DNA of 64,000 bases, taken from a phage. The notes under the pieces are model-generated. The model made no database searches. It saw only the letters and a list, made by a program, of their open reading frames with translations, and had not been told where the DNA came from. The translations under genes were made by a program, and so were the position numbers. The stretch lies in the NCBI GenBank assembly GCA_014685065.1, contig GCA_014685065.1_3930.1; one strand, 5' to 3'. Positions within the stretch are counted from its first letter, which is position 1; each line of letters starts with the position of its first letter. Shown here one piece after another: positions 1 to 64,000 of the stretch.

Positions 1-516
1 AATGGTGAGTTTGGTACTCCAACTGGTATGCCGTGGCCTCGACATAAACAGGACATGCAAGAGTTTAAGAGACTCACTAAAAATAACTTAGTAGTGATGG
101 GTAATGAGACTTTTAAGACTCTGGGTAGTAAACCTCTACCAGAACGTGCAAACCTAATCTTAACAAATTCTGTACCATACTTAGGCATAGACTTTGGCAA
201 AGATGATGTAATGTATGCTAAAGCCAGTAAAGAGTCATTTGGAGCATTTTTGAAGTATCTTGATAGCTCTATTGATGAAGATGTCTTTGTAATTGGTGGT
301 GCAGGTGTCCTTGTCAATGCTTTACCGTATGCTGGTGTGGTATTCCATACAGTCTTCCATAAAGTTACTGAAGAGGCCACTGTGCATTTACCTTTTGAAA
401 ACTTCTTTGAGAAGCTGTATGATAGCCGTGTATTTGCAAAGGTACAGTCAAGGCCATCGGATGATGGTAAAGCAACCTTTGAAATTTATGTTCCACAAGT
501 AAAAGGACACTTTTGA
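1..516 (+). CDS. frd: dihydrofolate reductase (5' end outside window)
   Basis: Frame is open from nt 1 upstream of the first ATG (28); product has DHFR-like motifs (LPW..., VIGGA); sits directly upstream of thymidylate synthase as in T4-type phages. Confidence 0.7.
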   Translation, partial: NGEFGTPTGMPWPRHKQDMQEFKRLTKNNLVVMGNETFKTLGSKPLPERANLILTNSVPYLGIDFGKDDVMYAKASKESFGAFLKYLDSSIDEDVFVIGGAGVLVNALPYAGVVFHTVFHKVTEEATVHLPFENFFEKLYDSRVFAKVQSRPSDDGKATFEIYVPQVKGHF

Positions 517-517
517 T

Positions 518-1417
518 ATGTCACAAGCTGATTTGAGTTACAAAAATATCCTGAACCATGTTTTATCCGTTGGTGAACTGCGTACTACACGAACTGGAGA
601 TGTTATCTCTGCATTTGCTCCACCACAGTTTCGTTTTGATATGCGAACTGGTTTCCCACTCTTAACATCTAAACAGGTGTTTACACGGCAAGTTATTGGG
701 GAAGCTTTATGGTTCCTGAATGGTGAGAATAAACTTGGTGAACTTCGTTACCGTACTTGGGGTGAAAATGATGGGGAACGCTGGACTATCTGGTCAGATG
801 ATTTTAAACGCTGGTTAAGCTCTAATTATTCCTCTGAACAAGACTGGTTAGAGGATGCAGGTGGTAGAATCTACGGGGTTCAGTGGAGAAACTTTGAGGG
901 TCATGATGGTTGTGTTGTAGACCAGTTAGAGACCTTAGTAGCGAAGATGAAGGGTGATATCACAGACCGTTACATGCTTGTTAACGCTTGGAATGCAGCA
1001 GATATTGCAGCAAACTCAATGGCTTTAGCACCTTGTCATGTTCTGTTTCAGATTTATATCACCAACGAGGGTGAAGTTGACTTACAATGGTATCAGCGTT
1101 CTGTAGACACCTTTTTAGGACTTCCGTTTAACATTGCATCTTATGGTTTTATTCTGGAAGTTCTTTGCAAGATGACTGGATACACTCCACGGTACTTGAT
1201 AGGTGTCTTTGGAGATACTCAGATTTATCAGAACCATATGAAGCAGGTCTATGAACTGATGAACAATGAAGAGTTCCATGCACCAACTTTTGAGATTGGT
1301 ATCCCACTTAACACTTTAAGTGACCTAAAACATCTCACTGCAAGTGACTTTATCGGTGGAATTAACAACTACCAACATGCAGGAAAGATTGAAGCGCCTT
1401 TGTCAGTAGGTAAGTAA
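518..1417 (+). CDS. thyA: thymidylate synthase
   Basis: 299 aa; conserved TS motifs including active-site LAPCH and folate-binding region; ORF contiguous (no intron). Confidence 0.9.
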   Translation: MSQADLSYKNILNHVLSVGELRTTRTGDVISAFAPPQFRFDMRTGFPLLTSKQVFTRQVIGEALWFLNGENKLGELRYRTWGENDGERWTIWSDDFKRWLSSNYSSEQDWLEDAGGRIYGVQWRNFEGHDGCVVDQLETLVAKMKGDITDRYMLVNAWNAADIAANSMALAPCHVLFQIYITNEGEVDLQWYQRSVDTFLGLPFNIASYGFILEVLCKMTGYTPRYLIGVFGDTQIYQNHMKQVYELMNNEEFHAPTFEIGIPLNTLSDLKHLTASDFIGGINNYQHAGKIEAPLSVGK

Positions 1418-1419
1418 AA

Positions 1420-1460
1420 ACAAAAAAGGCTCCCGTCAAAAGGAGCCTTAAAATTTTATT
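1420..1460. terminator. bidirectional rho-independent terminator between convergent thyA and minus-strand genes
   Basis: Hairpin GGCTCC-CGTCAAAA-GGAGCC flanked by A-run upstream and T-run downstream, so a U-tract follows the stem on both strands. Confidence 0.6.
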
Positions 1461-1827
1461 TTTCAGTATTCTTTGTGTTCTTCTCAGTAATAGCTTGGAG
1501 GGCTGATACTGATTGAGCCAGATTATTCACACTGTCAGAGAATTTATCAAGAGTTTTGGTAAGTTTTGCGTTTTCACCCTTAACATTCTCTAACTGAACT
1601 TTCTGGTTCTCCATCCCTAGCTGAATCAGTCTCATGTCAGACTGTAAATCACGAATAGCTGAATAGTTACTTTTGGAATAATTATCTAGCTGCTGTAACT
1701 TTGTTGTGACAGACACTTCTTGTTTACCACTTGAAACTTGCATAGTGGTATACATCCCAATAACACTAAAAATACCAACTACAATTGCACCAATATTATT
1801 TTTAAAAGCTTCCTCTAGCCACTTCAT
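1456..1827 (-). CDS. membrane-anchored coiled-coil protein (possible lysis-timing/holin-like, uncertain)
   Basis: 123 aa; strong SD AGGGGGAGAAATAA before ATG; N-terminal TM segment then heptad-rich region; lies just after tail fibre genes. Confidence 0.5.
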   Translation of the reverse strand: MKWLEEAFKNNIGAIVVGIFSVIGMYTTMQVSSGKQEVSVTTKLQQLDNYSKSNYSAIRDLQSDMRLIQLGMENQKVQLENVKGENAKLTKTLDKFSDSVNNLAQSVSALQAITEKNTKNTEK

Positions 1828-2022
1828 TTATTTCTCCCCCTTAAAAGCTTTTTCTAAGTTATCTACGAACTCATCATCAATAGGTGTGTCTGTTTTACTC
1901 GCAAGGTATCTTGCAAGCTTAAAGAACACTTTCTCAATCATGTATTCACTTAGAAGGGATAAAATGAGTTTCCAGAAGAAGCTACCTAGATTTTTTAGAA
2001 GAATTGCTAGGATTGTAGGCAT
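1828..2022 (-). CDS. small membrane protein
   Basis: 64 aa; SD GAGGTGA before ATG; one hydrophobic helix and charged C-terminus. Confidence 0.45.
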   Translation of the reverse strand: MPTILAILLKNLGSFFWKLILSLLSEYMIEKVFFKLARYLASKTDTPIDDEFVDNLEKAFKGEK

Positions 2023-2101
2023 TTAATCACCTCATCAGCCAAGATGGTGAGAATACCCATAAAGAATATTAACACCATCTTAACAATCAGTCAACAAGGG
2101 A

Positions 2102-4486
2102 TTAAGCAGTTCTTACCCAAGCCATTAACTTGTAGAACTGGTTAGTAACACTAAATGCTGACCCAGAACCTGTACCACCAGTGTTACCACTGACTGTGTG
2201 GCTGTGAGCACCAATACCTACAGAGTGGGAATGGTCGCCAGCACCGCTTGTAGTACCAGACCATGTATGTGTATGGTTACCAGTTGTGTTAGTGTTAGGG
2301 AATTTATTGTCCCTTCTGTCAAGCCAGTCAAGTGTTCTAGGGAGACTGTTACCAACTGTTGTATAACCGTACAAAGCATCACCACCATTAACTAATAACA
2401 AACCTAAGTGGTGAGCGTGGTTACCAGCAGCACTTGTTGTACCACTTACAGAGTGAGCATGACCACCAGTACTGTTAGTTCCCTTCGTACCATAATCAAA
2501 AGATGAAGTGGTAGCAGAGAAACTATGGGTGTGTGATGGTAAGTTACCAACAGCTAACGTCACAGAATCTGAACCACCTGTTGTAGCAACATCTGAACCG
2601 TTTGCTGCTGCAATTCTGATAGTTCTACCAACACCATTGTTCAGGTACGTCCAAGTTAACCCAGGAAGTGCTGTATTAGGGTCAACATTGCTGTTAAACC
2701 ATGTCACAATACCTACTGGATAGATTTTATTAAGGTCTGTAGAGTCACTAATTGCTTCTGCAATCTTCTGGTCAGTCTCTGCTTTAGTATATGCACCAAG
2801 CTCATCAGGGGTTGGTTTCTGAGCTTCGTTGTAAACCTTAGACCATCCAGCCTCAAAACCAAGTCTGTCTCTGGCTGTTCTGTACCACATCCCACCATTT
2901 TTGTAATCAAACATTAATTGTGCAGCAGGTGTTGATGACAATGAATTAACGAACATGTGCGAAACTAAACGGCTTGCCCCACCACCTTTGATTGTCTCAA
3001 TATAGATTCCTGAAGGTTGATTCCAAGCTACGCCACCATCTTCTTCTCTTACTGTGCCTCTGGCTGCTGACCAGATATACTTCGCATCTGTTGCAGATTG
3101 AACGTAGTATCTAGCATCTAAGTTAGAGAAATCAGATGGTTGAACTTGACCAGTGATAGCAAGACTCTTGTTAGCCACAATTACTGATGGTTCAAGGGCA
3201 ATTTGAGTGCCAGAGTAGCTGTTGTTCCAAGTAACCACGTTGGAATTGTTTCCTCCTACACCAATCCACCATCTAGAGGTGTTTGCGGTGTCAACACCAC
3301 GGATATACAAAGGTTGATTTTGTGTTAAATTCTTTACAATCAACCCTTCATTGTTAGCAACAATAGTTTGTGTATTCGTGAAAGTATTAGACACATTAAG
3401 TTTAGGGAGATTACTCAAAGTTCCTGCTGGGATATATCTAGAATCTATATTAGTCCAATCAGACGGTTGAACTTGACCAGTGATTTGGACTGTTCTGCTC
3501 ATGGCAATGGTGTTACCTAGTGAGATTTGTGTGTTTGCTAAGTAGTTATAGATGTTTACAGTGTTTTCATCGGTATCATTACCAATATACCACTTACGAG
3601 TTCCATCTGATTTTTTTGCTTGGATATACAAAGCAGCAGTTGTATCTACATTTTGCAGAGTGATAGCATTAGCATTCTTCTTAACAACAAAGTTAGTGAA
3701 AATATTAGAGCCACTAAAAGTATTATCACCAGCCAACTGTGCAAATTTCTGATTAGCCACTGTCTGAGTAAAATATCTAGCATCTAAGTTAGAGAAATCC
3801 GAAGGTTGAACTTGACCCATAACTCTCAGTGTCTTATTAAACGATGCTGTTGCATCAAGTGTCAACATTGAGCCAGTGGCGTGATTGTACAAATAAACAT
3901 TAGTATTGTTTGCATTTCCTTGCCCAACATACCAAGTTTGCTGGTTATTAGCATCCCTACCTTGAATATATGAAGCACCTGCATTGGTTGCTTTCTTAAG
4001 GGTTAACTGCTCACCATCAGTTACAATTGCTTGCCTAATGCTGAAGTTATTTGTAACAGCAAGCCTTGCATATCTTGCATCATTCTCTTCATTAGTTCTC
4101 ATCCCAAGCTCATTAGGACTTGGCTTATTCAGAGTGTGGTAAACAGTTGCTGACCTTGAAGCATCTGCAATAGTTAGTTTAAGACCGTTTGCGTTAATTT
4201 TAAAAGTCTTTAAAACATCCCCGATAGTAATCTCAGAAGAACCTGTTGGGTCAAATACTGCCTTACCGCCATAGAGTAACTTAACAATCCCTAAGTCACC
4301 TGTCATAGTACTACCAGCAATCTGAACAAATCTCTCAAGTTTAAAAGATGCTAAGAAGTCTTGATAGGTCATTCGACGGTCTTCATCACCCAGCATTTCA
4401 GGTCTCTTTTTAACTCTGACATGAAGAAGGTCATCTGAACGGATTGTGTCGATTGAGTTTAATTGACTCAATTTGTAATCTGCCAT
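2102..4486 (-). CDS. long tail fibre protein (receptor-binding) with His-x-His metal-binding-type repeats
   Basis: 794 aa; three internal ~90-aa repeats (ITGQVQPSD[WF]xN[IL]D[SA]RY); C-terminal GNHTHTWSG...[18 protein letters not shown] HxH motifs; ends ...AWVRTA like the neighbouring fibre. Confidence 0.7.
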
Positions 4487-4499
4487 TATAAATTTTCCT

Positions 4500-4524
4500 C
4501 TTAAAAGGGGCTATAAAGCCCCTG
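4500..4524 (-). terminator. rho-independent terminator between the two tail fibre genes
   Basis: Minus-sense hairpin GGGGCT-TTAT-AGCCCC followed by UUUU, then SD AAGAGG of the next gene. Confidence 0.45.
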
Positions 4525-4532
4525 TAAAGAAA

Positions 4533-5720
4533 TTAAGCTGTTCTCTGCCATACATACAGTACGAAGGATGGCTGTTCAATGTTGAAAGCTTGTCCACCAC
4601 CAACACTGTTCGTGTTTCCACTATGCGTATGCTCAGAAGAAGAAACTGTCACAGTACCATTGTGCGTATGCGAACCAATACCAACTGTGTGACTGTGAGC
4701 ACCAATACCCACCATATGGTTGTGGTCACCAGTTGTGTTAGTGGTAACACTGAAAGAGTGGGTGTGCGCACCAGCGACTTCACAGACAACATCTGCTGAG
4801 TACCACGATTGGTCATTCCTTGAAGACCAGACCATTGCAGGTCTCTCCGACAGACCACCACCTGCTTCATAAGTCAATCTGTGGTTGTGAGCACCAGCAG
4901 CACTTGTTGACCCACTACCAACGTGATTGTGGTTACCAGTTGTGTTAGTGGTCTTTGTTCCATAGTCAAAAGAGTTGGTAGTCTTAGTTCCATAATCAAA
5001 AGCTGAGATTGAAACAGTTGCATTATGAGTATGACCACCACCACTAAGAGACACAGAGTGTGAGTGTTGAGGCATGTTATTAACTGACAAAGTGACAGTT
5101 GAAGCACCAAATACAGAACCTGCTGGCCTTGTATCAGAGTCATAACCAACCAACGCCCTACCTTTTGAAACTAACTCCCAAGTACCTCCACAAATTAAGT
5201 ATGTAGAAGGGTTTGCAGAGTTCATAGAAAGATGGATAGTACCTACTGGATAAGAAGCCTGAACAGCCTTGTACAAGTTATTTACTGCTCTTGCTGTAGC
5301 ATACTTATCTGCATCTTCATTATACAGGTTAGATGTTGTCCAGTTCTGAACATTACTTAAACCAACCTGTGCCTTAGTTGTATTGTGTGGGTTACTCTTG
5401 TCCTTGATATGTTGCTGGACAAGGTTATTAACCTCTTCTGAAGACATAATCTGTAGATTTGCTCTTGCCTCAGCTACATTAACAATATCTGATAAGTTAT
5501 TTGCAGCGACTAACTGAAGAGCATTAATAACATTATCTAAACCAATTTGTGTTTTAGTAACACCATGAGGGTTATTTTTTAGGCTTGAGTGTGGGGCAAG
5601 TAATTGCTCAAGAGTACATCTCTTATCCTCAATACCCTGCTTAAGATGGAAGATATCACTAAGGTCAATTGGTAAGGCTGCTTGAGGCAAGGCACTAATT
5701 TGAATTTCACCTACTGCCAT
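4533..5720 (-). CDS. tail fibre protein (second receptor-binding paralogue) with HxH repeats
   Basis: 395 aa; duplicated SAFDYGTKTTN unit; HSHSV, GNHNH, GAHNH, GAHTH, GDHNH, GAHSH, GSHTH motifs; C-terminus ...VWQRTA shared with the 794-aa fibre. Confidence 0.65.
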   Translation of the reverse strand: MAVGEIQISALPQAALPIDLSDIFHLKQGIEDKRCTLEQLLAPHSSLKNNPHGVTKTQIGLDNVINALQLVAANNLSDIVNVAEARANLQIMSSEEVNNLVQQHIKDKSNPHNTTKAQVGLSNVQNWTTSNLYNEDADKYATARAVNNLYKAVQASYPVGTIHLSMNSANPSTYLICGGTWELVSKGRALVGYDSDTRPAGSVFGASTVTLSVNNMPQHSHSVSLSGGGHTHNATVSISAFDYGTKTTNSFDYGTKTTNTTGNHNHVGSGSTSAAGAHNHRLTYEAGGGLSERPAMVWSSRNDQSWYSADVVCEVAGAHTHSFSVTTNTTGDHNHMVGIGAHSHTVGIGSHTHNGTVTVSSSEHTHSGNTNSVGGGQAFNIEQPSFVLYVWQRTA

Positions 5721-5722
5721 TA

Positions 5723-13738
<8,016 letters not shown>

Positions 13739-13739
<1 letters not shown>

Positions 13740-13978
13740 TACATTTTTCCTGCTCTTCTAAGTTCGTTGTAAGCAATTTCCTCTTTATACGACCTCTGAA
13801 TCTCAAGAAATTGTCTCAATGATAGTAAATCAGAGAATGTCATAGCAAAGAGTTGGTCAAGTGTTTCTTTACACCCTTCCATACCATAAATAGCAAGCAC
13901 AAATTTCATCTCGTCTGCTTCTTCATAGGTTGCCTCTACAGCAGCATCAGTTAGTGGTGTCTGTAGAGTGTTACCCAT
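13739..13978 (-). CDS. tail assembly chaperone C-terminal extension (reached by -1 frameshift from upstream ORF)
   Basis: 79-aa ORF in -1 frame relative to 13981-14379; no stop between slippery site and this ORF. Confidence 0.45.
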
Positions 13979-13980
13979 GT

Positions 13981-14379
13981 TTACTGAGAAGTTAGGCTTT
14001 TGAAAATGCTTGCTTCGAAAAAACTTCCGAAGTTTGCCTCCAGCGCAAATGCTAAGTAATCAATAAATTCACCGTAGTTTGCTTGGAAGTACGTATCAAT
14101 ATTAAGTGGGAAGTCGTCAACAGTTGCCCCTTGAAATAATAAGGTAGCCATCTCTTCAAGGTTAATTTCTTCAATTCTGTCAAAACAAGCTTCAACAAGC
14201 TCTTTAAATGGAACCATTGGAGCTTCCTTCTTACCCTTGTCAGTCAGACTTGATAGCATCTGTGCAAAGGTTGGAACAACAATTTTACCCAACTTCATAG
14301 ACATCTTAATACCATCTCTTGCCCCAAGCAGAACGATATTTACTTTCTTACCATTAATTACTCTAGATTCTGTTTTCAT
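13981..14379 (-). CDS. tail assembly chaperone
   Basis: 132 aa; between tube and tape measure genes; contains slippery heptamer near its 3' end. Confidence 0.5.
   Translation of the reverse strand: MKTESRVINGKKVNIVLLGARDGIKMSMKLGKIVVPTFAQMLSSLTDKGKKEAPMVPFKELVEACFDRIEEINLEEMATLLFQGATVDDFPLNIDTYFQANYGEFIDYLAFALEANFGSFFEASIFKSLTSQ
14017..14023 (-). other. candidate -1 programmed ribosomal frameshift site (U UUU UUC)
   Basis: Minus-sense AGT TTT TTC in frame of 13981-14379; -1 frame stays open into 13739-13978. Confidence 0.45.
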
Positions 14380-14402
14380 TGTGATTCCTTAATACTTTTA
14401 AA

Positions 14403-14441
14403 AGAAACAAAAAAGGGGAAGACCTTTTAAAGTCTCCCCCT
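14403..14441 (-). terminator. rho-independent terminator after tail tube gene
   Basis: Minus-sense hairpin GGGGGAGAC-TTTAAAAG-GTCTTCCCC followed by UUUUUUGUUUCUUU. Confidence 0.6.
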
Positions 14442-14452
14442 TATAGGATTTA

Positions 14453-14899
14453 TTAAACACTTGACGCTGGAATTGTAGAAGTGTAGTCTAGCTTCTCACA
14501 ACCAAAAATCCAAGTTTTAGAGTTCTGGTCACGACCAAGTTCAATCTGTGGTAATTCCTGCAACCAAGCATTAATACCAGTTGCCAGAACAGAGCCTGAT
14601 GGGTCGTAGATTACGAAGTTAGAAGAGATATCTTCTTCAAGTTCCATATTGTCTTGTTTAGCTTGAATTGCAGAAAGCATCTGGTTAGAGAGAGAAGTCT
14701 GCATTAACTCAATCTCAATAGTACCTGTCTTGTCTGCATTTCTTGTCAGAGCAACTTGACCACCTGCACCAACAACTGGTGTCACAAGCGGTGATGTTCT
14801 CTGTAGACGCAAGAATGAATCTGGGGCAAAGCCTTCAATGGCAATACCATTCCAGCTACATACAACGTCTTTAGGGGAATATTGCTGATACATAGCCAT
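14453..14899 (-). CDS. tail tube protein
   Basis: 148 aa; directly downstream of sheath gene, followed by strong terminator. Confidence 0.5.
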   Translation of the reverse strand: MAMYQQYSPKDVVCSWNGIAIEGFAPDSFLRLQRTSPLVTPVVGAGGQVALTRNADKTGTIEIELMQTSLSNQMLSAIQAKQDNMELEEDISSNFVIYDPSGSVLATGINAWLQELPQIELGRDQNSKTWIFGCEKLDYTSTIPASSV

Positions 14900-14914
14900 T
14901 CCAATTTACCTCTA

Positions 14915-16267
14915 TTATTCGTAAGCCACTGTACCTTTCAAGTCAACATCCAAGATAGCCCCTGCTAAGATACCTGCGAAGGTAACATCTTTCAGGATAC
15001 GAGCTTTCTTGTCTGCCAAAGCAACTTGAGAGGCTTTAGGAACATTAACTGTGTAAGATGACAGGAAGTTTCTGTTGACTGCTCTTTGTAGAGAGGTTTC
15101 AATGACTTGACGAATACGGGTAATACCAGTATCATCATAAGTAATCTTACCACCCTTCTGGTTAATTAGCAAGTCTCTCAGAGAAGTTTTCAGGTCTGAT
15201 TCTAACCAGTCAACGCCACGGACGATATCAATCCATTCCCCACCAGAAGTAATCCCTCTACGAACCACTGGAACACCACCATCAAGGTCAATAAAGTTAC
15301 AGTGACGTACATCTAAAGCAGACTTCTGAATACTTGTCAGAGGTCTCTGATTAGATGGTTGTAGAGAAGCTGCTACACCAGTTAGCTGAGCATTACCCCA
15401 AGCAATTGAACCTGCATCATATGGAGCACCATAAGCAATGTATGCCATCTCTGGGTAGTCTTCTGCTGCTGCGTGATGCCACAAGCAAACTGTACGAGTG
15501 TACATACTCTTAGCAAGCTGTGCTGGAACATCATTTGCACTGGCTAATTCTGTACCTTGCAGGGCTGTTACATCGGAGTTAGCTGTAAAGAAGATTTTCT
15601 TGCGAGCCTGAATCTCAGAAGCCATTGCTAAGACAAACTGTTGAGTTCTGTCTTCTGCTGCAATGAAATACCAGTCAGTAGAGTAAGCTTCGATAGCTGC
15701 CAGAGCAGTTGATGCTGTATCGGCAGTTGTACTTGCAATATACACAGTCTGTGCTGTAGTTGTTACTTTCACAAAGTCATTATCACCAGCTTTGGTAATA
15801 ATCATTGTGGCAGAGCCATTGCTACCAGTTACGTTCACAGAAACCTTATCTTTGATTGTTGGGTCAGCTTCAATCTGTGTTTTAAACTGTTGCAACACGT
15901 TTTCAGCAGTGTCTTCAGCTTGCGCTGTATACTGATATGGTTGAGAAATTCCACCGCCAGCAGCTACAGTAATTGAGTAGTCTGTACTTTCAGCAACGGC
16001 ATTAGGAATTGATACAGTGTACTGCATAGCACGTCTACCAATATAAAGCTGAGTTACTTTAGGAGTCTGACTCCAAAGTTGTTTAGCAGCCTTATATGCA
16101 GCAGAGTTTTCATCGAAATCTTCAGCAACTTCAGTTAAGGAAGTGTAACCACGGACTCTTTCTTCAAAGTTATCTGTTGAAGCTAAGAATAGTGGCAAAC
16201 CAAAACCTTCTCTTGTAGTTCCTGCGGTGTTCAATGTAATATCTACATTAACAATTGGATTCCACAT
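14915..16267 (-). CDS. tail sheath protein
   Basis: 450 aa; sheath-like C-terminal region (GGEWIDIVRGVDWL); sheath-tube-chaperone-tape measure order. Confidence 0.6.
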   Translation of the reverse strand: MWNPIVNVDITLNTAGTTREGFGLPLFLASTDNFEERVRGYTSLTEVAEDFDENSAAYKAAKQLWSQTPKVTQLYIGRRAMQYTVSIPNAVAESTDYSITVAAGGGISQPYQYTAQAEDTAENVLQQFKTQIEADPTIKDKVSVNVTGSNGSATMIITKAGDNDFVKVTTTAQTVYIASTTADTASTALAAIEAYSTDWYFIAAEDRTQQFVLAMASEIQARKKIFFTANSDVTALQGTELASANDVPAQLAKSMYTRTVCLWHHAAAEDYPEMAYIAYGAPYDAGSIAWGNAQLTGVAASLQPSNQRPLTSIQKSALDVRHCNFIDLDGGVPVVRRGITSGGEWIDIVRGVDWLESDLKTSLRDLLINQKGGKITYDDTGITRIRQVIETSLQRAVNRNFLSSYTVNVPKASQVALADKKARILKDVTFAGILAGAILDVDLKGTVAYE

Positions 16268-16867
16268 TTATTTTACCCCTTTGGAGTCTACATCTAGATG
16301 GATAGTATATTCTGGTGGCTCTTGTCCTTCTTCATAAACCAACTCACCATCAACAATGACACGCTCAATAATACTTCCACGTTCATCTTTCAGGACTGAA
16401 TTTTTTACAAGAGTTACAACAAGAGGCGCAGAATTTTCGAAATCTGTATTGAGATAAGTGTAGTCATTTGGGATGGCTCCAGTGTCTAGTACTGTAGCTC
16501 CTGTCTCTTCAAGAATTAAATCCCTGACTGAACTCATCTCTAATCGTTGTTTAAGCTCAAGCATAATACTGTGAGCACCTTTACCATTCACCGTAATTAA
16601 TACTGGAATCTGAAAAGCAATTCTGTAGCAAACTACATCATCCTCGACAAACTTATCAAGAACCCAACCATAAGGTGTTGCAGCATCTTGACAATATACG
16701 GTAATAAATGGCTGGTCAGGTTTTAAACCTTTGTCATTTGAGTTATCAGAAGGGTAAGCTCTAATTACATTCGGTCTATTATTTTTATCACGAGCTAGTC
16801 TGTGACCAATAACATCCACTAAGGTTCTAACTAGACCTTTTTCAAGTTCTGCTGTTTCTAACTGCAT
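16268..16867 (-). CDS. neck / tail completion protein (positional)
   Basis: 199 aa ORF between capsid and sheath genes. Confidence 0.4.
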   Translation of the reverse strand: MQLETAELEKGLVRTLVDVIGHRLARDKNNRPNVIRAYPSDNSNDKGLKPDQPFITVYCQDAATPYGWVLDKFVEDDVVCYRIAFQIPVLITVNGKGAHSIMLELKQRLEMSSVRDLILEETGATVLDTGAIPNDYTYLNTDFENSAPLVVTLVKNSVLKDERGSIIERVIVDGELVYEEGQEPPEYTIHLDVDSKGVK

Positions 16868-17243
16868 TCATTTTATCCCTTCTAATAATGATATATTCAT
16901 AATGGGACGTATGGGCTAATTGCTGTGACCAATCCATAGTCATAAATACTTCATACTCATGACCATCAATCATAACAATATCAGACTCATTCCACTCTAC
17001 ATCATCTGAAGTTCTAAGTTTATATGTGGTATACAGGATTCTTGTATCGGTAAGCCTAATACCTTCCGGTAAAGCAATCTGTGTACCATTCTTTACAGAA
17101 CCTTTGATATATGGCTGGATATTACCTTTACAGTTAACCTCTACAATATCTTGTGAAGCTACCCAATCACCATCATCATTGTAATAACCGTCTTCAGAGA
17201 CTTTACGCTTTACTACAAAGCTGTGTCTGTTTAAGAGTCTCAT
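16842..17243 (-). CDS. neck / tail completion protein (positional)
   Basis: 133 aa ORF overlapping neighbours. Confidence 0.4.
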   Translation of the reverse strand: MRLLNRHSFVVKRKVSEDGYYNDDGDWVASQDIVEVNCKGNIQPYIKGSVKNGTQIALPEGIRLTDTRILYTTYKLRTSDDVEWNESDIVMIDGHEYEVFMTMDWSQQLAHTSHYEYIIIRRDKMNAVRNSRT

Positions 17244-17722
17244 TTCTTAATACCCTTCTTAGTAGAAATTTTATAAGCAAGGTTATCTCTTAAGTCACCT
17301 GTCTCAACAAGAGGTGCGTTAAAGCCTTTTTTCTTGACTGTGGAAGGTGCGTTAGGAGGGAGGATAGCAGAATTACCAAAACCCCTTTTAATTGCCTTTT
17401 GAGTATTCTTTGCAAATGCTTCTAAGGTATTTGAAGGGTCTGTATTGAGACTGCTAAGTTGCTTATATAGATTCTTCTTAGTCTGCTCTAACAAGGTCTG
17501 TTTGTTTAGCATCATAGTGATTTCAAACAACCTACGATATACTTTACCAGAAGCTGAAGGAACCCCAATAACTTCTTGTAAATACATTAAAGCAGGATAA
17601 GAAAAACCAGAGCTATGTTGACCTTGTTCTTGAAAATACCCAACTTGAGCATTAGCCGTTTGCAAGTTCTTCATAGCCCCGACTAATTTTGCTCTCGCGG
17701 GGTGAATAACCCTTTTAACCAT
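17240..17722 (-). CDS. head-tail connector protein (positional)
   Basis: 160 aa ORF; ATGA start/stop overlap. Confidence 0.4.
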   Translation of the reverse strand: MVKRVIHPARAKLVGAMKNLQTANAQVGYFQEQGQHSSGFSYPALMYLQEVIGVPSASGKVYRRLFEITMMLNKQTLLEQTKKNLYKQLSSLNTDPSNTLEAFAKNTQKAIKRGFGNSAILPPNAPSTVKKKGFNAPLVETGDLRDNLAYKISTKKGIKK

Positions 17723-18171
17723 TATTCATCTCGCTCGATAATAAATACGCCATTAACACGGTTGCAGTAATCTCTGCCTTCGTATCTGGCAGCATCACCA
17801 TATTCTGTGTATTTCTTGACAGAGCAAGGATTTTGACGACGCATGTCAATATCACACTGATTAATACCACCTGCATAGGGTAGTCCTGAAACAGAGCTTT
17901 TAACAAGGTCGTCATAAACAGCTTTCAGAGATTTGAATCTGGAAGAGTTACGTAAATAAACACCACCAACCTTCTCATCTCCCATCTTGGCTACTTGAAA
18001 GAGTAAATATTTAAGAGCTTTGATGGCTGCTTTCTTTTCATCCTTTCCAGATTCTAGATAGAACCACTCTAGCACAGACTGTTCAATAAGAATTTCATCA
18101 TTATTGGTGTCTGTGCAGAGGATTCTTACTCTATCAAGAGGGTTATTGGCTGGGTCGCCTGTATAACACAT
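17722..18171 (-). CDS. head completion protein (positional)
   Basis: 149 aa ORF just downstream of major capsid gene. Confidence 0.4.
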   Translation of the reverse strand: MCYTGDPANNPLDRVRILCTDTNNDEILIEQSVLEWFYLESGKDEKKAAIKALKYLLFQVAKMGDEKVGGVYLRNSSRFKSLKAVYDDLVKSSVSGLPYAGGINQCDIDMRRQNPCSVKKYTEYGDAARYEGRDYCNRVNGVFIIERDE

Positions 18172-18192
18172 TAATAACCCTCCTTAAGAATA

Positions 18193-19296
18193 TTAGCCTT
18201 GAGCGTCAGCACGAACATCTACCAGCAACTGAGGACGAGTACAGTATGGCAGCATGTAAGAGTGAGCTTCGAAGTCAATACCTTCGTCACGGTCTTTTTC
18301 GTATTCGAATACGTATAGTTCCTGACCAAGTGTATTTGCATAACCCATCTTAGGACATGGGCCGTATGCAACTTCAAAGATGTTGTTAGCTTCACCCAAC
18401 ATAGATACGTTAGGGAAAGCGTGCCCTACACCAACGTCTGCACCAGCACCATCAATGCTAACCAGAGTATGAACCTTACCACGCTTGTCTTTAAACTTAC
18501 CGTTATACTGGACAAACTTAACGCCACCGTAGTAGAAAGTGTTCATGTGAGCCTGAACGCCGTCGGCACCACCAGTTCTCAGAGAACCAGTAATCTGTTG
18601 CCAAGCCAGCGGAGTCTGCTGTGCAAGATAAGCATCACGAATCTTAGGGTGCTTAGTCAGTTTGCTGAAGAATACACGGTCAACAACTACGTGAATTTCT
18701 TCACCGTTGATTACAGTGCCAGTCTTAGCTTCATCTTCCATGTGCATACGCAGTTCTTCAATAGAAGCGTCGATGTCAGCATTAGGGTTGTCAAGGTCGA
18801 AGTAAATAGTCTTCTTCTCAACGTCGAACTGCTTGTACAGGTCAGCGTACAGAGTACCACGAGCATCAACAACTTTACCCTTCAGAGCTTGCATAAACAG
18901 GAACTCACGAGTAATATCGAACTTGGTACGAATCTTCATCAGCTTCTTGGCACGTACTACAGCTTCAGTAGTCAGTTCGTTTGCAGTGCCTGGCTGACGT
19001 ACACCCTGAATCTCATCAGGAGTAATGCTTTCAACTTCTTTGAAGTACATCATTGGGAAGCTGATTTGACGAACACGCTCAGGTGCGCTAGTCTCTGCTT
19101 TACGGCTATCACGGTCTACCGCATCAAGCAAGCTAACATCCCAATCAGTCAAGTCCATAAGGAAAGTAGTTTGGGTGATTGGTGCTGAACGGAATAGACC
19201 TAAGTTGGAAATATACCCATAAGTATTTGGAATAGACTGGACTTCACCAGTCAGGTCAGCAAGGAAAAATCTGCTTTTTTCAGAATTAGTCAACAT
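18193..19296 (-). CDS. major capsid protein
   Basis: 367 aa; follows protease/scaffold gene; antisense 255-aa ORF inside it judged spurious. Confidence 0.6.
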   Translation of the reverse strand: MLTNSEKSRFFLADLTGEVQSIPNTYGYISNLGLFRSAPITQTTFLMDLTDWDVSLLDAVDRDSRKAETSAPERVRQISFPMMYFKEVESITPDEIQGVRQPGTANELTTEAVVRAKKLMKIRTKFDITREFLFMQALKGKVVDARGTLYADLYKQFDVEKKTIYFDLDNPNADIDASIEELRMHMEDEAKTGTVINGEEIHVVVDRVFFSKLTKHPKIRDAYLAQQTPLAWQQITGSLRTGGADGVQAHMNTFYYGGVKFVQYNGKFKDKRGKVHTLVSIDGAGADVGVGHAFPNVSMLGEANNIFEVAYGPCPKMGYANTLGQELYVFEYEKDRDEGIDFEAHSYMLPYCTRPQLLVDVRADAQG

Positions 19297-19329
19297 TGTA
19301 AAATTCTCCAGAATGTCTTATTATTGTTA

Positions 19330-19707
19330 TTACAGGCCAGTTGGTACGAAATCAATACCTTTAGCAGCCAGAGCTGTCTTGACTGCATCAGCATCAACAC
19401 CTGATTCAAGAGTAAGCAGGTCTTTTAGTTCTGCGTCACGGTAAATACCAACAACTTTCAACTGACCGTGGTAAGACAGTTGTAGGTCTGCGTAAAAGTT
19501 AACGATACATACAGAATCAGCCTGAGCTTCTTCCCCTGCTGCAACTTTAGTACCATCTGCTTTCAGGACTTCACCTACACGGTATTCTATTGAAGCAACT
19601 GGAGTGTACTCTTTGCGAGAGTGACCTGTTGGGGTAACCTGTTCCCAAAGAATGATATCATTCAGAGGTTCTCTTTTACCTAAGTGAGTAAAACCTTCAT
19701 ATGCCAT
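19330..19707 (-). CDS. hypothetical head protein (decoration/scaffold-associated)
   Basis: 125 aa ORF between protease/scaffold and capsid genes. Confidence 0.4.
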   Translation of the reverse strand: MAYEGFTHLGKREPLNDIILWEQVTPTGHSRKEYTPVASIEYRVGEVLKADGTKVAAGEEAQADSVCIVNFYADLQLSYHGQLKVVGIYRDAELKDLLTLESGVDADAVKTALAAKGIDFVPTGL

Positions 19708-19718
19708 TATTGTGTTCC

Positions 19719-21065
19719 TTATTTGATAAGAGATTTTAGAGCATTCTGGAGAGCCAGTTTGCGTTGTTCAGCGGTGTCTTCGGAAGCATTCTTAGCTGGT
19801 TCTTTTTCTTCTTCAACCAAATCAGCTTCGCCGTCATTACCCATTTCTTCCATAGCATTAGAATGTTCAAGAACAGCACCAGCAGTTTCTTTCAGCTTGG
19901 TAATTTCTGATTCTTTTTCTTCCATTGCAGAAGCATGGGACGCGATAGTTTCATTAAGTTTCTGGTTAGCACCTTCCATAGCATTCATAAACAGAACGCT
20001 CAGAGGGTTATCAAGACCAGCACCTAAAATAGTCGTTGCAGCTTCTTTTGCATCAAACCCAAAAGCTTCAGCAGAAGCAGAAATCTTATTAGTCAAATCT
20101 GACAAAGCAGCTTCCTGTTCTTTAGCTTTCATTTGAGCAACCTGAAGACGCAAAGCTTCTAGTTCTTGCTTTTCTTGTTCAGTCATTTCTTCACCTGAAT
20201 TGTTAACGTTTAAACTTACAGGAGCCTCTTCAGAACCTTGTAAGTAATTTAAGAAATCATCTTGAGACATGATTGAGTTAATTAAACCAAGTTCAAGAGC
20301 TTCCTGAGCAGAATAAACATTCGCCTCAGTATTCTTTACAGCTTCTTCAGAGAGATTACGAGATTCAGCTACAAAACCTGTAAAGGTTGCGTAGGTATCA
20401 TTAATTCTCTTTTGAAGTCTTTCTTTGCTTTCTTCTGAAAGTGCTTGGAATGGTGAACCCATACCTTTAAACTCACCAGCTTTGATGACGTTAATTGTTA
20501 CGCCATTCTTTTCAAATGCCTTAGTTAATTCCTGATGAACCATGATTACACCAATAGAACCAACATCTGCATCTGGTGATGCAATAATTTCTTCAGCAGA
20601 AGATGCAAGAGCGTATGCAGCGGAACAAGCGAACTCATCTACATAAGCAATAATTTTCTTTTGGCCTCTTGAAGCCATAATGTGACGTGCTAATTCAAAG
20701 CAACCTGAAGCTTCACCACCACCAGAATCGATGTGCAGAACAATAGTCTTGATTGACTCATCTGCTAAAGCTTCGTCAAAGCCTCTACGCAAACCTTCAT
20801 AAGAGCTTAATCCACCTGTACACATTGCATCAATGAATGTCATACGATGGGTTAAACCACCCATAATAGGGATAATAGCAATGTCATCTTTCACTTTTAA
20901 AAGACTTCTTGCTTCACCTTTGGGTTTATCAAAGTTTACTGCTGCTTGGACATCACCCAGCAATCTGTTATTCACATAAGTTGCTGCTGAGTGAGCTAAT
21001 GATTCAGTGGCTAGTAAAGGTTGGTTGAATAATCTATCAGCAAGTCTGAAGATATTCGAACTCAT
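19719..21065 (-). CDS. prohead protease (ClpP/S49 family) fused to scaffold-like coiled-coil domain
   Basis: 448 aa; N-terminal serine-protease motifs (LHIDSGGGEASG, IAYVDEFACSAAYALAS); C-terminal Glu/Lys/Ala-rich helical region. Confidence 0.65.
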   Translation of the reverse strand: MSSNIFRLADRLFNQPLLATESLAHSAATYVNNRLLGDVQAAVNFDKPKGEARSLLKVKDDIAIIPIMGGLTHRMTFIDAMCTGGLSSYEGLRRGFDEALADESIKTIVLHIDSGGGEASGCFELARHIMASRGQKKIIAYVDEFACSAAYALASSAEEIIASPDADVGSIGVIMVHQELTKAFEKNGVTINVIKAGEFKGMGSPFQALSEESKERLQKRINDTYATFTGFVAESRNLSEEAVKNTEANVYSAQEALELGLINSIMSQDDFLNYLQGSEEAPVSLNVNNSGEEMTEQEKQELEALRLQVAQMKAKEQEAALSDLTNKISASAEAFGFDAKEAATTILGAGLDNPLSVLFMNAMEGANQKLNETIASHASAMEEKESEITKLKETAGAVLEHSNAMEEMGNDGEADLVEEEKEPAKNASEDTAEQRKLALQNALKSLIK

Positions 21066-21076
21066 TTTTACTCACC

Positions 21077-21409
21077 CTATTTGTTTAAATCTACAGAGAC
21101 TGAAGAGATAACATAGATACCTTCTTCAGCGAAGAATTGAGGTTTGCTAAGAGCACCAGTTGCCACGCATTTATCGTTAGCATCCCACAAGCTATAGTGT
21201 GAGACCGTTGCAGAAGCTGGAACAGTAATATTAACTGTATCTTCTGAGGCAATTAAGCCATTATCCGGTTCAGAAAAATAAATAGCCACTGGCTGAGTAA
21301 CCTTATTTGCTGTAGGGTCTGCCGTTGGGTCTACATTGTGTAAAATAATAGTCGTTGGGGTTAGCGTGGCGAGGATTTTATTCTTACCATCAATAGTTAA
21401 TGTTCCCAT
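21077..21409 (-). CDS. hypothetical head-associated protein
   Basis: 110 aa ORF. Confidence 0.4.
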   Translation of the reverse strand: MGTLTIDGKNKILATLTPTTIILHNVDPTADPTANKVTQPVAIYFSEPDNGLIASEDTVNITVPASATVSHYSLWDANDKCVATGALSKPQFFAEEGIYVISSVSVDLNK

Positions 21410-21909
21410 TAATTAAACCTTACTTTTTGTTTAAGGACTGTTGAATGGTTACCAGATTCATCTACCACATTTACAATCATATCATATACTTTGCCTTTGA
21501 CAAGTACTTTGTAATCATTTTGTGAAAAAATGTATTCAAGTCTGTTTGTTTCTTTATTAACTGTCATTGGAGATTGAAATGCAGTGTCGAGGGTAATGAA
21601 AGCGGCTTCAATGCTATTAACATTGATACGTTTATTCTCGCAGTTATATAACTTTACACCCAAAAGGCATGAACTGTCAAATGGAATTTTAACAATTTCA
21701 CTACAATTTCCTAAAATAAACGGTTTTCCACTCATTGGTGCATCAAGTAACCTGCAAATAGTGAAAACGTCAGAGGTTCCACCATCACTTACATAACCTG
21801 AAAGGCTGACCCTTGAGCCAGCCTCTACAGATAATTTGTCAGTGATAATAAGAACACCTCTATACGAATGCACTCGTGTAGCATTTGAAATAGAGATAAC
21901 TTCAGCCAT
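21409..21909 (-). CDS. hypothetical head-associated protein
   Basis: 166 aa ORF; start overlaps portal stop. Confidence 0.4.
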   Translation of the reverse strand: MAEVISISNATRVHSYRGVLIITDKLSVEAGSRVSLSGYVSDGGTSDVFTICRLLDAPMSGKPFILGNCSEIVKIPFDSSCLLGVKLYNCENKRINVNSIEAAFITLDTAFQSPMTVNKETNRLEYIFSQNDYKVLVKGKVYDMIVNVVDESGNHSTVLKQKVRFN

Positions 21910-23384
21910 TATTTATTTGCCTTATTTGCTGTGCTTGGGTCTTTCGCTGAAGGTGTCTTTGCAGTACCTTCTCCAGCGGTCTTATAACCATCTCCTGAAC
22001 GGCTTTGACTATTTGGAGAAAGCTTTTCAGATACTGGCTGAGACTCATCAGCAGGAGGAAGACCAATATGCTCTCTAAGCTTGTTAGATAGCTCTTTGTC
22101 AACTTCCAAAGCACCTACTGCAACAGTCTTCTGGATATAAGAACCAATTGCTTCAAGGTCTGGAGTTTCGATATCATCATATGTGATTTGTACATGTTCT
22201 TCATCATCCCACATATTAAGAGCATAAGTCTGTGCAACTAAATCACGGTTAATTACGTTCTTAATTTGCTTCAGCAGAATATCCACTGACATTGCTAGTA
22301 AGCTTGTCTTAGAATCTGCAAGAGAGAATGAACCGTATTTTGACTGACCCATAGCAAGAACATCTGACATGAATGCCATCATAATCTGCTTGGAATATCT
22401 GTCAATAATAGAACCTGTATCATATGCTTTAGCACCCTGTCTAGAAACTAATGAGAACTCGAAAATATCCTCTTTAGTATCTGGGTCGATATATCTAGGC
22501 CAGATTAAACCTGCTCTATCATTAGCAATCATATCGTTAACAACAGTTTTGCAGTATTGTACGAAAGCTTTCTTTTCAGGTTCTGCATTTTCATCCAGAT
22601 AATCTGGTGGTAAACCAATCTTTGGCATACCTACCAAGTCTCTTGAAACACCAACGGCTTCGTACTCTTCAATCTGAACTTTATACTTCCACGGTACATA
22701 GGCATTAAGTAATGGTGAACGACCTTCTGGGTTTCCATATTCATCATCATACTTAAACAGCATGAATTTAGCTCGTGGAAGTTTTCTTGTTAGTGGCCTT
22801 TCTCCGAGATTAATTGCCCCAGCAATATGTGAAACATTTCTCAGATTCTGTCTAACACCAGTAACTTTTCTAAAGTCTTCGTCAAAATACCACTTATCAA
22901 GTGTTGATTGGTTTCTGATTGGTAATTTAGCCCATCCAATTAGACCATCATCAAATTTTGACTGGTACTTTCCTTTTTTACCCTGTCGCTTCTTATAAAC
23001 TTTCTCGTTAACACAGAACCCATAAGTGCAGAATGACATTACAGAATTAATAAAATCTGCCCAATCATGCTCCATGTCATCCATTAAAGAATTAAAGAAG
23101 TCTGCTCTTTCAAGCATTTTAGGGTCTTGCTCTTTTCCCTTTGGAGGTACGAATCTCCAGTTGACTTTTCTGACAAACATCTTAATAATATTTACAGATG
23201 CTGCTACAGCAGGGTCACGCATCATTAATTGGAAAGTTTTAATACTTTCAGGGAACCTTAGTGCCTGACGAGGTTCTTCATAGATTCTTCCATTCTTAAC
23301 CTTCAGACCCAAAGAACCTACTTCACCCATTCTAAATGGTGGTAAGCTTTCTTGTGTTTCTGTAATATCTGCCATTCTTCTCAC
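21909..23384 (-). CDS. portal protein
   Basis: 491 aa; immediately downstream of large terminase; acidic/basic C-terminal tail. Confidence 0.6.
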   Translation of the reverse strand: MRRMADITETQESLPPFRMGEVGSLGLKVKNGRIYEEPRQALRFPESIKTFQLMMRDPAVAASVNIIKMFVRKVNWRFVPPKGKEQDPKMLERADFFNSLMDDMEHDWADFINSVMSFCTYGFCVNEKVYKKRQGKKGKYQSKFDDGLIGWAKLPIRNQSTLDKWYFDEDFRKVTGVRQNLRNVSHIAGAINLGERPLTRKLPRAKFMLFKYDDEYGNPEGRSPLLNAYVPWKYKVQIEEYEAVGVSRDLVGMPKIGLPPDYLDENAEPEKKAFVQYCKTVVNDMIANDRAGLIWPRYIDPDTKEDIFEFSLVSRQGAKAYDTGSIIDRYSKQIMMAFMSDVLAMGQSKYGSFSLADSKTSLLAMSVDILLKQIKNVINRDLVAQTYALNMWDDEEHVQITYDDIETPDLEAIGSYIQKTVAVGALEVDKELSNKLREHIGLPPADESQPVSEKLSPNSQSRSGDGYKTAGEGTAKTPSAKDPSTANKANK

Positions 23385-23391
23385 CTAGCTA

Positions 23392-25008
23392 TCAACGTCT
23401 AAGCCCCTCATATGGGTTTCCTCTCACTAAATCTGTGTGAGCACCCATTGATGGTGGCTTGAATAATTTAACTTCGTTAAGACTGTTGAAAGCATCACTG
23501 GTAGCATCCACTTGGTCATCTTTAGTTTTACCGTCACCACAAAAGCCTTCAAGTTCTTGAAAGTAAGCTTCATTCCAACTACCTCTCAAGACTTTTACAA
23601 GTCCAGCTTCAGAAGCAGCAGAAAATCCCGCAAAGCGGGTAACTTTATCTTTATTTGTTGGTTTGGCTCTTGCTCGATAACCTTTCTCGGCAAGTTTCCT
23701 GATGAGGGATGTTGCGTAGGATTTACCAGCAGCGCCTGGGTCTTGAGGGATAAAAATACCAGTTCGCTTACCGTCACTTTCAGCAGTCAAATTAATTTGT
23801 GTTTCGACTCCAGAGGGTCTATCTCTAAATCTTACTACATCAATGATATAATAGCAACCGTCTTTTTTAGATTTACCCATCTTAACACCTGCTGTCCAGT
23901 CTGGATTAGGGTTAATCTCAGATGGTAAAGTTGCTGCTAAGTCCCATGCTCTAACATCAAATACATCTTCTGGGAGTGAATCAACAATTTCACACCATTG
24001 TCTTTGCCAATAGTTTGAACCTTCTGCACGAGCCTTCCAGTTACCGAAACGAAGTCTTGCAACGTTTACAGGAGTGTTGTTTTCCAACTTACCACGGTAC
24101 TTAGGCTCTAAGAAGTCAAGGATTGGGTTATCATCAATCGTACCAGAAATAAAGGTGTATGTTTGAGGAATCTCAAGGGGGAACATTTCAAGAATCTTGT
24201 CTCTCTCCCAATCAGAAACCATCACGCCATCGTGCATTACATACCAACGAATACGACCACATTTTTCAGGGTCTGGGTAGCCTTCTTCATCTAAGAATGG
24301 CTCTACCCAATCGTAAATAAAGTGGTCTCTGTCTGGGTTCATGGAAATCTTCATGTATGAATCGCCTTCAGCACCAGAACGTAGACGGGTTTGTAGGTAT
24401 GAAATCTGTGAAGCAGAGAAGTGTGTACCTTCGTCAAAGTAAATAGCTGAGTATTCAATACCCTGATGACCTTCAGCGTGCTTTTCAAGTTCTAGGTAGG
24501 TAAACTTGATAGTTGCCCCAGAAGGGAATGTGATAGTCATTTTCTGCTCGTGAGGAATCCCACCAAACTTACCAAATAGTTTCTTTGCAGCAGGCCATAA
24601 ACCACCTTGTAACTGTGTTGTATTTCGACGGAAATATACAGCATTATAGTTAGGGTCTTCAATAAATCTTAAAGAGTCCATTAACAATGCGGCAGTCTTA
24701 CCAGCACCAGCAGCACCACCATAGAGAACCAAGTCAGCATTAGTATTTAAAAAGACCTCTTGAGAACCCGGCTGAGGGGCTACATAGTTCTTATCAGTCA
24801 TCAATTTAAAGATAAGGCGAACTTGGTCTGGTGTGTATCTTAATAAAGTCAGAATTTGAGTTGGAAGGAATTTAGAGGGGTCTTTACCGAATGATTTAAT
24901 AATTTCTTTTACTTCATCAGAAAGCCCCAACTCTCCAGCTAGGACTTTCCTAACATCTTCCACTCGCTTCTGCTTAACAGCATTTAAGTCCATTAAGCGC
25001 CTCCGCAA
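23392..25008 (-). CDS. terminase large subunit
   Basis: 538 aa; Walker A (LVLYGGAAGAGKTAALL), Walker B-like (IYFDEGTHF) and C-terminal nuclease acidic motifs. Confidence 0.85.
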   Translation of the reverse strand: MRRRLMDLNAVKQKRVEDVRKVLAGELGLSDEVKEIIKSFGKDPSKFLPTQILTLLRYTPDQVRLIFKLMTDKNYVAPQPGSQEVFLNTNADLVLYGGAAGAGKTAALLMDSLRFIEDPNYNAVYFRRNTTQLQGGLWPAAKKLFGKFGGIPHEQKMTITFPSGATIKFTYLELEKHAEGHQGIEYSAIYFDEGTHFSASQISYLQTRLRSGAEGDSYMKISMNPDRDHFIYDWVEPFLDEEGYPDPEKCGRIRWYVMHDGVMVSDWERDKILEMFPLEIPQTYTFISGTIDDNPILDFLEPKYRGKLENNTPVNVARLRFGNWKARAEGSNYWQRQWCEIVDSLPEDVFDVRAWDLAATLPSEINPNPDWTAGVKMGKSKKDGCYYIIDVVRFRDRPSGVETQINLTAESDGKRTGIFIPQDPGAAGKSYATSLIRKLAEKGYRARAKPTNKDKVTRFAGFSAASEAGLVKVLRGSWNEAYFQELEGFCGDGKTKDDQVDATSDAFNSLNEVKLFKPPSMGAHTDLVRGNPYEGLRR

Positions 25009-25014
25009 ATAGAA

Positions 25015-25215
25015 TTATTCAGAGTCTGTAGCAGTCTCTTCTTTCTTAACTTCGAATTTAGCATCAACAGCATCAAGAAGTGCATCCATAGATGCCTCTT
25101 TAATATCAATACCTGTTGCTACAGATAATCTGTCTGCAATTGCCATGATAGTGTTCTGCATAAATTCCAGCTTTTTGTTAGCTTCATAAAGTTCTTTATA
25201 AACGGTCTCGCTCAT
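25015..25215 (-). CDS. hypothetical protein upstream of terminase (small-terminase candidate is unproven)
   Basis: 66 aa acidic ORF; SD GGAGAAAACATA before ATG. Confidence 0.4.
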   Translation of the reverse strand: MSETVYKELYEANKKLEFMQNTIMAIADRLSVATGIDIKEASMDALLDAVDAKFEVKKEETATDSE

Positions 25216-25249
25216 TATGTTTTCTCCAAATAATTAACCATGTTTCCCC

Positions 25250-25276
25250 TTAAAAAAGACGGCACAGAGACCGTCA
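25250..25276 (-). terminator. rho-independent terminator downstream of tRNA cluster
   Basis: Minus-sense hairpin GACGG-TCTCTGTG-CCGTC followed by UUUUUU. Confidence 0.5.
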
Positions 25277-25338
25277 AGGAGAAACCACAATGTACGTCAG
25301 AGACATACTGTATAAGTCTTCCTATAAAGTATAACTCT

Positions 25339-25401
25339 GTAAAAAAGCCCTGTCTAAAAATACTCTTCGGTAGCGAAAGGAAGAATACTTATAGCAGGGC
25401 A
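25339..25401 (-). terminator. long imperfect hairpin plus U-tract (terminator or processing site) after first tRNA
   Basis: Minus-sense GCCCTG...CAGGGC arms with internal AAGTATTCTTC/GAAGAGTATTT pairing, followed by UUUUUU. Confidence 0.45.
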
Positions 25402-25437
25402 TTATTATTATTTTAATTGAGAGAGAGTAAAATAACT

Positions 25438-25513
25438 TGGAGAATCCGAAGGGACTCGAACCCTTATAAACCTGTTTTGCAGACAGGCACATAGCCATTT
25501 CTGTCACGGATTC
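25438..25513 (-). tRNA. tRNA-Cys (anticodon GCA)
   Basis: Hand-folded cloverleaf: acceptor GAATCCG/CGGATTC, anticodon loop CTGCAAA, T-loop TTCGAGT, CCA encoded. Confidence 0.65.
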
Positions 25514-25517
25514 AAAT

Positions 25518-25610
25518 TGGAGGAAGATACCAGACTTGAACTGGTACACCGATTTCTCAGCTACTGGCAGTTTAGCAAACTGCTCCCTTACCTTTTAGGG
25601 TTAATCTTCC
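25518..25610 (-). tRNA. tRNA-Ser (anticodon GCU), class II
   Basis: 93 nt; acceptor GGAAGAT/ATCTTCC, anticodon loop TTGCTAA, long variable arm, T-loop TTCAAGT, CCA encoded. Confidence 0.6.
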
Positions 25611-25611
25611 A

Positions 25612-26346
25612 TTATTTCTGTAATGCGTTCTTCATTTCTGGTGTTGCAATAGTGTCAATTACACCAGTTTTACAGGCATCATCAAACCAGTCTGGTAAGA
25701 TACCTGCTAAGAACCCATTGATATTCGTTTTAAGGTACTCTGCAATAAGGGCAGCTTCTTCTTCAATCATCTGCACAACTTCATCTGCATAAGCTGTAAT
25801 CTTTGAGATACCTTCATTAATCTTACTGACAGCTTGGTTAGCTAAATCAGAAACAGTATCAAGACCCTTGTCAATAGCGTCTTGTAAGTCACTTAATACA
25901 TCGTTAACACTCTCTAGTGTACTGTTAATCGTATCAATAGCTTTTTGACCATATTCTGTAGCAACACCCATAATACCACTGAACGGTGTACAACCAACTT
26001 GTTCTCCTGCTGCACCCATAACATTGGAATATCCATTTGCTACCTGCATACGTGATGAAAACTCATCAATAGATTTTTGACCGTAGTCTGTCAGGGTCTT
26101 AGTAGTTGCTGTAGTGCTTGTAAGGCTTGTTGTAAAGCTGTTTAGAAGGACTGTTGTAAGTCCAGCAGCAACAAGTTTCTCCTGCATTGTAGGGTCTGTT
26201 ACAGAACTAATAGAGCTTACAAGTGATGTAGAAGCAGCTACGGTTCCACCGAGAACTGCTGCACCAGTAATAAGTGGGTTAGAAAACCCTTTACCGGTTT
26301 TTAAGAGATTAAAAATCTCCTTACCTTGTTCTGTCATCTCTTTCAT
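25612..26346 (-). CDS. hypothetical protein within tRNA cluster
   Basis: ORF track start 26409 overlaps tRNA-Phe; start moved to internal ATG (MKEMTEQ...); Ser/Thr-rich middle, helical C-terminus. Confidence 0.45.
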   Translation of the reverse strand: MKEMTEQGKEIFNLLKTGKGFSNPLITGAAVLGGTVAASTSLVSSISSVTDPTMQEKLVAAGLTTVLLNSFTTSLTSTTATTKTLTDYGQKSIDEFSSRMQVANGYSNVMGAAGEQVGCTPFSGIMGVATEYGQKAIDTINSTLESVNDVLSDLQDAIDKGLDTVSDLANQAVSKINEGISKITAYADEVVQMIEEEAALIAEYLKTNINGFLAGILPDWFDDACKTGVIDTIATPEMKNALQK

Positions 26347-26362
26347 TAAGCACCTTTGAAAT

Positions 26363-26439
26363 TGGTAGTCCAGTGGGATTTGAACCCTCTTCTCATGTTT
26401 TTCAGACACGCGCTTTAACCATATAAGCTACTTGGACTA
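26363..26439 (-). tRNA. tRNA-Phe (anticodon GAA)
   Basis: Acceptor TAGTCCA/TGGACTA, anticodon stem CGTGT/ACATG with loop CTGAAAA, T-loop TTCAAAT. Confidence 0.55.
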
Positions 26440-26444
26440 TAAAT

Positions 26445-26520
26445 TGGGGTGACCTACGGGATTTGAACCCGTATAGACCATGTTCACAGCATGGGTCATT
26501 GCCATTTATGATAAGGCCAC
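26445..26520 (-). tRNA. tRNA-His (anticodon GUG)
   Basis: Acceptor GTGGCCT/AGGTCAC, anticodon loop CTGTGAA, T-loop TTCAAAT, CCA encoded. Confidence 0.65.
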
Positions 26521-26551
26521 ATTTAAGGACTCTCGTAAGAACCCTTAGAAG

Positions 26552-26627
26552 TGGCAGCGGCATAAGGATTTGAACCTTAATAGGACAGCTTCAGAGACTG
26601 TTGCATTGCCAGTTATGCTATACCGCT
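26552..26627 (-). tRNA. tRNA-Gln (anticodon CUG)
   Basis: Acceptor AGCGGTA/TGCCGCT, D-stem GCAT/ATGC, anticodon loop CTCTGAA, T-stem TAAGG/CCTTA, CCA encoded. Confidence 0.6.
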
Positions 26628-26632
26628 AAATT

Positions 26633-26711
26633 TGGTACTCCATATCGGATTCGAACCGATACATAACACAGATTTTAAGTCTGGCCTCTCTGCCAATTGG
26701 AGTAATGGAGC
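26633..26711 (-). tRNA. tRNA with anticodon UAA (Leu-type) but class I architecture
   Basis: Acceptor GCTCCAT/ATGGAGT, A73, anticodon loop CTTAAAA, perfect T-arm ATCGG-TTCGAAT-CCGAT; short variable region. Confidence 0.45.
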
Positions 26712-26713
26712 AT

Positions 26714-26788
26714 TGGCGGGGGATGTTGGAATTGAACCAACTTCTTCGATTTCAAAGACCGAGGTTTTAACCTTGTAAACTAATCCCC
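26714..26788 (-). tRNA. tRNA-Gln (anticodon UUG)
   Basis: Anticodon stem TCGGT/ATCGA, loop CTTTGAA, T-arm GTTGG-TTCAATT-CCAAC, CCA encoded. Confidence 0.55.
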
Positions 26789-26797
26789 TTTAAATCT

Positions 26798-27355
26798 TTA
26801 CTTTCTCAGTGGATGAATAAAGAATGCCAACATAACTCTTTCCCTTGAGAATGCTCTTTCTTCTGGGACAACACTTTTTAGTTTCCATCCAATATAAATT
26901 CTCCAGTAAAACTGTTTACCAAAGACTTTAATTGATGGGATAAAAGCGAATAATCCCCAAGCATTACTGTTCCACATTAGGAGATAACCTGTCTGATTAT
27001 CTTCAGGGTCAGAACTTACGTTGATATTACCTTTCCACTTAGTAACATCTTTTACATCTCTTCCTAATACATGGTAAGAGAAGTTATAAGCTTTGTTTCT
27101 CCAGAGCCATCCGACTCTCTGCATGTAGACACCCAGCTTACCAATCTTTCTAATCTTAGCCCATCGTTCGATATGACCTTCGTCACCATCAATTGGATTG
27201 TCATATGTCTCCATCCATCTAAATCCGAAAGGTAAGTGGCCTTTCTTCTCACTGTAAAATGGAACTACGAAAGGTGCTAAGATAACTGCTAAGGTTGCTG
27301 CTAATGGTTCTAGCAAAGCTAGGAAAATCCATGAAGCATATTTTAAATATCTCAT
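26798..27355 (-). CDS. hypothetical membrane protein within tRNA cluster
   Basis: 185 aa; N-terminal hydrophobic segments, Trp-rich; sits exactly between two tRNAs. Confidence 0.5.
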   Translation of the reverse strand: MRYLKYASWIFLALLEPLAATLAVILAPFVVPFYSEKKGHLPFGFRWMETYDNPIDGDEGHIERWAKIRKIGKLGVYMQRVGWLWRNKAYNFSYHVLGRDVKDVTKWKGNINVSSDPEDNQTGYLLMWNSNAWGLFAFIPSIKVFGKQFYWRIYIGWKLKSVVPEERAFSRERVMLAFFIHPLRK

Positions 27356-27364
27356 CTAAATAGC

Positions 27365-27440
27365 CTCTTTAAATTGGCGCAGGATAAGGGATTCGAACCC
27401 CTATTAACAGCTTCGTAGACTGTTGCTCTATCCATTTGAA
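27365..27440 (-). tRNA. tRNA-Arg (anticodon ACG)
   Basis: Acceptor GCAGGAT/ATCCTGC, anticodon stem ACAGT/GCTGT, loop CTACGAA, T-loop TTCGAAT, CCA encoded. Confidence 0.65.
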
Positions 27441-27445
27441 CTAAT

Positions 27446-27523
27446 CCTGCAAAATTGGTGTTCCAAGACGGATTCGAACCGTCACTAGTACAAGGTTTGA
27501 GCTTGCATCCTCTGCCAATTGGG
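27446..27523 (-). tRNA. tRNA with anticodon CAA (Leu-type), class I architecture
   Basis: Acceptor GTTCCAG/TTGGAAC, A73, anticodon stem GCAAG/CTTGT, loop CTCAAAC, T-arm GACGG-TTCGAAT-CCGTC. Confidence 0.45.
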
Positions 27524-27524
27524 A

Positions 27525-27599
27525 TACTGGAACATGGTACTCACTAAAGGACTTGAACCTTTTTCTTCATCTTGTAAGGGTGGTGTTTTACCATATAAA
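27525..27599 (-). tRNA. tRNA, probable Val (anticodon UAC); weak anticodon stem
   Basis: Good acceptor, D and T arms (AAAGG-TTCAAGT-CCTTT); loop CTTACAA but anticodon stem has two C/A mismatches. Confidence 0.35.
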
Positions 27600-27604
27600 C
27601 TAAG

Positions 27605-27690
27605 CGAGTATGAAAGAGGTCTGAAGTTGTGCCGCTAACTCAACTCCGTGGAATTTGTTACGGTCTTCAGTTGACACCAGCGGTCTTTCA
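27605..27690 (-). repeat. structured spacer element (CUGAAGACCG family, copy e)
   Basis: Closing inverted repeat AGAGGTC...GACCTCT; internal CTGAAG...CTTCAG stem; contains ACGGTCTTCAG box shared with the other spacers. Confidence 0.4.
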
Positions 27691-27694
27691 CTTG

Positions 27695-27771
27695 ACCTCT
27701 GAATTGGTGCTGCTCACAGGACTCGAACCTGCATTTCCATCCTTACAAGGGATGTGTAATAGCCAATTATA
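27695..27771 (-). tRNA. tRNA-Thr (anticodon UGU)
   Basis: Acceptor GCTGCTT/GAGCAGC, anticodon stem CATCC/GGATG, loop CTTGTAA, CCA encoded. Confidence 0.65.
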
Positions 27772-27777
27772 CGAAAG

Positions 27778-27852
27778 CAGCATTGTTTGGAGCATCCAGA
27801 GGGAATCGAACCCTCAACCTCAGTTTGGAAGACTGTAATTTTCCCGTTTAAA
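27778..27852 (-). tRNA. tRNA-Gly (anticodon UCC)
   Basis: Acceptor GCATCCA/TGGATGC, anticodon loop CTTCCAA, T-arm GAGGG-TTCGATT-CCCTC. Confidence 0.6.
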
Positions 27853-27858
27853 CTATGG

Positions 27859-27934
27859 ATGCACTAATTGGTGGAGAAGCAGGGAATTGAACCCTGTACT
27901 TAAGTTTGCAAAACTTATGTTTTAACCATGTAAA
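27859..27934 (-). tRNA. tRNA-Ala (anticodon UGC)
   Basis: Anticodon stem TAAGT/ACTTA, loop TTTGCAA, T-arm CAGGG-TTCAATT-CCCTG, CCA encoded. Confidence 0.6.
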
Positions 27935-27940
27935 CTACAT

Positions 27941-28016
27941 CCCCAATGTTTGGTACAGGTGGAGGGAATTGAACCCATCGTCTTACTGATTAAGAGTCAG
28001 CCGCATAACCATTTTG
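27941..28016 (-). tRNA. tRNA-Lys (anticodon CUU)
   Basis: Acceptor GCAGGTG/CACCTGT, anticodon stem GCTGA/TCAGT, loop CTCTTAA, CCA encoded. Confidence 0.55.
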
Positions 28017-28023
28017 CTACACC

Positions 28024-28100
28024 TGCATTAATTTGGTACACCTAGAGAGATTCGAACTCACACTGAGCAGATTCTAAGTCTGCTGCCTCTACCAATTGGG
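28024..28100 (-). tRNA. tRNA with anticodon UAG (Leu-type), class I architecture
   Basis: Acceptor GCACCTA/TAGGTGT, A73, anticodon stem GCAGA/TCTGC, loop CTTAGAA, T-loop TTCGAAT. Confidence 0.45.
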
Positions 28101-28356
28101 CTATAGGTGCATTAAATCTTTTTAGAGAACTTCTAAGAACCTAAGCAACAAGGTTCCACAACAAGCTGTAATAACCTTAGAAGCCCTCTAAAAAGACCTA
28201 ATTTGGTCTTTGCATAGTCTTGTTTAATCCGGTGACTAGAACCTTTGGAGAGCTTGATATTATCTCTTCTCCGTGACACCTACTAGGTGCTTTACTGTGC
28301 GTGTACGACAATACACGAGGGATACCAAAGCAACATCCGAATGAAGCTTGGCTTTA

Positions 28357-28446
28357 AATCTTATTAGGCGGTAAGTAAAGGAGTCGAACCCTCACCGTAT
28401 CTCTACAGTGGCAACTGTTTTCAAGACAGTTTGGCTACCATTAGCC
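28357..28446 (-). tRNA. tRNA-Ser (anticodon UGA), class II
   Basis: ~90 nt; acceptor GGTAGGT/ACTTACC, perfect anticodon stem ACTGT/ACAGT, loop CTTGAAA, long variable arm; only CC of CCA encoded. Confidence 0.55.
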
Positions 28447-28459
28447 GCTACCTACCCCT

Positions 28460-28542
28460 AATAAGACTTTGGCATGGGACGGAGGAGTTGAACCACTTTG
28501 AAACGGTTTTGGAGGCCGTTGCTCATGCCTTAGAGTCTTAAC
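28460..28542 (-). tRNA. tRNA-like gene, possible Trp (anticodon CCA); atypical D-region and T-stem
   Basis: Perfect acceptor GTGGGAC/GTCCCAT with CCA; loop CTCCAAA; D-loop over-long and T-stem with mismatches, may be degenerate. Confidence 0.35.
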
Positions 28543-28684
28543 ATCGTCCCACACTATAATTCGAAGCTTACCGTATTTTCACAACACTGTAAAGCCCCTT
28601 CTCAGATTATTTACATGTTCTGGAAAACATGAGATACAGACCACCTCCTTACACGGAGACCCGATAAGGTCGTCTAAGCAATCT

Positions 28685-28761
28685 GCTAACTATTTGGCAC
28701 ACCCTACAGGATTCGAACCTGTAACTAACGATTTAGAAGACCGTTGCTCTATCCAATTGAA
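28685..28761 (-). tRNA. tRNA-Arg (anticodon UCU)
   Basis: Acceptor GCACCCT/AGGGTGT, anticodon stem ACGGT/ATCGT, loop CTTCTAA; D-arm near-identical to tRNA-Arg(ACG). Confidence 0.65.
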
Positions 28762-29008
28762 CTAAGGGTGCATTAATCTTTAAAGACTCTCTTAGAAAGC
28801 CCTTAAAGATGCCCACCTTATTAATCATACCGTGGGCGAGTACGCCAAATTCTTTGATGAGGGATTGGAAGACCTCACTGGTGTTTAGCCTATCAAGCTA
28901 CTGCCAGAAAAACATTGTCGTTTGCATTTATTTTAAATTTGCAAAATAGACGCTACGCAACGAAAACTAAGGTTACTATAAAGTGGTCACATCTCAATGT
29001 CAACAACT

Positions 29009-29084
29009 TTATTGAAATTGGTACTGTGAGAAGGATTCGAACCTTCTGCCTTTCGGTTATCAGCCGAATGCACATCCATATGTG
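29009..29084 (-). tRNA. tRNA-Ile (anticodon GAU)
   Basis: Acceptor GCTGTGA/TCACAGT, D-stem GCAC/GTGC, anticodon stem TTCGG/CCGAA, loop CTGATAA, CCA encoded. Confidence 0.65.
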
Positions 29085-29087
29085 CTT

Positions 29088-29573
29088 TCACAGCATTGTT
29101 ACCCCTTCGTGTACCTCTCTGTGGCAATTTGCACACAGTAATACACACTTATCAACTTCAGACTTCATTACCTCTATAGAGAAGTGTTTTTGTCCTACTG
29201 TGAAGTCCTTTGTATTAGGGTCTAAGTGGTGAAACTCTAAAGCCTTTATGCACTTATTGTATCCACAAATTGAGCAACAACCACCTTTGTAATCAACTAA
29301 AACCCTCTTAAGTTTGTCACGAGACTTTTTAACGTGTTGTGACTTCGCTTTCTTTTCTTCATCGGGGTTTTTGTATTGTTTCAGAATACCATTTGAAATA
29401 CATTCATCACAATACTTTCTTGATTTTGGTGTTTGTTTTCCACATGAATGACAAGAGCCTTCTTGTCTTCTTTTTGGATGACTCTTGTTGTTTACCCTTG
29501 CAGCACAAGAGCGTGAACAATATTTTCCGCCTTTAACGGCTTTGTTGTCACAATCTTTATTAGCACAAAACAT
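29088..29573 (-). CDS. HNH homing endonuclease with N-terminal Cys-rich zinc-finger repeats
   Basis: C-terminal HNH motif (CCSICGYN...LEFHHLDP...CVLLCANCHREVH); four CxxC-type pairs N-terminally; ORF-track start at 29732 would overlap tRNA-Met so start set at MFCANKDC. Confidence 0.7.
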   Translation of the reverse strand: MFCANKDCDNKAVKGGKYCSRSCAARVNNKSHPKRRQEGSCHSCGKQTPKSRKYCDECISNGILKQYKNPDEEKKAKSQHVKKSRDKLKRVLVDYKGGCCSICGYNKCIKALEFHHLDPNTKDFTVGQKHFSIEVMKSEVDKCVLLCANCHREVHEGVTML

Positions 29574-29589
29574 AATATCACCAACGAAT

Positions 29590-29666
29590 TGGAGGTTCAG
29601 ATGGGAATCGAACCCACATTCATAGGGCTTATGAGACCCCTGCATTACCTTATCTGCGACTGAACC
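29590..29666 (-). tRNA. tRNA-Met (anticodon CAU; elongator vs initiator vs Ile2 unresolved)
   Basis: Acceptor GGTTCAG/CTGAACC, anticodon stem GGGGT/GCCCT with G-U ends, loop CTCATAA, T-loop TTCGATT. Confidence 0.6.
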
Positions 29667-29670
29667 ATAT

Positions 29671-29746
29671 TGGTAGAAGTGGAGGGATTCGAACCCATCG
29701 CCTGTCAGATTAAAAGTCTGCCGCATCACCATTCTGCTACACTTCC
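29671..29746 (-). tRNA. tRNA-Lys (anticodon UUU)
   Basis: Anticodon loop CTTTTAA, T-arm similar to tRNA-Lys(CUU), CCA encoded. Confidence 0.6.
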
Positions 29747-29752
29747 ATTAAA

Positions 29753-29894
29753 ATTATCTTTGTAGATAAGCTATCCAGACTTGCTTAAGGTCTGTAGCGA
29801 TGTGCCTTGTTGGGTTTAAATCTAGAATTTACCCTTTCACTCTTTGTGGTCGCATACTCACAGGTAAGCTTAATAACTTATCTACAAAGATAAT
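29753..29894 (-). repeat. perfect 18-bp inverted repeat pair flanking a 106-bp core (hairpin RNA or MITE-like insertion)
   Basis: ATTATCTTTGTAGATAAG at 29753-29770 and exact reverse complement at 29877-29894; core holds CAGAC-TTGCTTAAG-GTCTG hairpin. Confidence 0.5.
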
Positions 29895-29895
29895 T

Positions 29896-30028
29896 ACCAG
29901 ACCGTTGTTTATCATCTTAAGTGCTACCATTACACCAACTCGACATCTGCCGAGTGAAGGAATCGAACCTTCGCCTTTTCTTTACCGGAGAAATAGATTG
30001 TTTAAGTTTTGCTGTAAACGGTCTTCTG
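29896..30028 (-). repeat. spacer element copy a (CCAGACC...GGTCTTCTG family) containing tRNA-like T-arm and D-arm in permuted order
   Basis: Closing stem AGACCGTT/AACGGTCT; internal GGCGAAGG-TTCGATT-CCTTC T-arm-like hairpin followed by GAGTTGGTGTAATGGTAGCAC D-arm-like segment. Confidence 0.4.
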
Positions 30029-30040
30029 TAAATTTGTTGA

Positions 30041-30116
30041 GCCAGACCAAGTTTTAAATTTTCAAAATTAAATTGGCTTGAAATTTCATACATTCTTGCT
30101 GTATTTGGTCTTCTGC
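30041..30116 (-). repeat. spacer element copy b (CCAGACC...GGTCTTCTG family)
   Basis: GCCAGACCAAG...TTGGTCTTCTG closing inverted repeat; conserved ACAGCAAG box in minus sense. Confidence 0.4.
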
Positions 30117-30202
30117 TCCTTTAAAGAATACTCGTAAGAACCCTTTAAGGGAGGGGCTAAATAGCCCTCTCAAAACATCATCTTGAAATACTTATTATAA
30201 TT

Positions 30203-30279
30203 TGGCGGTTACGAAGGGATTTGAACCCTCATCATCTCCCGTGACAGGGGAGTATTTTAACCAGTTAAACTACATAACC
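30203..30279 (-). tRNA. tRNA-Asp (anticodon GUC)
   Basis: Anticodon stem CTCCC/GGGAG, loop CTGTCAC, T-arm GAGGG-TTCAAAT-CCCTT, CCA encoded. Confidence 0.65.
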
Positions 30280-30285
30280 TTTATT

Positions 30286-30373
30286 TGGTGTGCCGTGTAG
30301 GAGTCGAACCTACCGAGTCTCAATGACAAGGGATTTACAGTCCCCACCGCTACCATCTACGGGATAACGACAC
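30286..30373 (-). tRNA. tRNA-Tyr (anticodon GUA), class II
   Basis: 88 nt; acceptor GTGTCGT/ACGGCAC, anticodon stem GGGGA/TCCCT, loop CTGTAAA, long variable arm, T-arm GTAGG-TTCGACT-CCTAC. Confidence 0.6.
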
Positions 30374-30442
30374 ATTTAATTTCTATTCAGGCTAAGGACT
30401 TGCACCTTACAAATCGGTGAGCAATCGCTTCTCTCCTAAATT

Positions 30443-30519
30443 TGGCGGTTAGTCAGGGATTCGAACCCTGTGCCATTCGCTTAACAGGCGACCGCACATA
30501 CCTTATGTGCTTCCTAACC
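30443..30519 (-). tRNA. tRNA-Asn (anticodon GUU)
   Basis: D-stem GCAC/GTGC, anticodon loop CTGTTAA, T-arm CAGGG-TTCGAAT-CCCTG, CCA encoded. Confidence 0.6.
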
Positions 30520-30529
30520 TTAATACATT

Positions 30530-30591
30530 GCCAGACCGTGTTTTTTCTTTTATCCGCAAAAAGTATTTTGTTGCTGAATACGGTCTTCTGC
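30530..30591 (-). repeat. spacer element copy c (CCAGACC...GGTCTTCTG family)
   Basis: GCCAGACCGTG...ATACGGTCTTCTG closing inverted repeat with ~45-nt structured loop. Confidence 0.4.
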
Positions 30592-30596
30592 AAAAT

Positions 30597-30672
30597 TGGA
30601 GGCGGGTGCAGGAGTCGAACCTGCCGATACCATGCTAATGAGACATGTGAGACGCCCTTTCTCTATACCCGC
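30597..30672 (-). tRNA. second CAU-anticodon tRNA (Met/fMet/Ile2 candidate)
   Basis: D-stem GAGA/TCTC, anticodon stem CATGT/GCATG, loop CTCATTA (unusual U at position 37), T-arm GCAGG-TTCGACT-CCTGC. Confidence 0.5.
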
Positions 30673-30683
30673 AATTCTTAATG

Positions 30684-30759
30684 ACCAGACCAAATCTCTT
30701 CTTTGTCCGATTTACCTTCAGATGAATAAGATTAAGTTTGCTGTAATTGGTCTTCTGTC
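30684..30759 (-). repeat. spacer element copy d (CCAGACC...GGTCTTCTG family)
   Basis: GACCAGACCAAA...ATTGGTCTTCTG closing inverted repeat; conserved ACAGCAAACTTAA box in minus sense. Confidence 0.4.
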
Positions 30760-30764
30760 AAAAC

Positions 30765-30842
30765 TGGCGTTCCAGAAGGGATTTGAACCCTCAAATATCC
30801 ACTTTGAAAGAGTGGTGACTTTACCATTTTGTCTACTGGAAC
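30765..30842 (-). tRNA. tRNA-Glu (anticodon UUC)
   Basis: Perfect acceptor GTTCCAG/CTGGAAC and anticodon stem CCACT/AGTGG, loop CTTTCAA, CCA encoded. Confidence 0.65.
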
Positions 30843-30849
30843 ATTAATT

Positions 30850-30929
30850 TGGTCTCCGTTGAAGGATTTGAACCCTCGACCCCTTGCTCCCAAAGCAAGT
30901 GCTGCTAAACCAAACTGAGCTAAACGGAG
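30850..30929 (-). tRNA. tRNA-Pro (anticodon UGG)
   Basis: Anticodon stem CTTGC/GCAAG, loop TTTGGGA; 3' half resembles bacterial tRNA-Pro (GGGGTCGAGGGTTCAAATCC); CCA encoded. Confidence 0.6.
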
Positions 30930-30954
30930 ATAAACTTTTCAAACTCTATGTAAC

Positions 30955-30986
30955 CACTTTAACATTATTTTTTAGTGGTTGTCAAG
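30955..30986 (-). promoter_or_regulatory. candidate sigma70-type promoter for the tRNA operon
   Basis: Minus-sense TTGACA-N17-TTAAAG with AT-rich upstream tract, ~25 nt before tRNA-Pro 5' end; AACCACT/AGTGGTT inverted repeat overlaps it. Confidence 0.35.
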
Positions 30987-31042
30987 AACTTTTTTAAAAT
31001 ATTTTTCAGTATCTTAGAAAAGCTCTCATTTCGTTTCTATGT

Positions 31043-31082
31043 AGAACATATTAAAGGGTATCAAACACATTGTCAATACCCT
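31043..31082. terminator. hairpin AAAGGGTAT...ATACCCTTT (terminator-like on plus strand)
   Basis: 9-bp perfect arms, T-run follows on plus strand; lies just downstream of the vWA gene stop. Confidence 0.3.
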
Positions 31083-31094
31083 TTTTAAAACTTT

Positions 31095-32510
31095 TTACCA
31101 GATGTAACGGTCAATCATTACTGCTTTGAGCATTACGCTGATTGGGTCAAACTTCTCACCACCAAGCAGAGCTTTTAAAGTGGCTGGAGAGAACCCTGAT
31201 ACCATTGCTACACCATTATCCTTAACAGATACTTCGCAAGTACCATTACGGTTTGCTAAGTACCAGAATACCAGTTGTGGCATTTTGTATCCAGCTTTTT
31301 TGTACTTACTACGAATCGCTTCAAAGTTTGTACGACCATTAGCTCCATCAACCTGATTGAACTCCATATCAGAGAAGATAATAAGCTTACTTGGCATATC
31401 TTTCTGAGTCAAGTTGTTTCTCTTACCTGTTTCAAGAATGCGGTCAAAAGCTGCTTGTAAGTTAGTTGAGCCATATTCAACGTGTCGCATCACCTGACGA
31501 TGACGGTTTCGTAAATCACCACTCAGTTCGATGAAGTGAGGGTTTGTCGAATAAACCATCAACTCATTCTTAAAGCAACCTGTATTGCGTTCTGCTACAT
31601 ACAAGGCAAGTGATACACCAATATCCAGAGCAGTAATGGAGCCAAAATTCACCCAAGACATTGAACTTGATACATCAGACATACACAAGATGTTTTCACC
31701 TTCTGCCATCCAGTTTGGTAGTGCTTTCCACTGCTCATTAGCAACATCTGCATTACCATACTTGACAGATTTAATCACATCGTATGGGTAAACAGCACCA
31801 GCGTTAATCTTAGTCTCACCTTTTGATAAGGACTCGATGTAAGCTTTGTAACGCTCTCCATCTTTACGGTTAAACAGTTTTTGGTAACGTGCAGCAGCAA
31901 GTGAAGGAATCTTACTGTAGTCAATCTTACCAAACTCATTAGCAGAGATTTTTTGCTCAACTGTATCAGATAGTGCAGACAACAGTGTGCGATACTCTTT
32001 CTCACTCAAGTTTGCAAACTTGCAGAAACGTTTTACAAACTGTTTGTGACGTGGTTTTACTCGTGGTAACCACTTAGCTGCTAAACCTGCTGTTGCAGGG
32101 TCTAGTAAAGCTGCTTCTAAATGTTTGAAGGCATCTGTCTCGAAACGAGTACCTACAAAGATTTTGAAGTCATCAAAGCGACCAAGCTCTGCAATCTTAT
32201 CCATAATGCGAAGAACCTGCGTAGGCTCTAAAACTTTATCTTCAATCGCTTGAAGTAAAACAGTTCGGAAAGCTTTACGCTCACCCATACCTTCTCGTAC
32301 ATCTCGCATATGCAGTAAAATACGAACTGCAACATCAACATCCTCATGCAAAGCTTTGTAGAACAAGTCTGGTAAGATTTCTACATTGCTACGGCTGGAA
32401 CCAGCAGCTTTGTAAAAGTCCACAAGAGCAGACATTGATGAAGTATGGTTTACAGCACCATTTTCAGTTCGACCTGCATGAAGGTGCGCATGTTTAAATA
32501 ATTCGCTCAT
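31095..32510 (-). CDS. von Willebrand factor A (vWA) domain protein with helical N-terminal domain
   Basis: 471 aa; MIDAS-like DxSxS motif (MSDVSSSMS) and downstream Thr/Asp positions (GSTNL, IIFSDMEF) typical of vWA. Confidence 0.55.
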   Translation of the reverse strand: MSELFKHAHLHAGRTENGAVNHTSSMSALVDFYKAAGSSRSNVEILPDLFYKALHEDVDVAVRILLHMRDVREGMGERKAFRTVLLQAIEDKVLEPTQVLRIMDKIAELGRFDDFKIFVGTRFETDAFKHLEAALLDPATAGLAAKWLPRVKPRHKQFVKRFCKFANLSEKEYRTLLSALSDTVEQKISANEFGKIDYSKIPSLAAARYQKLFNRKDGERYKAYIESLSKGETKINAGAVYPYDVIKSVKYGNADVANEQWKALPNWMAEGENILCMSDVSSSMSWVNFGSITALDIGVSLALYVAERNTGCFKNELMVYSTNPHFIELSGDLRNRHRQVMRHVEYGSTNLQAAFDRILETGKRNNLTQKDMPSKLIIFSDMEFNQVDGANGRTNFEAIRSKYKKAGYKMPQLVFWYLANRNGTCEVSVKDNGVAMVSGFSPATLKALLGGEKFDPISVMLKAVMIDRYIW

Positions 32511-32522
32511 ATTTTACTCTCT

Positions 32523-32560
32523 TCTCTCATTGTTGTTTGATGTGACAGACTTTAGAGCAA
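32523..32560 (-). promoter_or_regulatory. operator-like palindrome overlapping a TTGACA box upstream of the vWA gene
   Basis: TGACAGACT...AGTCTGTCA 9-bp perfect inverted repeat around CTATAAAGTTGCTCTAAAG; no U-tract. Confidence 0.35.
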
Positions 32561-32590
32561 CTTTATAGAGTCTGTCAACACCTTTTAAAA

Positions 32591-32962
32591 TTATTTTTTG
32601 AGGGTTGCAACAGCAGAGAACGTTGGTTTGTTATCTGTCTGAGACTGACCGCCGTTATCAGGGGTCTTCTTAGTGTCTGCTGCAATTGCTTTCATCTCAC
32701 CTGCTGAGTGAGTCATGATAGTTTTACCGACCTCAATCATACTCTTGATGGTTACGTCATCTGTGTTTAACCCGAACTCTGCAAGCTTAGCCGCGTCCCT
32801 TGTAACAATCGCCTCAAACAGCTTTGCAGCGAACTCAGCAGAATTATCAATGGTCAGTTGAGCTTTTACGAGTGAGCTTTTGTTACGAGAGCCTTTTGGT
32901 CTTCCAGATGGGTTTCCAGACTGGCCTTTTTTAAACTGGCCTTTGTTTGTTCTGTTTTTCAT
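32591..32962 (-). CDS. hypothetical protein with Gly/Pro-rich basic N-terminus
   Basis: 123 aa; SD AAGAGG before ATG; N-terminal GQSGNPSGRPKGSRNK motif. Confidence 0.5.
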   Translation of the reverse strand: MKNRTNKGQFKKGQSGNPSGRPKGSRNKSSLVKAQLTIDNSAEFAAKLFEAIVTRDAAKLAEFGLNTDDVTIKSMIEVGKTIMTHSAGEMKAIAADTKKTPDNGGQSQTDNKPTFSAVATLKK

Positions 32963-33190
32963 TGGTATGCCTCTTATAAGACCTCTTAAAAGGCTTTTAA
33001 GATAAAAGATAGATATCCAGAAAGATATCTGTTTAAATAGCCTTTTTAGAGGAACCTTTTAAGTTATCTTCTAAGTATTTATAAGCCTACACCTTGTCAA
33101 GTACTTTGTCAACAACTTTTTTAACTTGCAATAGTTCTTGACTTGTTGTATGGATTACTGTACCATCTTACTTAAAGCTGTAGGTCTGCC
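32963..33190. promoter_or_regulatory. divergent intergenic control region with two palindromes
   Basis: CTTAAAAG-G-CTTTTAAG and AGATATC-cagaaa-GATATCT inverted repeats; TTGTCA/TTGACT -35-like boxes on both strands. Confidence 0.35.
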
Positions 33191-33211
33191 TTGTTCTACA
33201 AAGGAGACTTA

Positions 33212-33373
33212 ATGAGAAAATCAAATAAACCGAAGAAAGGTAAGAATACCAATCACTGTAAGGAATCAAAAAGGGTAGAATTAATCTACTATTCGTCCTC
33301 TGAAATTGGTCTGTACCTGTTCTTTCAAAATTACAGAAGACAAGAGGATTATCTATGTGTAGTTCCCAATTAG
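33212..33373 (+). CDS. hypothetical small basic protein
   Basis: Start set at ATG preceded by SD AAAGGAGAC (track start 33191 lacks an RBS). Confidence 0.35.
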   Translation: MRKSNKPKKGKNTNHCKESKRVELIYYSSSEIGLYLFFQNYRRQEDYLCVVPN

Positions 33374-33588
33374 AAATCGCAGATATTATAGATTTATATC
33401 AAACTGCAAAGAGTCATGGCTATATAACCTCAATTGGAAAGAATAGTCACTATGATGCTTTGACTGGAATGTATTTCAGGGCAATGGCTCAATCTAGTGA
33501 ACAACACTTAATGGTTTCTTCCAGTGAGTTTACTTCGTTTCTCTATTGCAGCAAAATTATAAACCGCAGGAGAACTGAAAAATGTTAA
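33355..33588 (+). CDS. hypothetical protein
   Basis: 77 aa ORF overlapping neighbours on the plus-strand operon. Confidence 0.4.
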   Translation: MCSSQLEIADIIDLYQTAKSHGYITSIGKNSHYDALTGMYFRAMAQSSEQHLMVSSSEFTSFLYCSKIINRRRTEKC

Positions 33589-34172
33589 CAGTAAGTTTTA
33601 ATTACAATAGTGATGGCTCTGTATCAATTAATTCACCATATGCAAATGACCTGCTTAAAGAGCTAGTCAATCAGTGTGATAGAGGTCTTCACTATGTTCA
33701 AAATTCTTTTAAACAGAAGACTATTGCTAATAACTTGATGCGTGTAACAGTAACGGCATCGAATCAAAATTATGACTTTGATAGTGAAAGTCCGTACTCA
33801 TTAGTTGCGCTTGGAGAGAGCAGCCAATTCAAACTTGTTTGCCACGACTCAGAAACATTCCTTAAGGTATTTTCCAACCTTATCCATAATAATAAGTACA
33901 GCTACGTTGATGGTAGTGTAAATTTCTATCCAGCAAACTATACATGTTTGTTGGTTGATAATATGAGAAAAAGTAAGCAAGAGCCTACGGAAATTTCATT
34001 TGATGTGAACTCTAGTCCAGACGCAGAAACAAGTAAGAACTTTGATATGAGTTACGCATTGTCACTCAGTAAGAAATCCGAGTTCATTGATTATGTCAAT
34101 GGATTTGGTTTTAAGTTTGATGAGAGTATGAATCTTAAAAAACTTAAGAACCTACTTAAGACCAAAGCTTAA
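33582..34172 (+). CDS. hypothetical protein
   Basis: 196 aa ORF; start overlaps upstream stop. Confidence 0.5.
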   Translation: MLTVSFNYNSDGSVSINSPYANDLLKELVNQCDRGLHYVQNSFKQKTIANNLMRVTVTASNQNYDFDSESPYSLVALGESSQFKLVCHDSETFLKVFSNLIHNNKYSYVDGSVNFYPANYTCLLVDNMRKSKQEPTEISFDVNSSPDAETSKNFDMSYALSLSKKSEFIDYVNGFGFKFDESMNLKKLKNLLKTKA

Positions 34173-34219
34173 GTGTGAATAGGGGCTGATGCCCCTTTAA
34201 CTATTTATAAGGATATTTA

Positions 34220-34591
34220 ATGAAAGCTAAGAGTGCAAAAGACTTTTATTGCTTCCTACAATCCTATATCAATTCCGTGCAAAATGGTGAAAGATACAAC
34301 CTTAATGATGTTATCCCAACACCTTTGACATGGAGACTCAGTAAATGGCCTGAAGAAGACATTACACCAACAAGCAAACAACACACCTACAAACCTGAAA
34401 TCAATATTCCAGACTCTGAGAACCTATTATATCCAATGTTCCATATTGTTGGTCTTGGGAGATTCCTTATGGATATTCAGTATGTAATTGGTAAAGGTTA
34501 TAAGGTTAAAGGCATTGTTGTTGGTGATGTATCTCCACACCACAAAGGTTATTTTAGACTAAACGCACATTTAGAGGCTAAAAAGAAATGA
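34220..34591 (+). CDS. hypothetical protein (paralogue of N-terminal domain of next gene)
   Basis: 123 aa; shares motifs with 34588-35472 N-terminus (YKP, ELLY, FMDLQY.I..GK). Confidence 0.5.
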   Translation: MKAKSAKDFYCFLQSYINSVQNGERYNLNDVIPTPLTWRLSKWPEEDITPTSKQHTYKPEINIPDSENLLYPMFHIVGLGRFLMDIQYVIGKGYKVKGIVVGDVSPHHKGYFRLNAHLEAKKK

Positions 34592-35472
34592 TTAAAGCAA
34601 AGACTTACCCAGACTTTAAAGAGTTTGTGAAGGGCTTCATTGCAAACGTAAAGGCTGGTAAGAGATATGATTTTAGAACATATCAAGAGGCTATTTTACC
34701 ACTTACCTATAGTTCATATTGGCCTGAAGCTGATATTGCAGAAGTTGAGAAGTTTGACTATAAACCAGACTACAAAGTTCCATTTAGTGATGAATTGCTT
34801 TACAGTGTTGGTGCACAGATGAGAACTGCTGATTTCTTCATGGATTTGCAGTATGCAATCATCAATGGTAAAGATGTTGACACAATTTACTGTGAATGGT
34901 TGGCAAGAGTTAAGCCGTTCTCAATGTTGAATGCTAAGTTGAAAGATGTCATCACACCACCATCAATCACTCAGCAACCAACAAACCAAACAGTTAATGA
35001 GGGTGATACACTCACTCTAAGTGTTCTCGCAACTAACGCCACTGGATATCAGTGGAAGAAGGATGATGAGGATATCTCAAGTGCCACTTCTGCAACTTAC
35101 ACAAAACAGTCAGTAGCACCTTCTGATGCTGGCTCATACACTTGTGTTGTATCTGGAGAGGCTGGAACAAGTGTTACCTCAGATGCGGCAACAGTTACTG
35201 TGAATGCACTTCCAGTAATCACTCAACAGCCAGCAAATCAAGAAATCACTGAAGGTGAGACCTTAACGCTGAATGTTGTGGCTACTGGTGCAACAGGTTA
35301 TCAGTGGAAGAAAGGTGAGGAAGTCATCCCAGACGCAACTGCTGCAACTTACACCAAAGAAGGTGCAACCGCTGCTGATGCAGGAAGCTACACCTGTGTA
35401 GTTACTGGTGCAGGTGGCTCTGTAACATCTAATGCAGCAACAGTTACTGTTAACCCAGCAGGGGAGGCATAA
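34588..35472 (+). CDS. paralogue-domain protein fused to two tandem Ig-like domains
   Basis: 294 aa; C-terminal half has two ~85-aa repeats (ITQQP.NQ...GYQWKK...DAGSYTCVV.G..G.VTS.AATVTVN) with Ig I-set-like pattern. Confidence 0.55.
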   Translation: MIKAKTYPDFKEFVKGFIANVKAGKRYDFRTYQEAILPLTYSSYWPEADIAEVEKFDYKPDYKVPFSDELLYSVGAQMRTADFFMDLQYAIINGKDVDTIYCEWLARVKPFSMLNAKLKDVITPPSITQQPTNQTVNEGDTLTLSVLATNATGYQWKKDDEDISSATSATYTKQSVAPSDAGSYTCVVSGEAGTSVTSDAATVTVNALPVITQQPANQEITEGETLTLNVVATGATGYQWKKGEEVIPDATAATYTKEGATAADAGSYTCVVTGAGGSVTSNAATVTVNPAGEA

Positions 35473-35936
35473 TGCAACTCTCAAGAAAAGGTTTAGAAGC
35501 TATTAAGTTCTTTGAAGGTCTGAAGTTAGAGGCTTACGAAGACTCTGCCGGAATCCCAACAATCGGGTATGGTACAATCCGTATTGACGGAAAACCTGTT
35601 AAGATGGGTATGAAAATTACTGCTGAACAAGCTGAACAGTATCTTCTTGCAGATGTTGAAAAATTCGTTGCAGCAGTGAATAAAGCCATCAAGGTTCCAA
35701 CTTCTCAGAACGAGTTTGATGCACTTGTAAGTGAAACATACAACATTGGTATCACAGCTATGCAGGACTCTACATTTATCAAGCGCCACAACGCTGGTAA
35801 TAAGGTAGGTTGTGCAGAAGCTATGCAGTGGTGGAACAAGGTTACAGTCAAAGGTCAGAAGGTCACTTCAAACGGCCTGAAAAACAGACGTAGAATGGAA
35901 GCTGACATTTATCTTGACAGTGTATATCCAAAGTAA
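35472..35936 (+). CDS. endolysin, T4-lysozyme-like (GH24)
   Basis: 154 aa; N-terminal EG..L.AY.D..G..TIGYG catalytic motif of phage lysozymes. Confidence 0.75.
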   Translation: MQLSRKGLEAIKFFEGLKLEAYEDSAGIPTIGYGTIRIDGKPVKMGMKITAEQAEQYLLADVEKFVAAVNKAIKVPTSQNEFDALVSETYNIGITAMQDSTFIKRHNAGNKVGCAEAMQWWNKVTVKGQKVTSNGLKNRRRMEADIYLDSVYPK

Positions 35937-35944
35937 TATCTTCA

Positions 35945-35972
35945 TAGGCTCCTTCGGGAGCCTTTTTTATTT
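35945..35972 (+). terminator. rho-independent terminator after endolysin
   Basis: GGCTCC-TTCG-GGAGCC hairpin followed by TTTTTTATTTT. Confidence 0.65.
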
Positions 35973-35987
35973 TCTAAGGAGAAAACT

Positions 35988-36386
35988 ATGAAACTTTGGG
36001 CTAGTGACTTTGGAACTTTTAAGTACACTCGTAATGGCTCGCTTGTACGCATTGTCGGAAACAATGTGGTTTCAAGAGGTGACAAGGTGTATACACGGTT
36101 TACTGTAGAGCTTGTTGAGCTGTCTCCTATTGAGTCTGTTAACAATGGTCTGTTCAAGTTTGAGACTTACAATGTCAATGAACATGGACAATTCAACCCT
36201 CTTGGTGAAAGTGGACTTGATATTATTTCAGAACACCCATTGACAAAAGAGCAACTTGCAGGTTACTATAAAACTGTTCTGGAAAGGCAGTTAGCAACAC
36301 ATGAACAAGAAGCTAACTACCATCTACATCATTGCGAAACTTTAAGAGCAAAAATCGAACAAGCAGAGAGAGGTTTTTATGAATAA
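35988..36386 (+). CDS. hypothetical protein
   Basis: 132 aa; SD AAGGAGAAAA before ATG. Confidence 0.5.
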   Translation: MKLWASDFGTFKYTRNGSLVRIVGNNVVSRGDKVYTRFTVELVELSPIESVNNGLFKFETYNVNEHGQFNPLGESGLDIISEHPLTKEQLAGYYKTVLERQLATHEQEANYHLHHCETLRAKIEQAERGFYE

Positions 36387-36777
36387 AGATGTTAGAGATA
36401 TCCAAGTAAAAGTTGACACGTTTGGCCATGATGGTCGAGAAGATATAGGTTTTGCCGATGCAGTAATATACAAGTGCAACGGAGATTTATTCCTTCAGTT
36501 TACAGGGTCTGGAAGCACACTTCATCGAGTACGAGATGATGAAGATGGTTGTCCTGTATTTGGTTGGTTTGACAGGGAGTTCCCTCTTTACGCAATCCAC
36601 TACCCAGATGGTGGAGAAGACTGGACAACCCAATCCATCTTTGATGAGCTTAATGGTGTTCCAGTTGAGCAAGAAGAGCAAGAGCCTGTTGAACTTACCT
36701 TCACTTTTATCAAAGAAGAGAAAGTAGGTGACTTGTCAGTAACTGAAGCAATTCAAGTCTCACAGGTGATTCGTTAA
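36379..36777 (+). CDS. hypothetical acidic protein
   Basis: 132 aa ORF overlapping upstream stop. Confidence 0.5.
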   Translation: MNKDVRDIQVKVDTFGHDGREDIGFADAVIYKCNGDLFLQFTGSGSTLHRVRDDEDGCPVFGWFDREFPLYAIHYPDGGEDWTTQSIFDELNGVPVEQEEQEPVELTFTFIKEEKVGDLSVTEAIQVSQVIR

Positions 36778-37070
36778 TGAGTAAAGTGCAGGTTATTTTC
36801 CCTATTTGTGACTTCTCACTAGAGCGTGAACTTGACCTGTACGAAGAGATTACTGACGAAATTATCTGGTCGGTTGTAGAAGAGGCTATCAAGAAACTGT
36901 ATGGTGGCCTATTAAATCCATCAAGTAAAAAGCTCACTACTAAGCAAGTAGCTGATACGTACACTTCATATGATGCCTACAACAAGCCTTTTGAGAACAC
37001 CTGCTTTGACCTTATGGTAGGTAATAATAAAGTCAACTATTTCTTCGTCAGAGAGTTTAACGATGAGTAA
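36777..37070 (+). CDS. hypothetical protein
   Basis: 97 aa ORF, coupled starts/stops. Confidence 0.45.
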   Translation: MSKVQVIFPICDFSLERELDLYEEITDEIIWSVVEEAIKKLYGGLLNPSSKKLTTKQVADTYTSYDAYNKPFENTCFDLMVGNNKVNYFFVREFNDE

Positions 37071-37407
37071 GCTCCACGTCATAGTGTACAAAAACTTCTC
37101 AGATATCAAAGAGTCTTTAACAAATAAGCTTGACATGCAACGGAAAAGACTCTTTTTAATGTACGATATCGACAACTACGACCATCCTAAAGAGTTTAAC
37201 TACAAAGATGGTACAAAGGTTGTTGAGTTTGAAGACTCTGTAACGGTGTATGTCAAGCATGACTTACCAGCAAAGTATATAGGGATGTTAGAGTACTACA
37301 TATTCAAACATACTGGTATGCGTGGTGAATCTGTTAAGATATCTTCTATAGAAGTTTTTGAGAAACCTAACACACAACTTAAAAAGTATTTAATGAGGAA
37401 ACTGTAA
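37063..37407 (+). CDS. hypothetical protein
   Basis: 114 aa ORF. Confidence 0.45.
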   Translation: MSKLHVIVYKNFSDIKESLTNKLDMQRKRLFLMYDIDNYDHPKEFNYKDGTKVVEFEDSVTVYVKHDLPAKYIGMLEYYIFKHTGMRGESVKISSIEVFEKPNTQLKKYLMRKL

Positions 37408-37988
37408 TGTCCGAAGAGCAACAGAATATCACTCCACAAGTTACACTAGTCCAACACTTTGGAAACATTGAAGGGTGTGTTGCACTTTTTCAACCAAGTA
37501 TCAACTCTCCTGCAAAAGTTTGTAAGTTGACTATGAATATCAACAATATCAGTGTTTGTCTTGTTGATGAAGTTCAGTACTTCAAGTTCAATGACAGAGA
37601 AGTTGATGCAGCTTTGTTGAAGTATCGTGCAAATCTCGAAAAAGACATTGACCACAAAGAGCTTGTAACACTGTTTGGTGACCTTCACAAGCTTCTTGAA
37701 AAGGTTATGAAACGAACATACTACATGAACAATGGTTCAATCATCACCACTTTGATTTCACCATGTATTTCAGAGCCAATTTTAACTGATGACGGTGGAT
37801 ACTACGTGGTAGCATCAGCAGATTCTGATTGGTGGATGAAGAACACAGCACTTAAAACAGTGATTGAGGCTATCCGCGAACATATCCCTTCATTCAGCCC
37901 GTGGAAAGGTAAAAGTGATGATTTCATTGCACTGTTGAGTGAAGAGAGTAACAAGCGCAGTGCATTGCTGCCTAAAAAATACTCTTGA
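37407..37988 (+). CDS. hypothetical protein
   Basis: 193 aa ORF followed by terminator. Confidence 0.5.
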   Translation: MSEEQQNITPQVTLVQHFGNIEGCVALFQPSINSPAKVCKLTMNINNISVCLVDEVQYFKFNDREVDAALLKYRANLEKDIDHKELVTLFGDLHKLLEKVMKRTYYMNNGSIITTLISPCISEPILTDDGGYYVVASADSDWWMKNTALKTVIEAIREHIPSFSPWKGKSDDFIALLSEESNKRSALLPKKYS

Positions 37989-38011
37989 CCAAGTATACAA
38001 CACTTATTATG

Positions 38012-38045
38012 ATGGGAGCTATCGAGAGGTAGTTCCCTTTTTAGT
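38012..38045 (+). terminator. rho-independent terminator
   Basis: GGGAGCTA-TCGAGAGG-TAGTTCCC hairpin followed by TTTTTAG. Confidence 0.55.
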
Positions 38046-38071
38046 TTCTAGATAAGAGACATGGTGAAAGA

Positions 38072-38290
38072 ATGAAAAAGTTAACTACAGTTGAAGATTA
38101 CTACAAACTATCCCTGTTAGAGCAGTATCGCAGAAGCCAGAGTATCAGAAAATGCTATGGTAAAAACGCTGAAGGTGACTTTTACCGTTGCTATGATGCA
38201 GATTTAAATGGTGTAACACCTAGAGGGAAAGTCCTGCAAAGACTTGTTGACCTTGAGTGGAACAAAAGATTGAGAGGGGTTGGGAAATGA
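38072..38290 (+). CDS. hypothetical protein
   Basis: 72 aa; SD region GGTGAAAGA before ATG. Confidence 0.45.
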   Translation: MKKLTTVEDYYKLSLLEQYRRSQSIRKCYGKNAEGDFYRCYDADLNGVTPRGKVLQRLVDLEWNKRLRGVGK

Positions 38291-38790
38291 TTTACGAAGA
38301 AAGATACAAGATAGATTTTCAGGATACTCGCCATCACACTTCTTTAAGAGTGACGAAACCAAATGGAGAGACTGGTATCATAGCACATTTCGGTGGTGAT
38401 TATTGGTATGGTACAGGCTGCTTTGAAGGCTACACTCAAGAATACTTGAAAGCTTTCTACAGAGACTTTACAAATGACTACAACAGGGTTGTTGACGAAA
38501 AGAATAAGTGCATTAAGCATGAACACCATGCCAGAGGTTGTTTAAGTACGGTAATGGTACTGGCATTTTTCCTAGCAACATTACTAGCTGTATCAACAAT
38601 CAGTTCCATAGCTCAAGACTTAACCATTACACAGATTAATGCAAAGGTATATGATGTTTGGTACTTGTATGCTGTTCCTTTAGCTGGTATCATTATCTCA
38701 CTACTAAGATTCAGAGTTCATAAGAAACGACTTAAGGACTCGGAGATTAAACTTGAAGAGGTAAGTAAAGAATGCAACCTACAATTATAG
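38287..38790 (+). CDS. hypothetical membrane-anchored protein
   Basis: Start set at ATG overlapping upstream TGA (ATGA); two C-terminal hydrophobic helices. Confidence 0.45.
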   Translation: MIYEERYKIDFQDTRHHTSLRVTKPNGETGIIAHFGGDYWYGTGCFEGYTQEYLKAFYRDFTNDYNRVVDEKNKCIKHEHHARGCLSTVMVLAFFLATLLAVSTISSIAQDLTITQINAKVYDVWYLYAVPLAGIIISLLRFRVHKKRLKDSEIKLEEVSKECNLQL

Positions 38791-38866
38791 CTGTATGTGT
38801 TCGTTTTGCAATCGCTGAAATGATTAACAAGGCAATCTTGAAAGATGCCTATGGAGAGACTAAGTA

Positions 38867-39091
38867 ATGATTAAGACACCTGTACCAATTTTTGGATTTC
38901 CTTCTATTGAAGAGTTCAAAGTTTATCTTGACAAAAACTTCTACAATGAGCAACCTGTTACTCTGCTGAAGAGTGATTTATCAGAGCTTCTTGATATGGT
39001 TATCAAGGCAACTTCTGAGAAGGAACCTGAGCAGAAAGCTGAGAAGAAGACTAGTAAGAAATCCGATAAGAAGACTGAAAAGTCTGAGTAG
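38867..39091 (+). CDS. hypothetical protein with Lys/Glu-rich C-terminal tail
   Basis: 74 aa ORF. Confidence 0.45.
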   Translation: MIKTPVPIFGFPSIEEFKVYLDKNFYNEQPVTLLKSDLSELLDMVIKATSEKEPEQKAEKKTSKKSDKKTEKSE

Positions 39092-39144
39092 TAGCTTGAG
39101 GGGTTACTTGATAGCCCCTTTGTAGAAACTTAGAAGGTAGCGAA

Positions 39145-39573
39145 ATGAAAGAACTTATAGGTAAAGAGCTTGACGTTGTAGATGCAAAGACACAGAGGTA
39201 TATAGCTACTGTTAAGTTTCTTGGAATGAATGATGCAAGTGATGATTACCCTCTCAACTGCATAGTTTTAGATAAGTTTAAGGTTTGTGGTATTAATTTT
39301 AATGAGGATAACTTTATAAGCTTTGATAAGGACGGTTTCTGGCGTGGTAAGAACCATCCTCAAGCAAATGAGTTTGATATGCGTCTAGTGATACCACAAA
39401 AAGGTAAATCACAAAATGTAAAAGATATCCTTGTAGAAGCCTATGCAGAAGGTATAATAGATGTTGTGCATGATGTTGAAAAAGCTTTAAAGCTTGTTAT
39501 GCCACATTTAGAATCTGGAAAGCTGACTTTAGAGATGCTTAATAGGGTTATTCGGAGAGCTTATGAAAATTAA
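39145..39573 (+). CDS. hypothetical protein
   Basis: 142 aa; SD AAGGTAGCGAA before ATG. Confidence 0.5.
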   Translation: MKELIGKELDVVDAKTQRYIATVKFLGMNDASDDYPLNCIVLDKFKVCGINFNEDNFISFDKDGFWRGKNHPQANEFDMRLVIPQKGKSQNVKDILVEAYAEGIIDVVHDVEKALKLVMPHLESGKLTLEMLNRVIRRAYEN

Positions 39574-40027
39574 AGAAGTAGTGCAAAGAGCAATGCTTGA
39601 CAACTCAACTAAAGATGAGATGTACAAAGAGATTTGTGATAAGTTGAATTGCTCAAGACATGCTGCTAAGGTTCTTGTACATTGTTTTATCTGGGAATGC
39701 TCAGAAGCTTATATGAAACACGTAGCTTTTGAGAGTTCTCATTTACTCGGTGATGCAAAAATAGGTGTAGCACTAAAAGAGCCTGAGATGAAAACAGTAC
39801 CTAAAGTTGGTAATGTGTATAAACTAAAAAATTTTATTACAGGCGAGATTGTTGCAGAAGGTGAAGTGCAACAGGTTTATCATGATGGTAAATATCTGTT
39901 TAAGATATTCGAGTATGATAGTCGTTACAGACACTTATGTGGTATTACATTTTTAGTTTCAGAGGATGACATCATCAAGAACAATAGTAATAAATTCGCA
40001 GTACCAGAATATCAAGTTTTACGATAA
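39563..40027 (+). CDS. hypothetical protein
   Basis: 154 aa ORF overlapping upstream gene end. Confidence 0.5.
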   Translation: MKIKEVVQRAMLDNSTKDEMYKEICDKLNCSRHAAKVLVHCFIWECSEAYMKHVAFESSHLLGDAKIGVALKEPEMKTVPKVGNVYKLKNFITGEIVAEGEVQQVYHDGKYLFKIFEYDSRYRHLCGITFLVSEDDIIKNNSNKFAVPEYQVLR

Positions 40028-40589
40028 TGGTGTGATAGATATGGAAAAAGATAACTTAAAAGAAGTTGAAGGTAACTACTTAGTACTTGACTGGAAGGAT
40101 GTTCGGGAAGCACTCTCCGAAGAAAATCTTGACTGGTTCGAACAAATTATCTTTGCAGTACGGCATAACCGAGAAGTTGAAAATGGTAAAGAGCCACTTG
40201 AAGGAATCTTTGTAGAAAGGTCTTATCCATTCTATGAAGACACTTTGCAGAAAGTTAAAATGTACTTTAAACAGAAGAACCGTAAAGTGGTCACTATGGT
40301 ATCTCTTGGTGGACAGAGTATGTCTGTGATGGAAGATATCAACCCTAAGAGACCGAGTAAAGGCGTTTGTATAAAAATCACAGGTCATGAAGAGTATATC
40401 TCAGTGAATGACTTTAGTGCATTCTGTAATGGTTCTGCTGTCTTTAATGGGTTTCACTATGATATCCGAGTGTACCCAATCAAGGGAGATGATATCATGA
40501 TGCAGATATTCGATAACAATAATGGATTTACTCATTTTTATCAGACAACTAAGTCATCCCTAAAAACAGTTCTGGAAACACTGATTTAA
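39966..40589 (+). CDS. hypothetical protein (start uncertain; alternative ATG near 40041)
   Basis: 207 aa by ORF track, but first 25 codons overlap upstream gene; last gene of plus-strand operon. Confidence 0.45.
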   Translation: MTSSRTIVINSQYQNIKFYDNGVIDMEKDNLKEVEGNYLVLDWKDVREALSEENLDWFEQIIFAVRHNREVENGKEPLEGIFVERSYPFYEDTLQKVKMYFKQKNRKVVTMVSLGGQSMSVMEDINPKRPSKGVCIKITGHEEYISVNDFSAFCNGSAVFNGFHYDIRVYPIKGDDIMMQIFDNNNGFTHFYQTTKSSLKTVLETLI

Positions 40590-40597
40590 AATATCTT

Positions 40598-40632
40598 AAG
40601 AGCCTCCTTAATTGGGGGCTTTTTAATTTTTT
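40598..40632 (+). terminator. rho-independent terminator ending the plus-strand operon
   Basis: AGCCTCC-TTAATT-GGGGGCT hairpin followed by TTTTTAATTTTTT. Confidence 0.6.
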
Positions 40633-40639
40633 ATAAAAT

Positions 40640-42200
40640 TTTATCGGTTGTCCCAACCTCTGGGTCACCATCATATGTGAACAAAATATCTATCCTTCTT
40701 AACAACCTTTTTAATCTTACTCTCTATATAGTTATATAGTACTATATAGTATCTTAGTATCTATCTAGTGGTCTTAATAGCCCTCTATATAACCCTTCTA
40801 ACTAGCCTTCTAACAAGCCTTCTTAACAACCTATACAATCACCTTAACCATCTCTCTATACCCTCTTAGAAGCTCCTATACACCTCTTAATCTCTAGGTT
40901 AGATATGTTACCCTCTATAGGTGTTCACTAGGTATTACTAAGCCTCTATATAGACTGTTTTAACAAACTTAACAGGAATATCTTTACAGGCCTTATCTCA
41001 CAAGGTCTAACACGGTACTAACAAGGTATCTTATAAGCCTGTTTCTACCTGTATTTTTAAAAGACTGTATAGGTAATTATTCAGATTTTTAAAATTTTTA
41101 TAAAATAGGACTATCAAGTCATTTTTTAGGGTCTTTGAAGGAACTCAAAAATATCTGATTAGGATGTATATCTGCTTGGTAGCCCTTAACATCCCTGTAA
41201 CATCCCCTTTGCAGAATTTTAAAATATCCTTAACAATCTCTTAACAACTCTCTCAATCTCTTAACATCTCTTCAGAGGTCTTAACAGATTCTTAACATAA
41301 CTAACAAGGGCTTAACAGTTTCTTAACAGACGATACATGGTCTTTATAGTCTCTTAACAGATGACTAACAAGAGCTAACAAGTTAATTTTTAAGAGTTAT
41401 TTTGTTAAGATAATTAACAAGTTCCTAACAAGTGTTTAATCTTTTTAACAAGCTATTAACATGGTCACTATCTCTTTTCTTATCGTTCCCTTTCCTTTCT
41501 TAGTGAACTCTTAAACATACCTCTTAAAAGCTCTCTATAGCTCTGTATAGCCCCTTTTAAGCCTCTTCCTAGTAATTACACCCCAACTGTACAGATAGCT
41601 CTTTATAGGGCTTTACAGGAGCTTTTAAGGCTATGTCAAAGACTCTTACAAGGCTTTTACGTGGTCTTAACAGAGATTTAACAAGGGGCTAACAAGTTGC
41701 TAACAAGTGCCTTAAAAGCATAACTATGTAGGGATTGTTAAGAAATTGTTAAGAGAATGTTAAGGGGGCTAGCATTTACGTAACTTTGAAGATACATTTA
41801 CGTAACTTTTAAGCTACTTCAAAGTAACTTTATAACCCCTATAACATACTTTTTAGACACTATCAAGCCTTTTTAGATATTCACAAGAATACTAACGAGA
41901 CGATAAAGCTTACACCCTTATAAGATTCTTTTAAGTCTCTGGGAAGCTTTATAAAGGGCTTTTTAGGGTGAGTTAATGCAATCCCTTAAGTTAGGTTGAT
42001 AAGGCTGTTATAGAGCTTTATAGAGCGTTTAAACGGTTGCCCTTCCCTTTCGGGTTATGGGCTTATATTTAAGTTGATTTGATAAAAGGTTATAGAGTAG
42101 ACTATAGAGTTATTGCTTTTAAGGTATGAGATAGGTTCTATCGAATCAGTGGGAAGATTCTGGAAAGGAAAGGAAAGGGATTGTATAAGGATTCAATAGA
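40640..42200. repeat. ORF-free repeat-dense region (iteron-like CTTAACA arrays, TATAGAG boxes, tandem 15-mer)
   Basis: No ORF of 60 aa or more in 1.6 kb; at least 14 CTTAACA/CTAACAAG heptamers in 41221-41460, several ~11 bp apart; CCTCTATA(T)AG boxes; CATTTACGTAACTTT tandem at 41773/41795. Confidence 0.6.
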
Positions 42201-42202
42201 CG

Positions 42203-42230
42203 TAAAAAAGCCCCTTTAAATAGGGGCTGT
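42203..42230 (-). terminator. rho-independent terminator ending the minus-strand early cluster
   Basis: Perfect palindrome AGCCCCT-ATTTAA-AGGGGCT followed on minus strand by UUUUUU. Confidence 0.6.
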
Positions 42231-42266
42231 TCAGGTATCTGGGGCTATTTAGCCCCGTTGCGTCGA

Positions 42267-42515
42267 TTAGTTGTAACCTTGTTTATTGTAGTACAGGGAA
42301 ACAATCAAGTCACCCCAGTAATGATAGTGATGCTCGTCGTTTAATGCCTCTTTTACAGCATCTTTCCAGAAGTCATCAGTAGGGTTATAATCTGGAATAA
42401 CTTGTTTGATAACTGTCTTCACTAATGAAAAACACTCATCAGTTCCACCAATATCGAATTTAACGTCCAGAGTATAACAGCCATAGGCATTGACAGTTGC
42501 GCGGATAGTTGCCAT
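42267..42515 (-). CDS. hypothetical small protein (early cluster)
   Basis: 82 aa; preceded by type-A promoter/leader cassette and SD TAGGAGAT. Confidence 0.55.
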   Translation of the reverse strand: MATIRATVNAYGCYTLDVKFDIGGTDECFSLVKTVIKQVIPDYNPTDDFWKDAVKEALNDEHHYHYWGDLIVSLYYNKQGYN

Positions 42516-42607
42516 TTTAGAATCTCCTAGTTTAAGGGTTTTATTTAGTGGGGAGGTTATCGCCTCCCGTTGATTAGTAATTTACTGCATATTGGCGTAT
42601 GTTGCAA
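42516..42607 (-). promoter_or_regulatory. type-A cassette: promoter TTGCAA-N17-TAAATT plus conserved leader hairpin and SD
   Basis: Minus-sense -35/-10 at exact 17-bp spacing; transcribed hairpin CAACGGGAGG...CCTCCC; SD AGGAGAT. Confidence 0.55.
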
Positions 42608-42845
42608 GCCTTTTTTCGTTGTATTTTGTAAGAATCTCACAAGATACAACATCATACTTTGTGACAGCGTTGCCTTTGTCGAGGTCAAAAAAGCCAAACG
42701 CTTTACCATCTTTGAATCCGACAACTTCATAAGATTCTTTGATGATTTCACCATTGAATAAATCGCTTTCGATACGGTGAAACAGTGCTACATCTTCTTT
42801 GTCAGTTGCAATTTGTAAAAGTGTGGTTAATTCTACGTTTTCCAT
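42582..42845 (-). CDS. hypothetical small protein (early cluster)
   Basis: 87 aa; SD GGAG before ATG; type-A cassette upstream. Confidence 0.55.
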   Translation of the reverse strand: MENVELTTLLQIATDKEDVALFHRIESDLFNGEIIKESYEVVGFKDGKAFGFFDLDKGNAVTKYDVVSCEILTKYNEKRLATYANMQ

Positions 42846-42937
42846 CTTGATAACTCCAGTTTAGGACTTTATTTAGTGGGGAAGGTCATTCCCTCCCCGT
42901 TGATTGACAATTTACAGACTTTTTATTGTCTCGTCAA
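42846..42937 (-). promoter_or_regulatory. type-A cassette: promoter TTGACG-N17-TAAATT plus leader hairpin and SD
   Basis: Hairpin GGGGAGGGAATGACCTTCCCC in leader; same layout as other type-A copies. Confidence 0.55.
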
Positions 42938-43442
42938 TATCTTTTTCAATGTCTTTTAAAGTTTTTTCTAAGTTCTTGATATTGAAGGATAAACCTTCAC
43001 CGAGAGTCTTAGAGTAACCACTAGGACGTAAATTATACAGTTTAATTTCTTCCACTTTAAAGAGACTAACTAACTCACCGTTTACATCATAAGCCATTGA
43101 AACAGTATTTGCAGGTGCATTGTAAAACTTGTTTAGTGACTTGATAGAACGTTCATAAGCCATTTTATAACCGTTTAAAAGGCTTTTAACGTGGTTGTGA
43201 ACGTTTTTACACTCATCTAAGTAAATCTCTAAGAATAACGGTAATAATTCCGCTACAGCTTGCATAAAGTGAGAGACTACAACGGTTGAAACATTACGAC
43301 GATGAACGTAATAAGCCCCGTTTTCTGATTTGGTGATTGTTGCGAAATGTACCCCATTACAACGGAATTCGTATGTATCTTTTACAGGCTTAGACATTAC
43401 AGCATTTGAACGAATGAAGTTGATAGCTTGAAATTTGTTCAT
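42912..43442 (-). CDS. hypothetical protein (early cluster)
   Basis: 176 aa; type-A cassette upstream. Confidence 0.55.
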   Translation of the reverse strand: MNKFQAINFIRSNAVMSKPVKDTYEFRCNGVHFATITKSENGAYYVHRRNVSTVVVSHFMQAVAELLPLFLEIYLDECKNVHNHVKSLLNGYKMAYERSIKSLNKFYNAPANTVSMAYDVNGELVSLFKVEEIKLYNLRPSGYSKTLGEGLSFNIKNLEKTLKDIEKDIDETIKSL

Positions 43443-43530
43443 TTTAGAATCTCCAGTTTAGGACTTTATTTAGTGGGGAGGTTATTGCCTTCCCGTTGAT
43501 TAGTAATTTACTTGTTTTGATAGTTGATTG
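43443..43530 (-). promoter_or_regulatory. type-A cassette: promoter TTGCAA-N17-TAAATT plus leader hairpin and SD
   Basis: Conserved ACTAATCAACGGGAAGG...CCTCCCCACTAAATAAAG leader. Confidence 0.55.
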
Positions 43531-43662
43531 CAAGTAATTTTTTGAGCTTATCTATAAAGAATCTTTTAAGTGAATCCCTTTTAGATAAACCCCCTCGAAC
43601 AAAGTTACCAATGTCAAGGGGTATTGTCAACATTTTTTTAAAAGTTTTTTGTAAGTTATTGA

Positions 43663-44004
43663 TTAACTGATGAATATTTTTTCAGGTTTTACATAGCTGA
43701 TACGTTGGTTTTTTAGCAGGTCATCCCAGATTAACGCGGCGATATGGGCATAACCGGATTCACGTAAAAGCTTCATTGTTTTACTTCTCGTTTCAAAACG
43801 GCTTGCGTAGTACTCACTATTTAAAACCGTTTTATTCCCTTCGTTATCTACATGGATAATCTGCATCACTTGAAAGGGGCTTGTGTCCTCGCCTTTGTTC
43901 CACTGTTCAAAGTATTTTAGGCACTGCATAGGTGACATCTTATCACTTACTTGAGTTGACCAAGATGCGCCAGCTTTATCGGTAATTACGGTTACATAAG
44001 CCAT
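43663..44004 (-). CDS. hypothetical protein (early cluster)
   Basis: 113 aa; type-A cassette upstream; followed downstream by 160-bp spacer with tandem TTGACA boxes. Confidence 0.55.
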   Translation of the reverse strand: MAYVTVITDKAGASWSTQVSDKMSPMQCLKYFEQWNKGEDTSPFQVMQIIHVDNEGNKTVLNSEYYASRFETRSKTMKLLRESGYAHIAALIWDDLLKNQRISYVKPEKIFIS

Positions 44005-44100
44005 TTTTGAATCTCCTAGTTTAAGGACTTTATTTAGTGGGGAAGGTCATTCCCTCCCCGTTGATTGACAATTTACAGACTTTTATCAGGCTTGTCTAGT
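44005..44100 (-). promoter_or_regulatory. type-A cassette: promoter TAGACA-N17-TAAATT plus leader hairpin and SD
   Basis: Same conserved leader as other type-A copies. Confidence 0.5.
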
Positions 44101-44329
44101 CTTTTTCAATGATAATTTCATATTGACCGTCAACACTGTCGAAATAGATTCCGTCGTCATCTTCTGTCTTAAAGTAACATTGTATATCATCACTAGCGGG
44201 ATAGTCTTGTCTTGCTATCTGGCAAACTTGAATAGCATTTTCTTTACTTCCTGTAAACTCTTCAAGCCCTTTAAAATCGCATGAATGACCGTTACAAATA
44301 GAAAGGATGAGGTAAACGGTTGTAAGCAT
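44096..44329 (-). CDS. hypothetical small Cys-containing protein (early cluster)
   Basis: 77 aa; preceded by hairpin AGCCCCTTACAGGGGCT + UUUU and GGGAGG SD. Confidence 0.5.
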   Translation of the reverse strand: MLTTVYLILSICNGHSCDFKGLEEFTGSKENAIQVCQIARQDYPASDDIQCYFKTEDDDGIYFDSVDGQYEIIIEKD

Positions 44330-44339
44330 GATTTAAGCC

Positions 44340-44365
44340 TCCCAAAAGCCCCTGTAAGGGGCTAA
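44340..44365 (-). terminator. weak terminator/attenuator hairpin
   Basis: Minus-sense AGCCCCT-TACA-GGGGCT then UUUUGGGAGG (short U-tract). Confidence 0.35.
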
Positions 44366-44395
44366 ATAGTGTTTATAAGGTGATTGCATAGGTTT

Positions 44396-44938
44396 TTAGA
44401 AAAAGCTCTTTAAATCCTCTTCTGCGATGTTTCCTGTCAGTGTATCCATGATGTCACAAAAAACCTGAATATTGTCCGACTGTTGAACACTTTTAGCAAG
44501 TAGTTCTAATGTCTCATCAAGATAGTTCATATTTGGGTTATCCAGTGAAGGAAGACAAAAAGGCGAATACATAGCGTTAAACTCTGTTGTATAGACCTTT
44601 TTAATCCAGTTTACATCAAAGTACTCTGTAAAACTTGCTACACTCGACATATTATCACAAGAATAATCATCATTTAGCTCATCATCTGGAATATCGAGTT
44701 CTAAGATAACAATATTTTGGGTTTTCATCTGGAAGGCCGCCGTAATAGTGGCGTTCCCTAGAGCTTGCTGAATGCCCTCCGATGTTATCTCTTCATCATC
44801 GTCGCCATAGATTTTATTTTCTGGATACACGTAAAAATTGCCGTCCATATCCGAACAATTCCATGCGCCTGATGGTTTATCACCGTTATTAATCAGGTTG
44901 AGGAAATTTTCTTGAGTAGTTCCGTGATAACATTTCAT
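44396..44938 (-). CDS. hypothetical acidic protein (early cluster)
   Basis: 180 aa; type-B cassette upstream. Confidence 0.55.
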   Translation of the reverse strand: MKCYHGTTQENFLNLINNGDKPSGAWNCSDMDGNFYVYPENKIYGDDDEEITSEGIQQALGNATITAAFQMKTQNIVILELDIPDDELNDDYSCDNMSSVASFTEYFDVNWIKKVYTTEFNAMYSPFCLPSLDNPNMNYLDETLELLAKSVQQSDNIQVFCDIMDTLTGNIAEEDLKSFF

Positions 44939-45023
44939 TTTTGAATCTCCAGTTTAGGATTTAGTGGTAAAGCTCTTTATCTGAGGCTTAAGTTATCAAC
45001 TTTTAAGCCCCTTGTAAAGTACT
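44939..45023 (-). promoter_or_regulatory. type-B cassette: conserved palindrome + AGATAAAGAGCTTTACC box + SD
   Basis: GGGGCTTAA...TTAAGCC(T)C inverted repeat with variable loop, then conserved box and TGGAGATTC SD; TTTACA -35-like hexamer upstream. Confidence 0.45.
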
Positions 45024-45227
45024 TTATTTGTTATTTTTGACAACTTTTAAAACTGCAAGATAGCCTAAGCAATAAGAATCACCGAAGAGAGTCCTACCCA
45101 TGAAAGAATCCTCTTTGATATCCTTTGCAGTGACAGTTTTTTCTACGCCGTGGGAAAGGACTATATCACCAACTTTGATATCTTTGATGTGTGTAGTTTC
45201 AATGGTTAAACCATTAATAATATCCAT
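45024..45227 (-). CDS. hypothetical small protein (early cluster)
   Basis: 67 aa; type-A cassette upstream. Confidence 0.5.
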   Translation of the reverse strand: MDIINGLTIETTHIKDIKVGDIVLSHGVEKTVTAKDIKEDSFMGRTLFGDSYCLGYLAVLKVVKNNK

Positions 45228-45330
45228 TTTCAGAATCTCCAGTTTAGGACTTTATTTAGTGGGGGAGGTCATTCCCTCCCCGTTGATGTGTAATTTAGAC
45301 TATCTAAAAATCAGTGTCAACAAAAATTTT
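45228..45330 (-). promoter_or_regulatory. type-A cassette: consensus promoter TTGACA-N17-TAAATT plus leader hairpin and SD
   Basis: Exact TTGACA -35; leader hairpin GGGGAGGGAATGACCTCCCCC. Confidence 0.6.
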
Positions 45331-45735
45331 TTATAGTTCTGCATAAATTGCATCGCAGATATTACGGAAATCGTGATTTGCCAAATTACGCTGCAACCAA
45401 GTGGCGAAAAAGTCAGCGATTGCAAAGTTAGCATCATACTCGACAGATAACCACACTTTAACAGCAAATCGGAACATTTTCAAATCTAACTCTTTATTCA
45501 TTACCTTAGATTTGCCTAACATGTCGGCCATTTCATGTTGTGCACCGTCTAGCGTGATACCTGCTGCAACGTCAGTCAATGAGTTTTTTACGCTTTCAAC
45601 GTCTAAGATAACACTTTGAATCTTCCCAATAATGTTTTGCAGTGTTTCATCTGGTGCTGATGACGTGATAACATTAATCCGGTTAACGGTCAAACGTGCT
45701 TTTAAAATTGATAATTCACGGTTATTAATAGCCAT
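45331..45735 (-). CDS. hypothetical protein (early cluster)
   Basis: Start set at ATG (MAINN...) after SD TTGGAGAAC; ORF-track start is a TTG inside the SD. Confidence 0.5.
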   Translation of the reverse strand: MAINNRELSILKARLTVNRINVITSSAPDETLQNIIGKIQSVILDVESVKNSLTDVAAGITLDGAQHEMADMLGKSKVMNKELDLKMFRFAVKVWLSVEYDANFAIADFFATWLQRNLANHDFRNICDAIYAEL

Positions 45736-45821
45736 TTTTAAGTTCTCCAATTTAGGATTTAGTGGTAAAGCTCTTTATCTGGGGCTTACTTTATCGAACT
45801 ATAAGCCCCTTGTAAAGTACT
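45736..45821 (-). promoter_or_regulatory. type-B cassette
   Basis: GGGGCTTATAGTTCGATAAAGTAAGCCCC palindrome + AGATAAAGAGCTTTACC + SD. Confidence 0.45.
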
Positions 45822-46094
45822 TTACATTAAATGCAGTTTTTTGCCTTTTACTATAATGTAACTCGATGCGCTATTGCTTTGCAAATCTTGATAAATTCTG
45901 CGTAAACGTCCTTCGTAGTATACTTTCCAACTGGTTGGAATCTTTTTCCCGTATCCTGTAGCAGTTTTTTGGAGTCCTGCAACTTGCCAATTTAAGATGT
46001 GTTGCTCAGCCCGTAAATCTTCAAAGCACATCACACCGTCTACATAGTGACGCAAGGTGACATTTAAGGTGCGACCATTGTTAGTAGTGTACAT
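45822..46094 (-). CDS. hypothetical protein (early cluster)
   Basis: Start set at ATG (MYTTNNG...) after SD AGGAGC; track start is GTG overlapping upstream small ORF. Confidence 0.5.
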   Translation of the reverse strand: MYTTNNGRTLNVTLRHYVDGVMCFEDLRAEQHILNWQVAGLQKTATGYGKKIPTSWKVYYEGRLRRIYQDLQSNSASSYIIVKGKKLHLM

Positions 46095-46119
46095 TTTAAA
46101 AGCTCCTAGTTTAAGGGTT

Positions 46120-46278
46120 TTATTTTGACAGTTCACTAATTAAGACATCAAAGATTATATCATTATCTGCTACAGTTGCAACACCAGTGATATAATCAAT
46201 TTCTAGGATAACAACAACTTTCGTACATAAACCGTCATCTATATCATTCCAGACAACTTTATCACCTGCACAAAACAT
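46120..46278 (-). CDS. unlisted small ORF (~52 aa) with its own type-A cassette
   Basis: ATG preceded by TGGAGATTCTGAAA leader and full type-A promoter; below the 60-aa track cutoff. Confidence 0.45.
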   Translation of the reverse strand: MFCAGDKVVWNDIDDGLCTKVVVILEIDYITGVATVADNDIIFDVLISELSK

Positions 46279-46375
46279 TTTCAGAATCTCCAGTTTAGGA
46301 CTTTATTTAGTGGGGAAGGTCATTCCCTCCCCGTTGATGTGTAATTTAATCTATCTAAAAATCAGTGTCAACAGT
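46279..46375 (-). promoter_or_regulatory. type-A cassette: consensus promoter TTGACA-N17-TAAATT plus leader hairpin and SD
   Basis: Near-identical to cassette at 45228-45330. Confidence 0.6.
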
Positions 46376-46700
46376 TTTGTTTTCGTTTGCTCAATTCTTG
46401 AACAATTACAACGTAGTAGTCTTTTAAGTCACTGACATTTAAAGCATTTATCAGAGAATTATAATCATCAACTAACTGAAAATTATCTTTGAAGATGTCA
46501 CTTATCTGATAGGTTTTCGCTTTATATCTGAAGCTCATCTCTAGCCGCTTTATTTGCTCATCACTTAAACGCCCTAGAAAGCTTTCTACAAGGCTATTGC
46601 TAACCTGCTGGGTGGTTGCCTTATTTGCTAGATTATAGGCTTTATATGCCTTATATAGAGCGAAAATGGCAATGATTGCAGTGATACCAGTCATTAACAT
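46368..46700 (-). CDS. hypothetical membrane-anchored protein (early cluster)
   Basis: 110 aa; N-terminal hydrophobic helix. Confidence 0.5.
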   Translation of the reverse strand: MLMTGITAIIAIFALYKAYKAYNLANKATTQQVSNSLVESFLGRLSDEQIKRLEMSFRYKAKTYQISDIFKDNFQLVDDYNSLINALNVSDLKDYYVVIVQELSKRKQNC

Positions 46701-46990
46701 GGTGTTTCCTCTTTACGTGATACTTTGCCACTTACAGATATCTCATAAGATTCTAATAAATCGCTTTTAGACTTTACAGGACTTTTAAAAGTATCATCGT
46801 ATATATTAACTTGCAATACAGGTTTTTTATACTCCCTGCAACTATTCCATAAGCAAATTACTACACGACGGCCTTTTATTTTGCCATGTAACCATTCCAT
46901 AACATCATGACTATTTCTTGATGTCTCGATAAAATCAATTTTATTGAGTAATTTGCTAAGGTTTTCCCTAACTTTATTTGATAATTTCAT
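46694..46990 (-). CDS. hypothetical basic protein (early cluster)
   Basis: 98 aa; type-B cassette upstream. Confidence 0.5.
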   Translation of the reverse strand: MKLSNKVRENLSKLLNKIDFIETSRNSHDVMEWLHGKIKGRRVVICLWNSCREYKKPVLQVNIYDDTFKSPVKSKSDLLESYEISVSGKVSRKEETPC

Positions 46991-47081
46991 TTTTGAATCT
47001 CCTAGTTTAAGGGTTAATTTGATAAATCTCTTTATCTGGGGCTATCATATCCGCTTGTTAGCCCCGTGTAAAGAAATCTAT
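46991..47081 (-). promoter_or_regulatory. type-B cassette (variant)
   Basis: GGGGCTAACAAGCGGATATGATAGCCCC palindrome + AGATAAAGAGATTTATC + SD TAGGAGATTC. Confidence 0.4.
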
Positions 47082-47594
47082 TTAGTTCTTAAAGATATTC
47101 ATCACTGAATCTTTTAATGCTTCCAAGCGCTCTAATACTTCAGATTCTGCGTCTGCGTTGTTCACTTCCTCTTTTAGCCTGTCATCTAAATCATCGCCGT
47201 CACTGTAGCACCAATCGAAAGCGTAACCAATATAAAAACTTTCTAAAACAGTGCTGCCATTTGCATCTACAACTTTCGCGGCAATGTTATATTCTGAAGC
47301 CTCTAAATCTCTTTCTAGTTCTTTCTGTAAGCTGATGTAAGCCTCTTTTGATGGATTTGCCCGGCCTTGTTTTGCATAGTCACTTGAAAGCTGTTTAAGG
47401 CTGTAATGTAAAGGGATTGCATATTTAAATTCATTACGCTGACAGCTAGGATTTTTAATCGTCACACCGCCTTGATGGTCATCTGTAAATTCCCAATTAT
47501 CAAGATTATGGCTTGCTTCAAAGCAATTGACAGCTTCATAAATAATAGTGAATTTTTCTTTTACAACTTCAAAGGTAGCGTCTACAGTTTTCAT
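47082..47594 (-). CDS. hypothetical acidic protein (early cluster)
   Basis: 170 aa, Asp/Glu-rich C-terminus; type-B cassette upstream. Confidence 0.55.
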   Translation of the reverse strand: MKTVDATFEVVKEKFTIIYEAVNCFEASHNLDNWEFTDDHQGGVTIKNPSCQRNEFKYAIPLHYSLKQLSSDYAKQGRANPSKEAYISLQKELERDLEASEYNIAAKVVDANGSTVLESFYIGYAFDWCYSDGDDLDDRLKEEVNNADAESEVLERLEALKDSVMNIFKN

Positions 47595-47679
47595 TTTTGA
47601 ATCTCCAGTTTAGGATTGATTGGTAAAGCTCTTTATCTGGGGCTTAAGGTATCAGCTTTTAAGCCCCCTGTAAAGTACT
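47595..47679 (-). promoter_or_regulatory. type-B cassette
   Basis: GGGGGCTTAAAAGCTGATACCTTAAGCCCC palindrome + AGATAAAGAGCTTTACC + SD. Confidence 0.45.
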
Positions 47680-47973
47680 TTATTTGTTAATTTTCAGCTT
47701 TGCATAACTTCTCATTGTACGAATGGGGGATGTTAATGCTACGCGTCTAATGTATGCCTTTTTCGTGTATACATTTGTCTTCCCGATAGTGTTTACACAT
47801 GTAAAAAGGTTTATCGGTGAATTTTTTAACTTCAACTGTTTATCAACCTTCACGCCCCACCTTACAGCAGATTGTTTTCCATTGTCAACCACTTTCCCGC
47901 ATAACTTTTTAGCCATAACGCGAGCGTCATCACGAGTCTTTGCAGTAATTACAACGTTTTTGATAATAGCCAT
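47680..47973 (-). CDS. hypothetical basic protein (early cluster)
   Basis: Start set at ATG (MAIIKN...) after SD TTGGAGAAC; track start is a TTG inside the SD. Confidence 0.5.
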   Translation of the reverse strand: MAIIKNVVITAKTRDDARVMAKKLCGKVVDNGKQSAVRWGVKVDKQLKLKNSPINLFTCVNTIGKTNVYTKKAYIRRVALTSPIRTMRSYAKLKINK

Positions 47974-48058
47974 TTTTAAGTTCTCCAATTTAGGATTTAG
48001 TGGTAAAGCTCTTTATCTGGGCTTACTTTATCGAACTATAAGCCCCTTGTAAAGTTCT
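47974..48058 (-). promoter_or_regulatory. type-B cassette
   Basis: Near-identical to copy at 45736-45821. Confidence 0.45.
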
Positions 48059-48442
48059 TTATTTGTTAATTTTGAAGATAGTTACATAACCATCGCTGCC
48101 GATGATTTGTGATGCTCCAGCTTTTTCTACTTGATAGCCCATATTTTCAAGATGATAAACAGCATCATCATAACCATATGCGCCACCCTGATAACGTCTC
48201 TTATCGCATTTTATCAGGTTTTTACCACGTCCAGCAAGTGCATTCAGTACAGCTTTTTCACTTGATAGTGTGCCATCTAACATGGTTGCCGTGTAATGGT
48301 TGATTCTATTCCCGTTTACATCATACTTAAAATTGAATGCGTGAACAACGATAATGTTACCTTTAAAATTTTCATCAAGTGACTTCTCCAGTGCGTTGCG
48401 AAAGTTGTCTTTGTTGATGAATTTAGGTGCACGATATGCCAT
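48059..48442 (-). CDS. hypothetical protein (early cluster)
   Basis: 127 aa; type-B cassette upstream. Confidence 0.55.
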   Translation of the reverse strand: MAYRAPKFINKDNFRNALEKSLDENFKGNIIVVHAFNFKYDVNGNRINHYTATMLDGTLSSEKAVLNALAGRGKNLIKCDKRRYQGGAYGYDDAVYHLENMGYQVEKAGASQIIGSDGYVTIFKINK

Positions 48443-48532
48443 TTTTGAATCTCCTAGTTTAAGGGTTAATTTGGTAAAGCTCTTTATCTGGGGCTTACTT
48501 TATCGAACTATAAGCCCCATGTAAAGTACTTT
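48443..48532 (-). promoter_or_regulatory. type-B cassette
   Basis: GGGGCTTATAGTTCGATAAAGTAAGCCCC palindrome + AGATAAAGAGCTTTACC + SD TAGGAGATTC. Confidence 0.45.
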
Positions 48533-48754
48533 TTATTTATCGTAATAGTAAATCGCTGTTTGCCTTGTAAAATTCTTAGTATTTCTTGTAAGGTAGCAAT
48601 TAGAGTTTATAGCTGTTTCTACATAGTTGCAATAGTCAGCTTCTGATATTCTAGACCATACGCCACAAATTTGCATGTAAAAACGTTTTACCTTTGTGTT
48701 AACGTTAGTTGTAACCATCAATTCACGACTGTAAAGCATTATTTCGCGCTCCAT
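48533..48754 (-). CDS. hypothetical small protein (early cluster)
   Basis: 73 aa; overlaps upstream ORF by 16 nt; weak SD. Confidence 0.35.
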   Translation of the reverse strand: MEREIMLYSRELMVTTNVNTKVKRFYMQICGVWSRISEADYCNYVETAINSNCYLTRNTKNFTRQTAIYYYDK

Positions 48755-48927
48755 TTCTCAAAGAGTTCAGCAGGGAAACGTTCGCTATACCCTTTTAAGG
48801 AAAAAGTATTATCTTTGTGGATAGCTTCCACCTGATAAACCTTATAAGAGCGTATAGTTAGCATTTTGTAAGAGTATTCGTGCTTAATGTTAACCTCATC
48901 GCCAACTTTAATTTTTCTTGATGCCAT
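48739..48927 (-). CDS. hypothetical small protein, first gene of early cluster
   Basis: 62 aa; type-A cassette upstream. Confidence 0.5.
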   Translation of the reverse strand: MASRKIKVGDEVNIKHEYSYKMLTIRSYKVYQVEAIHKDNTFSLKGYSERFPAELFEKWSAK

Positions 48928-49035
48928 TTTTGAATCTCCAGTTTAGGATTTTATTTAGTGGGGAAGGTCATTCCCTCCCCGTTGATGTAAATATTAGATA
49001 ACCACGTTCAAAGAGTCAATAAAAATTTTAAAAAT
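48928..49035 (-). promoter_or_regulatory. type-A cassette: promoter TTGACT-N17-TAATAT plus leader hairpin and SD
   Basis: First cassette of the cluster; leader CAACGGGGAGGGAATGACCTTCCCC. Confidence 0.55.
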
Positions 49036-49129
49036 ATTTTTGGCAAAACTGTAATGAAACGGGTGCGCACGACTACCACAAAACAGAACGCAAATCAAGA
49101 ATTATTTTTCAATCCGCTACAAATTTTTC

Positions 49130-49400
49130 TCTTGACTTTTGGGGAGAGGGGGAGTAAGAGGGGGAGAGGGGTTGGGCTGGCTGTCTATAAAAACCTACCT
49201 GCACAATTCTAAAATGATTTTTCTTGCCCGACCTGAGCGGGGTCTGCACGTTTTGAAAATGAAAAAGCTCTTTGGAGATTACCTGCACAGTTTGAAAATG
49301 AATTTTCTCTTTGGAGTTCAAAATTTTCTCTATAGATTTCTCTACAGAACTCTACCTGCACAAATCTGAAATGAAAAAGCCCTCCTTACCTGAAAAATTT
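49130..49400. repeat. G-rich polypurine tract followed by four direct repeats of a ~22-bp box
   Basis: GGGGAGAGGGGGAGTAAGAGGGGGAGAGGGG at ~49142-49172; ACCTGCACA..T.TGAAAATGA-type box at ~49197, 49239, 49282, 49353. Confidence 0.5.
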
Positions 49401-49447
49401 ACCAGATAAGAAAGGCTTAGGCTATTGTGAATATCCTACAGAGTTTC

Positions 49448-50233
49448 TTAGTTCTTTGCGTCTAAGAAGGTAACTTCTGGTGAAGAGAAGATTGCCTCAA
49501 TACCCTCATCAGTTCTTGCATAGATATAAGCTTCTGCATCACTACCAAATGTTACAGCAATTCTGTGATTGCTCTTTGACAGGTGGGTAACTAGAGCGTT
49601 ACTTAGAGACATCTTTTCAACCGGAGGGTTACTTTGATGTGTCTTACCTTTTCTTCGTCTGAAGAGGGTAACTGCGTTATCTGTGAACACTGCTACACCT
49701 GCAAAGTATTCTGGTTCACAGTAGTTCTTCCAACCTGAGAGTAACTTGTGGTACATCTCTCCTTCATAGACATATAGATAAACATCTACACTCTTCATCA
49801 CCTGATTGATGATAACTGTGACGGCTTGAGGGTCAAGTCCACCGATACCTGCACCAATCATAGGTAAACCAACTTTCTTCAACTGATTAACTTCACAGTA
49901 TCTGTTAAGTTGCTTCAAAGACGACTCTAAAGCACTGTATCGGGCATCTTTACCAGTCTTAAGCTGAGTGTAAAGGTTAGCTATACGACCTTGTTTTAAG
50001 CGTGCTACAGAGAAATTACCTAGTAAATTCTCACAGGGTTTGTGACCTATACCACCTGCATAGAGATAAACTTCTGTATCGGTCTCATATGCTTTTGGGT
50101 AAAGTTTAGAAATCTTGTCAGCGATACCTGCACCCATTAGGTTCATGCAGTTACAACCATGACCAATGATGTCAAACTTACCTTTATCAAATGCAGCAAA
50201 GATATCACCATTGATGATTTTTACAATACCCAT
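49448..50233 (-). CDS. macro-domain protein (TARG1/DarG-like ADP-ribose hydrolase fold) with C-terminal extension
   Basis: 261 aa; N-terminal 150 aa has macro-domain signatures (IINGDIF, DIIGHGCNCMNLMGAGIA, LPMIGAGIGGLD) resembling TARG1-type macrodomains. Confidence 0.55.
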   Translation of the reverse strand: MGIVKIINGDIFAAFDKGKFDIIGHGCNCMNLMGAGIADKISKLYPKAYETDTEVYLYAGGIGHKPCENLLGNFSVARLKQGRIANLYTQLKTGKDARYSALESSLKQLNRYCEVNQLKKVGLPMIGAGIGGLDPQAVTVIINQVMKSVDVYLYVYEGEMYHKLLSGWKNYCEPEYFAGVAVFTDNAVTLFRRRKGKTHQSNPPVEKMSLSNALVTHLSKSNHRIAVTFGSDAEAYIYARTDEGIEAIFSSPEVTFLDAKN

Positions 50234-50434
50234 TTAGCATCTCTCCCAAGATTCTTTATCTTCTGAAGGTTTTACACGTTGCCCCTCATGGTCTACCCAG
50301 ATGCACCCACAACCTTCACAGATTACTGGCATTGCATAACCAGCTTTAAAATCATCTTCAGTGATAAGACCTTTTAAGTCACCTGTATCACGTCCGAACA
50401 TTTCGATAGAACAGTCTTTACAGAAGTCAGCCAT
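50234..50434 (-). CDS. small Cys-rich (zinc-binding-like) protein
   Basis: Start set at MADFCKDC... after SD AAGAGG; CxxC ... CEGCGC pattern. Confidence 0.4.
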   Translation of the reverse strand: MADFCKDCSIEMFGRDTGDLKGLITEDDFKAGYAMPVICEGCGCIWVDHEGQRVKPSEDKESWERC

Positions 50435-50654
50435 GAATAATTGCCTCTTGAATGATGATACCTTTACCACAACGACTTTTAAAGTCTTCCAATGGTTCAG
50501 AGATGAAGCCACGTAAGCAGTCAGTGAATACTAAGTTCTTCCTGTAAGCTATCACATCATTTGCTGTAAATGGGATGACCTCATTTCGTCCAATGAATAC
50601 TGCTGACCTTATAAGTTTTCGTGTCTTTTTATCTCTGGCTAGTATTACTTTCAT
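50427..50654 (-). CDS. hypothetical small protein
   Basis: 75 aa ORF coupled to neighbours. Confidence 0.4.
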   Translation of the reverse strand: MKVILARDKKTRKLIRSAVFIGRNEVIPFTANDVIAYRKNLVFTDCLRGFISEPLEDFKSRCGKGIIIQEAIIHG

Positions 50655-50955
50655 AGTTTACCTTCTCAGTTAGTTCATATAAATCAACATGCTCAATACT
50701 GTCAATGTTGATATCAATCTTTTTGAAACGCTCCATCACTTCGTTATCAGTCATCCATATCAGACACCAATGATTCTGGATGGATTCTTCAAGAAGGTCA
50801 ACACAATCTTTAAAGGTTTTTGTATCACTCCTTGTTCCTACTACTGCGATTGTTCCATATAGCCACTTACCATTGCCATAAGATACTTGTGCTACGCCAA
50901 CTTCTTTACCTTTCTCATAGTAAACGGCTACAAAGTCTCTTCCATTAATCTGCAT
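50629..50955 (-). CDS. hypothetical protein
   Basis: 108 aa ORF. Confidence 0.45.
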   Translation of the reverse strand: MQINGRDFVAVYYEKGKEVGVAQVSYGNGKWLYGTIAVVGTRSDTKTFKDCVDLLEESIQNHWCLIWMTDNEVMERFKKIDINIDSIEHVDLYELTEKVNYESNTSQR

Positions 50956-50957
50956 AG

Positions 50958-51227
50958 TTACTTCCTCGTTTTAAGAACTGCTAAGATTTCTTTAGAATCT
51001 GGTAAGAACCATGTGTAGTGATTCTCTTTGATTTCTGGATGAGTGTCAACCTTTATTTTGCAATCTTTACCAACATGTTTAAGCTGTGCTGTGACACCTT
51101 GCATAAAGATATGGCACATCACATTATCCATAATGGTTGGTGAGAAATCAATTCGCATATAAGTCTCTTTTGGTCGTGGTAACAGTAAGTACCCTTCTAC
51201 GTAAAAAGTATCTTGATTCTCTGTCAT
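50958..51227 (-). CDS. hypothetical protein
   Basis: 89 aa ORF. Confidence 0.45.
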   Translation of the reverse strand: MTENQDTFYVEGYLLLPRPKETYMRIDFSPTIMDNVMCHIFMQGVTAQLKHVGKDCKIKVDTHPEIKENHYTWFLPDSKEILAVLKTRK

Positions 51228-51493
51228 TGCTGCTTATTCCCTAATAAAATCATGTCAATAAGGTTGTTAGCTTTGATTGTGCACTGGTAAAAGCCGTCAC
51301 GATAGAACTCAAGGGCTGCTGCTACATCGCTGCCTGTGTTGCCTTTGATGATATACCGTGATTCTTCTTGGGTGTACTTATCACCCTCACTTACTTGGGA
51401 GTTTTTGAATGTACTGCTCACTTTGTTCGTTGAACACCCTGACATAGTTATCAGTAACACAAACATTATAAAACTCTGGCTTAGTTTTTTCAT
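51224..51493 (-). CDS. putative outer-membrane lipoprotein (o-spanin candidate)
   Basis: 89 aa; signal peptide with lipobox-like ITMSGC; starts inside the preceding TM-protein gene in another frame (overlapped spanin layout). Confidence 0.4.
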   Translation of the reverse strand: MKKLSQSFIMFVLLITMSGCSTNKVSSTFKNSQVSEGDKYTQEESRYIIKGNTGSDVAAALEFYRDGFYQCTIKANNLIDMILLGNKQQ

Positions 51494-51734
51494 ATGTTAG
51501 TACCTCTTTTGTATGCTTATTCTTAGCAAGCACATCTTTCAAATCATTTTTGTAATTGGTGCTGAGTGTGGCTAAACCTTCCTGATAAGCATCTTTAGCA
51601 ACACTTATTAGTTTCTCATTATTTAGCTCAGTTTCAGCAACTTGATAGTCTCTGTAAGAGTATCCTCCCCAGACACCTGCACCAACTAAGAAAACAATTA
51701 TGAAAGTAGCTTGACAGAACTCTTTAAATGTCAT
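51387..51734 (-). CDS. putative i-spanin (N-terminal TM helix plus helical periplasmic domain)
   Basis: 115 aa; TM segment FIIVFLVGAGVWGGY then coiled-coil-like sequence; overlaps lipoprotein ORF. Confidence 0.4.
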   Translation of the reverse strand: MTFKEFCQATFIIVFLVGAGVWGGYSYRDYQVAETELNNEKLISVAKDAYQEGLATLSTNYKNDLKDVLAKNKHTKEVLTYEKTKPEFYNVCVTDNYVRVFNEQSEQYIQKLPSK

Positions 51735-51749
51735 TTAACAATCTCCTAA

Positions 51750-51776
51750 AATGAAAAAGGCTCCCGAAGGAGCCTG
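51750..51776 (-). terminator. rho-independent terminator
   Basis: Minus-sense GGCTCC-TTCG-GGAGCC followed by UUUUUCAUUUU. Confidence 0.6.
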
Positions 51777-51786
51777 TATCTTAACC

Positions 51787-52251
51787 TTAACCGAGGACTT
51801 TAGCAAGGATATTCGCAGCCATCGAAGAAGCTTTTGCAGCAGCAACTACGCCAGCTTTGACAGTGCTATCCTTAATAGCAGATACCGTTGCAGCATCAGT
51901 AAAGAGATAAGTGATTGTTTTAGAACCACTTGTAAAGGAAAGCATAAGAGTAGTTTCCAGATTGAAAGAGCGATACGGAGCACCTTCTTTAACGATACCT
52001 TCAGCACCTAACTCTGAAGCCTTGCCCATATCATAGATAGTCATCAGGTTTTCTTTGTGTGCAGTAGTTGAACCAGCACCTTTTACGTGTTTTTTAACAT
52101 TCAATAATGCACGATATTCACGAATGCTGCCATCAGCTTTTACATTAACAGCACGAAAAATTTTACCTTCAAAGTTACCTTGAATCATTTTACGAACTAT
52201 TGCAGATTTGTTTACCGTATCGTCCAGTGCTACCGTAATGATATTGTTCAT
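51787..52251 (-). CDS. hypothetical protein
   Basis: 154 aa; followed by terminator. Confidence 0.5.
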   Translation of the reverse strand: MNNIITVALDDTVNKSAIVRKMIQGNFEGKIFRAVNVKADGSIREYRALLNVKKHVKGAGSTTAHKENLMTIYDMGKASELGAEGIVKEGAPYRSFNLETTLMLSFTSGSKTITYLFTDAATVSAIKDSTVKAGVVAAAKASSMAANILAKVLG

Positions 52252-52261
52252 AAGTTTTCTC

Positions 52262-52957
52262 TCAATGTTTAACTAACATGGTTTTAATGTGTGGAAGGAT
52301 TCTGTTCACCTTCTGCACATTCTTCTCTGTGTCTTCTATAAAACATACTATATTAAAGTAAGGCAGGATGCAAGACTGAATCATCCTCACTTTCAAACTT
52401 TCTGCACTTATAGAGTTAGTTCCAAAACCACGCATAAAAAGCATGTAGTCATGCTCTATGTTATGCCTTAAAAACATCTCAGTAGGTATTCTCTGAGATT
52501 CACCTCTCGCTGTCAAGAGTCCAATGGCAGCATGATTAGCAATTGCATCAATAATACTAAAAACATACGTTGGTTTTGCTCTTACAGAGTCAAGAAGATT
52601 AGTGTACTGTGAGAATGACCCATCAGTCAATTCCGTTGAGCAATCTTCGTGATTAAAATTTGTAAGAACACCATCAATATCTGCTAAGATGAGGTTACCT
52701 TTTTCTACAAGGTCTTTATTGACTATGACTAAACTATCACGACTTACCCCTATAGCTTGCCCAGTCTCTTTATCTACAGCATTCACAATTGGCTCTGATG
52801 TGTGGAACTCTTCAAGTGAACATACAACTTCTCTTGCAGTGTCTTCAAAATCCCTACACTGTTCTGGAGTCCATACACAGGAATCAAGACCTAACTCATG
52901 AGGATGTAAGTCATAAGCATGACACAGTACTTCATCAGACTTTCTTAATTTTTTCAT
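52262..52957 (-). CDS. HAD-superfamily phosphatase-like protein
   Basis: 231 aa; motif ILADIDGVLTNF resembles HAD motif I (DxDG[VT]). Confidence 0.4.
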   Translation of the reverse strand: MKKLRKSDEVLCHAYDLHPHELGLDSCVWTPEQCRDFEDTAREVVCSLEEFHTSEPIVNAVDKETGQAIGVSRDSLVIVNKDLVEKGNLILADIDGVLTNFNHEDCSTELTDGSFSQYTNLLDSVRAKPTYVFSIIDAIANHAAIGLLTARGESQRIPTEMFLRHNIEHDYMLFMRGFGTNSISAESLKVRMIQSCILPYFNIVCFIEDTEKNVQKVNRILPHIKTMLVKH

Positions 52958-53483
52958 GATTTACCTTAGAAATGTTTGTTGCAAATTCACATTGAGCAAT
53001 TACTTTCATGTTGTTATAGACATCTTGAGAATACTTCTTAGCTTTAGGGATTCTGTACGAATACCCAGCATTATATGATGCTAAAACTTTTTGTAAAGTC
53101 TTCTTTGACTTTGGCTGACCATGCACCTTTGTCCAAAACTCAAGCTCTTTGTGAGTTTCCTTCGCAGCATAATCAAAGTCTCTTAAGAGTTTCTTTTTAG
53201 CCACATTAGGGCTAATTTTGTTACGCTTTACAACAGTCTTCAAGTGATTCTGGAAAATACCATAATCATGTGTCTTTTTATTCTCTACCTTCAGACCTAA
53301 CTCTGACTCTTGTAAGGCTATAGCAGCTAGAGTGATACCCCAACCTTTACCCATGTTGTTCTCACCATACTGGTAAGCTTTTAACATGTTTACTTTTTGG
53401 CTAATTGATAGCTCTGGGCAGTCAACTGCATAAGATAAGTGTGCTGTAAACATTAAGCACAAACCTAGAATCAATTTCTTCAT
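52935..53483 (-). CDS. secreted lytic transglycosylase-like (lysozyme-like fold) protein
   Basis: 182 aa; N-terminal signal peptide; catalytic-type ALQESELG and DYGIFQ motifs typical of SLT domains. Confidence 0.45.
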   Translation of the reverse strand: MKKLILGLCLMFTAHLSYAVDCPELSISQKVNMLKAYQYGENNMGKGWGITLAAIALQESELGLKVENKKTHDYGIFQNHLKTVVKRNKISPNVAKKKLLRDFDYAAKETHKELEFWTKVHGQPKSKKTLQKVLASYNAGYSYRIPKAKKYSQDVYNNMKVIAQCEFATNISKVNHEKIKKV

Positions 53484-53583
53484 TGGTTCTCCTGTTTAGT
53501 TTATCGTGACAACAATTATACAGCACTCTGCACAAAATACAAATAAAAAAGGCCGCCGAAGCAGCCTTTTAAGAAATTACTTA

Positions 53584-54693
53584 TTAGATTTCACGTTTAC
53601 GCTGAGAGATAAGTTCACCAGCAGTGCCAACGATGACATGCAAAGCTTCAGTCTTGCCATTCCATGCTTTCAGTACTTTACGTTGATTATCAACGATTGC
53701 TGCAACTTCATAACGAGACGAGCGCATCTTCATATCGTTGTAATCAGTTGGTACGGATACAACGTCTCGTGGATGGACACGAACCTTCAGAATTGTATCA
53801 CCTGAGAAGTAACGAACATAATCCCAAGCACCAACGTGAAGACCTTGAGAGCAAGTCACGTTACGGTTATTATCAACCATCCAACGTGGCATTTCTACAA
53901 TGTTACCCAAATCATTAGGTACTTTGCAGGTGCGGGAGTCAACCAGCTTGCCTTCACGAGTAGAGACTTTCTTCCAACCAATGATGTAGCCTTCTTCATC
54001 AATTTCAACATCAAGGTGAGATATGAATCCCCAAAGTTGTTCTACAGAATCTTTAGATGGGTTTTCCATCAGTTTTTCGAAGAACATTACAAGTCGTTCA
54101 AAACCTTTATCACCAGTCTTCATCATGTGAAGGATACGGTCAACCAGAGTAGAACGCATCTCAACAGCACCGTAGAATAGCTTATCACCTTTGATTGTGA
54201 TAGCTCCCTGCGTGAAGTTTTCGATAGACTTACGAATGTTCATCAGTTCAAAGGCTTTCTTGAACTCACCTTTCACAACATGAACTACAATCTCTTGATA
54301 GTTCGGATGAGTAGACTCAACAATTTCAGATTCTGGACCGTAAGTCATAATTACAGAGTCGCCAGTAATCATGTACTCAATCTTGTCATCTTTCTGCATA
54401 GCTTCGTGCAGTTTATTTACTGGAGCTTTCTGTACAGAATCTTTAACAACCTTTTTAACTGGCTTGTCAGCTTTCTTTTTAAAGGTCTTAGCAACTTGCT
54501 TCAAAGTCTTCGTAGCTGGTTTAGAAGCTACCTTTTTCTTACCTTTTAAGGTTGCTTCATGACGCTCTACAGCACGACCAACTGAACGGGTTGAAGTATT
54601 GAACTTCTGTGCGATAGCTGTTTTAGTCAGCTTACCTTCTTTAACCAGTTCGTAAATTTCTGCGTCAATCTGTGCTTTAGTTTTAGTAGTCAT
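53584..54693 (-). CDS. rIIB: rIIB-like protein
   Basis: 369 aa directly downstream of rIIA-like gene; Lys-rich N-terminal region; assignment mainly by synteny. Confidence 0.4.
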   Translation of the reverse strand: MTTKTKAQIDAEIYELVKEGKLTKTAIAQKFNTSTRSVGRAVERHEATLKGKKKVASKPATKTLKQVAKTFKKKADKPVKKVVKDSVQKAPVNKLHEAMQKDDKIEYMITGDSVIMTYGPESEIVESTHPNYQEIVVHVVKGEFKKAFELMNIRKSIENFTQGAITIKGDKLFYGAVEMRSTLVDRILHMMKTGDKGFERLVMFFEKLMENPSKDSVEQLWGFISHLDVEIDEEGYIIGWKKVSTREGKLVDSRTCKVPNDLGNIVEMPRWMVDNNRNVTCSQGLHVGAWDYVRYFSGDTILKVRVHPRDVVSVPTDYNDMKMRSSRYEVAAIVDNQRKVLKAWNGKTEALHVIVGTAGELISQRKREI

Positions 54694-54772
54694 CTTATTA
54701 CTCTCTCTTGTTAGTTAATAAATCATTTTGTGAGGTTATTCTAAGGGGCTTTGAAGCCCCTTGTCAAATACT
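54694..54772 (-). promoter_or_regulatory. candidate promoter with hairpin in the spacer (TTGACA-N17-TTAGAAT)
   Basis: Minus-sense TTGACA, then AGGGGCTTCAAAGCCCC palindrome as 17-bp spacer, then TTAGAAT; upstream of rIIB-like gene. Confidence 0.4.
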
Positions 54773-57139
54773 TTAATCGTAAATTGTAGTCCCTTCTGGA
54801 ACACACTTCACATCAAAGCCTAAGAACTTACTCACTTCAATAGGTGACACTTTATTCCAATCTAAATGAGAAAGCAAGAAGTTCTCTTGTTTTCTTTTTG
54901 AAAGGTAGTTTGTCACCTTAATGACCATGCGGTCACCAGCTTTCTTAATTTTCTTGTACAGCTTTGTATCATTGTCAAGGCATTCTTTCAAAGTTTGCAA
55001 TCTACTAACAGTGTAAGTGTATGCAAACGGTGCAGCAACGTATTGGATTTTACCGAACATTGCCTCTACAGCCTCTTCATTACCTTCTAGGAAGATAGTT
55101 TTGTTTGTATCCCGTGAATAGCAATAACCACGAGAAATCTTCCTATTATTGAATGTAAAGTTTCTGGCAATAATCCAGCTACTTGTAAGGTCAAGAACAC
55201 CATTCATGTAGATGCGTGTCATATACCTGTTATGATTAATCCAATGAACATCAGTTAAGCTGTCATTCAAGAGCTTCTCATCTACTTCAATCCAGTCTTC
55301 TGGTATCTTTTTCCAATTTGCTTTTCGGAAAACATAGACTGTCTTTCCAATAACATTAGCAACTGACTTAGCTACATCTTCTGGGGATGAGCAAAAACAT
55401 CTACCATCAACTGTGTCGCCTACTGCCTTGATATAAAGCTGAGACTCTTCAATTGTGTCTAAGTCCTCTGACACCTCTTTGTAGGAGGCTACACCTTCTG
55501 CTGGAACAGCTTTCCAGAGTTTTACAACACCTCTTACAGCTTCTTTACGCTGGTAATGGTGTTCCTTATCAGACATTTTCACAATCTTTAACAAGCTTTT
55601 ATCAAGTTTGTGCAGATTGATTAAGTCATCTAACTCTTTTTCAGTCGAGAATACAAAGACAATACCATTGTATCTGTGAAACAGACTAGACTCACTTGCA
55701 TAGTCTCGACATGCACCACGCAAGATTTGGTTACGCCCAACAGTCTTCTCAGTGCCATTTTTATTTCGACGGTCATTAATCACGAACAAAAACTGTCCAA
55801 TCTGGCTTTTGCGCATTGCACCAAAGATGTTGAACATGCTTGCCTCTTGAGTGTAGGATAGTGCTGTTGCACGAATCTTACTCTCTAAAGAGTTAAACTT
55901 GACATAAGCAACTGGGTCATAAAGATAATCTACTTTAGGGATATTGTTCCCGTTCCTATCAACCTTAATATTACCTTTACCGTCACGTTCGTAAATGACT
56001 GAGCCGTCTTCTGCGTAGATAATTCCACGACGAATGTTTAGCAATTCTTCTTCCAGAGAATCAAGCTTAACGCCACCCCACTCTAGCTTTGGACACACAG
56101 CATTAAACATCTCTCGTGAGTTCAAACGTAACTCAGCATAAGCCTGTGCAGCATCCATGAGTGTAGGTTGGCTATTAACTTTCTTGATAACATCCTTTGT
56201 AATGGCTTCAGTTATCTTTTTAGTAGCCTCAATGATAACATTTTTTGTCGTGTCATTCATCTGCAATGCTTCACGAGAAGCTGCAATAGCAACTGAACCA
56301 ATAGGCATGTAGATGTTTACAAGGTCTACGCTCCTACGGAAAAACTCTGGCAAGACTTTGAAGAAATCATCACCAAGTAACGCTTCCATGTTCACTGGAT
56401 AGGCAATGTTACCCATCACCACATTAAACTCTGTCCTGTTATCACTAGAACGCCAGCTGTGCTTATGAATCATGGCATCATAAACACCTTCTTCACGGGC
56501 AATTACGTTCATATCTGCTAATACATCGTCGTACTCAATATTACTTTCTGGTTTTACAGTGAAGTATGAGTACACATTCCCAGCTTCTTCAAAGAACTTT
56601 GAGATACGGTGGTCAGCAACTGCCACACGTACAGCTAAACCATTAGGTTCTTTTGTTTGGTTAGTTGTCAGCTTAGTTACTTGAGGGATACCATTCTCAA
56701 GATAAACAGAGTACTTATTAACAACACCGTCAACATAACTAGATACTGTGAATGACTGAGCAATTGCAAATGGTGACTTTGAGCCGATACCCATTGCACC
56801 AATGTAGTCATTAGAGTCATTCTTCGTAGAAGCTCCATAGTTTAGGTACAAACTCATAACTTTATCATGAGTCAATCCAGTTCCAAAATCACGAACTTCG
56901 AAGTAAGGCTCAAAACGAGTAGGTAAATGCACATGGAATGGGATGTTCTCTTTTCCAGCTTCTTTCTGAGCATCTACTGCGTTACATGACAGTTCACGAA
57001 TCACTGCCCTTTCTTTAAAGGTATATACACCAGAACTCAAAAGGCTGAACATCTCAGGTGTCATTGTAATCTGTGCTTGAGACGTCTCTAAAGAAGTTGA
57101 ACTCTTAATCACTTCTGCGTGGTCATTTACCATGCGCAT
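54773..57139 (-). CDS. rIIA: rIIA-like protein with GHKL-type ATPase N-terminus
   Basis: 788 aa; N-terminal Bergerat-fold N-box-like motif (VIRELSCNAVDA) and G-rich loop (GAMGIGSKSPF). Confidence 0.55.
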   Translation of the reverse strand: MRMVNDHAEVIKSSTSLETSQAQITMTPEMFSLLSSGVYTFKERAVIRELSCNAVDAQKEAGKENIPFHVHLPTRFEPYFEVRDFGTGLTHDKVMSLYLNYGASTKNDSNDYIGAMGIGSKSPFAIAQSFTVSSYVDGVVNKYSVYLENGIPQVTKLTTNQTKEPNGLAVRVAVADHRISKFFEEAGNVYSYFTVKPESNIEYDDVLADMNVIAREEGVYDAMIHKHSWRSSDNRTEFNVVMGNIAYPVNMEALLGDDFFKVLPEFFRRSVDLVNIYMPIGSVAIAASREALQMNDTTKNVIIEATKKITEAITKDVIKKVNSQPTLMDAAQAYAELRLNSREMFNAVCPKLEWGGVKLDSLEEELLNIRRGIIYAEDGSVIYERDGKGNIKVDRNGNNIPKVDYLYDPVAYVKFNSLESKIRATALSYTQEASMFNIFGAMRKSQIGQFLFVINDRRNKNGTEKTVGRNQILRGACRDYASESSLFHRYNGIVFVFSTEKELDDLINLHKLDKSLLKIVKMSDKEHHYQRKEAVRGVVKLWKAVPAEGVASYKEVSEDLDTIEESQLYIKAVGDTVDGRCFCSSPEDVAKSVANVIGKTVYVFRKANWKKIPEDWIEVDEKLLNDSLTDVHWINHNRYMTRIYMNGVLDLTSSWIIARNFTFNNRKISRGYCYSRDTNKTIFLEGNEEAVEAMFGKIQYVAAPFAYTYTVSRLQTLKECLDNDTKLYKKIKKAGDRMVIKVTNYLSKRKQENFLLSHLDWNKVSPIEVSKFLGFDVKCVPEGTTIYD

Positions 57140-57167
57140 AATACTTTCCTCTCAGTTTACTGTTAAA

Positions 57168-57344
57168 TTACTTATTAAACATTTTACCAGAACCACCACA
57201 CATAGGGCAACATCCTGCCCTTATGTACCCCTCTCCATTACAGTAGTCACATTTTTTGTGCTCTGCAAAGTACTTACAAAGGAGGTAAACAAATACTGCT
57301 ACACTACCAAGTGACAGCAAAATTTCTATCCAATATGCTTGCAT
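57168..57344 (-). CDS. unlisted small membrane-anchored zinc-ribbon protein (~58 aa)
   Basis: Minus-strand ATG after SD GAGAGGTGA; N-terminal TM helix, then CDYCNGEG ... CCPMCGGSG (CxxCxGxG x2); antisense to track ORF 57132-57314. Confidence 0.4.
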   Translation of the reverse strand: MQAYWIEILLSLGSVAVFVYLLCKYFAEHKKCDYCNGEGYIRAGCCPMCGGSGKMFNK

Positions 57345-57673
57345 GACTCACCTCTCATATTCTTGTAAAGGATAAAGCTTCTGTCATGAACGATACTTGT
57401 AGACACTGCAAAGTTACTTTCAAGCATCTGTTTGTTTGGATTGTAGAAGCTTCCTTTAAACTCGTCAAGTGCAAATTGGTGATTGTCTGGAAGACCTTTT
57501 ACGCAGACCTTTATTGTGATTGCTGCTGCAATCTTACCAGTCAGTTCTTCTTTAGCTGCTACTAAAATTTTGTTAAGGAACTTATGACCATTTTCAGGTT
57601 TCTTAATATTCTCCCAACGTTCTTCTAAGACAATGTTGATATTCATCTCTTTGATTTTCATAGTTTTCACCAA
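57326..57673 (-). CDS. hypothetical protein
   Basis: 115 aa ORF. Confidence 0.45.
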   Translation of the reverse strand: MVKTMKIKEMNINIVLEERWENIKKPENGHKFLNKILVAAKEELTGKIAAAITIKVCVKGLPDNHQFALDEFKGSFYNPNKQMLESNFAVSTSIVHDRSFILYKNMRGESCKHIG

Positions 57674-58014
57674 GTCCAGTTAACGAGTATACCATCAAAA
57701 CCTTTTGCTAAAGGTACACCCTCATGTTCATAAAACTCAGGATTAACTTCGAATCCACGATTTTCAATATACTCTATCATGTATTTCATTACAAAGCTAA
57801 TCTCTTCATAGTCATCTGGGTCTCTGCCAAAGAATTGTTCTATGACAAACATACCTTCTTTTGTAGCAAATTGGCAGTGGTGATTGTAGATACCTTCACA
57901 AAACTTTTCAAACTTTTCTTTACCGAGAACTTCAAGGATGTCTGTATAGGCAACTTGTAAGTATTTTGGTTGCACAGGTTTCTTGTTAAACCATATAGAA
58001 AGGCTATCCATCAT
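57667..58014 (-). CDS. hypothetical protein
   Basis: 115 aa ORF. Confidence 0.45.
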   Translation of the reverse strand: MMDSLSIWFNKKPVQPKYLQVAYTDILEVLGKEKFEKFCEGIYNHHCQFATKEGMFVIEQFFGRDPDDYEEISFVMKYMIEYIENRGFEVNPEFYEHEGVPLAKGFDGILVNWTW

Positions 58015-58024
58015 CTTCTCCAGA

Positions 58025-58050
58025 AATTAAAAAGGCTCCCGTAGGAGCCT
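58025..58050 (-). terminator. rho-independent terminator after nadV
   Basis: Minus-sense GGCTCC-TACG-GGAGCC followed by UUUUUAAUUU. Confidence 0.6.
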
Positions 58051-58064
58051 CTTATCATATACTT

Positions 58065-59846
58065 TTAAAGCTGCTTGTCAATATTATTTCGAATATCACC
58101 AAGCGTTGTGTAACCGAACTGCTCAGAGTCACTAAAGACTAAACGTAAAGCACAAGCTGGGTGGTCAAGTGCATCTGCAAAACTCTGGAATCCATAGCCA
58201 TCTACAGCTTTCAGCTTATCACCATCCCACATAGGTGCTACACCACCAAAGGCAGATTTCTTAACACCACTATCTGTTTTAGGGTCTTTTGCAAGCATAA
58301 TCTCTTTACCACCAATGCTTGCAAGAGTTGCTTTGACAGCAAATGCAAAGGTGTCACGAGTCATGTACTGGTAAGTGTAAGAGCCTACACCAAACACTAC
58401 GTTAGAGCTTGCAAAACCCATTTCATACAGACGCTTCAGGATTTCGTTTGCACGTTCCAGCGTGATAGAGTCGCCATAGATAAGTCCGATATGCTCATCC
58501 AGTACCTTAAACCCTTTAGAGTTAATAGTTCCCCCAAAGATGCTGTACAGTGTCTTAATAGTTCCATCAATCTCCGCTACAGGGCGTGTTACAACGTTTG
58601 CAGAGCCAACCATATAAGCATTCTTCAACATCACTGTATCAGCAACTTCAAAGTCTTCTCTGTCAACAACCATTTCGTAGCCTTCTGACAGTAGCCATCC
58701 AGCAATACCATAGTTGACGTTTTCAAGCTTCATGTTCAGAACAGCATTCAACATTGTGTCACTGGCTTCCAGCTTGCTTAGGTGCTCGTAATAAGCCTTC
58801 TTAGCACATTCTAAGTGGATTGCTTTATAACCTGTGACAATATGTACAGGGTCTCCAGAGTCAGGACGAATTACCAGTTTACCGTCACGTTCCATAATTT
58901 CTTTACGAAGTGCTGGTAAGATTTCTGACACAGTTCTCCAGAAGTTATAAGTATCTGAAACAATACTTGCAATACCAGTTGGGTAAGTTTCTGTTAAGAA
59001 ACGACGGAAGGTTTGTAACTCACCTTTAAAGCGTCTTTCTTCTTCAATCAACTCATTACCACCTTCCCAAGCAATGTTTGCACACATTACAGAGTGCTCA
59101 GTGGCTGGTACAGAGCTACCAATATCAGAGATTGGGTAAGACTGTCCATAGATTCGTTTAGCCGTATACACAGCAGGGAAGCTATCAGTTCCTTTAAAGC
59201 TGGTTAAGTGACCTACAGCATTAAATGCGTCATCAGTAAAGCCGGACATACCACGCATAGCAAAGTCGTGGCACTGATAAGGTAAATGTAGGTCGTTGTC
59301 ACAAGTAAGGTCAGCCCACTTCTTACAGATGCGTTTGTAATGCAATGCAATAGTTGCAATGGTACAAGCTTTCCAAATCTCAGCAGAGAAAGCATCTTCC
59401 AGATAACCTGCTACCCAATGGAAACCTGAAACAGTGTTCTGGAAAACAATCATCGGAACACGCATAGGGACAACTGTGCCTTCTTCTACAGCGTATACTT
59501 CAACTGGTAGATAACCTAAGTCGTGAAGTGCTTCCCAATGCTCTCGACCGATAGCATCTTTGCCCAGAACACCATTCATGACTTCTAAGATTTCGTCAAT
59601 TGCTTCTTTTTTGTCACGTTCAAAGAACGTAGCATTCCAGTGGTCTATCAAGTAATCTTTAACGAAACGTTGAATACCAAAAGCTACTACACCATCAATT
59701 GCTAAGGGGCTGTTAAACCATTTGTCACTACGTGGTGTCAGGTTGAACATCAAGTACTCTGTTGCACTAGGGTACTGGTAAACATGACCAGATTTGTAAG
59801 CATCCGCGTTTAAACCTGCTGGTACTGCATAAAGTGATTTAGTCAT
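58065..59846 (-). CDS. nadV: nicotinamide phosphoribosyltransferase (NAMPT/NadV family)
   Basis: 593 aa; N-terminal DAYKSGH...YP motif and length typical of NAMPT; adjacent to PRPP synthetase. Confidence 0.7.
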   Translation of the reverse strand: MTKSLYAVPAGLNADAYKSGHVYQYPSATEYLMFNLTPRSDKWFNSPLAIDGVVAFGIQRFVKDYLIDHWNATFFERDKKEAIDEILEVMNGVLGKDAIGREHWEALHDLGYLPVEVYAVEEGTVVPMRVPMIVFQNTVSGFHWVAGYLEDAFSAEIWKACTIATIALHYKRICKKWADLTCDNDLHLPYQCHDFAMRGMSGFTDDAFNAVGHLTSFKGTDSFPAVYTAKRIYGQSYPISDIGSSVPATEHSVMCANIAWEGGNELIEEERRFKGELQTFRRFLTETYPTGIASIVSDTYNFWRTVSEILPALRKEIMERDGKLVIRPDSGDPVHIVTGYKAIHLECAKKAYYEHLSKLEASDTMLNAVLNMKLENVNYGIAGWLLSEGYEMVVDREDFEVADTVMLKNAYMVGSANVVTRPVAEIDGTIKTLYSIFGGTINSKGFKVLDEHIGLIYGDSITLERANEILKRLYEMGFASSNVVFGVGSYTYQYMTRDTFAFAVKATLASIGGKEIMLAKDPKTDSGVKKSAFGGVAPMWDGDKLKAVDGYGFQSFADALDHPACALRLVFSDSEQFGYTTLGDIRNNIDKQL

Positions 59847-59891
59847 CTTTTAATCTCTCTCAAAATGGGGCTTTTAAGCCCCTATAAACTC

Positions 59892-60788
59892 TCAATCAAG
59901 GTTTGCTACAGTAACTTGACTGTAATGTGTTAAGCCACGTTCTTTAGCTTCGCCTAAAGAGTTTGTAGTGTAAATATGGTCGATACCATTGTCAAGAAGG
60001 TTTTCAACATCTTTAGAGAAGATACCATGTGTTACATAAAGCTCTACACGTTTTGCACCTGCTTCACGTAGGTGTTTAGCTGCCTCTACGAAGGTTCGAC
60101 CACCATCACAGATATCATCAAGAATCATGACGGTTTTATCGGTCAAATCAACATCGTCAAGGATTCGCATACCAGTGATTTCTCCAGTCTTAAGATTTCG
60201 CACCTTAGACATTGTGATATATGGTTTATCAACCTCTTTAGCAGTCTCTGCAATCTTCTTAGAAGCACCTGCATCTGGGGCTACTAAGTAATCAATCAGA
60301 GGGTCATTTGCGTAATGGACTGCAATCTCCTTTTGAGGAATACTCTGGAAGCAATTGAAAAGGTTATCTGGAACGTAACTATGAGGGTCAACTGCACAGA
60401 CTGCATCAAAACCCATTGCATTAACCTGTTGTGCAAACACTTTCAAAGCTGCTGCATCACCTTTAAACATGTGACGGTCGTAACGTGCATTTGGCAAATA
60501 GTAAAAGATAGCAGTCTTCATAGCAAACTTATGAGGTACTAAATCATCAATTGCCTCTTTAGCAAGTGCCACAGCAAATAATGTGTCTTTGTCATAACCC
60601 TTTATAATCATAATCACGTTGTTGATGGATGATGCAGCATAAGCAGTAAAATCAACAAACTCTGGTGAAAAATGTCCACCAATCTCACCAGAAGGAAATT
60701 GGACGATGTTAAACTCTTCTTCGTGAGTCCCTTTAGTTGGTGAATGAACTGTAACACGGATAGATGTTTTCATAGTTTTCTCTCTCAA
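59892..60788 (-). CDS. prs: ribose-phosphate pyrophosphokinase (PRPP synthetase)
   Basis: 298 aa; PRPP-binding motif ILDDICDGGRT and VAPDAGASKK loop aligned to Prs family. Confidence 0.7.
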   Translation of the reverse strand: MREKTMKTSIRVTVHSPTKGTHEEEFNIVQFPSGEIGGHFSPEFVDFTAYAASSINNVIMIIKGYDKDTLFAVALAKEAIDDLVPHKFAMKTAIFYYLPNARYDRHMFKGDAAALKVFAQQVNAMGFDAVCAVDPHSYVPDNLFNCFQSIPQKEIAVHYANDPLIDYLVAPDAGASKKIAETAKEVDKPYITMSKVRNLKTGEITGMRILDDVDLTDKTVMILDDICDGGRTFVEAAKHLREAGAKRVELYVTHGIFSKDVENLLDNGIDHIYTTNSLGEAKERGLTHYSQVTVANLD

Positions 60789-61063
60789 TCAAAAGTTACG
60801 TTTGTTACTGCCATTGCAGATTTGCATTTTACAGGGTCTACAACGTGGTAAAGTACACTACAGTTACCTGTGCTGTCTGGTACAGGCTTTACCCATTGAT
60901 GCTTTATAGTTGGCTCTCCTAAGTCTTTGTAAGAACCATCTGTAAAGTTGTTTACCATCTCAAGTGCAATTGGTTCTGGAACATGACTACGTATCATGTA
61001 CATCTCACAACCGTTACCACCTTCACTGACTAATGGTAAAATCTCCCACTTTTCTTTAGCCAT
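60785..61063 (-). CDS. hypothetical protein
   Basis: 92 aa ORF coupled to prs. Confidence 0.45.
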   Translation of the reverse strand: MAKEKWEILPLVSEGGNGCEMYMIRSHVPEPIALEMVNNFTDGSYKDLGEPTIKHQWVKPVPDSTGNCSVLYHVVDPVKCKSAMAVTNVTFD

Positions 61064-61571
61064 TGTAAGTTGCCCTATAAACTGTCTCGAATTTCAACAG
61101 GAGAGATATTGCCAAATCTGTATAGTTATTGTCAAGCACATCTGGCATATTATTTTTGATATATTTCTCTTGCTCTTCGTAGGTCATCTTAGGGGTGCTT
61201 AGAAGGTTATCCCCTTGCTTCTGGTTATCAAGTTTAGTCTGAATAAACCAGTTTGCACAGTGATGCTCACCACCCTTTGTAACAGGTTTGTGGTGGCCTA
61301 ATGTGAAGGATTGACTACCTGTGTATCTGCAAAGTTTATTGAGCACTGCAATGGTGTTCTTAACAACAAAACATTCATACAGGTTATCTATAGTGTAGTG
61401 TGGGTAATAACGGAATAGTGCTCTTTCACGAGTACTTTCACGATTCCAGAGAATCATGTGATTGGAGTTTGAGGGGTCGTATTGGTGGGAGTCAATGAAC
61501 TCTTGACGTTCCTCAAAGCTGAGTCTTAGCACTGACATTGCAGCAGAACGTTTCAGGTTTGACAGATACAT
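61056..61571 (-). CDS. HNH-family endonuclease-like protein
   Basis: 171 aa; HNH-like core LGHHKPVTKGGEHHCANWFIQTKLDNQKQGD. Confidence 0.4.
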   Translation of the reverse strand: MYLSNLKRSAAMSVLRLSFEERQEFIDSHQYDPSNSNHMILWNRESTRERALFRYYPHYTIDNLYECFVVKNTIAVLNKLCRYTGSQSFTLGHHKPVTKGGEHHCANWFIQTKLDNQKQGDNLLSTPKMTYEEQEKYIKNNMPDVLDNNYTDLAISLLLKFETVYRATYNG

Positions 61572-61623
61572 ATTATCTCCAAAATAAAAAAGGGAACCTT
61601 TACAGTTCCCCTATAGTATCTGT

Positions 61624-61944
61624 TTACTGAGCTACTTTCAAGATGCTTGTGAATGAAATCTCACTCTCATCCATAAACTCTTTTGCTTCTCCAGTCACTT
61701 TTACAAAGTTATCTAGGCAGATAATCTTCTTATCTTTCTTGCTGTAAGTTAGCTTAACCTTTTCAATATCTTTCTTAGAGCTTTTCTCTTCATTAAAGAG
61801 CTTTACAGCTTCTTTGAATGGAAGGTATGAGCCATCATCATCACTAATAAAACCTGTGCCGCAATAGTAGAAGTTGTATTCTTTAGCCATAAACTGGCAC
61901 AGTACGAAAATCTGTAATTTGCGAGTGTTATAAACTTTGCTCAT
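61624..61944 (-). CDS. hypothetical protein
   Basis: 106 aa ORF. Confidence 0.45.
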   Translation of the reverse strand: MSKVYNTRKLQIFVLCQFMAKEYNFYYCGTGFISDDDGSYLPFKEAVKLFNEEKSSKKDIEKVKLTYSKKDKKIICLDNFVKVTGEAKEFMDESEISFTSILKVAQ

Positions 61945-61946
61945 GA

Positions 61947-62228
61947 TTATTTAGCCTTCTTATTACGTTTACGGTTACGAGCTTTTTTAGCTGCACGTTT
62001 AATTGCTGCTGCACCAGTTGGTCGATGTGCTTGTTTTTTACCACCTTTGCCACGGCCTACGTAGATGTAAGGTTGCTGTTCAATTTGGCTTGTAAGAACT
62101 TGTGCAACTGCTGAAGCATCTACACCAACCTGCTTTCCAGTCATAGAAATAATTGCTGCTGCTTTTGCCAGTGCCTTCAAGAAGCCAGCTTTCATATTAC
62201 CTAAAATTCCCATTTTAGTCTCTCTCAT
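61947..62228 (-). CDS. hypothetical protein with highly basic C-terminal tail
   Basis: 93 aa; C-terminus KRAAKKARNRKRNKKAK. Confidence 0.45.
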   Translation of the reverse strand: MRETKMGILGNMKAGFLKALAKAAAIISMTGKQVGVDASAVAQVLTSQIEQQPYIYVGRGKGGKKQAHRPTGAAAIKRAAKKARNRKRNKKAK

Positions 62229-62548
62229 TAAAGTTTAATACAGAACTTATGAAGTTCTTCTTCAGTAACTGCGACAACTTTATCATCAACACGTAAGTTT
62301 GTCGCGTAAAAATTTGAGAAATGTGCTTTGTGTTTTACTTTAAATACTCCAGCAGCCTCAATACATTTCAATGCTTCCATACCAGTGGAGTCAAACAGAC
62401 TTTTAGTATAGACTTTCCACTCTTCAATGGTTTCTGGATTTACTTTGTAACTACCAAATAGTGACATGTTACAGTACGACATAACAAACTCACAGCGTTT
62501 GAATCCACCGCTACTCTGCTCTCCATTGACAGTCACCTTGCCAGCCAT
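62228..62548 (-). CDS. hypothetical protein (start set at MAGKV...)
   Basis: Track ORF 62228-62629 overlaps nrdG; shorter start reduces overlap to ~38 nt. Confidence 0.35.
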   Translation of the reverse strand: MAGKVTVNGEQSSGGFKRCEFVMSYCNMSLFGSYKVNPETIEEWKVYTKSLFDSTGMEALKCIEAAGVFKVKHKAHFSNFYATNLRVDDKVVAVTEEELHKFCIKL

Positions 62549-62996
62549 ATTCTTTTCTCCACAAGTTTTGGTTGTCTGAACCACGATATGGTTTATTCGT
62601 TGGTTTAGAAGCATCATACTTACCATCAATCACCACGTCAACATATTTCATAACATCTAAGTGGATTTTTTCGTGCAGTTGAAAACCTGTCCAAAGCCAT
62701 ATAGACTTTTCTGGATAAACAGTTTTAATACGCTTGCATATGTTGGTAACCTCTTGAATATTTCTATCATCCAGAGGCTCTCCACCGAGTATTGACAACC
62801 CACTGATGGCCTCATCATCCATTAACTTAATAATACCGTAGAGGTTTGCATAAGTAAACTCTTTACCAGCATTAAACTTCCAAGACTCCCTATTAAAGCA
62901 GCCTTCACAGTGATGCTTACAACCAGCTACGAAGAGGCTTACACGAACCCCTTCACCATTAGCTGTGTCAAATGGTCGAATCTCCATGTAATTCAT
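62511..62996 (-). CDS. nrdG: anaerobic ribonucleotide reductase activating protein (radical SAM)
   Basis: 161 aa; CxxxCxxC-type cluster region (GCKHHCEGC) and glycine-rich SAM motif (ILGGEP). Confidence 0.7.
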   Translation of the reverse strand: MNYMEIRPFDTANGEGVRVSLFVAGCKHHCEGCFNRESWKFNAGKEFTYANLYGIIKLMDDEAISGLSILGGEPLDDRNIQEVTNICKRIKTVYPEKSIWLWTGFQLHEKIHLDVMKYVDVVIDGKYDASKPTNKPYRGSDNQNLWRKEYGWQGDCQWRAE

Positions 62997-63005
62997 CTAG
63001 TTACC

Positions 63006-63305
63006 TCACCAATACATATAAGTGTTCTTAGCAGCTTTCTTCGGAGACTTACTGTCAATGTCAAAGTCTTCATCTAAGAAGGATGTCTTAGAAAGCTGCC
63101 TTATTTGTGTTCTTGTAAGACGTTTAGTAGCCTTCTTAATCTCTCTACAAGGCTGACTTGTGAAGTCGTAAAAGCCACCTTTTCTGGACATCATATCAGA
63201 GTGGTAGTAGACCTCTGAAGCATTTTCTCTGTTACGTACCTCATTTCTCCACTCATAAAATCCATGAACGTTCTTTAAACCTTTTCTTCGAATTGTTTTA
63301 CTCAT
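63006..63305 (-). CDS. hypothetical protein
   Basis: 99 aa ORF. Confidence 0.45.
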   Translation of the reverse strand: MSKTIRRKGLKNVHGFYEWRNEVRNRENASEVYYHSDMMSRKGGFYDFTSQPCREIKKATKRLTRTQIRQLSKTSFLDEDFDIDSKSPKKAAKNTYMYW

Positions 63306-63697
63306 TCAAACACCACCTGACAAGGAACCTGTTTAGTAATAAATTCTTCACAGTGCTCTTTAATGAAGTTTTGTAATGGTACACAATCTTGTGCGCAAGT
63401 CATTAGCATAATGTACTCTGGATTCATGATGTTTTCAAGACTGTAGAAGACAATATCGTTAGATAGTTCATGACCGTCTTCTTCAGACCAAGTTCCAGTG
63501 ACTACAGCTAATTTGTCAAGCAATTCATTAGGCAATGCTACACCATCTTCTACAGAATCACTTAGAACGTTGTCGTCTATATACAATGTGAAGACCGTGT
63601 GGAATGTTGAATATCTTACGTGATTCTTTTCACAAGAGCCACACTCTGAGGCATAGTCTTTAATCCACTCTAACTGTTTTTGACTCAACTTAATCAT
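63302..63697 (-). CDS. hypothetical Cys-containing protein
   Basis: 131 aa ORF, ATGA coupling. Confidence 0.45.
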   Translation of the reverse strand: MIKLSQKQLEWIKDYASECGSCEKNHVRYSTFHTVFTLYIDDNVLSDSVEDGVALPNELLDKLAVVTGTWSEEDGHELSNDIVFYSLENIMNPEYIMLMTCAQDCVPLQNFIKEHCEEFITKQVPCQVVFE

Positions 63698-63894
63698 AAT
63701 TTCACCTTAGTTGGTAATGCACTGAATGCTATAGCTAACCCTAAAAATGGTTTGAAGCATGACCATAAATCCATCTGACCATGATATGATAAACTCCATT
63801 GTGGGTCTGAAAAACCCCATACCATAACACTAACCCCAAAGAAGAAGACTAGAATATGGAGTATGTATATCAACGCTTTTGATATCTTAAGCAT
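63694..63894 (-). CDS. small membrane protein
   Basis: 66 aa; two hydrophobic helices. Confidence 0.4.
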   Translation of the reverse strand: MLKISKALIYILHILVFFFGVSVMVWGFSDPQWSLSYHGQMDLWSCFKPFLGLAIAFSALPTKVKL

Positions 63895-64000
63895 TTTAAC
63901 TTACCTTTCAATTCACAATAAGAGAGTCCTAAAAAGAACCCTAGTAAGACAGAACCTATGAACAACCCAATAATACTCTCTGCCATATCTAACATCCAAT

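Follow-up and report, generated by a model that had tools for sequence, protein, structure and literature searches.

Thirteen promoter and hairpin cassettes in the accessory-gene region of a Felixounavirus, probably of the PeSL type

The closest described systems are the PeSLs ("promoter-early stem-loop"), which are mobile regulatory cassettes of T4-like phages. The published consensus of PeSL promoters in T4 and PST is TTTACW-N17-TAYWAT (PMC4122927), and promoter and terminator activities of the PeSLs in RB49 and phi1 have been tested with reporters (PMC2839356). Our literature search found no paper describing PeSL-type cassettes in Felix O1-like phages, where repeats were listed only as direct repeats, and no mapped 5' or 3' transcript ends for any of the Ounavirinae.

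The window analyzed here is a stretch of 64 kb from a Felixounavirus, i.e. a Felix O1-like myovirus. Its minus strand contains, at 42267-49022, 17 small ORFs (and one dubious ORF) together with 13 cassettes of about 100 bases each (seven type A and six type B), located 5' of small accessory genes in a region that adjoins the physical genome end. This agrees with the initial annotation, which had described about 17 small genes and two reiterated cassette types; its statement that every gene has its own cassette is not correct, because the credible ORFs number 17 and the cassettes 13, which leaves four ORFs without one. Each cassette extends from the stop codon of the upstream gene, in A/T-rich sequence, to the next start codon, and the intergenic DNA of the cluster is almost entirely cassette. 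Using profiles built from the window, nhmmer recovered all 13 sites (E 1e-19 to 1e-27) and detected no further type-A or type-B cassette in the rest of the 64 kb; the sole extra match in the 64 kb, a weak one of the type-A profile (E 2e-4), fell on the common Shine-Dalgarno module of a type-B cassette. A chance origin of the 13 cassettes is excluded. The cassettes and the two terminators bounding the cluster are as follows.

49377..49418 (-), canonical intrinsic terminator preceding the cluster; corresponds to t13 of Felix O1 (terminator scan; PMC3185647 Table 2)
48925..49022 (-), type-A cassette 1: TTGACT, 17 nt, TAATAT, hairpin, Shine-Dalgarno, ATG at 48927 (nhmmer E 2e-24; promoter scan 49019..48991; alignment)
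48440..48545 (-), type-B cassette 1: TTTACA, 17 nt, TAAAGT within a long hairpin, Shine-Dalgarno, ATG at 48442 (nhmmer, alignment; promoter scan 48525..48497)
47971..48073 (-), type-B cassette 2: ATG at 47973; 3' arm TAAGCCC, with one C fewer (nhmmer, alignment; promoter scan 48053..48025)
47592..47694 (-), type-B cassette 3: TTTACA, 17 nt, TACCTT; ORF start at 47594; three-tier hairpin of -24.6 kcal/mol, z -3.25 (nhmmer, fold)
46988..47092 (-), type-B cassette 4, a variant: TTTACA, 17 nt, TATGAT; stem GGGGCTA/TAGCCCC, lower stem continuous over 13 bp, -27.2 kcal/mol, z -5.46; ORF start at 46990 (promoter scan, nhmmer)
46279..46374 (-), type-A cassette 2: TTGACA, 17 nt, TAAATT (46371..46343), predicted start about 46336/46335, hairpin from G46332, ATG at 46278 (promoter scan, alignment, nhmmer)
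45733..45834 (-), type-B cassette 5: TTTACA, 17 nt, TAAAGT (45816..45788), predicted start about 45781/45780, ATG at 45735 (promoter scan, alignment, nhmmer)
45228..45323 (-), type-A cassette 3: TTGACA, 17 nt, TAAATT, ATG at 45227 (promoter scan, alignment, nhmmer)
44936..45038 (-), type-B cassette 6: TTTACA, 17 nt, TAACTT; 3' arm TAAGCCTC, giving a G-U pair; ORF start at 44938 (alignment, nhmmer)
44002..44101 (-), type-A cassette 4: TAGACA, 17 nt, TAAATT, ATG at 44004 (promoter scan, alignment, nhmmer)
43440..43536 (-), type-A cassette 5: TTGCAA, 17 nt, TAAATT; weaker hairpin variant GGGAAGG...CCTCCCC; ATG at 43442 (alignment, nhmmer)
42843..42940 (-), type-A cassette 6: TTGACG, 17 nt, TAAATT, ATG at 42845 (promoter scan, alignment, nhmmer)
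42513..42610 (-), type-A cassette 7: TTGCAA, 17 nt, TAAATT; hairpin variant GGGAGG/CCTCCC; ATG at 42515 (alignment, nhmmer)
42209..42228 (-), canonical intrinsic terminator at the end of the cluster; corresponds to t23 of Felix O1 (terminator scan; PMC3185647 Table 2)

Type A resembles a sigma-70 promoter with a transcribed hairpin behind it; the order is -35 hexamer, exactly 17 nt, TAAATT, 10 nt, G-rich hairpin and GGAG Shine-Dalgarno. The exact 17-nt spacer noted previously was present in all seven copies, while TAAATT was found in six (TAATAT in the seventh), and two of the -35 hexamers, TTGACT and TAGACA, had not been listed. Among 63 distinct copies from 16 loci, the spacer was 17 nt in 63/63 despite about 39 different sequences, which form several apparently unrelated groups, and the distance from -10 to hairpin was exactly 10 nt in 62/63. 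The hairpin CAACGGGGAGGGAATGACCTTCCCCAC, previously called almost invariant, was exact or had one mismatch in five of the seven copies, and the other two were shorter variants with pairing kept. Its length was 6-8 bp in the window and 4-8 bp across the subfamily, and its stem varied in sequence with pairing retained (GGGGAGGG/CCTTCCCC, GGGAGG/CCTCCC, GGGGAAG/CTTCCCC, GGGGC/GCCCC, GGGC/GCCC, GGGA/TCCC). At stem levels 4-6, where G-C, A-U, C-G and G-U all occurred, 83-97% pairing was observed (37 distinct sequences).

Type B, for which the initial annotation had given no promoter, also looks like one: an invariant TTTACA is followed after 17 nt by TAnnnT within the variable loop, and this arrangement was found in 47/47 distinct copies (spacer of 18 nt in two). 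Within the -10, the opening T and A never change, whereas its three middle bases vary, as does the remaining loop; the final T belongs to the conserved stem. As -10 elements the hexamers (TAAAGT, TACCTT, TAACTT) are weak, with a G/C-rich discriminator downstream. The promoter hexamers of the cassettes were also called independently by a promoter scanner; for the whole region, a generic promoter scan showed weak enrichment (37 promoter-like matches vs 26.4 +/- 5.3 expected). For two of the six type-B ORFs, the ATG start lies 15 nt downstream of the TTG chosen by the ORF finder.

The supposedly invariant type-B box was exact in five of six copies (AGATAAAGAGCTTTACC; AGATAAAGAGATTTATC in the other), but it is not a free-standing site; it is the 3' strand of a hairpin with three tiers and about 20 bp. 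This hairpin encloses the promoter, the -35 lying in its 5' strand and the -10 in its loop. Between the helices of 6, 5 and 7-9 bp there are a 1x1 mismatch and an internal loop of 3x3, and the folding energies range from -21.6 to -27.2 kcal/mol (z about -3.3 to -5.5). In the type-B stem 97.2% of cells pair, a fraction that drops to 32-60% on sliding the partner. Four pairs, located in the lower and upper helices, were altered on both sides, and the covariation score was reached in 0/500 shuffles. Furthermore, U-G pairs are frequent in the stems (e.g. 19/52 at one pair), which fits sense-strand RNA because they would be C-A mismatches in the antisense strand. Both hairpin types are supported across Ounavirinae by compensatory changes and sense-strand G-U pairs. 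Comparison establishes the structures, from which we infer what the hairpins may do.

We propose that the 13 repeats are probably composite PeSL-type regulatory cassettes, acting as promoter, RNA hairpin and recombination substrate in an accessory-gene region. Host sigma-70 RNA polymerase would start one transcript per cassette, at a TTGACA-like -35, 17 nt and TAAATT in type A and at TTTACA, 17 nt and TAnnnT in type B, promoter use and start sites both being predictions. The type-A hairpin, which has the predicted 5' end about 3 nt away, should accordingly act as a 5'-terminal stabilizer of the mRNA. Because the -35 and -10 lie inside it, the type-B hairpin could form only in read-through RNA from the upstream gene, where it may serve as a 3' barrier, attenuator or processing site insulating neighbouring genes. 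After either hairpin would come the GGAG Shine-Dalgarno module common to both types.

It is possible, though doubtful, that the stem-loops are instead transcription terminators or attenuators, with each gene expressed mostly from its own promoter and the type-A hairpin attenuating upstream transcription rather than stabilizing a 5' end. This is the role proposed for T4-type PeSLs; the G-run/C-run PeSL stem-loop of RB49/phi1 reduced lacZ expression in vivo as much as rrnB T1 (PMC2839356), and the annotators of ASO1A marked type-A hairpins as rho-independent terminators. However, no U tract follows either hairpin type and only the two cluster-bounding terminators passed the terminator scan of the gene strand, which makes classical intrinsic termination at the cassette hairpins unlikely, and in four gene pairs of the cluster no hairpin separates the two genes. 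A type-A terminator would also stop its own transcript, because it is downstream of its own predicted start.

The T7 early region has intercistronic RNase III sites, which the type-B hairpin resembles. This likeness, together with the length, stability and compensatory changes described above and a position exactly between cistrons, would fit a hairpin that is mainly a processing site for RNase III or another endonuclease, yielding monocistronic units with a protective 3' hairpin and leaving the hexamers secondary or unused. We consider this unlikely as the main role, since processing alone does not explain why the T and A of the -10 are invariant and why this hexamer keeps its distance of 17 nt from the likewise invariant TTTACA, and no Rfam family matched. 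Processing and promoter roles are mutually compatible.

The proteins of the cluster have 52-180 aa, in line with the earlier estimate of 50-180 aa without recognized domains: no Pfam match and no meaningful NCBIfam match was obtained for the 17 ORFs, which belong to PHROGs of unknown function, apart from 46120..46278. The suggested check by remote homology and structure gave a predicted ADP-ribosyltransferase-like fold for 44396..44938, while for 42912..43442 a confident model returned only non-specific coiled-coil matches. ORFs 48533-48754, 46368-46700 and 45822-46136 abut or overlap the upstream gene.

48739..48927 (-), ORF, 62 aa: phrog_15633, unknown function; occupies another slot in Citrobacter phage Mordin
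48533..48754 (-), ORF, 73 aa: phrog_5293; overlaps upstream ORF, no cassette of its own
48059..48442 (-), ORF, 127 aa: phrog_4495; module missing in Felix O1 and ASO1A
47680..47973 (-), ORF, 97 aa: phrog_5089; module missing in Felix O1, GEP101 and SP2
47082..47594 (-), ORF, 170 aa: phrog_4190; module missing in Barry, wV8 and Pr103Blw
46694..46990 (-), ORF, 98 aa: phrog_4401
46368..46700 (-), ORF, 110 aa: phrog_4375; overlaps upstream ORF, no cassette of its own
46120..46278 (-), ORF, 52 aa: no PHROG; found in some relatives only
45822..46136 (-), ORF, 104 aa, GTG start: phrog_3436, matching residues 15-104
45331..45735 (-), ORF, 134 aa: phrog_4327
45024..45227 (-), ORF, 67 aa: phrog_3623; another ORF family here in Mordin and SUSP2, between the same flanking cassette types
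44396..44938 (-), ORF, 180 aa: phrog_3303
44096..44329 (-), ORF, 77 aa: phrog_4640; no cassette, own Shine-Dalgarno and a terminator-like hairpin (44340-44363) upstream, where the wV8 and Barry annotations carry terminators
43663..44004 (-), ORF, 113 aa: phrog_4318
42912..43442 (-), ORF, 176 aa: phrog_4725
42582..42845 (-), ORF, 87 aa: phrog_7022; module missing in Felix O1, NBEco004, JK55 and garuso
42267..42515 (-), ORF, 82 aa: phrog_4559; last gene of the cluster

The host-takeover or anti-defence arsenal suggested by the initial annotation is a hypothetical role for this gene set. The homologous cluster of SUSP1 was 'Not Fit' throughout in a knock-down screen (PMC11879866) and is dispensable in the laboratory. 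By RT-PCR in Felix O1, ORFs 16, 20, 21 and 22 peak at 5 min and ORFs 14, 17, 19 and 23 at 25 min (PMC3185647), a timing that gives no clean early label for the cluster.

In a gene-order map of 12 related phages, cassette-plus-ORF modules were present or absent as wholes, independently in different lineages. All seven deletion junctions examined were single in-register chimeric cassettes, in which the 5' part and upstream flank correspond to the left cassette of the window and the 3' part and downstream gene to the right one; the crossover points varied, lying past the box, within the stem-loop, between hairpin and Shine-Dalgarno or beyond the ATG. Breakpoints fell in cassettes for 45/61 HSP ends (18/22 distinct), with cassettes making up 21% of the region, an enrichment that is partly built in because gene-preserving indels must end in a cassette where intergenic DNA is nearly all cassette. 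The chimeric junctions are the stronger argument for recombination. In comparisons between genera, the copies of one genome (identities of 0.76-0.88) were as similar to one another as positional orthologues were (0.68-0.84). Stem variants specific to a lineage recur among the copies of one genome: GGGGTT begins all nine distinct type-B stems of Mordin, and GGTG/CACC is found in both copies of the Erwinia phage. Genome comparison thus marks the cassettes as recombination substrates and as sites of gain, loss and replacement of gene modules. Being dispersed repeats of about 100 nt, they undergo homologous recombination, by which whole cassette-plus-ORF modules are deleted, inserted or replaced and the cassette copies partly homogenized.

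The initial annotation had attributed the near-identity of the cassettes to selection on the cassette itself. Such selection is plausible, as between genera the cassettes are 79-84% identical in most comparisons and adjacent coding DNA 71-73% (the single type-A slot common with SUSP2 has 68%), and the invariant positions are the functional ones (-35, TA...T, stems); near-identity also reflects recombination between copies. That the cassettes are purely regulatory, kept alike by purifying selection on promoter strength or leader structure alone, with recombination incidental and without part in gene content, is improbable in view of the chimeric junctions, the independent presence or absence of modules and the lineage-specific stem variants in paralogous copies, as well as the slot with differing ORFs between phages and the ORF family in another slot in Mordin.

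Lytic phages commonly shut off their early genes in a co-ordinated way, and in every type-B promoter the -35, spacer and -10 all overlap with the palindrome, as expected if the inverted repeats were DNA operators through which a dimeric phage or host repressor silenced the whole cluster together. We regard this as very improbable: many copies pair by sense-strand T-G only, so that a palindrome in the DNA would lose its symmetry, the type-A stem differs in sequence between lineages with pairing kept, and no candidate regulator was identified. An integron-like array, in which the hairpins would be attC-like single-strand sites for capture of gene cassettes by a site-specific recombinase, has a superficial likeness (small-ORF array, imperfect inverted repeats of 60-100 nt, cassette-wise gain and loss) but is extremely improbable, since crossover points are scattered among junctions as expected for general homologous recombination, every cassette here has its own promoter whereas integron cassettes do not, and no recombinase was recognized among the 17 ORFs because none has a Pfam domain.

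Composite cassettes with recombination between them remain our preferred reading. In this they match the PeSL cassettes of T4-like phages, for which gain, loss and swapping of genes at the cassettes have already been described.

A megablast search with 42267-49035 matched 256 phage records, the best matches being Felixounavirus phages of Escherichia, Salmonella and Shigella (for example phage finno, 92% identity at 94% query cover). The cluster genes lie on the minus strand, and the setting of the cluster is as follows:

49448-50233, gene for a macro-domain protein, upstream of the cluster (Pfam Macro, E 1e-7)
49418..49377, gene (minus) strand, canonical intrinsic terminator at the upstream boundary of the cluster (terminator scan; t13 of Felix O1, PMC3185647)
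42228..42209, gene (minus) strand, canonical intrinsic terminator at the downstream boundary of the cluster (terminator scan; t23 of Felix O1, PMC3185647)

Between the terminator of the macro-domain gene and the first cassette, at 49100-49375, there are four to five copies of a 30-34-nt repeat (plus strand, (ACCT)GCACA..TTTTGAAAATGA...), and a 40-nt tract at 49143-49182 is C-rich on the gene strand. The repeats may form an array of regulator-binding sites that precedes the first promoter. The cluster is followed by about 1.5 kb of repeat-rich non-coding DNA. In Pr103Blw, the annotated 581-bp direct terminal repeat begins about 460 bp past the last cluster gene, so the cluster adjoins the physical genome end. 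Short repeats (TGTTAAG / CTTGTTAG and CTATAGAG / CTTTATAA) are packed into the non-coding DNA at about 40700-42200, where the Pr103Blw terminal repeat lies and which is probably the genome terminus or packaging region.

The 130 nt upstream of every minus-strand ORF were surveyed, and the reiterated promoter/leader cassettes were present as the initial annotation had described them. The 13 copies, each named by the ATG that it precedes, are:

ATG 48927, minus strand, type-A cassette
ATG 48442, minus strand, type-B cassette
ATG 47973, minus strand, type-B cassette
ATG 47594, minus strand, type-B cassette
ATG 46990, minus strand, type-B cassette
ATG 46278, minus strand, type-A cassette
ATG 45735, minus strand, type-B cassette
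ATG 45227, minus strand, type-A cassette
ATG 44938, minus strand, type-B cassette
ATG 44004, minus strand, type-A cassette
ATG 43442, minus strand, type-A cassette
ATG 42845, minus strand, type-A cassette
ATG 42515, minus strand, type-A cassette

All seven type-A and six type-B cassettes were recovered by pattern search and by nhmmer profiles built from the copies (E 1e-19 to 1e-27), and they are confined to 42.5-49.0 kb of the 64-kb window. The sole extra nhmmer match in the 64 kb is weak (E 2e-4) and places the type-A profile on the shared Shine-Dalgarno (SD) module of a type-B cassette. This module has two alleles, CCTAAACTGGAG and CCTTAAACTAGGAG, each of which is found behind both type-A and type-B cores. 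The 5' edge of a cassette is the stop codon of the upstream gene (in one type-B example, the TAA inside AAATAAAG, ahead of TTTACA), and the 3' edge is the SD and the start codon of the next gene. A-rich runs stand ahead of the -35, and GGAG lies 8-9 nt before the ATG. The sequence details given earlier were right, save that the -35 variants TTGACT and TAGACA and one -10, TAATAT, had been omitted. It was overstated that each gene has its own copy, as the credible ORFs number 17 and the cassettes 13. Three of the ORFs without their own cassette overlap or abut the upstream gene, and ORF 44096-44329, which also has no cassette, follows a terminator-like hairpin and has its own SD. An 18th ORF, of 41 aa (43508-43633), is doubtful.

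Type-A cassettes have the order A-rich stretch, -35, 17 nt, TAAATT, 10 nt, hairpin, ACTAAATAAAG, CCTAAACTGGAGATTC and ATG. The comparison set was the homologous region from 15 other Ounavirinae (L001-L015), which include Felix O1, wV8, Citrobacter phage Mordin, SUSP2 and Erwinia phage SunLIRen. Across the 16 loci formed by these and the window, the spacer is 17 nt in all 63 distinct type-A promoter regions, while its sequence takes about 39 different forms in several apparently unrelated groups. The distance from the -10 to the first G of the hairpin is exactly 10 nt in 62 of the 63. A functional sigma-70 promoter would be expected to show just this, hexamers that are conserved and keep one distance while the spacers between them are unrelated. 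The promoter-and-leader idea put forward for type A is thus supported by comparative evidence, both the 17-nt spacer and the hairpin being kept across loci.

The type-A stems vary in sequence yet still pair (GGGGAGGG/CCTTCCCC, GGGAGG/CCTCCC, GGGGGA/TCCCCC, GGGGAAG/CTTCCCC, GGGGC/GCCCC, GGGC/GCCC and GGGA/TCCC). A MAFFT alignment of the leaders put stems of unequal length out of register and RNAalifold gave only three invariant pairs, and MAFFT-based covariation was replaced by pair counts anchored at the stem base, taken over 37 distinct hairpins. G-C is nearly invariant at levels 1-3; level 4 is G-C in 19, A-U in 10, C-G in four, G-U in three and unpaired in one, and level 6 is G-C in 19, G-U in seven, A-U in five and unpaired in one. 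An arm-swap test was weakly discriminating (native mean -10.75 vs -8.65 kcal/mol for chimeras). The common form of the hairpin has a folding energy of -15 kcal/mol. The predicted transcript, starting about 7 nt past the -10, reads (C)AAC and then enters the hairpin at once; from this predicted start, and by analogy with what is established for mRNA decay in E. coli, the geometry is that of a 5'-terminal stabilising stem-loop. A second stem-loop, in which the -35 pairs with bases after the -10, is clear in two promoter subtypes (z -2.9 and -3.6) and absent from the others (z -0.1 to +0.8), and we do not claim it for type A.

A third leader variant was also observed, upstream of the first cluster gene in Mordin (L008), SUSP2 (L009) and four further loci (L001, L003, L005 and L013). 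Here a short unrelated hairpin, ACGGGCAA(T/G)CAAGCCCAC, replaces the GGGGAGGG hairpin between the same promoter and SD modules, 11 nt after the -10 compared with the usual 10 nt, so the hairpin module itself is exchangeable.

For type B, the palindrome, variable loop and invariant box of the initial annotation stood, but a predicted promoter had been overlooked, and these cassettes appear to be a promoter embedded in a long hairpin. In the window an invariant CTTTACA precedes the palindrome and is followed 17 nt on by TAAAGT, TACCTT, TATGAT or TAACTT. Among the 16 loci, TAnnnT follows TTTACA in 47 of 47 distinct copies, at 17 nt in all but two of them, which have a longer loop and a distance of 18 nt. 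The three middle bases of the -10 vary, as does the rest of the loop. A promoter scanner independently called four of the six type-B promoters in the window. When the whole cassette is folded, the box (AGATAAAGAGCTTTA) pairs with TAAAGTACTTTA, which holds the -35, and stacked helices of 6, 5 and 9 bp are closed by an 11-nt loop carrying the -10. The folding energy of the first copy is -21.6 kcal/mol (z -4.0, reached by 0 of 200 shuffles), and two more copies gave -24.6 (z -3.3) and -27.2 kcal/mol (z -5.5).

Covariation was assessed over 18 pairs (6 + 5 + 7, with the top two upper-helix pairs omitted) in 52 distinct aligned type-B copies. Pairing holds in 97.2% of cells; shifting the 3' partner by 1-3 columns lowers this to 32-60%. 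Both sides have changed in four pairs, for example G-C in 38 and U-A in nine copies in the lowest helix, or G-C in 50 and U-A in two, from Erwinia phages, in the upper helix; the covariation score was reached by none of 500 shuffles. U-G pairs occur in 19 of 52 copies at one position and in 48 of 52 at another. Because a U-G pair is a C-A mismatch on the opposite strand, the type-B structure belongs to the sense strand and is most simply one of RNA; a DNA operator is disfavoured, as the T-G pairs hold on the sense strand only. The predicted start falls at the foot of the upper helix, on its 3' side, so the full hairpin could form only in RNA reading through from the upstream gene. Folding found no structure in the type-B leader past the predicted start (-4.5 kcal/mol, z +0.1), which leaves a translation-controlling leader switch unsupported.

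Two related elements were observed apart from the cassettes. At 42241-42256 (minus strand), between the last gene and the true terminator, a solitary hairpin (GGGGCTAAATAGCCCC, then AGATA) resembles the type-B upper stem and has neither promoter nor SD; it is possibly the remnant of a lost module. Outside the cluster, at 54735-54773 (minus strand), there is a promoter like those of promoter-early stem-loops (PeSLs, the mobile regulatory cassettes of T4-like phages), with TTGACA, an 18-nt spacer and TAGAAT. Its spacer is almost wholly the hairpin GGGGCTT-CAA-AGCCCC. An ORF starts about 35 nt further downstream, at 54693. The element has the AAGTAnTTnACAAGGGGCTT core in common with type B and no box.

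The cassette hairpins are followed by ACTAAATAAAG in type A and by AGATAAAGAG in type B, with no U tract in either, so intrinsic termination by them is unlikely. They also fail the terminator scan, which on the gene strand passed only the two boundary terminators. A search of 41500-50000 on both strands against Rfam 15 gave zero matches at E <= 1. Attenuation, 3'-end protection or endonucleolytic processing are possible roles for the hairpins. Use of the promoters is inferred, as are the precise start positions and what the two hairpins do biochemically.

The main evolutionary point, which the initial annotation overlooked, is that the array of accessory genes is modular, with the cassettes as its recombination joints. 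A gene-order map was built by orienting the 16 loci, calling ORFs, clustering proteins and marking cassette matches. Gene order is kept, and whole modules of cassette plus ORF are present or absent by phage:

48059-48442, module absent in Felix O1 and ASO1A
47680-47973, module absent in Felix O1, GEP101 and SP2
47082-47594, module absent in Barry, wV8 and Pr103Blw
42582-42845, module absent in at least four phages

In Mordin and SUSP2 a different ORF family fills the slot of 45024-45227, ASO1A has both families, the family of 48739-48927 occupies another slot in Mordin, and wV8 has an extra module.

For seven deletions, the single junction cassette was aligned with the window cassettes on either side of the gene that is missing. 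All seven junction cassettes are in register and chimeric: they agree with the left window cassette in the upstream flank and 5' part and with the right one in the 3' part and gene start, and the switch falls within the shared core at a place that differs from case to case. Such scattered in-register chimeras are predicted by homologous recombination between neighbouring cassettes and not by a site-specific mechanism. An integron-like system was rejected on the scattered crossovers and on the ORFs of the cluster, among which no recombinase was recognised.

BLAST comparison with 12 Felixounavirus loci placed 45 of 61 internal HSP ends in cassettes, which make up 21% of the region. Collapsing HSP ends left 22 distinct breakpoints, 18 of them in cassettes, although the events are not phylogenetically independent and the enrichment is partly built in because nearly all intergenic DNA is cassette. 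Two of the four non-cassette breakpoints (46124 and 45880) fall within 45822-46278 (minus strand), where a 52-aa ORF without a PHROG lies between a type-A cassette and a phrog_3436 gene that has a GTG start and 14 extra N-terminal residues; finno, KEP1, NBEco004 and ASO1A are alike in this.

Between genera, cassette copies within one genome are as alike (0.76-0.88) as positional orthologues are (0.68-0.84). Nine of nine distinct type-B stems in Mordin begin GGGGTT, and both type-B copies of the Erwinia phage carry GGTG/CACC. These recurring lineage-specific stem variants point to some homogenisation of copies. The cassettes are also more conserved than adjacent coding DNA, which is 0.71-0.73 identical between genera, and this points to selection too.

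A single type-A cassette used as query was found at 1131 places in 251 phage records, and a type-B cassette at 1349 places in 288 records. Type A occurs in Felixounavirus, Suspvirus and Mooglevirus, and type B in these three genera and in Erwinia phages of Kolesnikvirus. The places per record are mostly no more numerous than the in-cluster counts, which suggests that most or all copies lie inside the cluster. The sequences themselves have been recorded before. Type B is the 57-bp direct repeat CTTTACATGGGGCTTA... and type A the 39-bp direct repeat TTGACACTGG...TAAATTACACATCAAC of the Felix O1 and wV8 listings, which give the same sequences but without a promoter, structure or recombination interpretation. 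In the Felix O1 genome paper (Whichard et al. 2010, PMC3185647) both are plain direct repeats, both are missing from the list of predicted promoters, and temporal regulation is called unknown. The wV8 GenBank record (NC_012749) carries them as features DR_1 to DR_9, and the wV8 paper does not mention them. The ASO1A record annotates type-A copies as "promoter" plus "terminator". A literature search that covered few subscription journals gave no paper interpreting the repeats and no transcript mapping or transcriptome for Ounavirinae.

The initial annotation had recognised no domains in the proteins, and the profile searches agree: no Pfam domain was found among the 17 ORFs, NCBIfam gave only noise, and a PDB sequence search with the four largest ORFs gave no meaningful match. 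Sixteen ORFs fall into 16 different primary PHROGs, all of unknown function, and one ORF has no family. The homologous genes of SUSP1, AVU07_agp095 to agp108, were all "Not Fit" in a CRISPRi-ART screen in laboratory E. coli (PMC11879866), which agrees with the patchy gene distribution; agp095 and agp097-agp103 share their PHROG numbers with window ORFs (supplementary data 8 and 16 of that paper). By RT-PCR in Felix O1 the peak came at 5 min for ORFs 16, 20, 21 and 22 and at 25 min for ORFs 14, 17, 19 and 23 (PMC3185647), a timing that does not clearly split type-A from type-B genes.

Structure models were made for the two largest ORFs. That of ORF 42912-43442 is confident and has generic coiled-coil matches only. 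All close homologues of this ORF in a large protein collection carry the precomputed Pfam family PF26821, and our own Pfam-A search was empty at E <= 0.01; the discrepancy presumably reflects different library versions. ORF 44396-44938 (180 aa), about 4.5 kb downstream of the macro-domain gene, has 42 homologues at 42-94% identity, and those on long contigs are all on phage-sized ones (about 85-90 kb). Its model is confident (pLDDT 86, pTM 0.83) and appears to have an ADP-ribosyltransferase (ART) fold, a class on which the Foldseek matches agree with weak scores; Pfam and PDB sequence searches give nothing significant. The catalytic triads of ARTs are H-Y-E or R-S-E. In this family H-G-T-T at residues 5-8 is nearly invariant and Y36 is invariant, and we take H5 and Y36 to recall the H-Y-E class. 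Residue 119 is E in most sequences and D, K, Y or C in others, so that the acidic third residue is not clearly conserved. The ORF, with its ART-like model, is a candidate for a host-modifying or anti-defence function.

A bolder reading, which we regard as improbable, is that type B is doubly coded: the same 70 nt would serve as a sigma-70 promoter in DNA and as a read-through RNA hairpin of about 20 bp that is cut by an RNase III-like nuclease or blocks elongation, with an unrecognised early ADP-ribosyltransferase (ORF 44396-44938) among the cargo. Were it true, an accessory gene would be an insulated, self-sufficient unit wherever recombination puts it, the cassettes would be a portable 'plug-and-play' module for expression and insulation common to Ounavirinae, and with such a cargo Felix O1-like phages would own a host-modification system, which the original Felix O1 genome paper reported absent (PMC3185647).

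Felix O1-like phages are widely used in typing, biocontrol and therapy for Salmonella and E. coli. Reading the cassettes as promoter plus hairpin yields 13 specific predicted start sites and also offers a ready explanation for the differences between isolates at this genome end. Gene shuffling by mobile regulatory cassettes would thereby extend past T4-like phages, which suggests convergent evolution of a general means by which lytic phages exchange accessory genes along with the signals that express them. For phage engineering, the cassettes are natural tolerated insertion points and portable expression units.

Several known systems resemble parts of this arrangement. The host-takeover module of the Bacillus phage SPO1, reportedly placed in the terminal redundancy by Stewart et al. 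in 1998, likewise is a group of small early genes, about two dozen, without known function by the genome end, with many strong sigma-A/sigma-70-type promoters and strong ribosome-binding sites; its promoters are not described as near-identical recombining cassettes, however, and early timing and a takeover role are putative here. The early region of phage T7 has intercistronic hairpins for RNase III processing. These, like type B, are irregular, measure about 20 bp, are interrupted by an internal loop and lie between short early cistrons of a lytic coliphage, but they are not known to contain promoters, and the likeness drawn is one of form. The hairpin in the ompA 5' UTR is said, after Emory, Bouvet and Belasco in 1992, to be a 5'-terminal stem-loop that stabilises mRNA. 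It shares with type A a stable hairpin with few unpaired nucleotides at the 5' end (about 3 nt past the predicted start in type A), whereas the type-A hairpin is repeated on many mRNAs of one phage and its start site is predicted.

PeSLs have been described in RB49/phi1 (Arbiol et al. 2010, PMC2839356) and in T4/PST and KVP40/nt-1 (Comeau et al. 2014, PMC4122927). Like the cassettes here, they are repeats of about 100 nt with the upstream stop codon at one edge and the SD and start at the other; an A/T-rich stretch, a promoter of the sigma-70 type and a stem-loop with a G run and a C run lie in between. The stem-loop is found among or across the hexamers of the promoter, the type-B arrangement, or just past the -10, the type-A arrangement. 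In both systems the copies are concentrated in a variable region ahead of ORFs of no known function (ORFans), and the repeats bound indels and replacements between close relatives. The T4/PST promoter consensus TTTACW-N17-TAYWAT (PMC4122927) resembles type B. There are differences as well. RB49/phi1 has about 50 copies over several regions, whereas here two sharply defined types share one cluster of about 7 kb by the genome end, and the three-tier type-B hairpin of about 20 bp, whose lower helices join the -35 region to the first transcribed bases, is not described in PMC2839356 or PMC4122927. Promoter and terminator activity and mini-circles were shown experimentally for the RB49/phi1 PeSLs (PMC2839356), while promoter activity here is predicted from sequence. 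Ounavirinae, which have genomes of about 87 kb with direct terminal repeats, are a different phage subfamily, and the likeness drawn to T4-type PeSLs is one of architecture. Of the features that mark PeSLs, a variable region, sigma-70-like hexamers (by sequence), a stem-loop, stop-to-start edges and cassette-bounded indels are all found here; the T4-like host is not, the window being from a Felixounavirus of the subfamily Ounavirinae. As the PeSL class is defined by architecture and not by descent, the Ounavirinae cassettes are an analogue and not a homologue of T4 PeSLs, and the best description of them is mobile regulatory cassettes of the PeSL type in a phage lineage new for such systems.

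Follow-up and report, generated by a model that had tools for sequence, protein, structure and literature searches.

In the lambda origin, four iterons bound by O are combined with an AT-rich region and a palindrome, and T4 oriE likewise features iterons, together with RepEB. Protein-binding direct-repeat arrays are a well-known kind of element, and the array that we describe here is a new, unannotated one with a new motif. Same-orientation repeats also occur near the end of the T5 genome, where Davison proposed paired DnaA boxes as the injection stop signal. The genome paper of Felix O1, published in 2010, stated that the temporal regulation of transcription was not known in such phages, and the twelve direct repeats of at least 24 bp that it lists do not include the array (PMC3185647). 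In the literature that we searched for Felix O1-type phages we found no mapped origin, no cis-regulatory site and no mention of the array, and the transcriptome literature searched offered nothing usable for the region.

The 64,000-nt stretch of phage DNA analysed here (the window) belongs to the genus Felixounavirus and displays the usual Felix O1 gene order, with 26 tRNA genes. Positions 48900-49500 are 100% identical to Felixounavirus LF82P3 by sequence comparison, and their homologues were found in 228-289 phage records, nearly all from Ounavirinae. The array and a G-rich tract share an ORF-free gap of 520 bp (48928-49447), the third largest in the window behind the tRNA and terminal-repeat regions. 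Because the surrounding genes all lie on the minus strand, we give the anatomy in minus (gene-sense) orientation. Read in this direction, an intrinsic terminator comes after the stop codon of a macro-domain gene and leads into four units in the same orientation and a C-rich tract (the G-rich tract of the plus strand). Beyond these lie a 47-bp block, some variable sequence, an UP-like AT-rich stretch and the sigma-70 promoter, with the leader hairpin and ribosome-binding site of a 62-aa gene coming last. A protein-coding role for the gap was rejected: the four ORFs of at least 50 aa are each disrupted in other lineages, through stops or indels of 2 or 4 nt, and three are frameshifted even in wV8, a phage of the same genus. 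The GenBank records of Felix O1, Mijalis, Sf13, ESh22 and D4 annotate ‘hypothetical proteins’ in the gap.

The core motif, present in four direct copies, reads (A/T)5-TCATTT-N7-GTGCA(G/T) in gene sense. This two-part motif of 20 bases is embedded in a whole unit of ~38-40 nt, in which a purine-rich stretch (CTCCAAAGAG or GGTCGGGCAAG) precedes five A/T positions, TCATTT, seven variable A/T-rich bases and GTGCAG(G/A). The four boxes occupy positions 49198-49217, 49243-49262, 49282-49301 and 49355-49374, with gene sense on the minus strand. On the plus strand, matches to CTGCACANTTYTRAAATGA start at 49199, 49244, 49283 and 49356 and nowhere else in the window (4 matches vs 0.61 expected by chance; 0 of 100 shuffles reached four); the second box does not carry the leading ‘AC’ and reads GTCTGCACG. 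Box starts are separated by 45, 39 and 73 bp on this strand. In gene order, unit 1 (49355..49379, core 49374-49355; CTTTT-TCATTTCAGATTTGTGCAGG, 36.2 bits in the weight matrix described below) abuts the T-tract of the terminator. Unit 2 (49282..49306; AAAAT-TCATTTTCAAACTGTGCAGG, 34.4 bits) and unit 3 (49243..49267; CTTTT-TCATTTTCAAAACGTGCAGA, 33.4 bits) are each preceded by CTCCAAAGAG, and unit 4 (49198..49222; AAAAA-TCATTTTAGAATTGTGCAGG, 33.9 bits) by GGTCGGGCAAG. The long spacer between units 1 and 2 (49310..49354, minus strand) reads TCTGTAGAGAAATCTATAGAGAAAATTTTGAA and aligns opposite an extra, full unit of Kolesnikvirus, GTTTTTCATTTCAAAATCGTGCATAAGG; because of this counterpart, the spacer is probably a decayed unit. 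A weak fifth core-like stretch (49042..49059, minus strand; TTTCATTACAGTTTTGCC), seen through the repeat family, the alignment and the DnaA-box scan, reads TCATTCACA at the aligned position of Mooglevirus and Suspvirus and may have arisen by chance.

When 83 distinct units are compared, the two core halves TCATTT and GTGCA prove 92-98% invariant, the seven A/T-rich positions between them vary, and the five bases before TCATTT are either AAAA(A/T) or CTTTT (A 0.42-0.43, T 0.56-0.57, G and C 0.01 each). This flank is an A-tract on either strand, which suits DNA bending rather than an RNA motif. The spacers vary, with unit spacings of 37-45 and 73-77 bp across lineages, and the spacing shows no helical regularity. 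A weight matrix built from the 83 units (maximum possible, 38 bits) scored the four units of the window at 33-36 bits, as compared with 14.8 bits for the best site in 20 shuffled 64-kb windows (mean 5.6). Neither the rest of the window nor the other 24 kb of the closely related ASO1A genome contained a further site of 16 bits or more. One possible extra site (53527..53551, minus strand; CTTTT-TTATTTGTATTTTGTGCAGA) scored 15.8 bits against the shuffle maximum of 14.8; it lies directly behind the rIIB terminator and overlaps the -35 element and spacer of a TATAAT promoter. Felixounavirus and Mooglevirus retain this site, with variants reading GTGTA, but it was not found in Kolesnikvirus.

The homologous gap was collected from 12 annotated records of four genera and from ~30 IMG/VR contigs, yielding 34 distinct sequences. 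The array was present in all homologues collected, from Felixounavirus, Mooglevirus, Suspvirus and Kolesnikvirus as well as from a divergent contig (L057), in 3-5 copies. Most members of the first three genera carry four units, spaced by 73-77, 39-41 and 43-45 bp; Si3/VpaE1-type phages have three, with a different sequence at the position of the long spacer; the Erwinia phages of Kolesnikvirus have four in tandem, at 37, 37 and 39 bp; and L057, a more distant 88-kb contig, has 4-5 units behind a shorter macro-domain gene. Lineages differ in the hairpin of the macro-domain gene's terminator and in the downstream gene, but the array always follows directly behind that terminator, and unit 1 abuts the T-tract in every lineage even where the hairpin itself has been replaced, which happened at least twice. 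Scanning IMG/VR for the two-core pattern retrieved the array in Ounavirinae-like contigs only, and the same scan of GTDB returned unrelated tandem or coding repeats and not the array. An origin of the array by borrowing from a plasmid or the host was ruled out, as BLAST found no match to it in plasmids or E. coli genomes.

The gene upstream of the gap (49448-50233) encodes a macro-domain protein of 261 aa (‘phosphatase’). Its intrinsic terminator, located by pattern scan at 49377..49418 on the minus strand and matched by terminator annotations in the records of ASO1A, KhF3 and wV8, comprises a 17-pair stem followed by TTTCATTT; the aligned sequences fold with -16.3 kcal (z = -12.9) in sense as compared with only -1.4 in antisense, and the T-tract runs straight into unit 1. 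On the far side of the G-rich tract lies the AT-rich 47-bp block (49095..49141), which in sense reads AAAAGTCAAGAGAAAAATTTGTAGCGGATTGAAAAATAATTCTTGA, contains the inverted repeat TCAAGA...TCTTGA and presents a -35-like TTGACT on the plus strand. The block occurs once in the genome and is almost unchanged in Felixounavirus, Mooglevirus and Suspvirus, while its flanks diverge; it is absent from Kolesnikvirus. A hairpin formed by its repeat gave z = -3.0 in sense, without covariation. On the plus strand, the G-rich tract lies between this TTGACT and a TA-initial hexamer; in lineages without the tract, the two are arranged in what would be a respectable extended -10 promoter. The AT-rich DNA beside the array comprises this block, in the genera that have it, and the stretch at 49020-49045 (~93% AT). 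The latter forms the UP-like part of a promoter region (48991..49045, minus strand) that was called by scan, is annotated in ASO1A and is conserved in all genera, with the promoter of the first early transcription unit, TTGACT-17-TAATAT, at 49019-48991. The 5’-leader hairpin downstream of it (GGGGAGGGAATGACCTTCCCC; 48960..48980, minus strand), which precedes the ribosome-binding site of the 62-aa gene (48739-48927), is part of a repeated early promoter/leader module and not of the array. This module recurs ~12 times at 42.5-48.99 kb, one per small gene, in an early cluster of about 13 small genes, the first of which is served by the promoter at 49019-48991.

A sequence-only reading of the same DNA had described an intergenic region with a G-rich tract and four boxes, and both features indeed stand where it placed them, in DNA whose ORFs are interrupted by frameshifts and stops among relatives. 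For the box spacing, which it gave as roughly 42-73 bp, we measured 45, 39 and 73 bp. Its placement of the region upstream of the first early-cluster promoter is accurate, because the promoter/leader module headed by 49019-48991 recurs ~12 more times downstream. Further observations extend that description: the boxes sit inside longer units of ~38-40 nt, the first of which touches the terminator; nothing else in the gap is as well conserved as the 47-bp block adjoining the tract; and the array is kept across the subfamily at a single locus per genome.

The position of the array relative to the physical genome ends follows from the direct terminal repeat, which maps to 41178..41769 of the window: PP886228 begins and ends with an identical sequence of 581 bases, which maps there, and the repeat annotated in UAB_69 matches window positions 41000-42000. 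In UAB_Phi87, a terminal repeat of 608 bp was shown by Bal31 mapping (PMC4837284). The array therefore lies 7.6-8.3 kb (~9% of the genome) inside the right physical end, and between it and that end there are only small early genes with sigma-70 promoters, transcribed toward the end.

Several established classes of element were examined and rejected. The array is not a structured RNA: on neither strand does its consensus fold energy surpass that of column shuffles (z = 0.1 in sense and -0.16 in antisense, as compared with -12.9 for the terminator control), and searching Rfam with positions 48000-50500 at E values up to 1 gave 0 matches. An array of sigma-70 promoters was likewise dismissed, the scan calling only the promoter at 49019-48991; on inspection of the alignment, TAnnnT-like hexamers follow some of the cores only. 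In the window, the units are not a cluster of DnaA boxes either: the GTGCA half reads TGCACA on the other strand, corresponding to DnaA-box positions 4-9, but every core has at least 3 mismatches to TTWTNCACA, and boxes with up to 1 mismatch elsewhere in the region number 2, vs 1.6 expected. The match fails in the window and throughout Felixounavirus, Mooglevirus and Suspvirus because positions 1-3 read ACC or GTC. In Kolesnikvirus and L057 the cores read CTATGCACA, matching the DnaA box at 8/9 positions, and the Kolesnikvirus region contains 6-7 DnaA-box matches vs 1.6 expected. There was no conserved site within 1 mismatch of the IHF consensus WATCAANNNNTTR in the region, AATCAAGAATTAT in the 47-bp block having 2 mismatches to it. 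In an informal comparison, the units did not appear to fit the sites of sigma-54, MarA/SoxS/Rob (marbox), CRP, Fis, OmpR, PhoB or CpxR; relative to the marbox (GCAC-N7-AAA) their spacing differs by one and there is no agreement at several positions.

The G-rich tract (49141..49176, plus strand) consists of GGGGAGAGGGGGAGTAAGAGGGGGAGAGGGG at 49141-49171, extended to 49176 by a trailing TTGGG. The sequence-only reading had called it an exceptional polypurine tract, and its rarity is borne out: both strands of the window together contain no other canonical G4 motif (four runs of G3+ with N1-7 loops), against 0.045 per window predicted by a first-order Markov model, and the tract has 22 G in 31 nt as compared with at most 16 elsewhere in the window. 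It is G-rich but not strictly homopurine, since one T interrupts it. That reading had also put forward G-quadruplex or triplex structure as its leading idea. The motif for the former exists, and it is retained in Felix O1, wV8, Mooglevirus and Suspvirus, in the last three with changed loops, which favours the idea. However, about half of the 34 distinct homologues lack the tract or have other sequence instead. In ~13 distinct Felixounavirus homologues (BPS17S6/L27 type) an unrelated, non-G-rich sequence of the same length takes its place, Kolesnikvirus has three G-runs only, and a single substitution breaks the motif in KhF3 and L033, whose region is ~99% identical to the window. A variable and dispensable segment that is missing from relatives keeping the rest of the region cannot supply the region's conserved function through a G4 or triplex, and we regard such a structure as a very improbable functional element. 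In gene sense the tract is C-rich and G-free, so that Rho could perhaps load at this point on transcripts that read through. The other proposal of the sequence-only reading, a regulator binding platform or replication element, was the right class of idea, given boxes with an invariant two-part core, variable spacers, an A-/T-tract flank and no RNA fold.

Invariant cores, variable spacers and flanks that are either A- or T-runs are the signature of a protein reading duplex DNA and not of an RNA. On these grounds the array probably represents iteron-like, DNA-level protein-binding sites that form one nucleoprotein complex; the pattern would be the signature of a protein contacting two adjacent grooves and an intrinsically bent flank. 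We infer that the array, the asymmetric tract and the AT-rich block act together as a single cis-acting locus at the inner edge of the terminal early-gene module. What this locus does is a matter for more tentative judgement, and here we lean, with reserve, toward a replication origin, or one of several origins, over a transcription boundary. Under the origin reading, a sequence-specific protein would bind the 3-5 direct units on double-stranded DNA, would bend and open the adjoining AT-rich DNA, and would thereby let the phage primase-helicase and polymerase load, while the upstream terminator would shield the complex from incoming transcription. This reading is favoured by the single locus, the 3-5 iterons with bent flanks, the asymmetric tract, the AT-rich palindromic block and the conservation of the array despite turnover of its flanks; at least three direct repeats of ~17-22 bp in one orientation, as in iteron origins, occur in all genera. 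Against it, the replication genes lie 15-25 kb off in a different transcription block, and the array is irregularly spaced, with no DnaA boxes in the window and no conserved IHF consensus. A replisome of T7-type primase-helicase and PolA classically starts from transcripts and not from iterons. GC skew does not change at 49 kb, which is uninformative for an origin because the skew follows gene orientation.

The candidates for a binding protein bear on this choice. A Pfam search of 20 hypothetical phage proteins, 10 near the replication genes and 10 near the array, found no initiator of the Rep, O or DnaD type that could be the cognate of the iterons; besides a macro domain and a PRA-PH domain, it identified just one clear DNA binder, a 99-aa regulator of the HTH_3 class, which usually binds palindromes. 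Disruption of the counterpart of this regulator in Bas63 lowers fitness (PhageMaP, gene-level scores). On the host side, infection by Felix O1 is impaired in himA/himD (IHF) mutants of Salmonella, and Felix O1 and a T5-like phage have 29 non-receptor host factors in common, IHF included (PMC8744999). The need for IHF fits dependence on some higher-order DNA-protein complex, without locating that complex here.

Nearly as likely as the origin, and likewise no more than a tentative reading, is a transcription boundary or operator array. In one variant, a phage or host protein bound to the units would form a roadblock reinforcing the terminator and, with the C-rich tract as a Rho loading site, would keep transcription of the operon running from rIIA to the macro-domain gene out of the terminal early module and the terminal repeat. 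In the other, the units would act as a nucleation or titration site for a regulator timing the early genes. The contact of unit 1 with the terminator T-tract in every lineage and the extra site on a promoter suit a transcriptional role at least as well as replication, since the sole other candidate site also abuts a terminator and covers the -35 element and spacer of the TATAAT promoter. That extra site is marginal against the shuffles, however, variable (GTGTA) and missing from Kolesnikvirus. The early promoter module is repeated ~13 times, and the array lies immediately upstream of the first copy; the ~12 other near-identical early promoters have no such site, however, and the cores are 180-380 bp away from the promoter. 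The terminator folds in the sense orientation only, which also favours a boundary; the absence of the C-rich tract from many relatives counts against one. The phage does encode an HTH_3 regulator, whose Bas63 counterpart is costly to disrupt, although an asymmetric core would be unusual for a dimer of the Cro/C1 type.

We consider it improbable that the array is a DNA-entry checkpoint like the T5 injection stop signal, whereby the right-terminal 8-9% of the genome, with its small host-takeover genes, would enter first and transfer would pause at the array until early proteins were made. In such staged entry, whether T5-like or using another end-proximal checkpoint, a host protein, DnaA-like in the lineage of the Erwinia phages, would bind the array and so make it the stop or boundary signal. 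The idea draws on position and content: the array lies ~9% from the right end, as compared with 7.9% in T5 (10.1101/866236), with only small sigma-70-driven genes between, in a large untranslated region with same-orientation repeats. It also draws on the Kolesnikvirus cores, which are 8/9 DnaA boxes, and on the host factors, IHF among them, common to Felix O1 and the T5-like phage. A terminal host-takeover module occurs in SPO1 too, however, which is not known to have a stop signal, and the cores of the window are not DnaA boxes. The region has neither paired DnaA boxes nor the large inverted repeats of the T5 type, a single 6-bp inverted repeat being all that was found; the weight matrix found no match in the T5 stop-signal region; the terminal repeat measures ~0.6 kb and not 10 kb; and two-step transfer is unreported in the Felix O1-type phage literature searched, in searches not aimed specifically at this topic. 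Slightly less probable again is a non-coding RNA, with the repeats acting as RNA motifs in an antisense transcript or in sense read-through. By the antisense route, the -35-like TTGACT at 49134-49139 and a -10-like TAAGAG would yield a G-rich RNA that might form an R-loop or act as a primer. The TTGACT, 17-bp spacing and TA-initial hexamer are kept even where the tract is replaced, the alignment of BPS17S6-type phages reading TTGACT-17-TGG-TAGCCT with an extended -10, and G-clusters downstream of a promoter are known to favour R-loops, as in ColE1 and mitochondrial CSBII. In the window, though, TAAGAG has no T at position -7 and the promoter scan makes no call; conserved structure is absent on both strands, with no match in Rfam; the far-end hairpin does not fold in antisense, so that an antisense RNA would have no terminator; and the alternation of A-tracts and T-tracts in the units speaks against a motif read in RNA. 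RNA-based and G4-based functions are both unlikely.

Whatever its role, the array is the clearest conserved non-coding element of the genome apart from the ends, in a group of phages widely used for Salmonella typing, biocontrol and therapy. Identifying the protein that binds it would probably yield a replication origin, the switch of a host-takeover module or an entry checkpoint, and would guide phage engineering by showing which ~300 bp have to be left intact and which part, the G tract, may be altered. If entry were staged, this would be a second injection-stop system, independently evolved outside the T5 family.

Compared with the iteron-bearing phage origins, lambda ori and T4 oriE, the array shares several direct repeats of ~20 bp that point the same way and are flanked by A-tracts, a neighbouring palindrome-bearing segment that is asymmetric or AT-rich, and a single locus per genome. 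It differs in having no recognised initiator gene, in its spacing (37-77 vs ~20 bp), and in being intergenic, whereas those arrays lie inside the initiator gene; its role in replication is a predicted one. The lambda iterons, moreover, are palindromic, while the core of the array is asymmetric. The T5 stop signal (Repeat Region 3; 10.1101/866236) is similar in being a conserved, untranslated region of many same-orientation repeats ~8-9% from a genome end, at the border of a set of small early genes that have sigma-70 promoters. That region, however, extends over 1.2 kb, is full of palindromes and paired DnaA boxes, and lies within a 10-kb terminal repeat. The array, by comparison, has just four simple units, which in the window include no DnaA boxes; the terminal repeat is 0.6 kb long, and the weight matrix showed no similarity between the two. 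Centromere arrays such as the 43-bp repeats of F sopC, or P1 parS, resemble it in their tandem units of ~40 bp with a short binding core, most closely in Kolesnikvirus with its four units at 37-39 bp; but no ParA/ParB-type partner was identified, the cores of the array are not inverted repeats, and partition would serve no evident purpose in a virulent phage whose genome ends are fixed. Clusters of DnaA boxes, as in oriC and datA (TTWTNCACA), share the TGCACA of the core, which in Kolesnikvirus and L057 extends to an 8/9 match (CTATGCACA), but the invariant TCATTT half is no part of a DnaA box. Finally, the host-takeover module of SPO1 is akin to the terminal cluster adjoining the array, with many small early genes under strong host-type promoters, although it is a gene module within a 13-kb terminal redundancy and not a repeat array.

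Each small early gene is preceded by a promoter/leader module of 65-110 bp, present in about 13 copies between positions 42511 and 48986 of the window. Examples within this interval are the copies at 48923-48986, 48438-48532, 47964-48075, 47592-47694, 46988-47081, 46276-46348, 45733-45824, 45224-45297, 44936-45049, 43999-44076, 43440-43518, 42854-42915 and 42511-42586, and some of the module copies are annotated in wV8 as DR_1, DR_6, DR_7 and DR_9. Next to this interval lies an ORF-free region of 1.7 kb (40590-42266), on which transcription converges from either side and which contains the direct terminal repeat (~41178-41769) that constitutes the physical genome ends; a homopurine run, (GGAAA)n, occurs in this region at 42162-42180.

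The array region (48900-49500) is 100% identical to LF82P3 (OZ035772), and the terminal-repeat region (41000-42000) shows only 90.5% identity to the same genome, with no public record exceeding 93.5% identity over 41000-42000. By these identities, the window is mosaic with respect to public genomes. The matches to the array region also include GU169904.1, a 147-kb record named 'Staphylococcus phage SA1' that carries a Felix O1-type array region at 93.5% identity, as well as one 'Campylobacter' record; both are probably mislabelled or chimeric.

Outside the array, a lone unit-like sequence (TTATTT-N7-GTGCA; 53527-53551, minus strand) occurs immediately 3' of the rIIB terminator, with a score just marginally above chance, and covers the -35 element and spacer of a TATAAT promoter of the lysin/kinase operon. 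The sequence ACCTGCAC occurs 11 times in the whole window (1.7 expected), and the array accounts for 3 of these occurrences; the sole outside occurrence inspected, at 49847, is glycine-rich coding sequence of the macro-domain gene.

Among the relatives, the C-rich tract of VpaE1_ev035 (LR699048) is interrupted at approximately positions 241-300 of the intergenic sequence by an insert, CTGTCTCTAGAGACAG, with a duplicated CTCTTACTCCCCC on its flanks. The insert resembles Nextera/Tn5 mosaic ends joined to each other and is therefore likely to be an artefact of assembly at a tract that is difficult to sequence. In the divergent 88-kb relative (IMGVR_UViG_3300045988_063805), a stretch dense in TTAACA-type repeats lies after the array at sense coordinates ~5600-5770; the window has no counterpart to it. 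These repeats include TTATTAACA and TCATTCACA, the latter being the R5M DnaA-box sequence of oriC.

The stop-signal region of phage T5 (AY587007, record positions 9468-10409) contains nine DRD repeats of the form TGTGC(A/G)AATCCGACA, and GAATCATT is present within its DRC repeats, such that each half of the Felix core finds a short echo there. These echoes may well have arisen by chance, being 6-7-mers picked post hoc. In the window, the small early genes with their repeated modules resemble a host-takeover cluster at the genome end.

What the first reader, a model, noticed from the sequence alone, without database searches (positions are those of the whole stretch)
49448..50233. TARG1/DarG-like macro-domain protein: candidate counter-defence against ADP-ribosylation immunity
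The N-terminal 150 aa carries macro-domain signatures (DIIGHGCNCMNLMGAGIA and LPMIGAGIGGLD) that most resemble the TARG1/DarG antitoxin class of ADP-ribose hydrolases rather than the YmdB class. A phage-borne enzyme of this type could reverse DNA or protein ADP-ribosylation imposed by host systems such as DarTG. It carries an uncharacterised ~100-aa C-terminal extension.
Basis: partly seen in the sequence, partly recalled or inferred. Interest (0 to 1): 0.65.

Follow-up and report, generated by a model that had tools for sequence, protein, structure and literature searches.

The report
Phage DarG-like macrodomain, extra domain
This FelixO1-type phage gene encodes an ADP-ribose-removing enzyme related to the T4 protein (Tk.4/AdfM) recently shown to protect phage from the bacterial DarTG2 DNA-ADP-ribosylating defence, here fused to a small extra domain of unknown role found only in this phage lineage.

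Summary
A 261-aa ORF spans 49448-50233 on the minus strand. Residues 1-157 form a macro domain and carry both quoted motifs; residues ~168-261 form a real, folded, β-rich domain.

The window is a Felixounavirus. Sequence, profile and fold searches place the macro domain in the TARG1/DarG class, not the YmdB/MacroD class.

Its closest characterised relative is T4 Tk.4 (AdfM): 35% identity, E=3e-24, same PHROG 335. A 2025 preprint showed Tk.4 is required for T4 to resist DarTG2. PhiKZ gp104, also named AdfM, is a more distant relative shown to remove ADP-ribose from thymidine in DNA in vitro.

The catalytic Lys of TARG1/DarG is not conserved. An invariant Gln (Q90) sits there, as in T4 Tk.4 and in SCO6735, an active thymidine-ADPr DNA hydrolase whose equivalent Gln85 is essential. 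The DarG catalytic Asn (N28) and both phosphate-binding loops are invariant.

The C-terminal domain matches no Pfam family and no known fold. It occurs only fused to this macrodomain in syntenic loci of FelixO1-like phages, and it evolves about twice as fast as the macro domain.

The kind is now known; the two-domain form is a modest new variant.

The parts
49448..50233 (-). Complete ORF, 261 aa plus stop (ATG 50233-50231; TAA 49450-49448): two-domain macrodomain protein
   Evidence: PHROG 335 E=4e-112 over the full length; 99.7% DNA identity to Escherichia phage vB_EcoM_ASO1A gene ASO1A_011
49763..50233 (-). Macro domain, residues 1-157, TARG1/DarG (ALC1-like) class, T4 Tk.4/AdfM type
   Evidence: Pfam PF01661 above threshold; Foldseek TARG1 TM 0.85, DarG TM 0.81; BLASTP to T4 Tk.4 35% identity, E=3e-24 over residues 3-157; reciprocal tblastn of T4 Tk.4 hits only 50227-49763
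50150..50152 (-). Codon AAC = Asn28, equivalent of DarG catalytic Asn22 / PhiKZ AdfM Asn23; invariant in the family
   Evidence: Alignment to the DarG motif VNTVNC via P0026 and BLASTP to PhiKZ gp104, where N28 aligns with N23; invariant column; N22/N23 role from PMC13309987
50120..50137 (-). Phosphate-binding loop 1, M33-G-A-G-I-A38 (identical to TARG1 MGAGIA; DarG has MGKGIA)
49964..49966 (-). Codon CAG = Gln90 in the invariant NLYTQ motif; occupies the position of catalytic Lys84 (TARG1), Lys80 (DarG) and Lys78 (PhiKZ AdfM); same state as T4 Tk.4 and SCO6735 Gln85
   Evidence: phmmer and profile alignments to TARG1; P0026 alignment to DarG NFPTKKH; BLASTP to PhiKZ gp104; T4 Tk.4 NLYTQ; SCO6735 Q85 essential
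49832..49858 (-). Phosphate-binding loop 2, I126-GAGIGGLD134; matches DarG GVGNGGLD better than TARG1 GCGLDRL (TARG1 Asp125 aligns with Gly131)
49733..49762 (-). Linker helix, residues 158-167
   Evidence: DSSP on the AF2 model, H158-167
49451..49732 (-). Orphan C-terminal domain, residues 168-261: six β-strands plus one helix; lineage-restricted and fast-evolving; function unknown
49377..49418 (-). Intrinsic-terminator-like hairpin plus T-run, 30 nt after the stop codon; ends the transcription unit
   Evidence: annotated as a rho-independent terminator in ASO1A
50234..50434 (-). Abutting upstream 66-aa CxxC...CxxCxC ORF (PHROG 2210, unknown function). Its TAA is immediately followed by the macro ATG, so it is co-transcribed and probably translationally coupled; a functional link is not established
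   Evidence: a 63-aa CxxC...CxxC ORF also abuts the homolog in L006, but not in L005

Best explanation
The gene encodes an AdfM-type ('anti-DarT factor, macrodomain') counter-defence enzyme of a Felixounavirus.

Proposed mechanism. When a DarTG2-carrying host releases DarT2, the toxin ADP-ribosylates thymidines in single-stranded phage DNA and blocks replication or packaging. The N-terminal macrodomain binds the ADP-ribose through its two Gly-rich phosphate loops. It then hydrolyses the thymidine-ribose bond and restores unmodified DNA.

Catalysis probably follows the SCO6735-type route, in which a water molecule is activated and Gln90 positions the substrate together with Asn28. It probably does not use the Lys-dependent route of TARG1/DarG.

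The C-terminal ~95-aa domain is an accessory module specific to FelixO1-like phages. Its role is not determined.

What is shown: the fold, the class, homology to T4 Tk.4 and PhiKZ AdfM, conservation of active-site positions, and the restricted distribution of the C-terminal domain. What is inferred: substrate, catalytic activity, the target defence system and the role of the C-terminal domain.
For: Macro fold and TARG1/DarG class.

Homology to T4 Tk.4: 35% identity, E=3e-24, covering the whole macro domain and sharing HGCNC, G-x-G-[IV]-A, NLYTQ and IGAGIG. T4 Tk.4's only significant hit in the window is this ORF.

The query, T4 Tk.4 and PhiKZ gp104 all fall in PHROG 335.

Function of relatives: T4 tk.4 is the single Tn-seq hit on DarTG2 hosts, and a clean knockout is sensitised (10.1101/2025.11.20.689424). 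PhiKZ AdfM removes T-ADPr from an oligonucleotide in vitro and N23A is inactive (PMC13309987).

Gln at the Lys position is compatible with activity: SCO6735 cleaves dT-ADPr efficiently, and Q85A/E are dead (PMC9411070).

N28, Q90 and both loops are invariant across 19 homologs down to 32% identity, which indicates selection on the active site.

No darT gene and no annotated ART is present in the phage, so the target is most likely host-encoded.
Against: There is no experimental datum for this protein or for any Felixounavirus against DarTG.

35% identity does not fix substrate specificity. SCO6735 and TARG1 also act on protein-ADPr.

Enzymatic removal by T4 Tk.4 itself is inferred, not shown. 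The biochemically proven AdfM (PhiKZ) is K-type and only 23% identical to the query.

The N-terminal ~60 residues also resemble Poa1p, an ADP-ribose-1''-phosphate phosphatase, which is the source of the database label 'phosphatase'.

The query scores 47.5 bits against a cut-off of 250 for the DarG equivalog model. The C-terminal domain is unexplained.
Confidence: 0.6

Rival explanations
1. It is a general ADP-ribosylhydrolase whose relevant substrate is not DarT2-modified DNA. Candidates are ADP-ribosylated proteins or RNA produced by other host defence or toxin ARTs, or small metabolites (O-acetyl-ADP-ribose, ADP-ribose-1''-phosphate), as the inherited annotation 'phosphatase' implies.
For: TARG1 and SCO6735, the closest structural and mechanistic relatives, also hydrolyse protein-ADPr. 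Poa1p (Appr-1''-pase) matches the N-terminal 60 residues (E=6e-5) and the fold at TM 0.75. The HGCNC His25 is invariant. The phage carries NAD-salvage genes 8 kb upstream, so it invests in NAD/ADPR metabolism.
Against: The only phenotype known for the nearest characterised homolog (T4 Tk.4) is specific to DarTG2. T4, which has Tk.4, remains strongly restricted by the mRNA ADP-ribosyltransferase CmdTAC. The second half of the domain matches DarG/TARG1 and not Poa1p. The NAD-salvage genes are not adjacent. The polynucleotide kinase nearby does not generate Appr-1''-p.
Confidence: 0.2
2. It neutralises DarT (or another ART toxin) mainly by stoichiometric binding rather than catalysis, acting as an antitoxin mimic. 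The fast-evolving C-terminal domain would be the toxin-binding module, analogous to the DarT-binding C-terminal domain of DarG2 or to ICP1 AdfB.
For: DarG2 has a second, DarT2-interacting domain. ICP1 AdfB counters DarT through direct interaction. SCO6735 Q85A still inhibits DarT by interaction. The C-terminal domain evolves about twice as fast as the macro domain and has no conserved charge, a pattern typical of arms-race protein interfaces. It is always fused to the macrodomain.
Confidence: 0.12
3. It binds or degrades ADP-ribose-derived immune signals (for example Thoeris gcADPR or His-ADPR) or otherwise interferes with NAD-based immunity, rather than reversing a macromolecular modification.
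For: Macro domains can be receptors for His-ADPR, as in the type II Thoeris ThsA macro domain. The phage encodes NAD-salvage enzymes, which indicates pressure from NAD-targeting immunity.
Against: No homology to known anti-Thoeris proteins was found. The nearest relatives are hydrolases of DNA/protein-linked ADPr. PADLOC matched only DarG, not ThsA. The T4 homolog has a DarTG2 phenotype.
Confidence: 0.05

Closest known systems
T4 Tk.4 = AdfM (anti-DarT factor Macrodomain), Tequatrovirus; bioRxiv 10.1101/2025.11.20.689424
   Same: Single macro domain of the same sub-type: 35% identity, E=3e-24 over residues 3-157. It shares HGCNC, G-x-G-[IV]-A, NLYTQ (Gln at the catalytic-Lys position) and IGAGIG. 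It is in the same PHROG 335, lies in a run of small non-structural genes, and is phage-borne without a darT partner.
   Different: Tk.4 is 155 aa and lacks the ~95-aa C-terminal domain. The genomic neighbourhood differs (vs/tk region versus the rIIB-lysin-PNK region). The anti-DarTG2 phenotype is shown for Tk.4 and not for this protein.
PhiKZ gp104 = AdfM (chimallivirus DarG2-like antitoxin); Cell Rep 2026, PMC13309987
   Same: Phage-borne orphan DarG-like macrodomain in the same PHROG 335. The catalytic Asn is conserved (N23 / N28) and the GGLD loop is shared.
   Different: Only 23% identity (E=3e-4). It keeps the catalytic Lys (K78) where the query has Gln90. It is imported into the phage nucleus, is single-domain (162 aa), and has in vitro activity demonstrated.
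DarG2 antitoxin macrodomain (T. aquaticus 5M31/5M3E; M. tuberculosis 5M3I)
   Same: Same fold (TM 0.81). It is the only NCBIfam and PADLOC hit. The Asn22 equivalent and the G-x-G-x-GGLD loop are shared.
   Different: The score is far below the equivalog cut-off (47.5 vs 250 bits). Lys80 is replaced by Gln. There is no DarG-type C-terminal DarT-binding domain and no adjacent darT. It is a phage gene rather than a toxin-antitoxin operon.
SCO6735 (Streptomyces coelicolor ALC1-like macrodomain hydrolase, PDB 5E3B); PMC9411070
   Same: Gln at the position of the TARG1/DarG catalytic Lys. It is experimentally active on thymidine-linked ADPr-DNA and rescues cells from DarT. It provides the mechanistic precedent for a Q-type active site.
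   Different: Sequence similarity is very weak (E=0.51). It is a bacterial stress-response protein and has no C-terminal β-domain. I could not obtain a residue-level alignment to the query with these tools.
Human TARG1/OARD1 (4J5R/4J5S)
   Same: Best sequence and structure match among solved structures (E=4e-11 with profile; TM 0.85). Loop 1, MGAGIA, is identical.
   Different: The catalytic dyad Lys84/Asp125 is not conserved (Gln90/Gly131). It is a eukaryotic protein-ADPr hydrolase.
Yeast Poa1p (ADP-ribose-1''-phosphate phosphatase, 6LFQ-6LFU)
   Same: The N-terminal 60 residues match, including the H-x-C-N-C-type motif (E=6e-5). Fold TM is 0.75. It is the origin of the 'phosphatase' label in phage annotations.
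   Different: Only the first third aligns at sequence level. The remainder is closer to DarG/TARG1.

Membership tests
Macro domain superfamily (Pfam PF01661) | Profile match above the curated threshold | tested here: met
   32.3 bits vs gathering score 22, residues 25-141
Macro domain superfamily (Pfam PF01661) | Three-layer α/β/α macro fold | tested here: met
   AF2 model pLDDT 85; Foldseek probability 1.00, TM 0.85 to TARG1 and 0.81 to DarG
TARG1/DarG (ALC1-like) macrodomain class | Closest sequence and structure relatives are TARG1/DarG rather than MacroD/YmdB, PARG or macroH2A types | tested here: met
   PDB phmmer and profile top hits are TARG1, then DarG; Foldseek ranking; no YmdB-type NCBIfam hit for the query
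TARG1/DarG (ALC1-like) macrodomain class | Catalytic Lys (TARG1 K84 / DarG K80) | tested here: not met
   Gln90 aligns to it in four independent alignments. Q is invariant in the family. The same substitution occurs in T4 Tk.4 and in the active SCO6735.
TARG1/DarG (ALC1-like) macrodomain class | TARG1 Asp125 (dyad partner; already absent in DarG) | tested here: not met
   Gly131 aligns with D125. The loop is DarG-like, GxGxGGLD.
DarG type II antitoxin (NCBIfam NF048014) | Equivalog score cut-off | tested here: not met
   47.5 bits vs 250
DarG type II antitoxin (NCBIfam NF048014) | C-terminal DarT-binding domain | tested here: not met
DarG type II antitoxin (NCBIfam NF048014) | Adjacent darT toxin gene | tested here: not met
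   Neighbours are small phage ORFs of unknown PHROGs and a terminator. All upstream cistrons are 66-115 aa.
DarG type II antitoxin (NCBIfam NF048014) | Catalytic Asn22 | tested here: met
   N28 aligns and is invariant
Phage AdfM, T4 Tk.4 type | Significant full-domain homology to T4 Tk.4 with shared motifs; same phage protein family | tested here: met
   35% identity, E=3e-24; reciprocal hit; both in PHROG 335
Phage AdfM, T4 Tk.4 type | Required or sufficient for phage growth on DarTG2 hosts | not testable with these tools
   Needs phage genetics. No published data for Felixounavirus.
Phage AdfM, T4 Tk.4 type | Removes ADP-ribose from thymidine in ssDNA | not testable with these tools
   Shown only for PhiKZ AdfM, DarG, TARG1 and SCO6735
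Phage AdfM, T4 Tk.4 type | Single-domain architecture (~155-162 aa) | tested here: not met
   261 aa with an additional folded domain, residues 168-261
Poa1p-like Appr-1''-p phosphatase | Full-length homology to Poa1p | tested here: inconclusive
   Only profile positions 1-60 align (E=6e-5). Fold TM is 0.75, lower than for TARG1/DarG. Phosphatase activity is untestable here.
MacroD/YmdB O-acetyl-ADP-ribose deacetylase | Match to YmdB-type NCBIfam models | tested here: not met
   No such hit for the query at E<=1. Distant homologs give only weak hits (E 5e-3 to 2e-5, far below cut-offs).

The most novel reading that the evidence does not exclude
The lineage-restricted, fast-evolving C-terminal β-domain is a second, independent neutralisation module. 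It would bind DarT2 (or another ART toxin), or dock the enzyme onto the phage replication or ssDNA machinery. FelixO1-like phages would then have convergently rebuilt a two-module 'DarG-like' antitoxin (hydrolase plus binder) from an unrelated fold. Its rapid divergence would track host toxin variants.
Probability: 0.15. Interest if true: 0.6.

Novelty: new variant of a known kind. Interest (0 to 1): 0.35.

Why it matters
If correct, the recently discovered AdfM counter-defence extends from T-even and nucleus-forming jumbo phages to the Ounavirinae. FelixO1-type phages are widely used for Salmonella/E. coli typing and therapy, so this helps predict their host range on DarTG2-carrying strains.

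It also gives a natural two-domain version of the enzyme. Its orphan domain could reveal how such hydrolases are targeted or how they engage the toxin.

The invariant Gln at the canonical catalytic-Lys position, shared with genetically validated T4 AdfM, supports a Lys-independent mechanism for thymidine de-ADP-ribosylation. That mechanism has so far been proposed only for SCO6735.

The database label 'phosphatase' used for hundreds of these phage genes is probably misleading.

Tried and rejected
(1) P0026 (339 aa, macro plus a second domain) was tested as a possible true DarG. It scored only 35 bits against a cut-off of 250, so it is not DarG. Its alignment to 5M3I/5M31 was still useful for motif mapping.

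(2) tblastn of the macro domain against plasmids, to find annotated DarG, returned only generic 'macro domain-containing protein' hits.

(3) The HMM search with the C-terminal domain gave long multi-stretch hits (P0033, P0034, P0037-39). These are PQQ/BNR β-propeller or other repetitive proteins matched in many short pieces, so I rejected them as spurious. P0032 and P0036 are fragments of the same fusion family, not standalone domains.

(5) Literature searches for Felixounavirus or Ounavirinae with DarTG found no experimental data. One hit no longer contained the terms.

(6) The idea that the protein reverses a phage-encoded ART was rejected for lack of support. No ART is annotated in a complete Felixounavirus genome, although many ORFs there are hypothetical.

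(7) Anti-CmdTAC (mRNA ADPr) is unlikely by analogy, because T4 with Tk.4 is still restricted by CmdTAC.

(8) A conserved electrostatic ssDNA-binding role for the C-terminal domain is not supported. Its pI ranges from 4.6 to 9.6 among homologs, and the RRRKGK hairpin is confined to close relatives.

(9) Conservation of the abutting Zn-ribbon-like ORF was inconclusive. A CxxC...CxxC ORF abuts the homolog in L006 but not in L005, and the alignment is poor.

(10) MAFFT mis-registered the PhiKZ motif by one column in A4. I relied on the BLASTP and HMM alignments instead.

Full report
**Observation.** The coordinates 49448-50233 delimit one ATG-to-TAA ORF of 261 aa on the minus strand. The plus-strand reading is full of stops. 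Both quoted motifs are present: DIIGHGCNCMNLMGAGIA at residues 21-38 and LPMIGAGIGGLD at residues 123-134.

Pfam Macro (PF01661) matches residues 25-141 at 32.3 bits, above the gathering score of 22. PHROG 335 ('phosphatase') matches the full length at E=4e-112.

**What the window is.** The 1.8-kb region is 99.7% identical to Escherichia phage vB_EcoM_ASO1A. It matches 242 phage records, nearly all Felixounavirus from E. coli, Salmonella or Shigella.

By tblastn, 257 records carry a protein covering at least 80% of the query. About 2,500 further records share only the N-terminal ~155 residues at roughly 30-35% identity, among them the Tk.4 gene of T4-like phages.

**Class of the macro domain.** Several searches agree.

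- Against solved structures, the best sequence hits are human TARG1 (E=1e-5; 4e-11 with a family profile), then the M. tuberculosis and T. aquaticus DarG macrodomains, then Poa1p, which aligns over the first 60 residues only.
- The only NCBIfam hit is the DarG equivalog model, far below its cut-off (47.5 vs 250 bits) and restricted to model positions 4-151 of 338.
- The only PADLOC hit is DarG at 47.6 bits, higher than T4 Tk.4 scores (36 bits).
- An AlphaFold2 model built on 19 homologs is confident (pLDDT 85, pTM 0.85).
- Foldseek ranks TARG1 (TM 0.85) and DarG (TM 0.81) ahead of Poa1p (0.75) and the viral Mac1-type domains. All matches cover only about 155-180 columns.
- No YmdB/MacroD model matched the query.

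**Active site.** Four independent alignments place Gln90 at the catalytic Lys of TARG1 (K84), DarG (K80) and PhiKZ AdfM (K78). These are phmmer to TARG1, the profile to TARG1, a family member to DarG 5M3I/5M31, and BLASTP to PhiKZ gp104. Gln90 lies in the invariant motif NLYTQ.

TARG1 Asp125 aligns with Gly131. The second loop, GAGIGGLD, resembles DarG GVGNGGLD rather than TARG1 GCGLDRL. Asn28 corresponds to the DarG catalytic Asn22 / PhiKZ Asn23.

H25, G26, N28, the MGAG motif, NLYTQ and P124…GAGI-G-LD are invariant across 19 homologs down to 32% identity.

The missing Lys does not argue against activity. SCO6735 belongs to the same macrodomain class, has Gln85 at this position and efficiently cleaves thymidine-linked ADPr-DNA. 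It loses all activity in Q85A/E, and a water-mediated mechanism has been proposed for it (PMC9411070).

**Closest characterised relatives.** T4 Tk.4 (AF158101 60922-61389, 155 aa) is 35% identical over residues 3-157 (E=3e-24). It has HGCNC, NLYTQ and IGAGIG, and a Tequatrovirus ortholog gives the same result. T4 Tk.4's only significant hit in the window is this ORF.

A November 2025 preprint found tk.4 as the single transposon-sequencing hit on a DarTG2 host and showed that a clean knockout is sensitised. The authors named it AdfM; enzymatic removal was inferred there, not shown.

Independently, Morgan et al. (Cell Rep 2026) named PhiKZ gp104 AdfM. They showed in vitro de-ADP-ribosylation of a T-ADPr oligonucleotide (N23A inactive) and multi-log sensitisation of deletion mutants to DarTG2.

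PhiKZ gp104 retains the Lys and is only 23% identical to the query (E=3e-4). All three proteins fall in PHROG 335. The query therefore belongs to the Q-type (T4-like) branch of phage DarG-like macrodomains.

**C-terminal domain.** Residues ~168-261 follow a linker helix (158-167). The prediction shows six β-strands and one helix, both in the full-length model and when modelled alone (pLDDT 79, pTM 0.74). Searches for relatives gave the following.

- No Pfam hit, even at E≤10, and only PHROG 335 in PHROGs.
- In BFVD, a match only to the orthologous protein of phage SUSP2.
- A profile search of 1.84 billion representative proteins returned 11 hits. The genuine ones are all macro-fusions or fragments of them; the rest are β-propeller or other repetitive proteins matched piecemeal.

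Distant two-domain homologs (33-36% identity) lie in syntenic loci: rIIB, methyltransferase, lysin, PNK-like gene, small ORFs, then the macro gene. The fusion is therefore a lineage trait of FelixO1-like phages.

The domain evolves about twice as fast as the macro domain (mean pairwise identity 30% vs 58%). It has no conserved net charge, with pI from 4.6 to 9.6. That argues against a conserved electrostatic DNA-binding role and is compatible with a protein-interaction surface. Its function remains unknown.

**Genomic context.** The gene is the last cistron of a minus-strand run. The run consists of an Rz-like spanin, four small ORFs of unknown PHROGs, and a 66-aa CxxC…CxxCxC ORF whose TAA directly abuts the macro ATG. 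A terminator-like hairpin at 49418-49377 follows.

There is no darT, and no ADP-ribosyltransferase is annotated anywhere in a complete Felixounavirus genome. NAPRT/NAMPT-like and PRPP-synthetase genes lie about 8 kb upstream.

**Mechanism and rivals.** The best explanation (confidence about 0.6) is an AdfM-type enzyme that removes DarT2-installed ADP-ribose from thymidines in phage ssDNA, using a Gln/Asn, Lys-independent active site.

The rivals are:

- a broader or different ADPr substrate, or the 'phosphatase' role (0.2);
- stoichiometric toxin binding through the C-terminal domain (0.12);
- interference with ADPR-derived signals (0.05).

T4, which has Tk.4, is still restricted by the mRNA ADP-ribosyltransferase CmdTAC, which weakens the RNA-substrate version of the first rival. 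No published experiment addresses Felixounavirus and DarTG.

**Novelty and verdict.** The kind, a phage macrodomain anti-DarT factor, has been known since 2025-2026. The gene family is already in databases as 'macro domain-containing protein' or 'putative phosphatase'.

Two points are new here. The Felixounavirus protein is assigned to the Q-type AdfM branch. And it carries a lineage-restricted orphan C-terminal domain.

I rate it a new variant of a known kind, interest 0.35.

Noticed in passing
window 49197-49374 (+ strand coordinates; intergenic, downstream of the macro gene): There are four direct copies of a 21-nt motif, ACCTGCACANTTNNAAAATGA, at 49197, 49242, 49281 and 49354. Chance expectation is 0.17, and none occurs elsewhere in the 64-kb window. 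They sit between the macro-gene terminator and the next promoter. They could be a regulator-binding array or a phage-specific promoter cluster.
   Followed up: partly
window ~49140-49180 (minus-strand read): A C-rich tract (ccagcccaacccctctccccctcttactccccctctcccc) lies in an otherwise AT-rich intergenic region. It is unexplained.
   Followed up: no
window 44003-49021 (copies at 44003, 45225, 46276, 48924; a second family at 44933, 45731, 47589, 47969, 48440): Repeated intergenic cassettes of ~100 nt precede many of the neighbouring small genes. Each holds a sigma70-like promoter, a GGGGAGGGAATGACCTTCCCC hairpin and a Shine-Dalgarno/ATG. They are reminiscent of the promoter-stem-loop cassettes of hyperplastic regions in T4-like phages. 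They also explain the repeated 'ESPSLRVNL..LFIWG' pseudo-ORFs on the + strand.
   Followed up: partly
window 50234-50434 (-): A 66-aa CxxC...CxxCxC (zinc-ribbon-like) ORF, PHROG 2210 of unknown function, has a stop codon that abuts the macro-gene ATG (TAAATG). A 63-aa CxxC...CxxC ORF likewise abuts the distant homolog in L006 (5810-6001), but not in L005.
   Followed up: partly
window 58065-59846 (-) and 59892-60788 (-): These are NAD-salvage genes. One is a 593-aa NAPRTase/NAMPT-family phosphoribosyltransferase and the other a 298-aa PRPP-synthetase-like protein (Pfam). Related genomes also annotate a small 'NAD synthetase protein'. This may be a NARP2-like NAD+ reconstitution pathway against NAD-depleting immunity.
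   Followed up: partly
window 52262-52957 (-): The ORF annotated elsewhere as polynucleotide kinase (PNK/HAD-PNKP-like in homologous loci) gave no Pfam hit at E<=0.001 here. The 'putative lysin' at 52935-53483 gave none either.
   Followed up: no
P0008 (179 aa, 91% identity, 65% coverage): A truncated allele or fragment of the macro protein exists in public data; it covers only ~65% of the query, and which end is missing was not checked. I did not determine whether it is a real truncation or an assembly fragment.
   Followed up: no

Follow-up and report, generated by a model that had tools for sequence, protein, structure and literature searches.

An overlapped spanin pair and a Vs.1-family secreted protein encoded apart from the GH24 endolysin in a Felixounavirus genome

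Lysis genes of phages are often clustered, and the locus considered here raises the question of whether three small genes situated far from an endolysin gene belong to the lysis machinery and, if so, whether one of them encodes a second lysis enzyme. The locus lies in a stretch of phage DNA of 64,000 nucleotides (GCA_014685065.1), hereinafter called the window. The window is the genome of a Felixounavirus (Felix O1-like myophage): the Escherichia phage ekra is 99.1% identical to the region, and the 258 phage records matched are mostly those of Felix O1-like phages (Ounavirinae). The original prediction, made from the sequence alone, had proposed an overlapped spanin pair and, nearby, a signal-peptide protein with motifs of the soluble lytic transglycosylase (SLT) type. 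The three ORFs claimed are indeed present, at 51387..51734, 51224..51493, and 52935..53483, and all of them are on the minus strand. Taken as a whole, the locus is very probably explained by a known overlapped spanin pair together with an accessory enzyme of the Vs.1 family. The pair and the enzyme are real, yet both have been described previously.

The i-spanin gene (51387..51734, minus strand; 348 nt) was identified as an ORF encoding 115 aa. Its product contains a single hydrophobic stretch at approximately residues 7–25, with a maximum of 2.14 in a Kyte–Doolittle window of 15 residues, and the remainder is hydrophilic, in agreement with the single N-terminal transmembrane helix that had been proposed. 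The protein matches PHROG 1152, "Rz-like spanin" (E = 8e-42), and shares 113 of 115 residues with the Felix01 i-spanin in SpaninDB. The motif EKTKPxFxNxCxTxxYVxxFNE, located in the C-terminal part of the periplasmic domain, is common to the i-spanins of Kuravirus and of a P2-like phage. A Shine–Dalgarno sequence AGGAG (51743..51747, minus strand), 8 nt upstream of the ATG at 51734, was read from the sequence; the same string is given for the Felix01 i-spanin in SpaninDB. The AlphaFold2 model of the i-spanin is helical and of low confidence (pLDDT 53), and SpaninDB gives 66% helix for the Felix01 protein with no coiled coil predicted, a point of difference from the lambda and T4 spanins. The structure search with the i-spanin returned close relatives only.

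The o-spanin gene (51224..51493, minus strand; 270 nt) is an ORF encoding 89 aa, whose product was recognized by a lipobox pattern and a SpaninDB match. The protein begins with MKKLSQSFIMFVLLITMSGC, and its lipoprotein signal reads MKKLSQSFIMFVLLITMSG↓C with the lipobox TMSG↓C. The segment MFVLLITMSGC matches the PROSITE-type lipobox pattern, which bears out the lipoprotein-like signal (ITMSGC) noticed earlier; by this pattern and hydropathy, Cys20 is the predicted lipidation site and is followed by Ser at position +2. According to the sequence pattern, Ser at +2, with no Asp there, corresponds to sorting to the outer membrane. The mature protein would comprise 70 aa, contain Cys71, and lack proline; the Felix01 o-spanin in SpaninDB has the same dimensions (89 aa, 70 aa mature). 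The Mooglevirus relatives carry an LMSGC lipobox, and the homologous o-spanin of Kuravirus Paul is annotated with a LipoP SpII score of 18.03. The o-spanin has its own PHROG, 4180, to which no function is given, and matches the spanin PHROG 456 weakly. In numerous GenBank records for phages of this group, the o-spanin gene is either shortened, so that the lipoprotein signal is lost, or not called.

In a different reading frame, the o-spanin gene begins within the i-spanin gene and extends past its end. The dual-coding overlap (51387..51493, minus strand) is 107 nt long and corresponds to i-spanin codons 80–115 and o-spanin codons 1–36. The Shine–Dalgarno sequence of the o-spanin, AAGAGGT (51502..51508, minus strand; read from the sequence), falls within the coding part of the i-spanin gene, 8 nt upstream of the ATG at 51493. 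A tblastn search recovered the o-spanin at no less than 80% coverage in all 336 of the 336 matching phage records. Compared with Mooglevirus, the overlap has a nucleotide identity of 0.88 versus 0.71–0.79 for the single-coding parts, and in the part encoding only the o-spanin, synonymous changes (16–22) outnumber non-synonymous ones (12). Both frames and both cysteines are preserved in Mooglevirus; i-spanin Cys92 and o-spanin Cys71 are also conserved in Kuravirus and in a P2-like phage. This substitution pattern demonstrates dual coding with purifying selection on both frames, and the o-spanin is more than a chance ORF.

The pair is an already catalogued two-component spanin with overlapped genes. 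SpaninDB (Kongari et al. 2018) classifies Felix01 as "ovl"; the overlap given there is 107 nt, and the two proteins have 115 and 89 aa. That entry (NC_005282.1 p014 plus an unannotated o-spanin) has the same layout, lengths, overlap, and Shine–Dalgarno string as the pair in the window, and the i-spanins differ by two amino acid substitutions only; practically, this is the same gene pair. Two-component spanins almost universally have one or more periplasmic cysteines available for intermolecular disulfides (Kongari 2018). The pair is also annotated as spanins in many GenBank records, among them those of ekra, Meda, and Moogle. Together with the PHROG 1152 match and the overlap itself, these entries confirm the predicted i-spanin/o-spanin layout. 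As a catalogued textbook example, the pair carries little weight as a discovery.

The lipoprotein could alternatively be an independent outer-membrane protein, such as a T5 Llp- or Cor-type factor of superinfection exclusion, with an incidental overlap. Its long, proline-free mature part is not Rz1-like, PHROG 4180 has no assigned function, and neither an endolysin nor a holin gene adjoins the pair in the window genome. However, the lipoprotein gene constantly co-occurs and overlaps with that of an Rz-like i-spanin across Ounavirinae and Kuravirus, a periplasmic cysteine is kept in both partners, the weak match of the lipoprotein is to a spanin PHROG, and the SpaninDB curators classed the Felix01 counterpart as an o-spanin. 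Moreover, in the P2-like Yersinia phage vB_YenM_324, homologues with the same C-terminal motifs directly follow the holin and endolysin genes, forming a holin–endolysin–i-spanin–o-spanin cassette. An independent lipoprotein is thus very unlikely, and the o-spanin assignment is retained below.

Like lambda Rz/Rz1 and T4 PseT.3/PseT.2, the pair in the window consists of a type II inner-membrane protein and an outer-membrane lipoprotein, and all three pairs have periplasmic cysteines for intermolecular disulfides. The gene arrangement differs: the genes in the window are overlapped, whereas those of lambda are embedded and those of T4 are separated. Unlike lambda Rz1, the o-spanin has no proline-rich region. 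A T4-like trait is the location of the spanin genes apart from those of the holin and endolysin and near a pseT-like gene. A BLASTP comparison of T4 PseT.3/PseT.2 with the window spanins revealed no similarity beyond the signal peptide; homology was therefore rejected, and the two pairs were assigned to different spanin families. For this reason, it may be a coincidence that both pairs are close to pseT, and extrapolation from the T4 spanins is by analogy.

By analogy with work on lambda Rz/Rz1 and T4 PseT.3/PseT.2, the anatomy described above suggests the following course of events. The i-spanin would be anchored in the inner membrane through its N-terminal helix, while the o-spanin would be cut at TMSG↓C, lipidated at Cys20, and directed to the outer membrane by Ser at +2. 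In the periplasm, the C-terminal portions of the two proteins would bind each other, probably with stabilization by disulfides via Cys92 and Cys71, and the resulting complex would extend across the periplasm, trapped within the peptidoglycan mesh. Once a holin has given the cytoplasmic GH24 endolysin access to the wall and the wall has been destroyed, the released complexes would fuse the inner and outer membranes and thereby complete lysis. The literature searched contained no complementation data for the Felix O1 spanin pair.

The endolysin of this scheme is encoded at 35472..35936 on the plus strand. This ORF, which was expected to encode a GH24 enzyme, matches Pfam Phage_lysozyme with E = 9.1e-41 and encodes a T4 lysozyme-type protein without a signal sequence; it is the main wall-degrading enzyme in the lysis pathway. 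The linkage of spanin genes to holin and endolysin genes is typical, not obligatory. In the window, the spanin genes are not linked into a lysis cassette and lie about 15 kb from the endolysin gene, and a tblastn search with T4 T for a T4-type holin in the 64-kb window gave only a chance match (E = 4.7). Thus, the proposed dispersal of lysis functions is correct, and it has already been published for Felix O1-like phages; scattered lysis genes are known for these phages as well as for T4.

The third ORF (52935..53483, minus strand) encodes 182 aa and belongs to the Vs.1 family of secreted lytic-transglycosylase-like proteins with a GH23/SLT domain. Codons 1–19 (53427..53483, minus strand) encode a Sec-type signal peptide, MKKLILGLCLMFTAHLSYA, recognized from sequence and hydropathy, with predicted cleavage after SYA (MKKLILGLCLMFTAHLSYA↓VD). 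The motifs ALQES, YGIFQ, and SYNAG follow, and the protein contains the putative catalytic pair Glu59-Ser60, G75-x-x-Q78, Y137-N138-x-G140, and the cysteines Cys22 and Cys165. The Pfam SLT model (PF01464) gives the window protein 18.9 bits, which is under the gathering threshold of 21.3, whereas T4 Vs.1 scores 25.1 bits, above the cut-off, and 14 of 15 relatives match SLT at E < 0.01 (best 8e-12). The signal peptide and the SLT-type motifs of the original prediction stand. A direct sequence search of the protein against solved structures returned zero matches; the family profile, unlike the single sequence, reached EtgA and goose lysozymes. The protein has a lysozyme-like alpha-helical fold of the goose-lysozyme/Slt70 type. 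NCBIfam yielded nothing meaningful for any protein of the locus. In sum, the 182-aa product is secreted and has the SLT/GH23 fold.

Conservation within the family is highest around the putative active site. Glu59 is present in 151 of 151 members, and position 60 is Ser in 145 and Thr in the rest; Tyr137, Gly140, and Tyr151 are invariant among the same 151 members. Gly75 is found in 143/151 sequences, and position 78 is occupied by Gln in 90/151 and by His in 53/151. Asp73 of the window protein, located after the catalytic Glu59, is not conserved, since this position holds Ser in 80/151 and Asp in 53/151 sequences. Cys22 occurs in 74 family sequences and Cys165 in 79, with both together in 71. 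A signal-peptide-like N-terminus was noted in 128 of 150 family representatives.

The protein is a homologue of T4 Vs.1 judging by sequence comparison: BLASTP aligned the two over residues 1–155 with 32% identity (E = 2e-16). T4 Vs.1 (181 aa), encoded by the ORF between regB and vs, has the same size, an N-terminal signal peptide, and SLT motifs; the Cys22/Cys165 pair of the window protein is absent from it, and the neighbouring genes differ (rIIB and a pseT-like gene in the window, regB and vs in T4). In all, 2124 phage records matched; the 1268 cluster representatives have a median length of 179 aa, and the CBA120 orf114 product is annotated as Vs.1-like. Thousands of large virulent phages (Tevenvirinae, Ackermannviridae, Ounavirinae, and others) carry a member in their non-structural regions, and the gene is always found among non-structural genes: in the rIIB–pseT block in the window and in Kolesnikvirus, between regB and vs in T4, and beside gene 46 in CBA120.

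Outside phages, EtgA of the EPEC type III system is likewise a small (150–190 aa) Sec-exported single-domain GH23 enzyme. The window protein differs in being phage encoded and in having no secretion-system genes nearby, and the likeness extends to fold and superfamily only. IagB, IpgF, VirB1, and P19 are further specialized lytic transglycosylases of secretion systems. Compared with the catalytic domains of Slt70, MltC, MltE, and MltF (family 1, PF01464), the window protein is a minimal single domain lacking accessory domains and a lipid anchor. It is a small protein with the family-1 lytic transglycosylase (GH23) fold that, given its cleavable Sec signal, is predicted to be exported independently of the holin and to reach the periplasm as soon as it is made. 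There it would most likely cleave MurNAc-GlcNAc bonds through Glu59, and a Cys22–Cys165 disulfide probably stabilizes it. GH23 also includes the hydrolytic goose-type lysozymes.

Could this protein be a second, holin-independent endolysin of the signal-peptide or SAR type, redundant with the GH24 enzyme in lysis? The fold is muralytic with the catalytic Glu intact, several GenBank records bear the label "putative lysin", and some Felix O1-like phages have yielded no holin. The resemblance of Vs.1 to SLT has been on record since 2003–2006. For vs.1, "some role in cell lysis" was suggested by Nolan et al. 2006; in our literature search for Vs.1 function, this was the only source, and no published function was found. 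However, the hydrophobic core of about 13 residues is followed by SYA↓V, as in a cleaved Sec signal and not a SAR domain. The gene belongs to the rIIB–pseT block of non-structural, T4-early-like genes, apart from the late genes and on the strand opposite to that of the endolysin block, and an exported, unregulated endolysin would be expected to cause premature lysis. In a transposon screen of T4, the endolysin gene e, the holin gene t, and the i-spanin gene pseT.3 were essential, and the o-spanin gene pseT.2 showed a strong fitness defect, whereas vs.1 was non-essential. Given that e is essential despite the presence of vs.1, Vs.1 is no substitute for the endolysin, at least in T4. A second endolysin is therefore unlikely, and the "possibly redundant" pair of muralytic enzymes, suggested earlier, found no support in view of the Sec signal, the gene context, and the dispensability of vs.1. 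The latter applies to T4 on a laboratory host and leaves room for a contribution to lysis in Felix O1-like phages or on other hosts. As for SAR-endolysin identity as such, it was rejected in view of the short hydrophobic stretch and the signal-peptidase-type site right after it.

A virion-associated enzyme that helps the tail to penetrate peptidoglycan, like T4 gp5 or T7 gp16, is extremely unlikely. The protein is small and free-standing, its secretory signal takes it from the cytoplasm, where virions assemble, and its gene is among non-structural genes; in addition, the paper on the cryo-EM structure of Felixounavirus Bas63 names a transglycosylase only for an unrelated bacteriocin.

From gene context and T4 genetics, we infer that the Vs.1-like protein acts as an accessory wall-remodelling enzyme and not as a second endolysin. 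It is tentatively conceivable that the Vs.1 family, whose members appear to be Sec-exported and lytic-transglycosylase-like, has a distinct non-lysis role during infection. Such enzymes may remodel the wall for the assembly of spanins or envelope structures, or loosen it for cell enlargement; they may also interfere with superinfecting phages or with envelope-based defences. Being large, apparently exported, and, by sequence, intact in its catalytic residues, the family is a reasonable target for studies of envelope manipulation before lysis.

An intrinsic-terminator-like hairpin, AGGCTCCTTCGGGAGCCT with a T run after it (51758..51775, minus strand), was detected by a terminator scan directly upstream of the i-spanin ribosome-binding site; the records of ASO1A and Meda have a terminator annotated at the corresponding position, and that of Kuravirus Paul has one upstream of the homologous spanin genes. 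The terminator abuts this ribosome-binding site, and a scan of 51776–51900 on the minus strand revealed no promoter site directly upstream of the spanin genes. Upstream of the Vs.1-like gene, a TATAAT −10-like hexamer with a weak −35 match (53515..53520, minus strand) was read from the sequence. In phage ASO1A, the corresponding position carries an annotated promoter; the assignment is tentative because the site is absent from a stricter consensus scan. A second intrinsic-terminator-like hairpin located after rIIB (53547..53570, minus strand; terminator scan), annotated in both ASO1A and Meda, bounds a transcription unit whose first gene is the Vs.1-like one. The gene neighbourhood and the weak sigma-70-like promoter are what hint at the timing of its expression. 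In at least one GenBank record, the Vs.1-like gene is labelled as an endoribonuclease.

The 50900-53600 region of the window has 99.1-99.2% identity to Felixounavirus genomes, such as that of Escherichia phage ekra. Of the 258 phage records that match it, 255 do so across 80% or more of its length; most of these records are Felix O1-like phages (Ounavirinae). All genes of the spanin/SLT-like region are located on the minus strand. In the order of transcription, rIIA (54773-57139) is followed by rIIB (53584-54693), a terminator, the gene of the SLT-like protein (52935-53483), the pseT-like gene (52262-52957), a conserved 154-aa ORF of PHROG 2267 (51787-52251), a second terminator, the i-spanin (51387-51734) and o-spanin (51224-51493) genes, several small ORFs, and the macro-domain gene (49448-50233). 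Everything described in the original prediction is present, and its interpretation is largely right, except for the idea of redundancy; the spanins and the SLT-like enzyme had all been described or annotated before, and no part of the finding is novel.

The i-spanin has the proposed N-terminal transmembrane helix, a single hydrophobic segment at approximately residues 7-25, and the Shine-Dalgarno sequence AGGAG is found 8 nt ahead of its ATG. The layout is indeed overlapped: the o-spanin ORF opens 107 nt before the i-spanin stop codon in a different frame, and its own Shine-Dalgarno sequence, AAGAGGT, is embedded within the i-spanin coding sequence. The lipoprotein signal can also be recognized, as the o-spanin N-terminus MKKLSQSFIMFVLLITMSGC conforms to the PROSITE-type pattern for lipoproteins, with Cys20. 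Position +2 is occupied by Ser, which according to the established sorting rule means the outer membrane, so the o-spanin is predicted to be sorted there. A chance origin of this ORF is ruled out by tblastn, which found it at no less than 80% coverage in all 336 matching phage records. When the window was compared with three Mooglevirus genomes, DNA conservation was higher in the overlap (0.88) than in the single-coding parts (0.71-0.79), and 16-22 synonymous versus 12 non-synonymous changes were counted in the o-spanin-only part. Judging by these alignments, this pattern is characteristic of two frames that both encode protein. The i-spanin is assigned to PHROG 1152, ‘Rz-like spanin’ (E = 8e-42); the o-spanin is assigned to a PHROG without a functional label and also matches spanin PHROG 456 weakly. 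AlphaFold2 modelled the i-spanin as helical with low confidence (pLDDT 53), and the suggested helical periplasmic part is plausible.

Among many other phages, ekra, Meda, Moogle, Mushroom, and the Sf phages carry i-/o-spanin annotations for this pair. Kongari et al. (2018) placed Felix01, FO1a, and UAB_phi87 in the overlapped class of two-component spanins. In the supplementary tables of this curated survey (SpaninDB), the Felix01 i-spanin (5330-5678) and o-spanin (5571-5841) overlap by 107 nt and encode proteins of 115 and 89 aa; the mature o-spanin has 70 aa, and the periplasmic domain of the i-spanin is 66% helical with no coiled coil predicted. The window pair is this Felix O1 pair, with two residues differing between the i-spanin sequences; therefore, the spanin finding is a rediscovery.

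Homologous pairs were found in Kuravirus phage Paul and P2-like Yersinia phage vB_YenM_324. Their common motifs are EKTKPxFxNVCxTDxYVxxFNE at the i-spanin C-terminus and G..A.ALExYxDxYxxC...N.L in the o-spanin. In vB_YenM_324, the pair directly follows the holin and endolysin, and ...LLMNMSGC is present in the upstream frame. Paul, vB_YenM_324, and Mooglevirus all retain i-spanin Cys92 and o-spanin Cys71, which fits the rule that intermolecular disulfides stabilize spanin complexes (Kongari et al., 2018). No similarity to T4 PseT.3/PseT.2 was detectable, and the mature o-spanin contains zero proline; thus, the family shares topology with the lambda and T4 paradigms but differs from them in sequence.

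Annotation errors can be noted for the o-spanin. Several GenBank calls, for example those of 73 aa in ekra (4325-4546) and 65 aa in HP1 and LinBro (3025-3222 and 3325-3522), are truncated and lose the lipoprotein signal peptide, and in further records the gene is named hypothetical or left uncalled. The finding of ‘only the i-spanin’ for a Felixounavirus in one published comparison is probably an annotation artefact. The 87-kb record labelled as Listeria phage LPML1 (OK283618.1) contains an o-spanin homologue (47% identity), and the Felix O1-like region has DNA-level matches in records labelled as Campylobacter and Staphylococcus phages. Such host labels seem questionable, since a spanin would not be needed in a Gram-positive host.

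A strong terminator hairpin (51758-51775, minus strand) adjoins the i-spanin ribosome binding site (within 51741-51757), so that no promoter would fit in between. Meda and the unrelated Kuravirus Paul are annotated with this arrangement ahead of their homologous spanins. Read-through of the terminator may be needed for spanin expression.

The SLT-type protein was also found as described: it has 182 aa, starts with the signal peptide MKKLILGLCLMFTAHLSYA followed by VD, and contains the motifs ALQES, YGIFQ, and SYNAG. Alone, it scores 18.9 bits, just under the Pfam SLT threshold of 21.3, and a sequence search against PDB gave no match. Pfam SLT is matched by 14 of 15 relatives (best E = 8e-12), and the family profile retrieves EtgA and goose-type lysozymes. 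Homologues were detected by tblastn in 2124 phage records, with T-even phages, Ackermannviridae, and Kolesnikvirus among them. In T4, the matching ORF is vs.1 (32% identical across the full length, E = 2e-16), whose product is above the SLT threshold, and orf114 of CBA120 is annotated as Vs.1-like. The window enzyme is a member of this T4 Vs.1 family, for which an exhaustive profile search (E up to 1e-3) gave 1268 cluster representatives, almost all of 160-200 aa. In size and architecture it is like the specialised transglycosylases of secretion systems (EtgA), but no evidence was found that it belongs with them. At the same position, Mushroom (KP143762), pertopsoe (MT074479), and JK45 (MK962757) list a feature called ‘endoribonuclease’ or ‘protein RegB’, a name probably transferred from regB, the neighbouring gene in T4.

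A signal-peptide-like N-terminus is present in 128 of the 150 best family representatives. In the alignment of 151 members, Glu59, Tyr137, Gly140, and Tyr151 are invariant, and residue 60 is always Ser or Thr. Cys22 (74 sequences) and Cys165 (79) occur together in 71, which points to a disulfide bond and thus to a location in the oxidising periplasm. Given the conserved signal, catalytic residues, and cysteine pair, it is very likely that the protein is exported and active as a muramidase or lytic transglycosylase.

The endolysin (35472-35936, plus strand) belongs to the GH24 phage lysozymes (Pfam E = 9e-41). The dispersal of lysis functions had been published for Felix O1-like phages and is also stated in the Meda announcement. 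The presence of two muralytic enzymes might make the Vs.1-like protein a redundant second endolysin, but we think not. Its hydrophobic core of ~13 residues and the cleavage site between SYA and V indicate a normal Sec signal rather than a signal-anchor-release domain, so its export would not await the holin. In every lineage examined, the gene is located among non-structural genes: it is flanked by rIIB and pseT in Ounavirinae and by regB and vs in T4, and lies close to gene 46 in CBA120; in the window, it is preceded by a terminator and a TATAAT element. Moreover, Vs.1 is no replacement for the endolysin in T4. In the HIDEN-SEQ transposon screen, vs.1 was non-essential (46 of 52 sites hit), whereas e, t, and pseT.3 were essential and pseT.2 disruption gave a strong fitness defect. 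No experimental study of Vs.1 was found in the literature; accessory wall remodelling is the function we infer for the family.

Sequence analysis provided the topology signals, overlap, conservation, catalytic residues, and fold, and the bridge and fusion steps are modelled on lambda and T4 work. The inner-membrane i-spanin and lipidated outer-membrane o-spanin would form a disulfide-stabilized bridge across the periplasm; after the holin-released GH24 endolysin had removed the peptidoglycan, this bridge would fuse both membranes. The Vs.1-like enzyme would be exported by Sec, fold with the Cys22-Cys165 disulfide, and cut glycan strands with Glu59.

No holin was identified in the Meda announcement, Mushroom was described with a T4-like lysis system, and no T4-type holin was found within the window. 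Immediately upstream of the endolysin, a 294-aa ORF (34588-35472, plus strand) contains two near-identical repeats of ~70 residues (…TLTLSVLATNATGYQWKK… and …TLTLNVVATGATGYQWKK…) resembling Ig-like domains; it may encode a capsid or tail decoration protein.

Several neighbouring minus-strand genes can be noted. The 154-aa ORF that separates the pseT-like gene from the spanins has only faint matches to Sm-like/SH3 beta-barrel families. The pseT-like gene, divided into two ORFs in Meda, is named ‘polynucleotide kinase’ (PHROG 3970) in relatives; its product has the HAD-phosphatase DxDG motif (DIDGVL), to which similarity with T4 PseT is limited, lacks the P-loop, and may be a phosphatase-only protein. 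A 136-aa metagenomic protein (P0036, 933-nt contig) fuses i-spanin residues 1-37 to the pseT-like protein start, probably as an assembly chimera or a deletion variant without the intervening genes. The ATGA start of the next ORF (50958-51227, 89 aa, PHROG 4391) overlaps the o-spanin stop codon, which suggests translational coupling. The 261-aa protein encoded at 49448-50233 begins with a macro domain (Pfam Macro, E = 1e-7) and has 35% identity to T4 Tk.4 (E = 3e-24) and ~100 extra C-terminal residues; Tk.4 was identified as AdfM, an anti-DarTG2 counter-defence factor, in a 2025 preprint.
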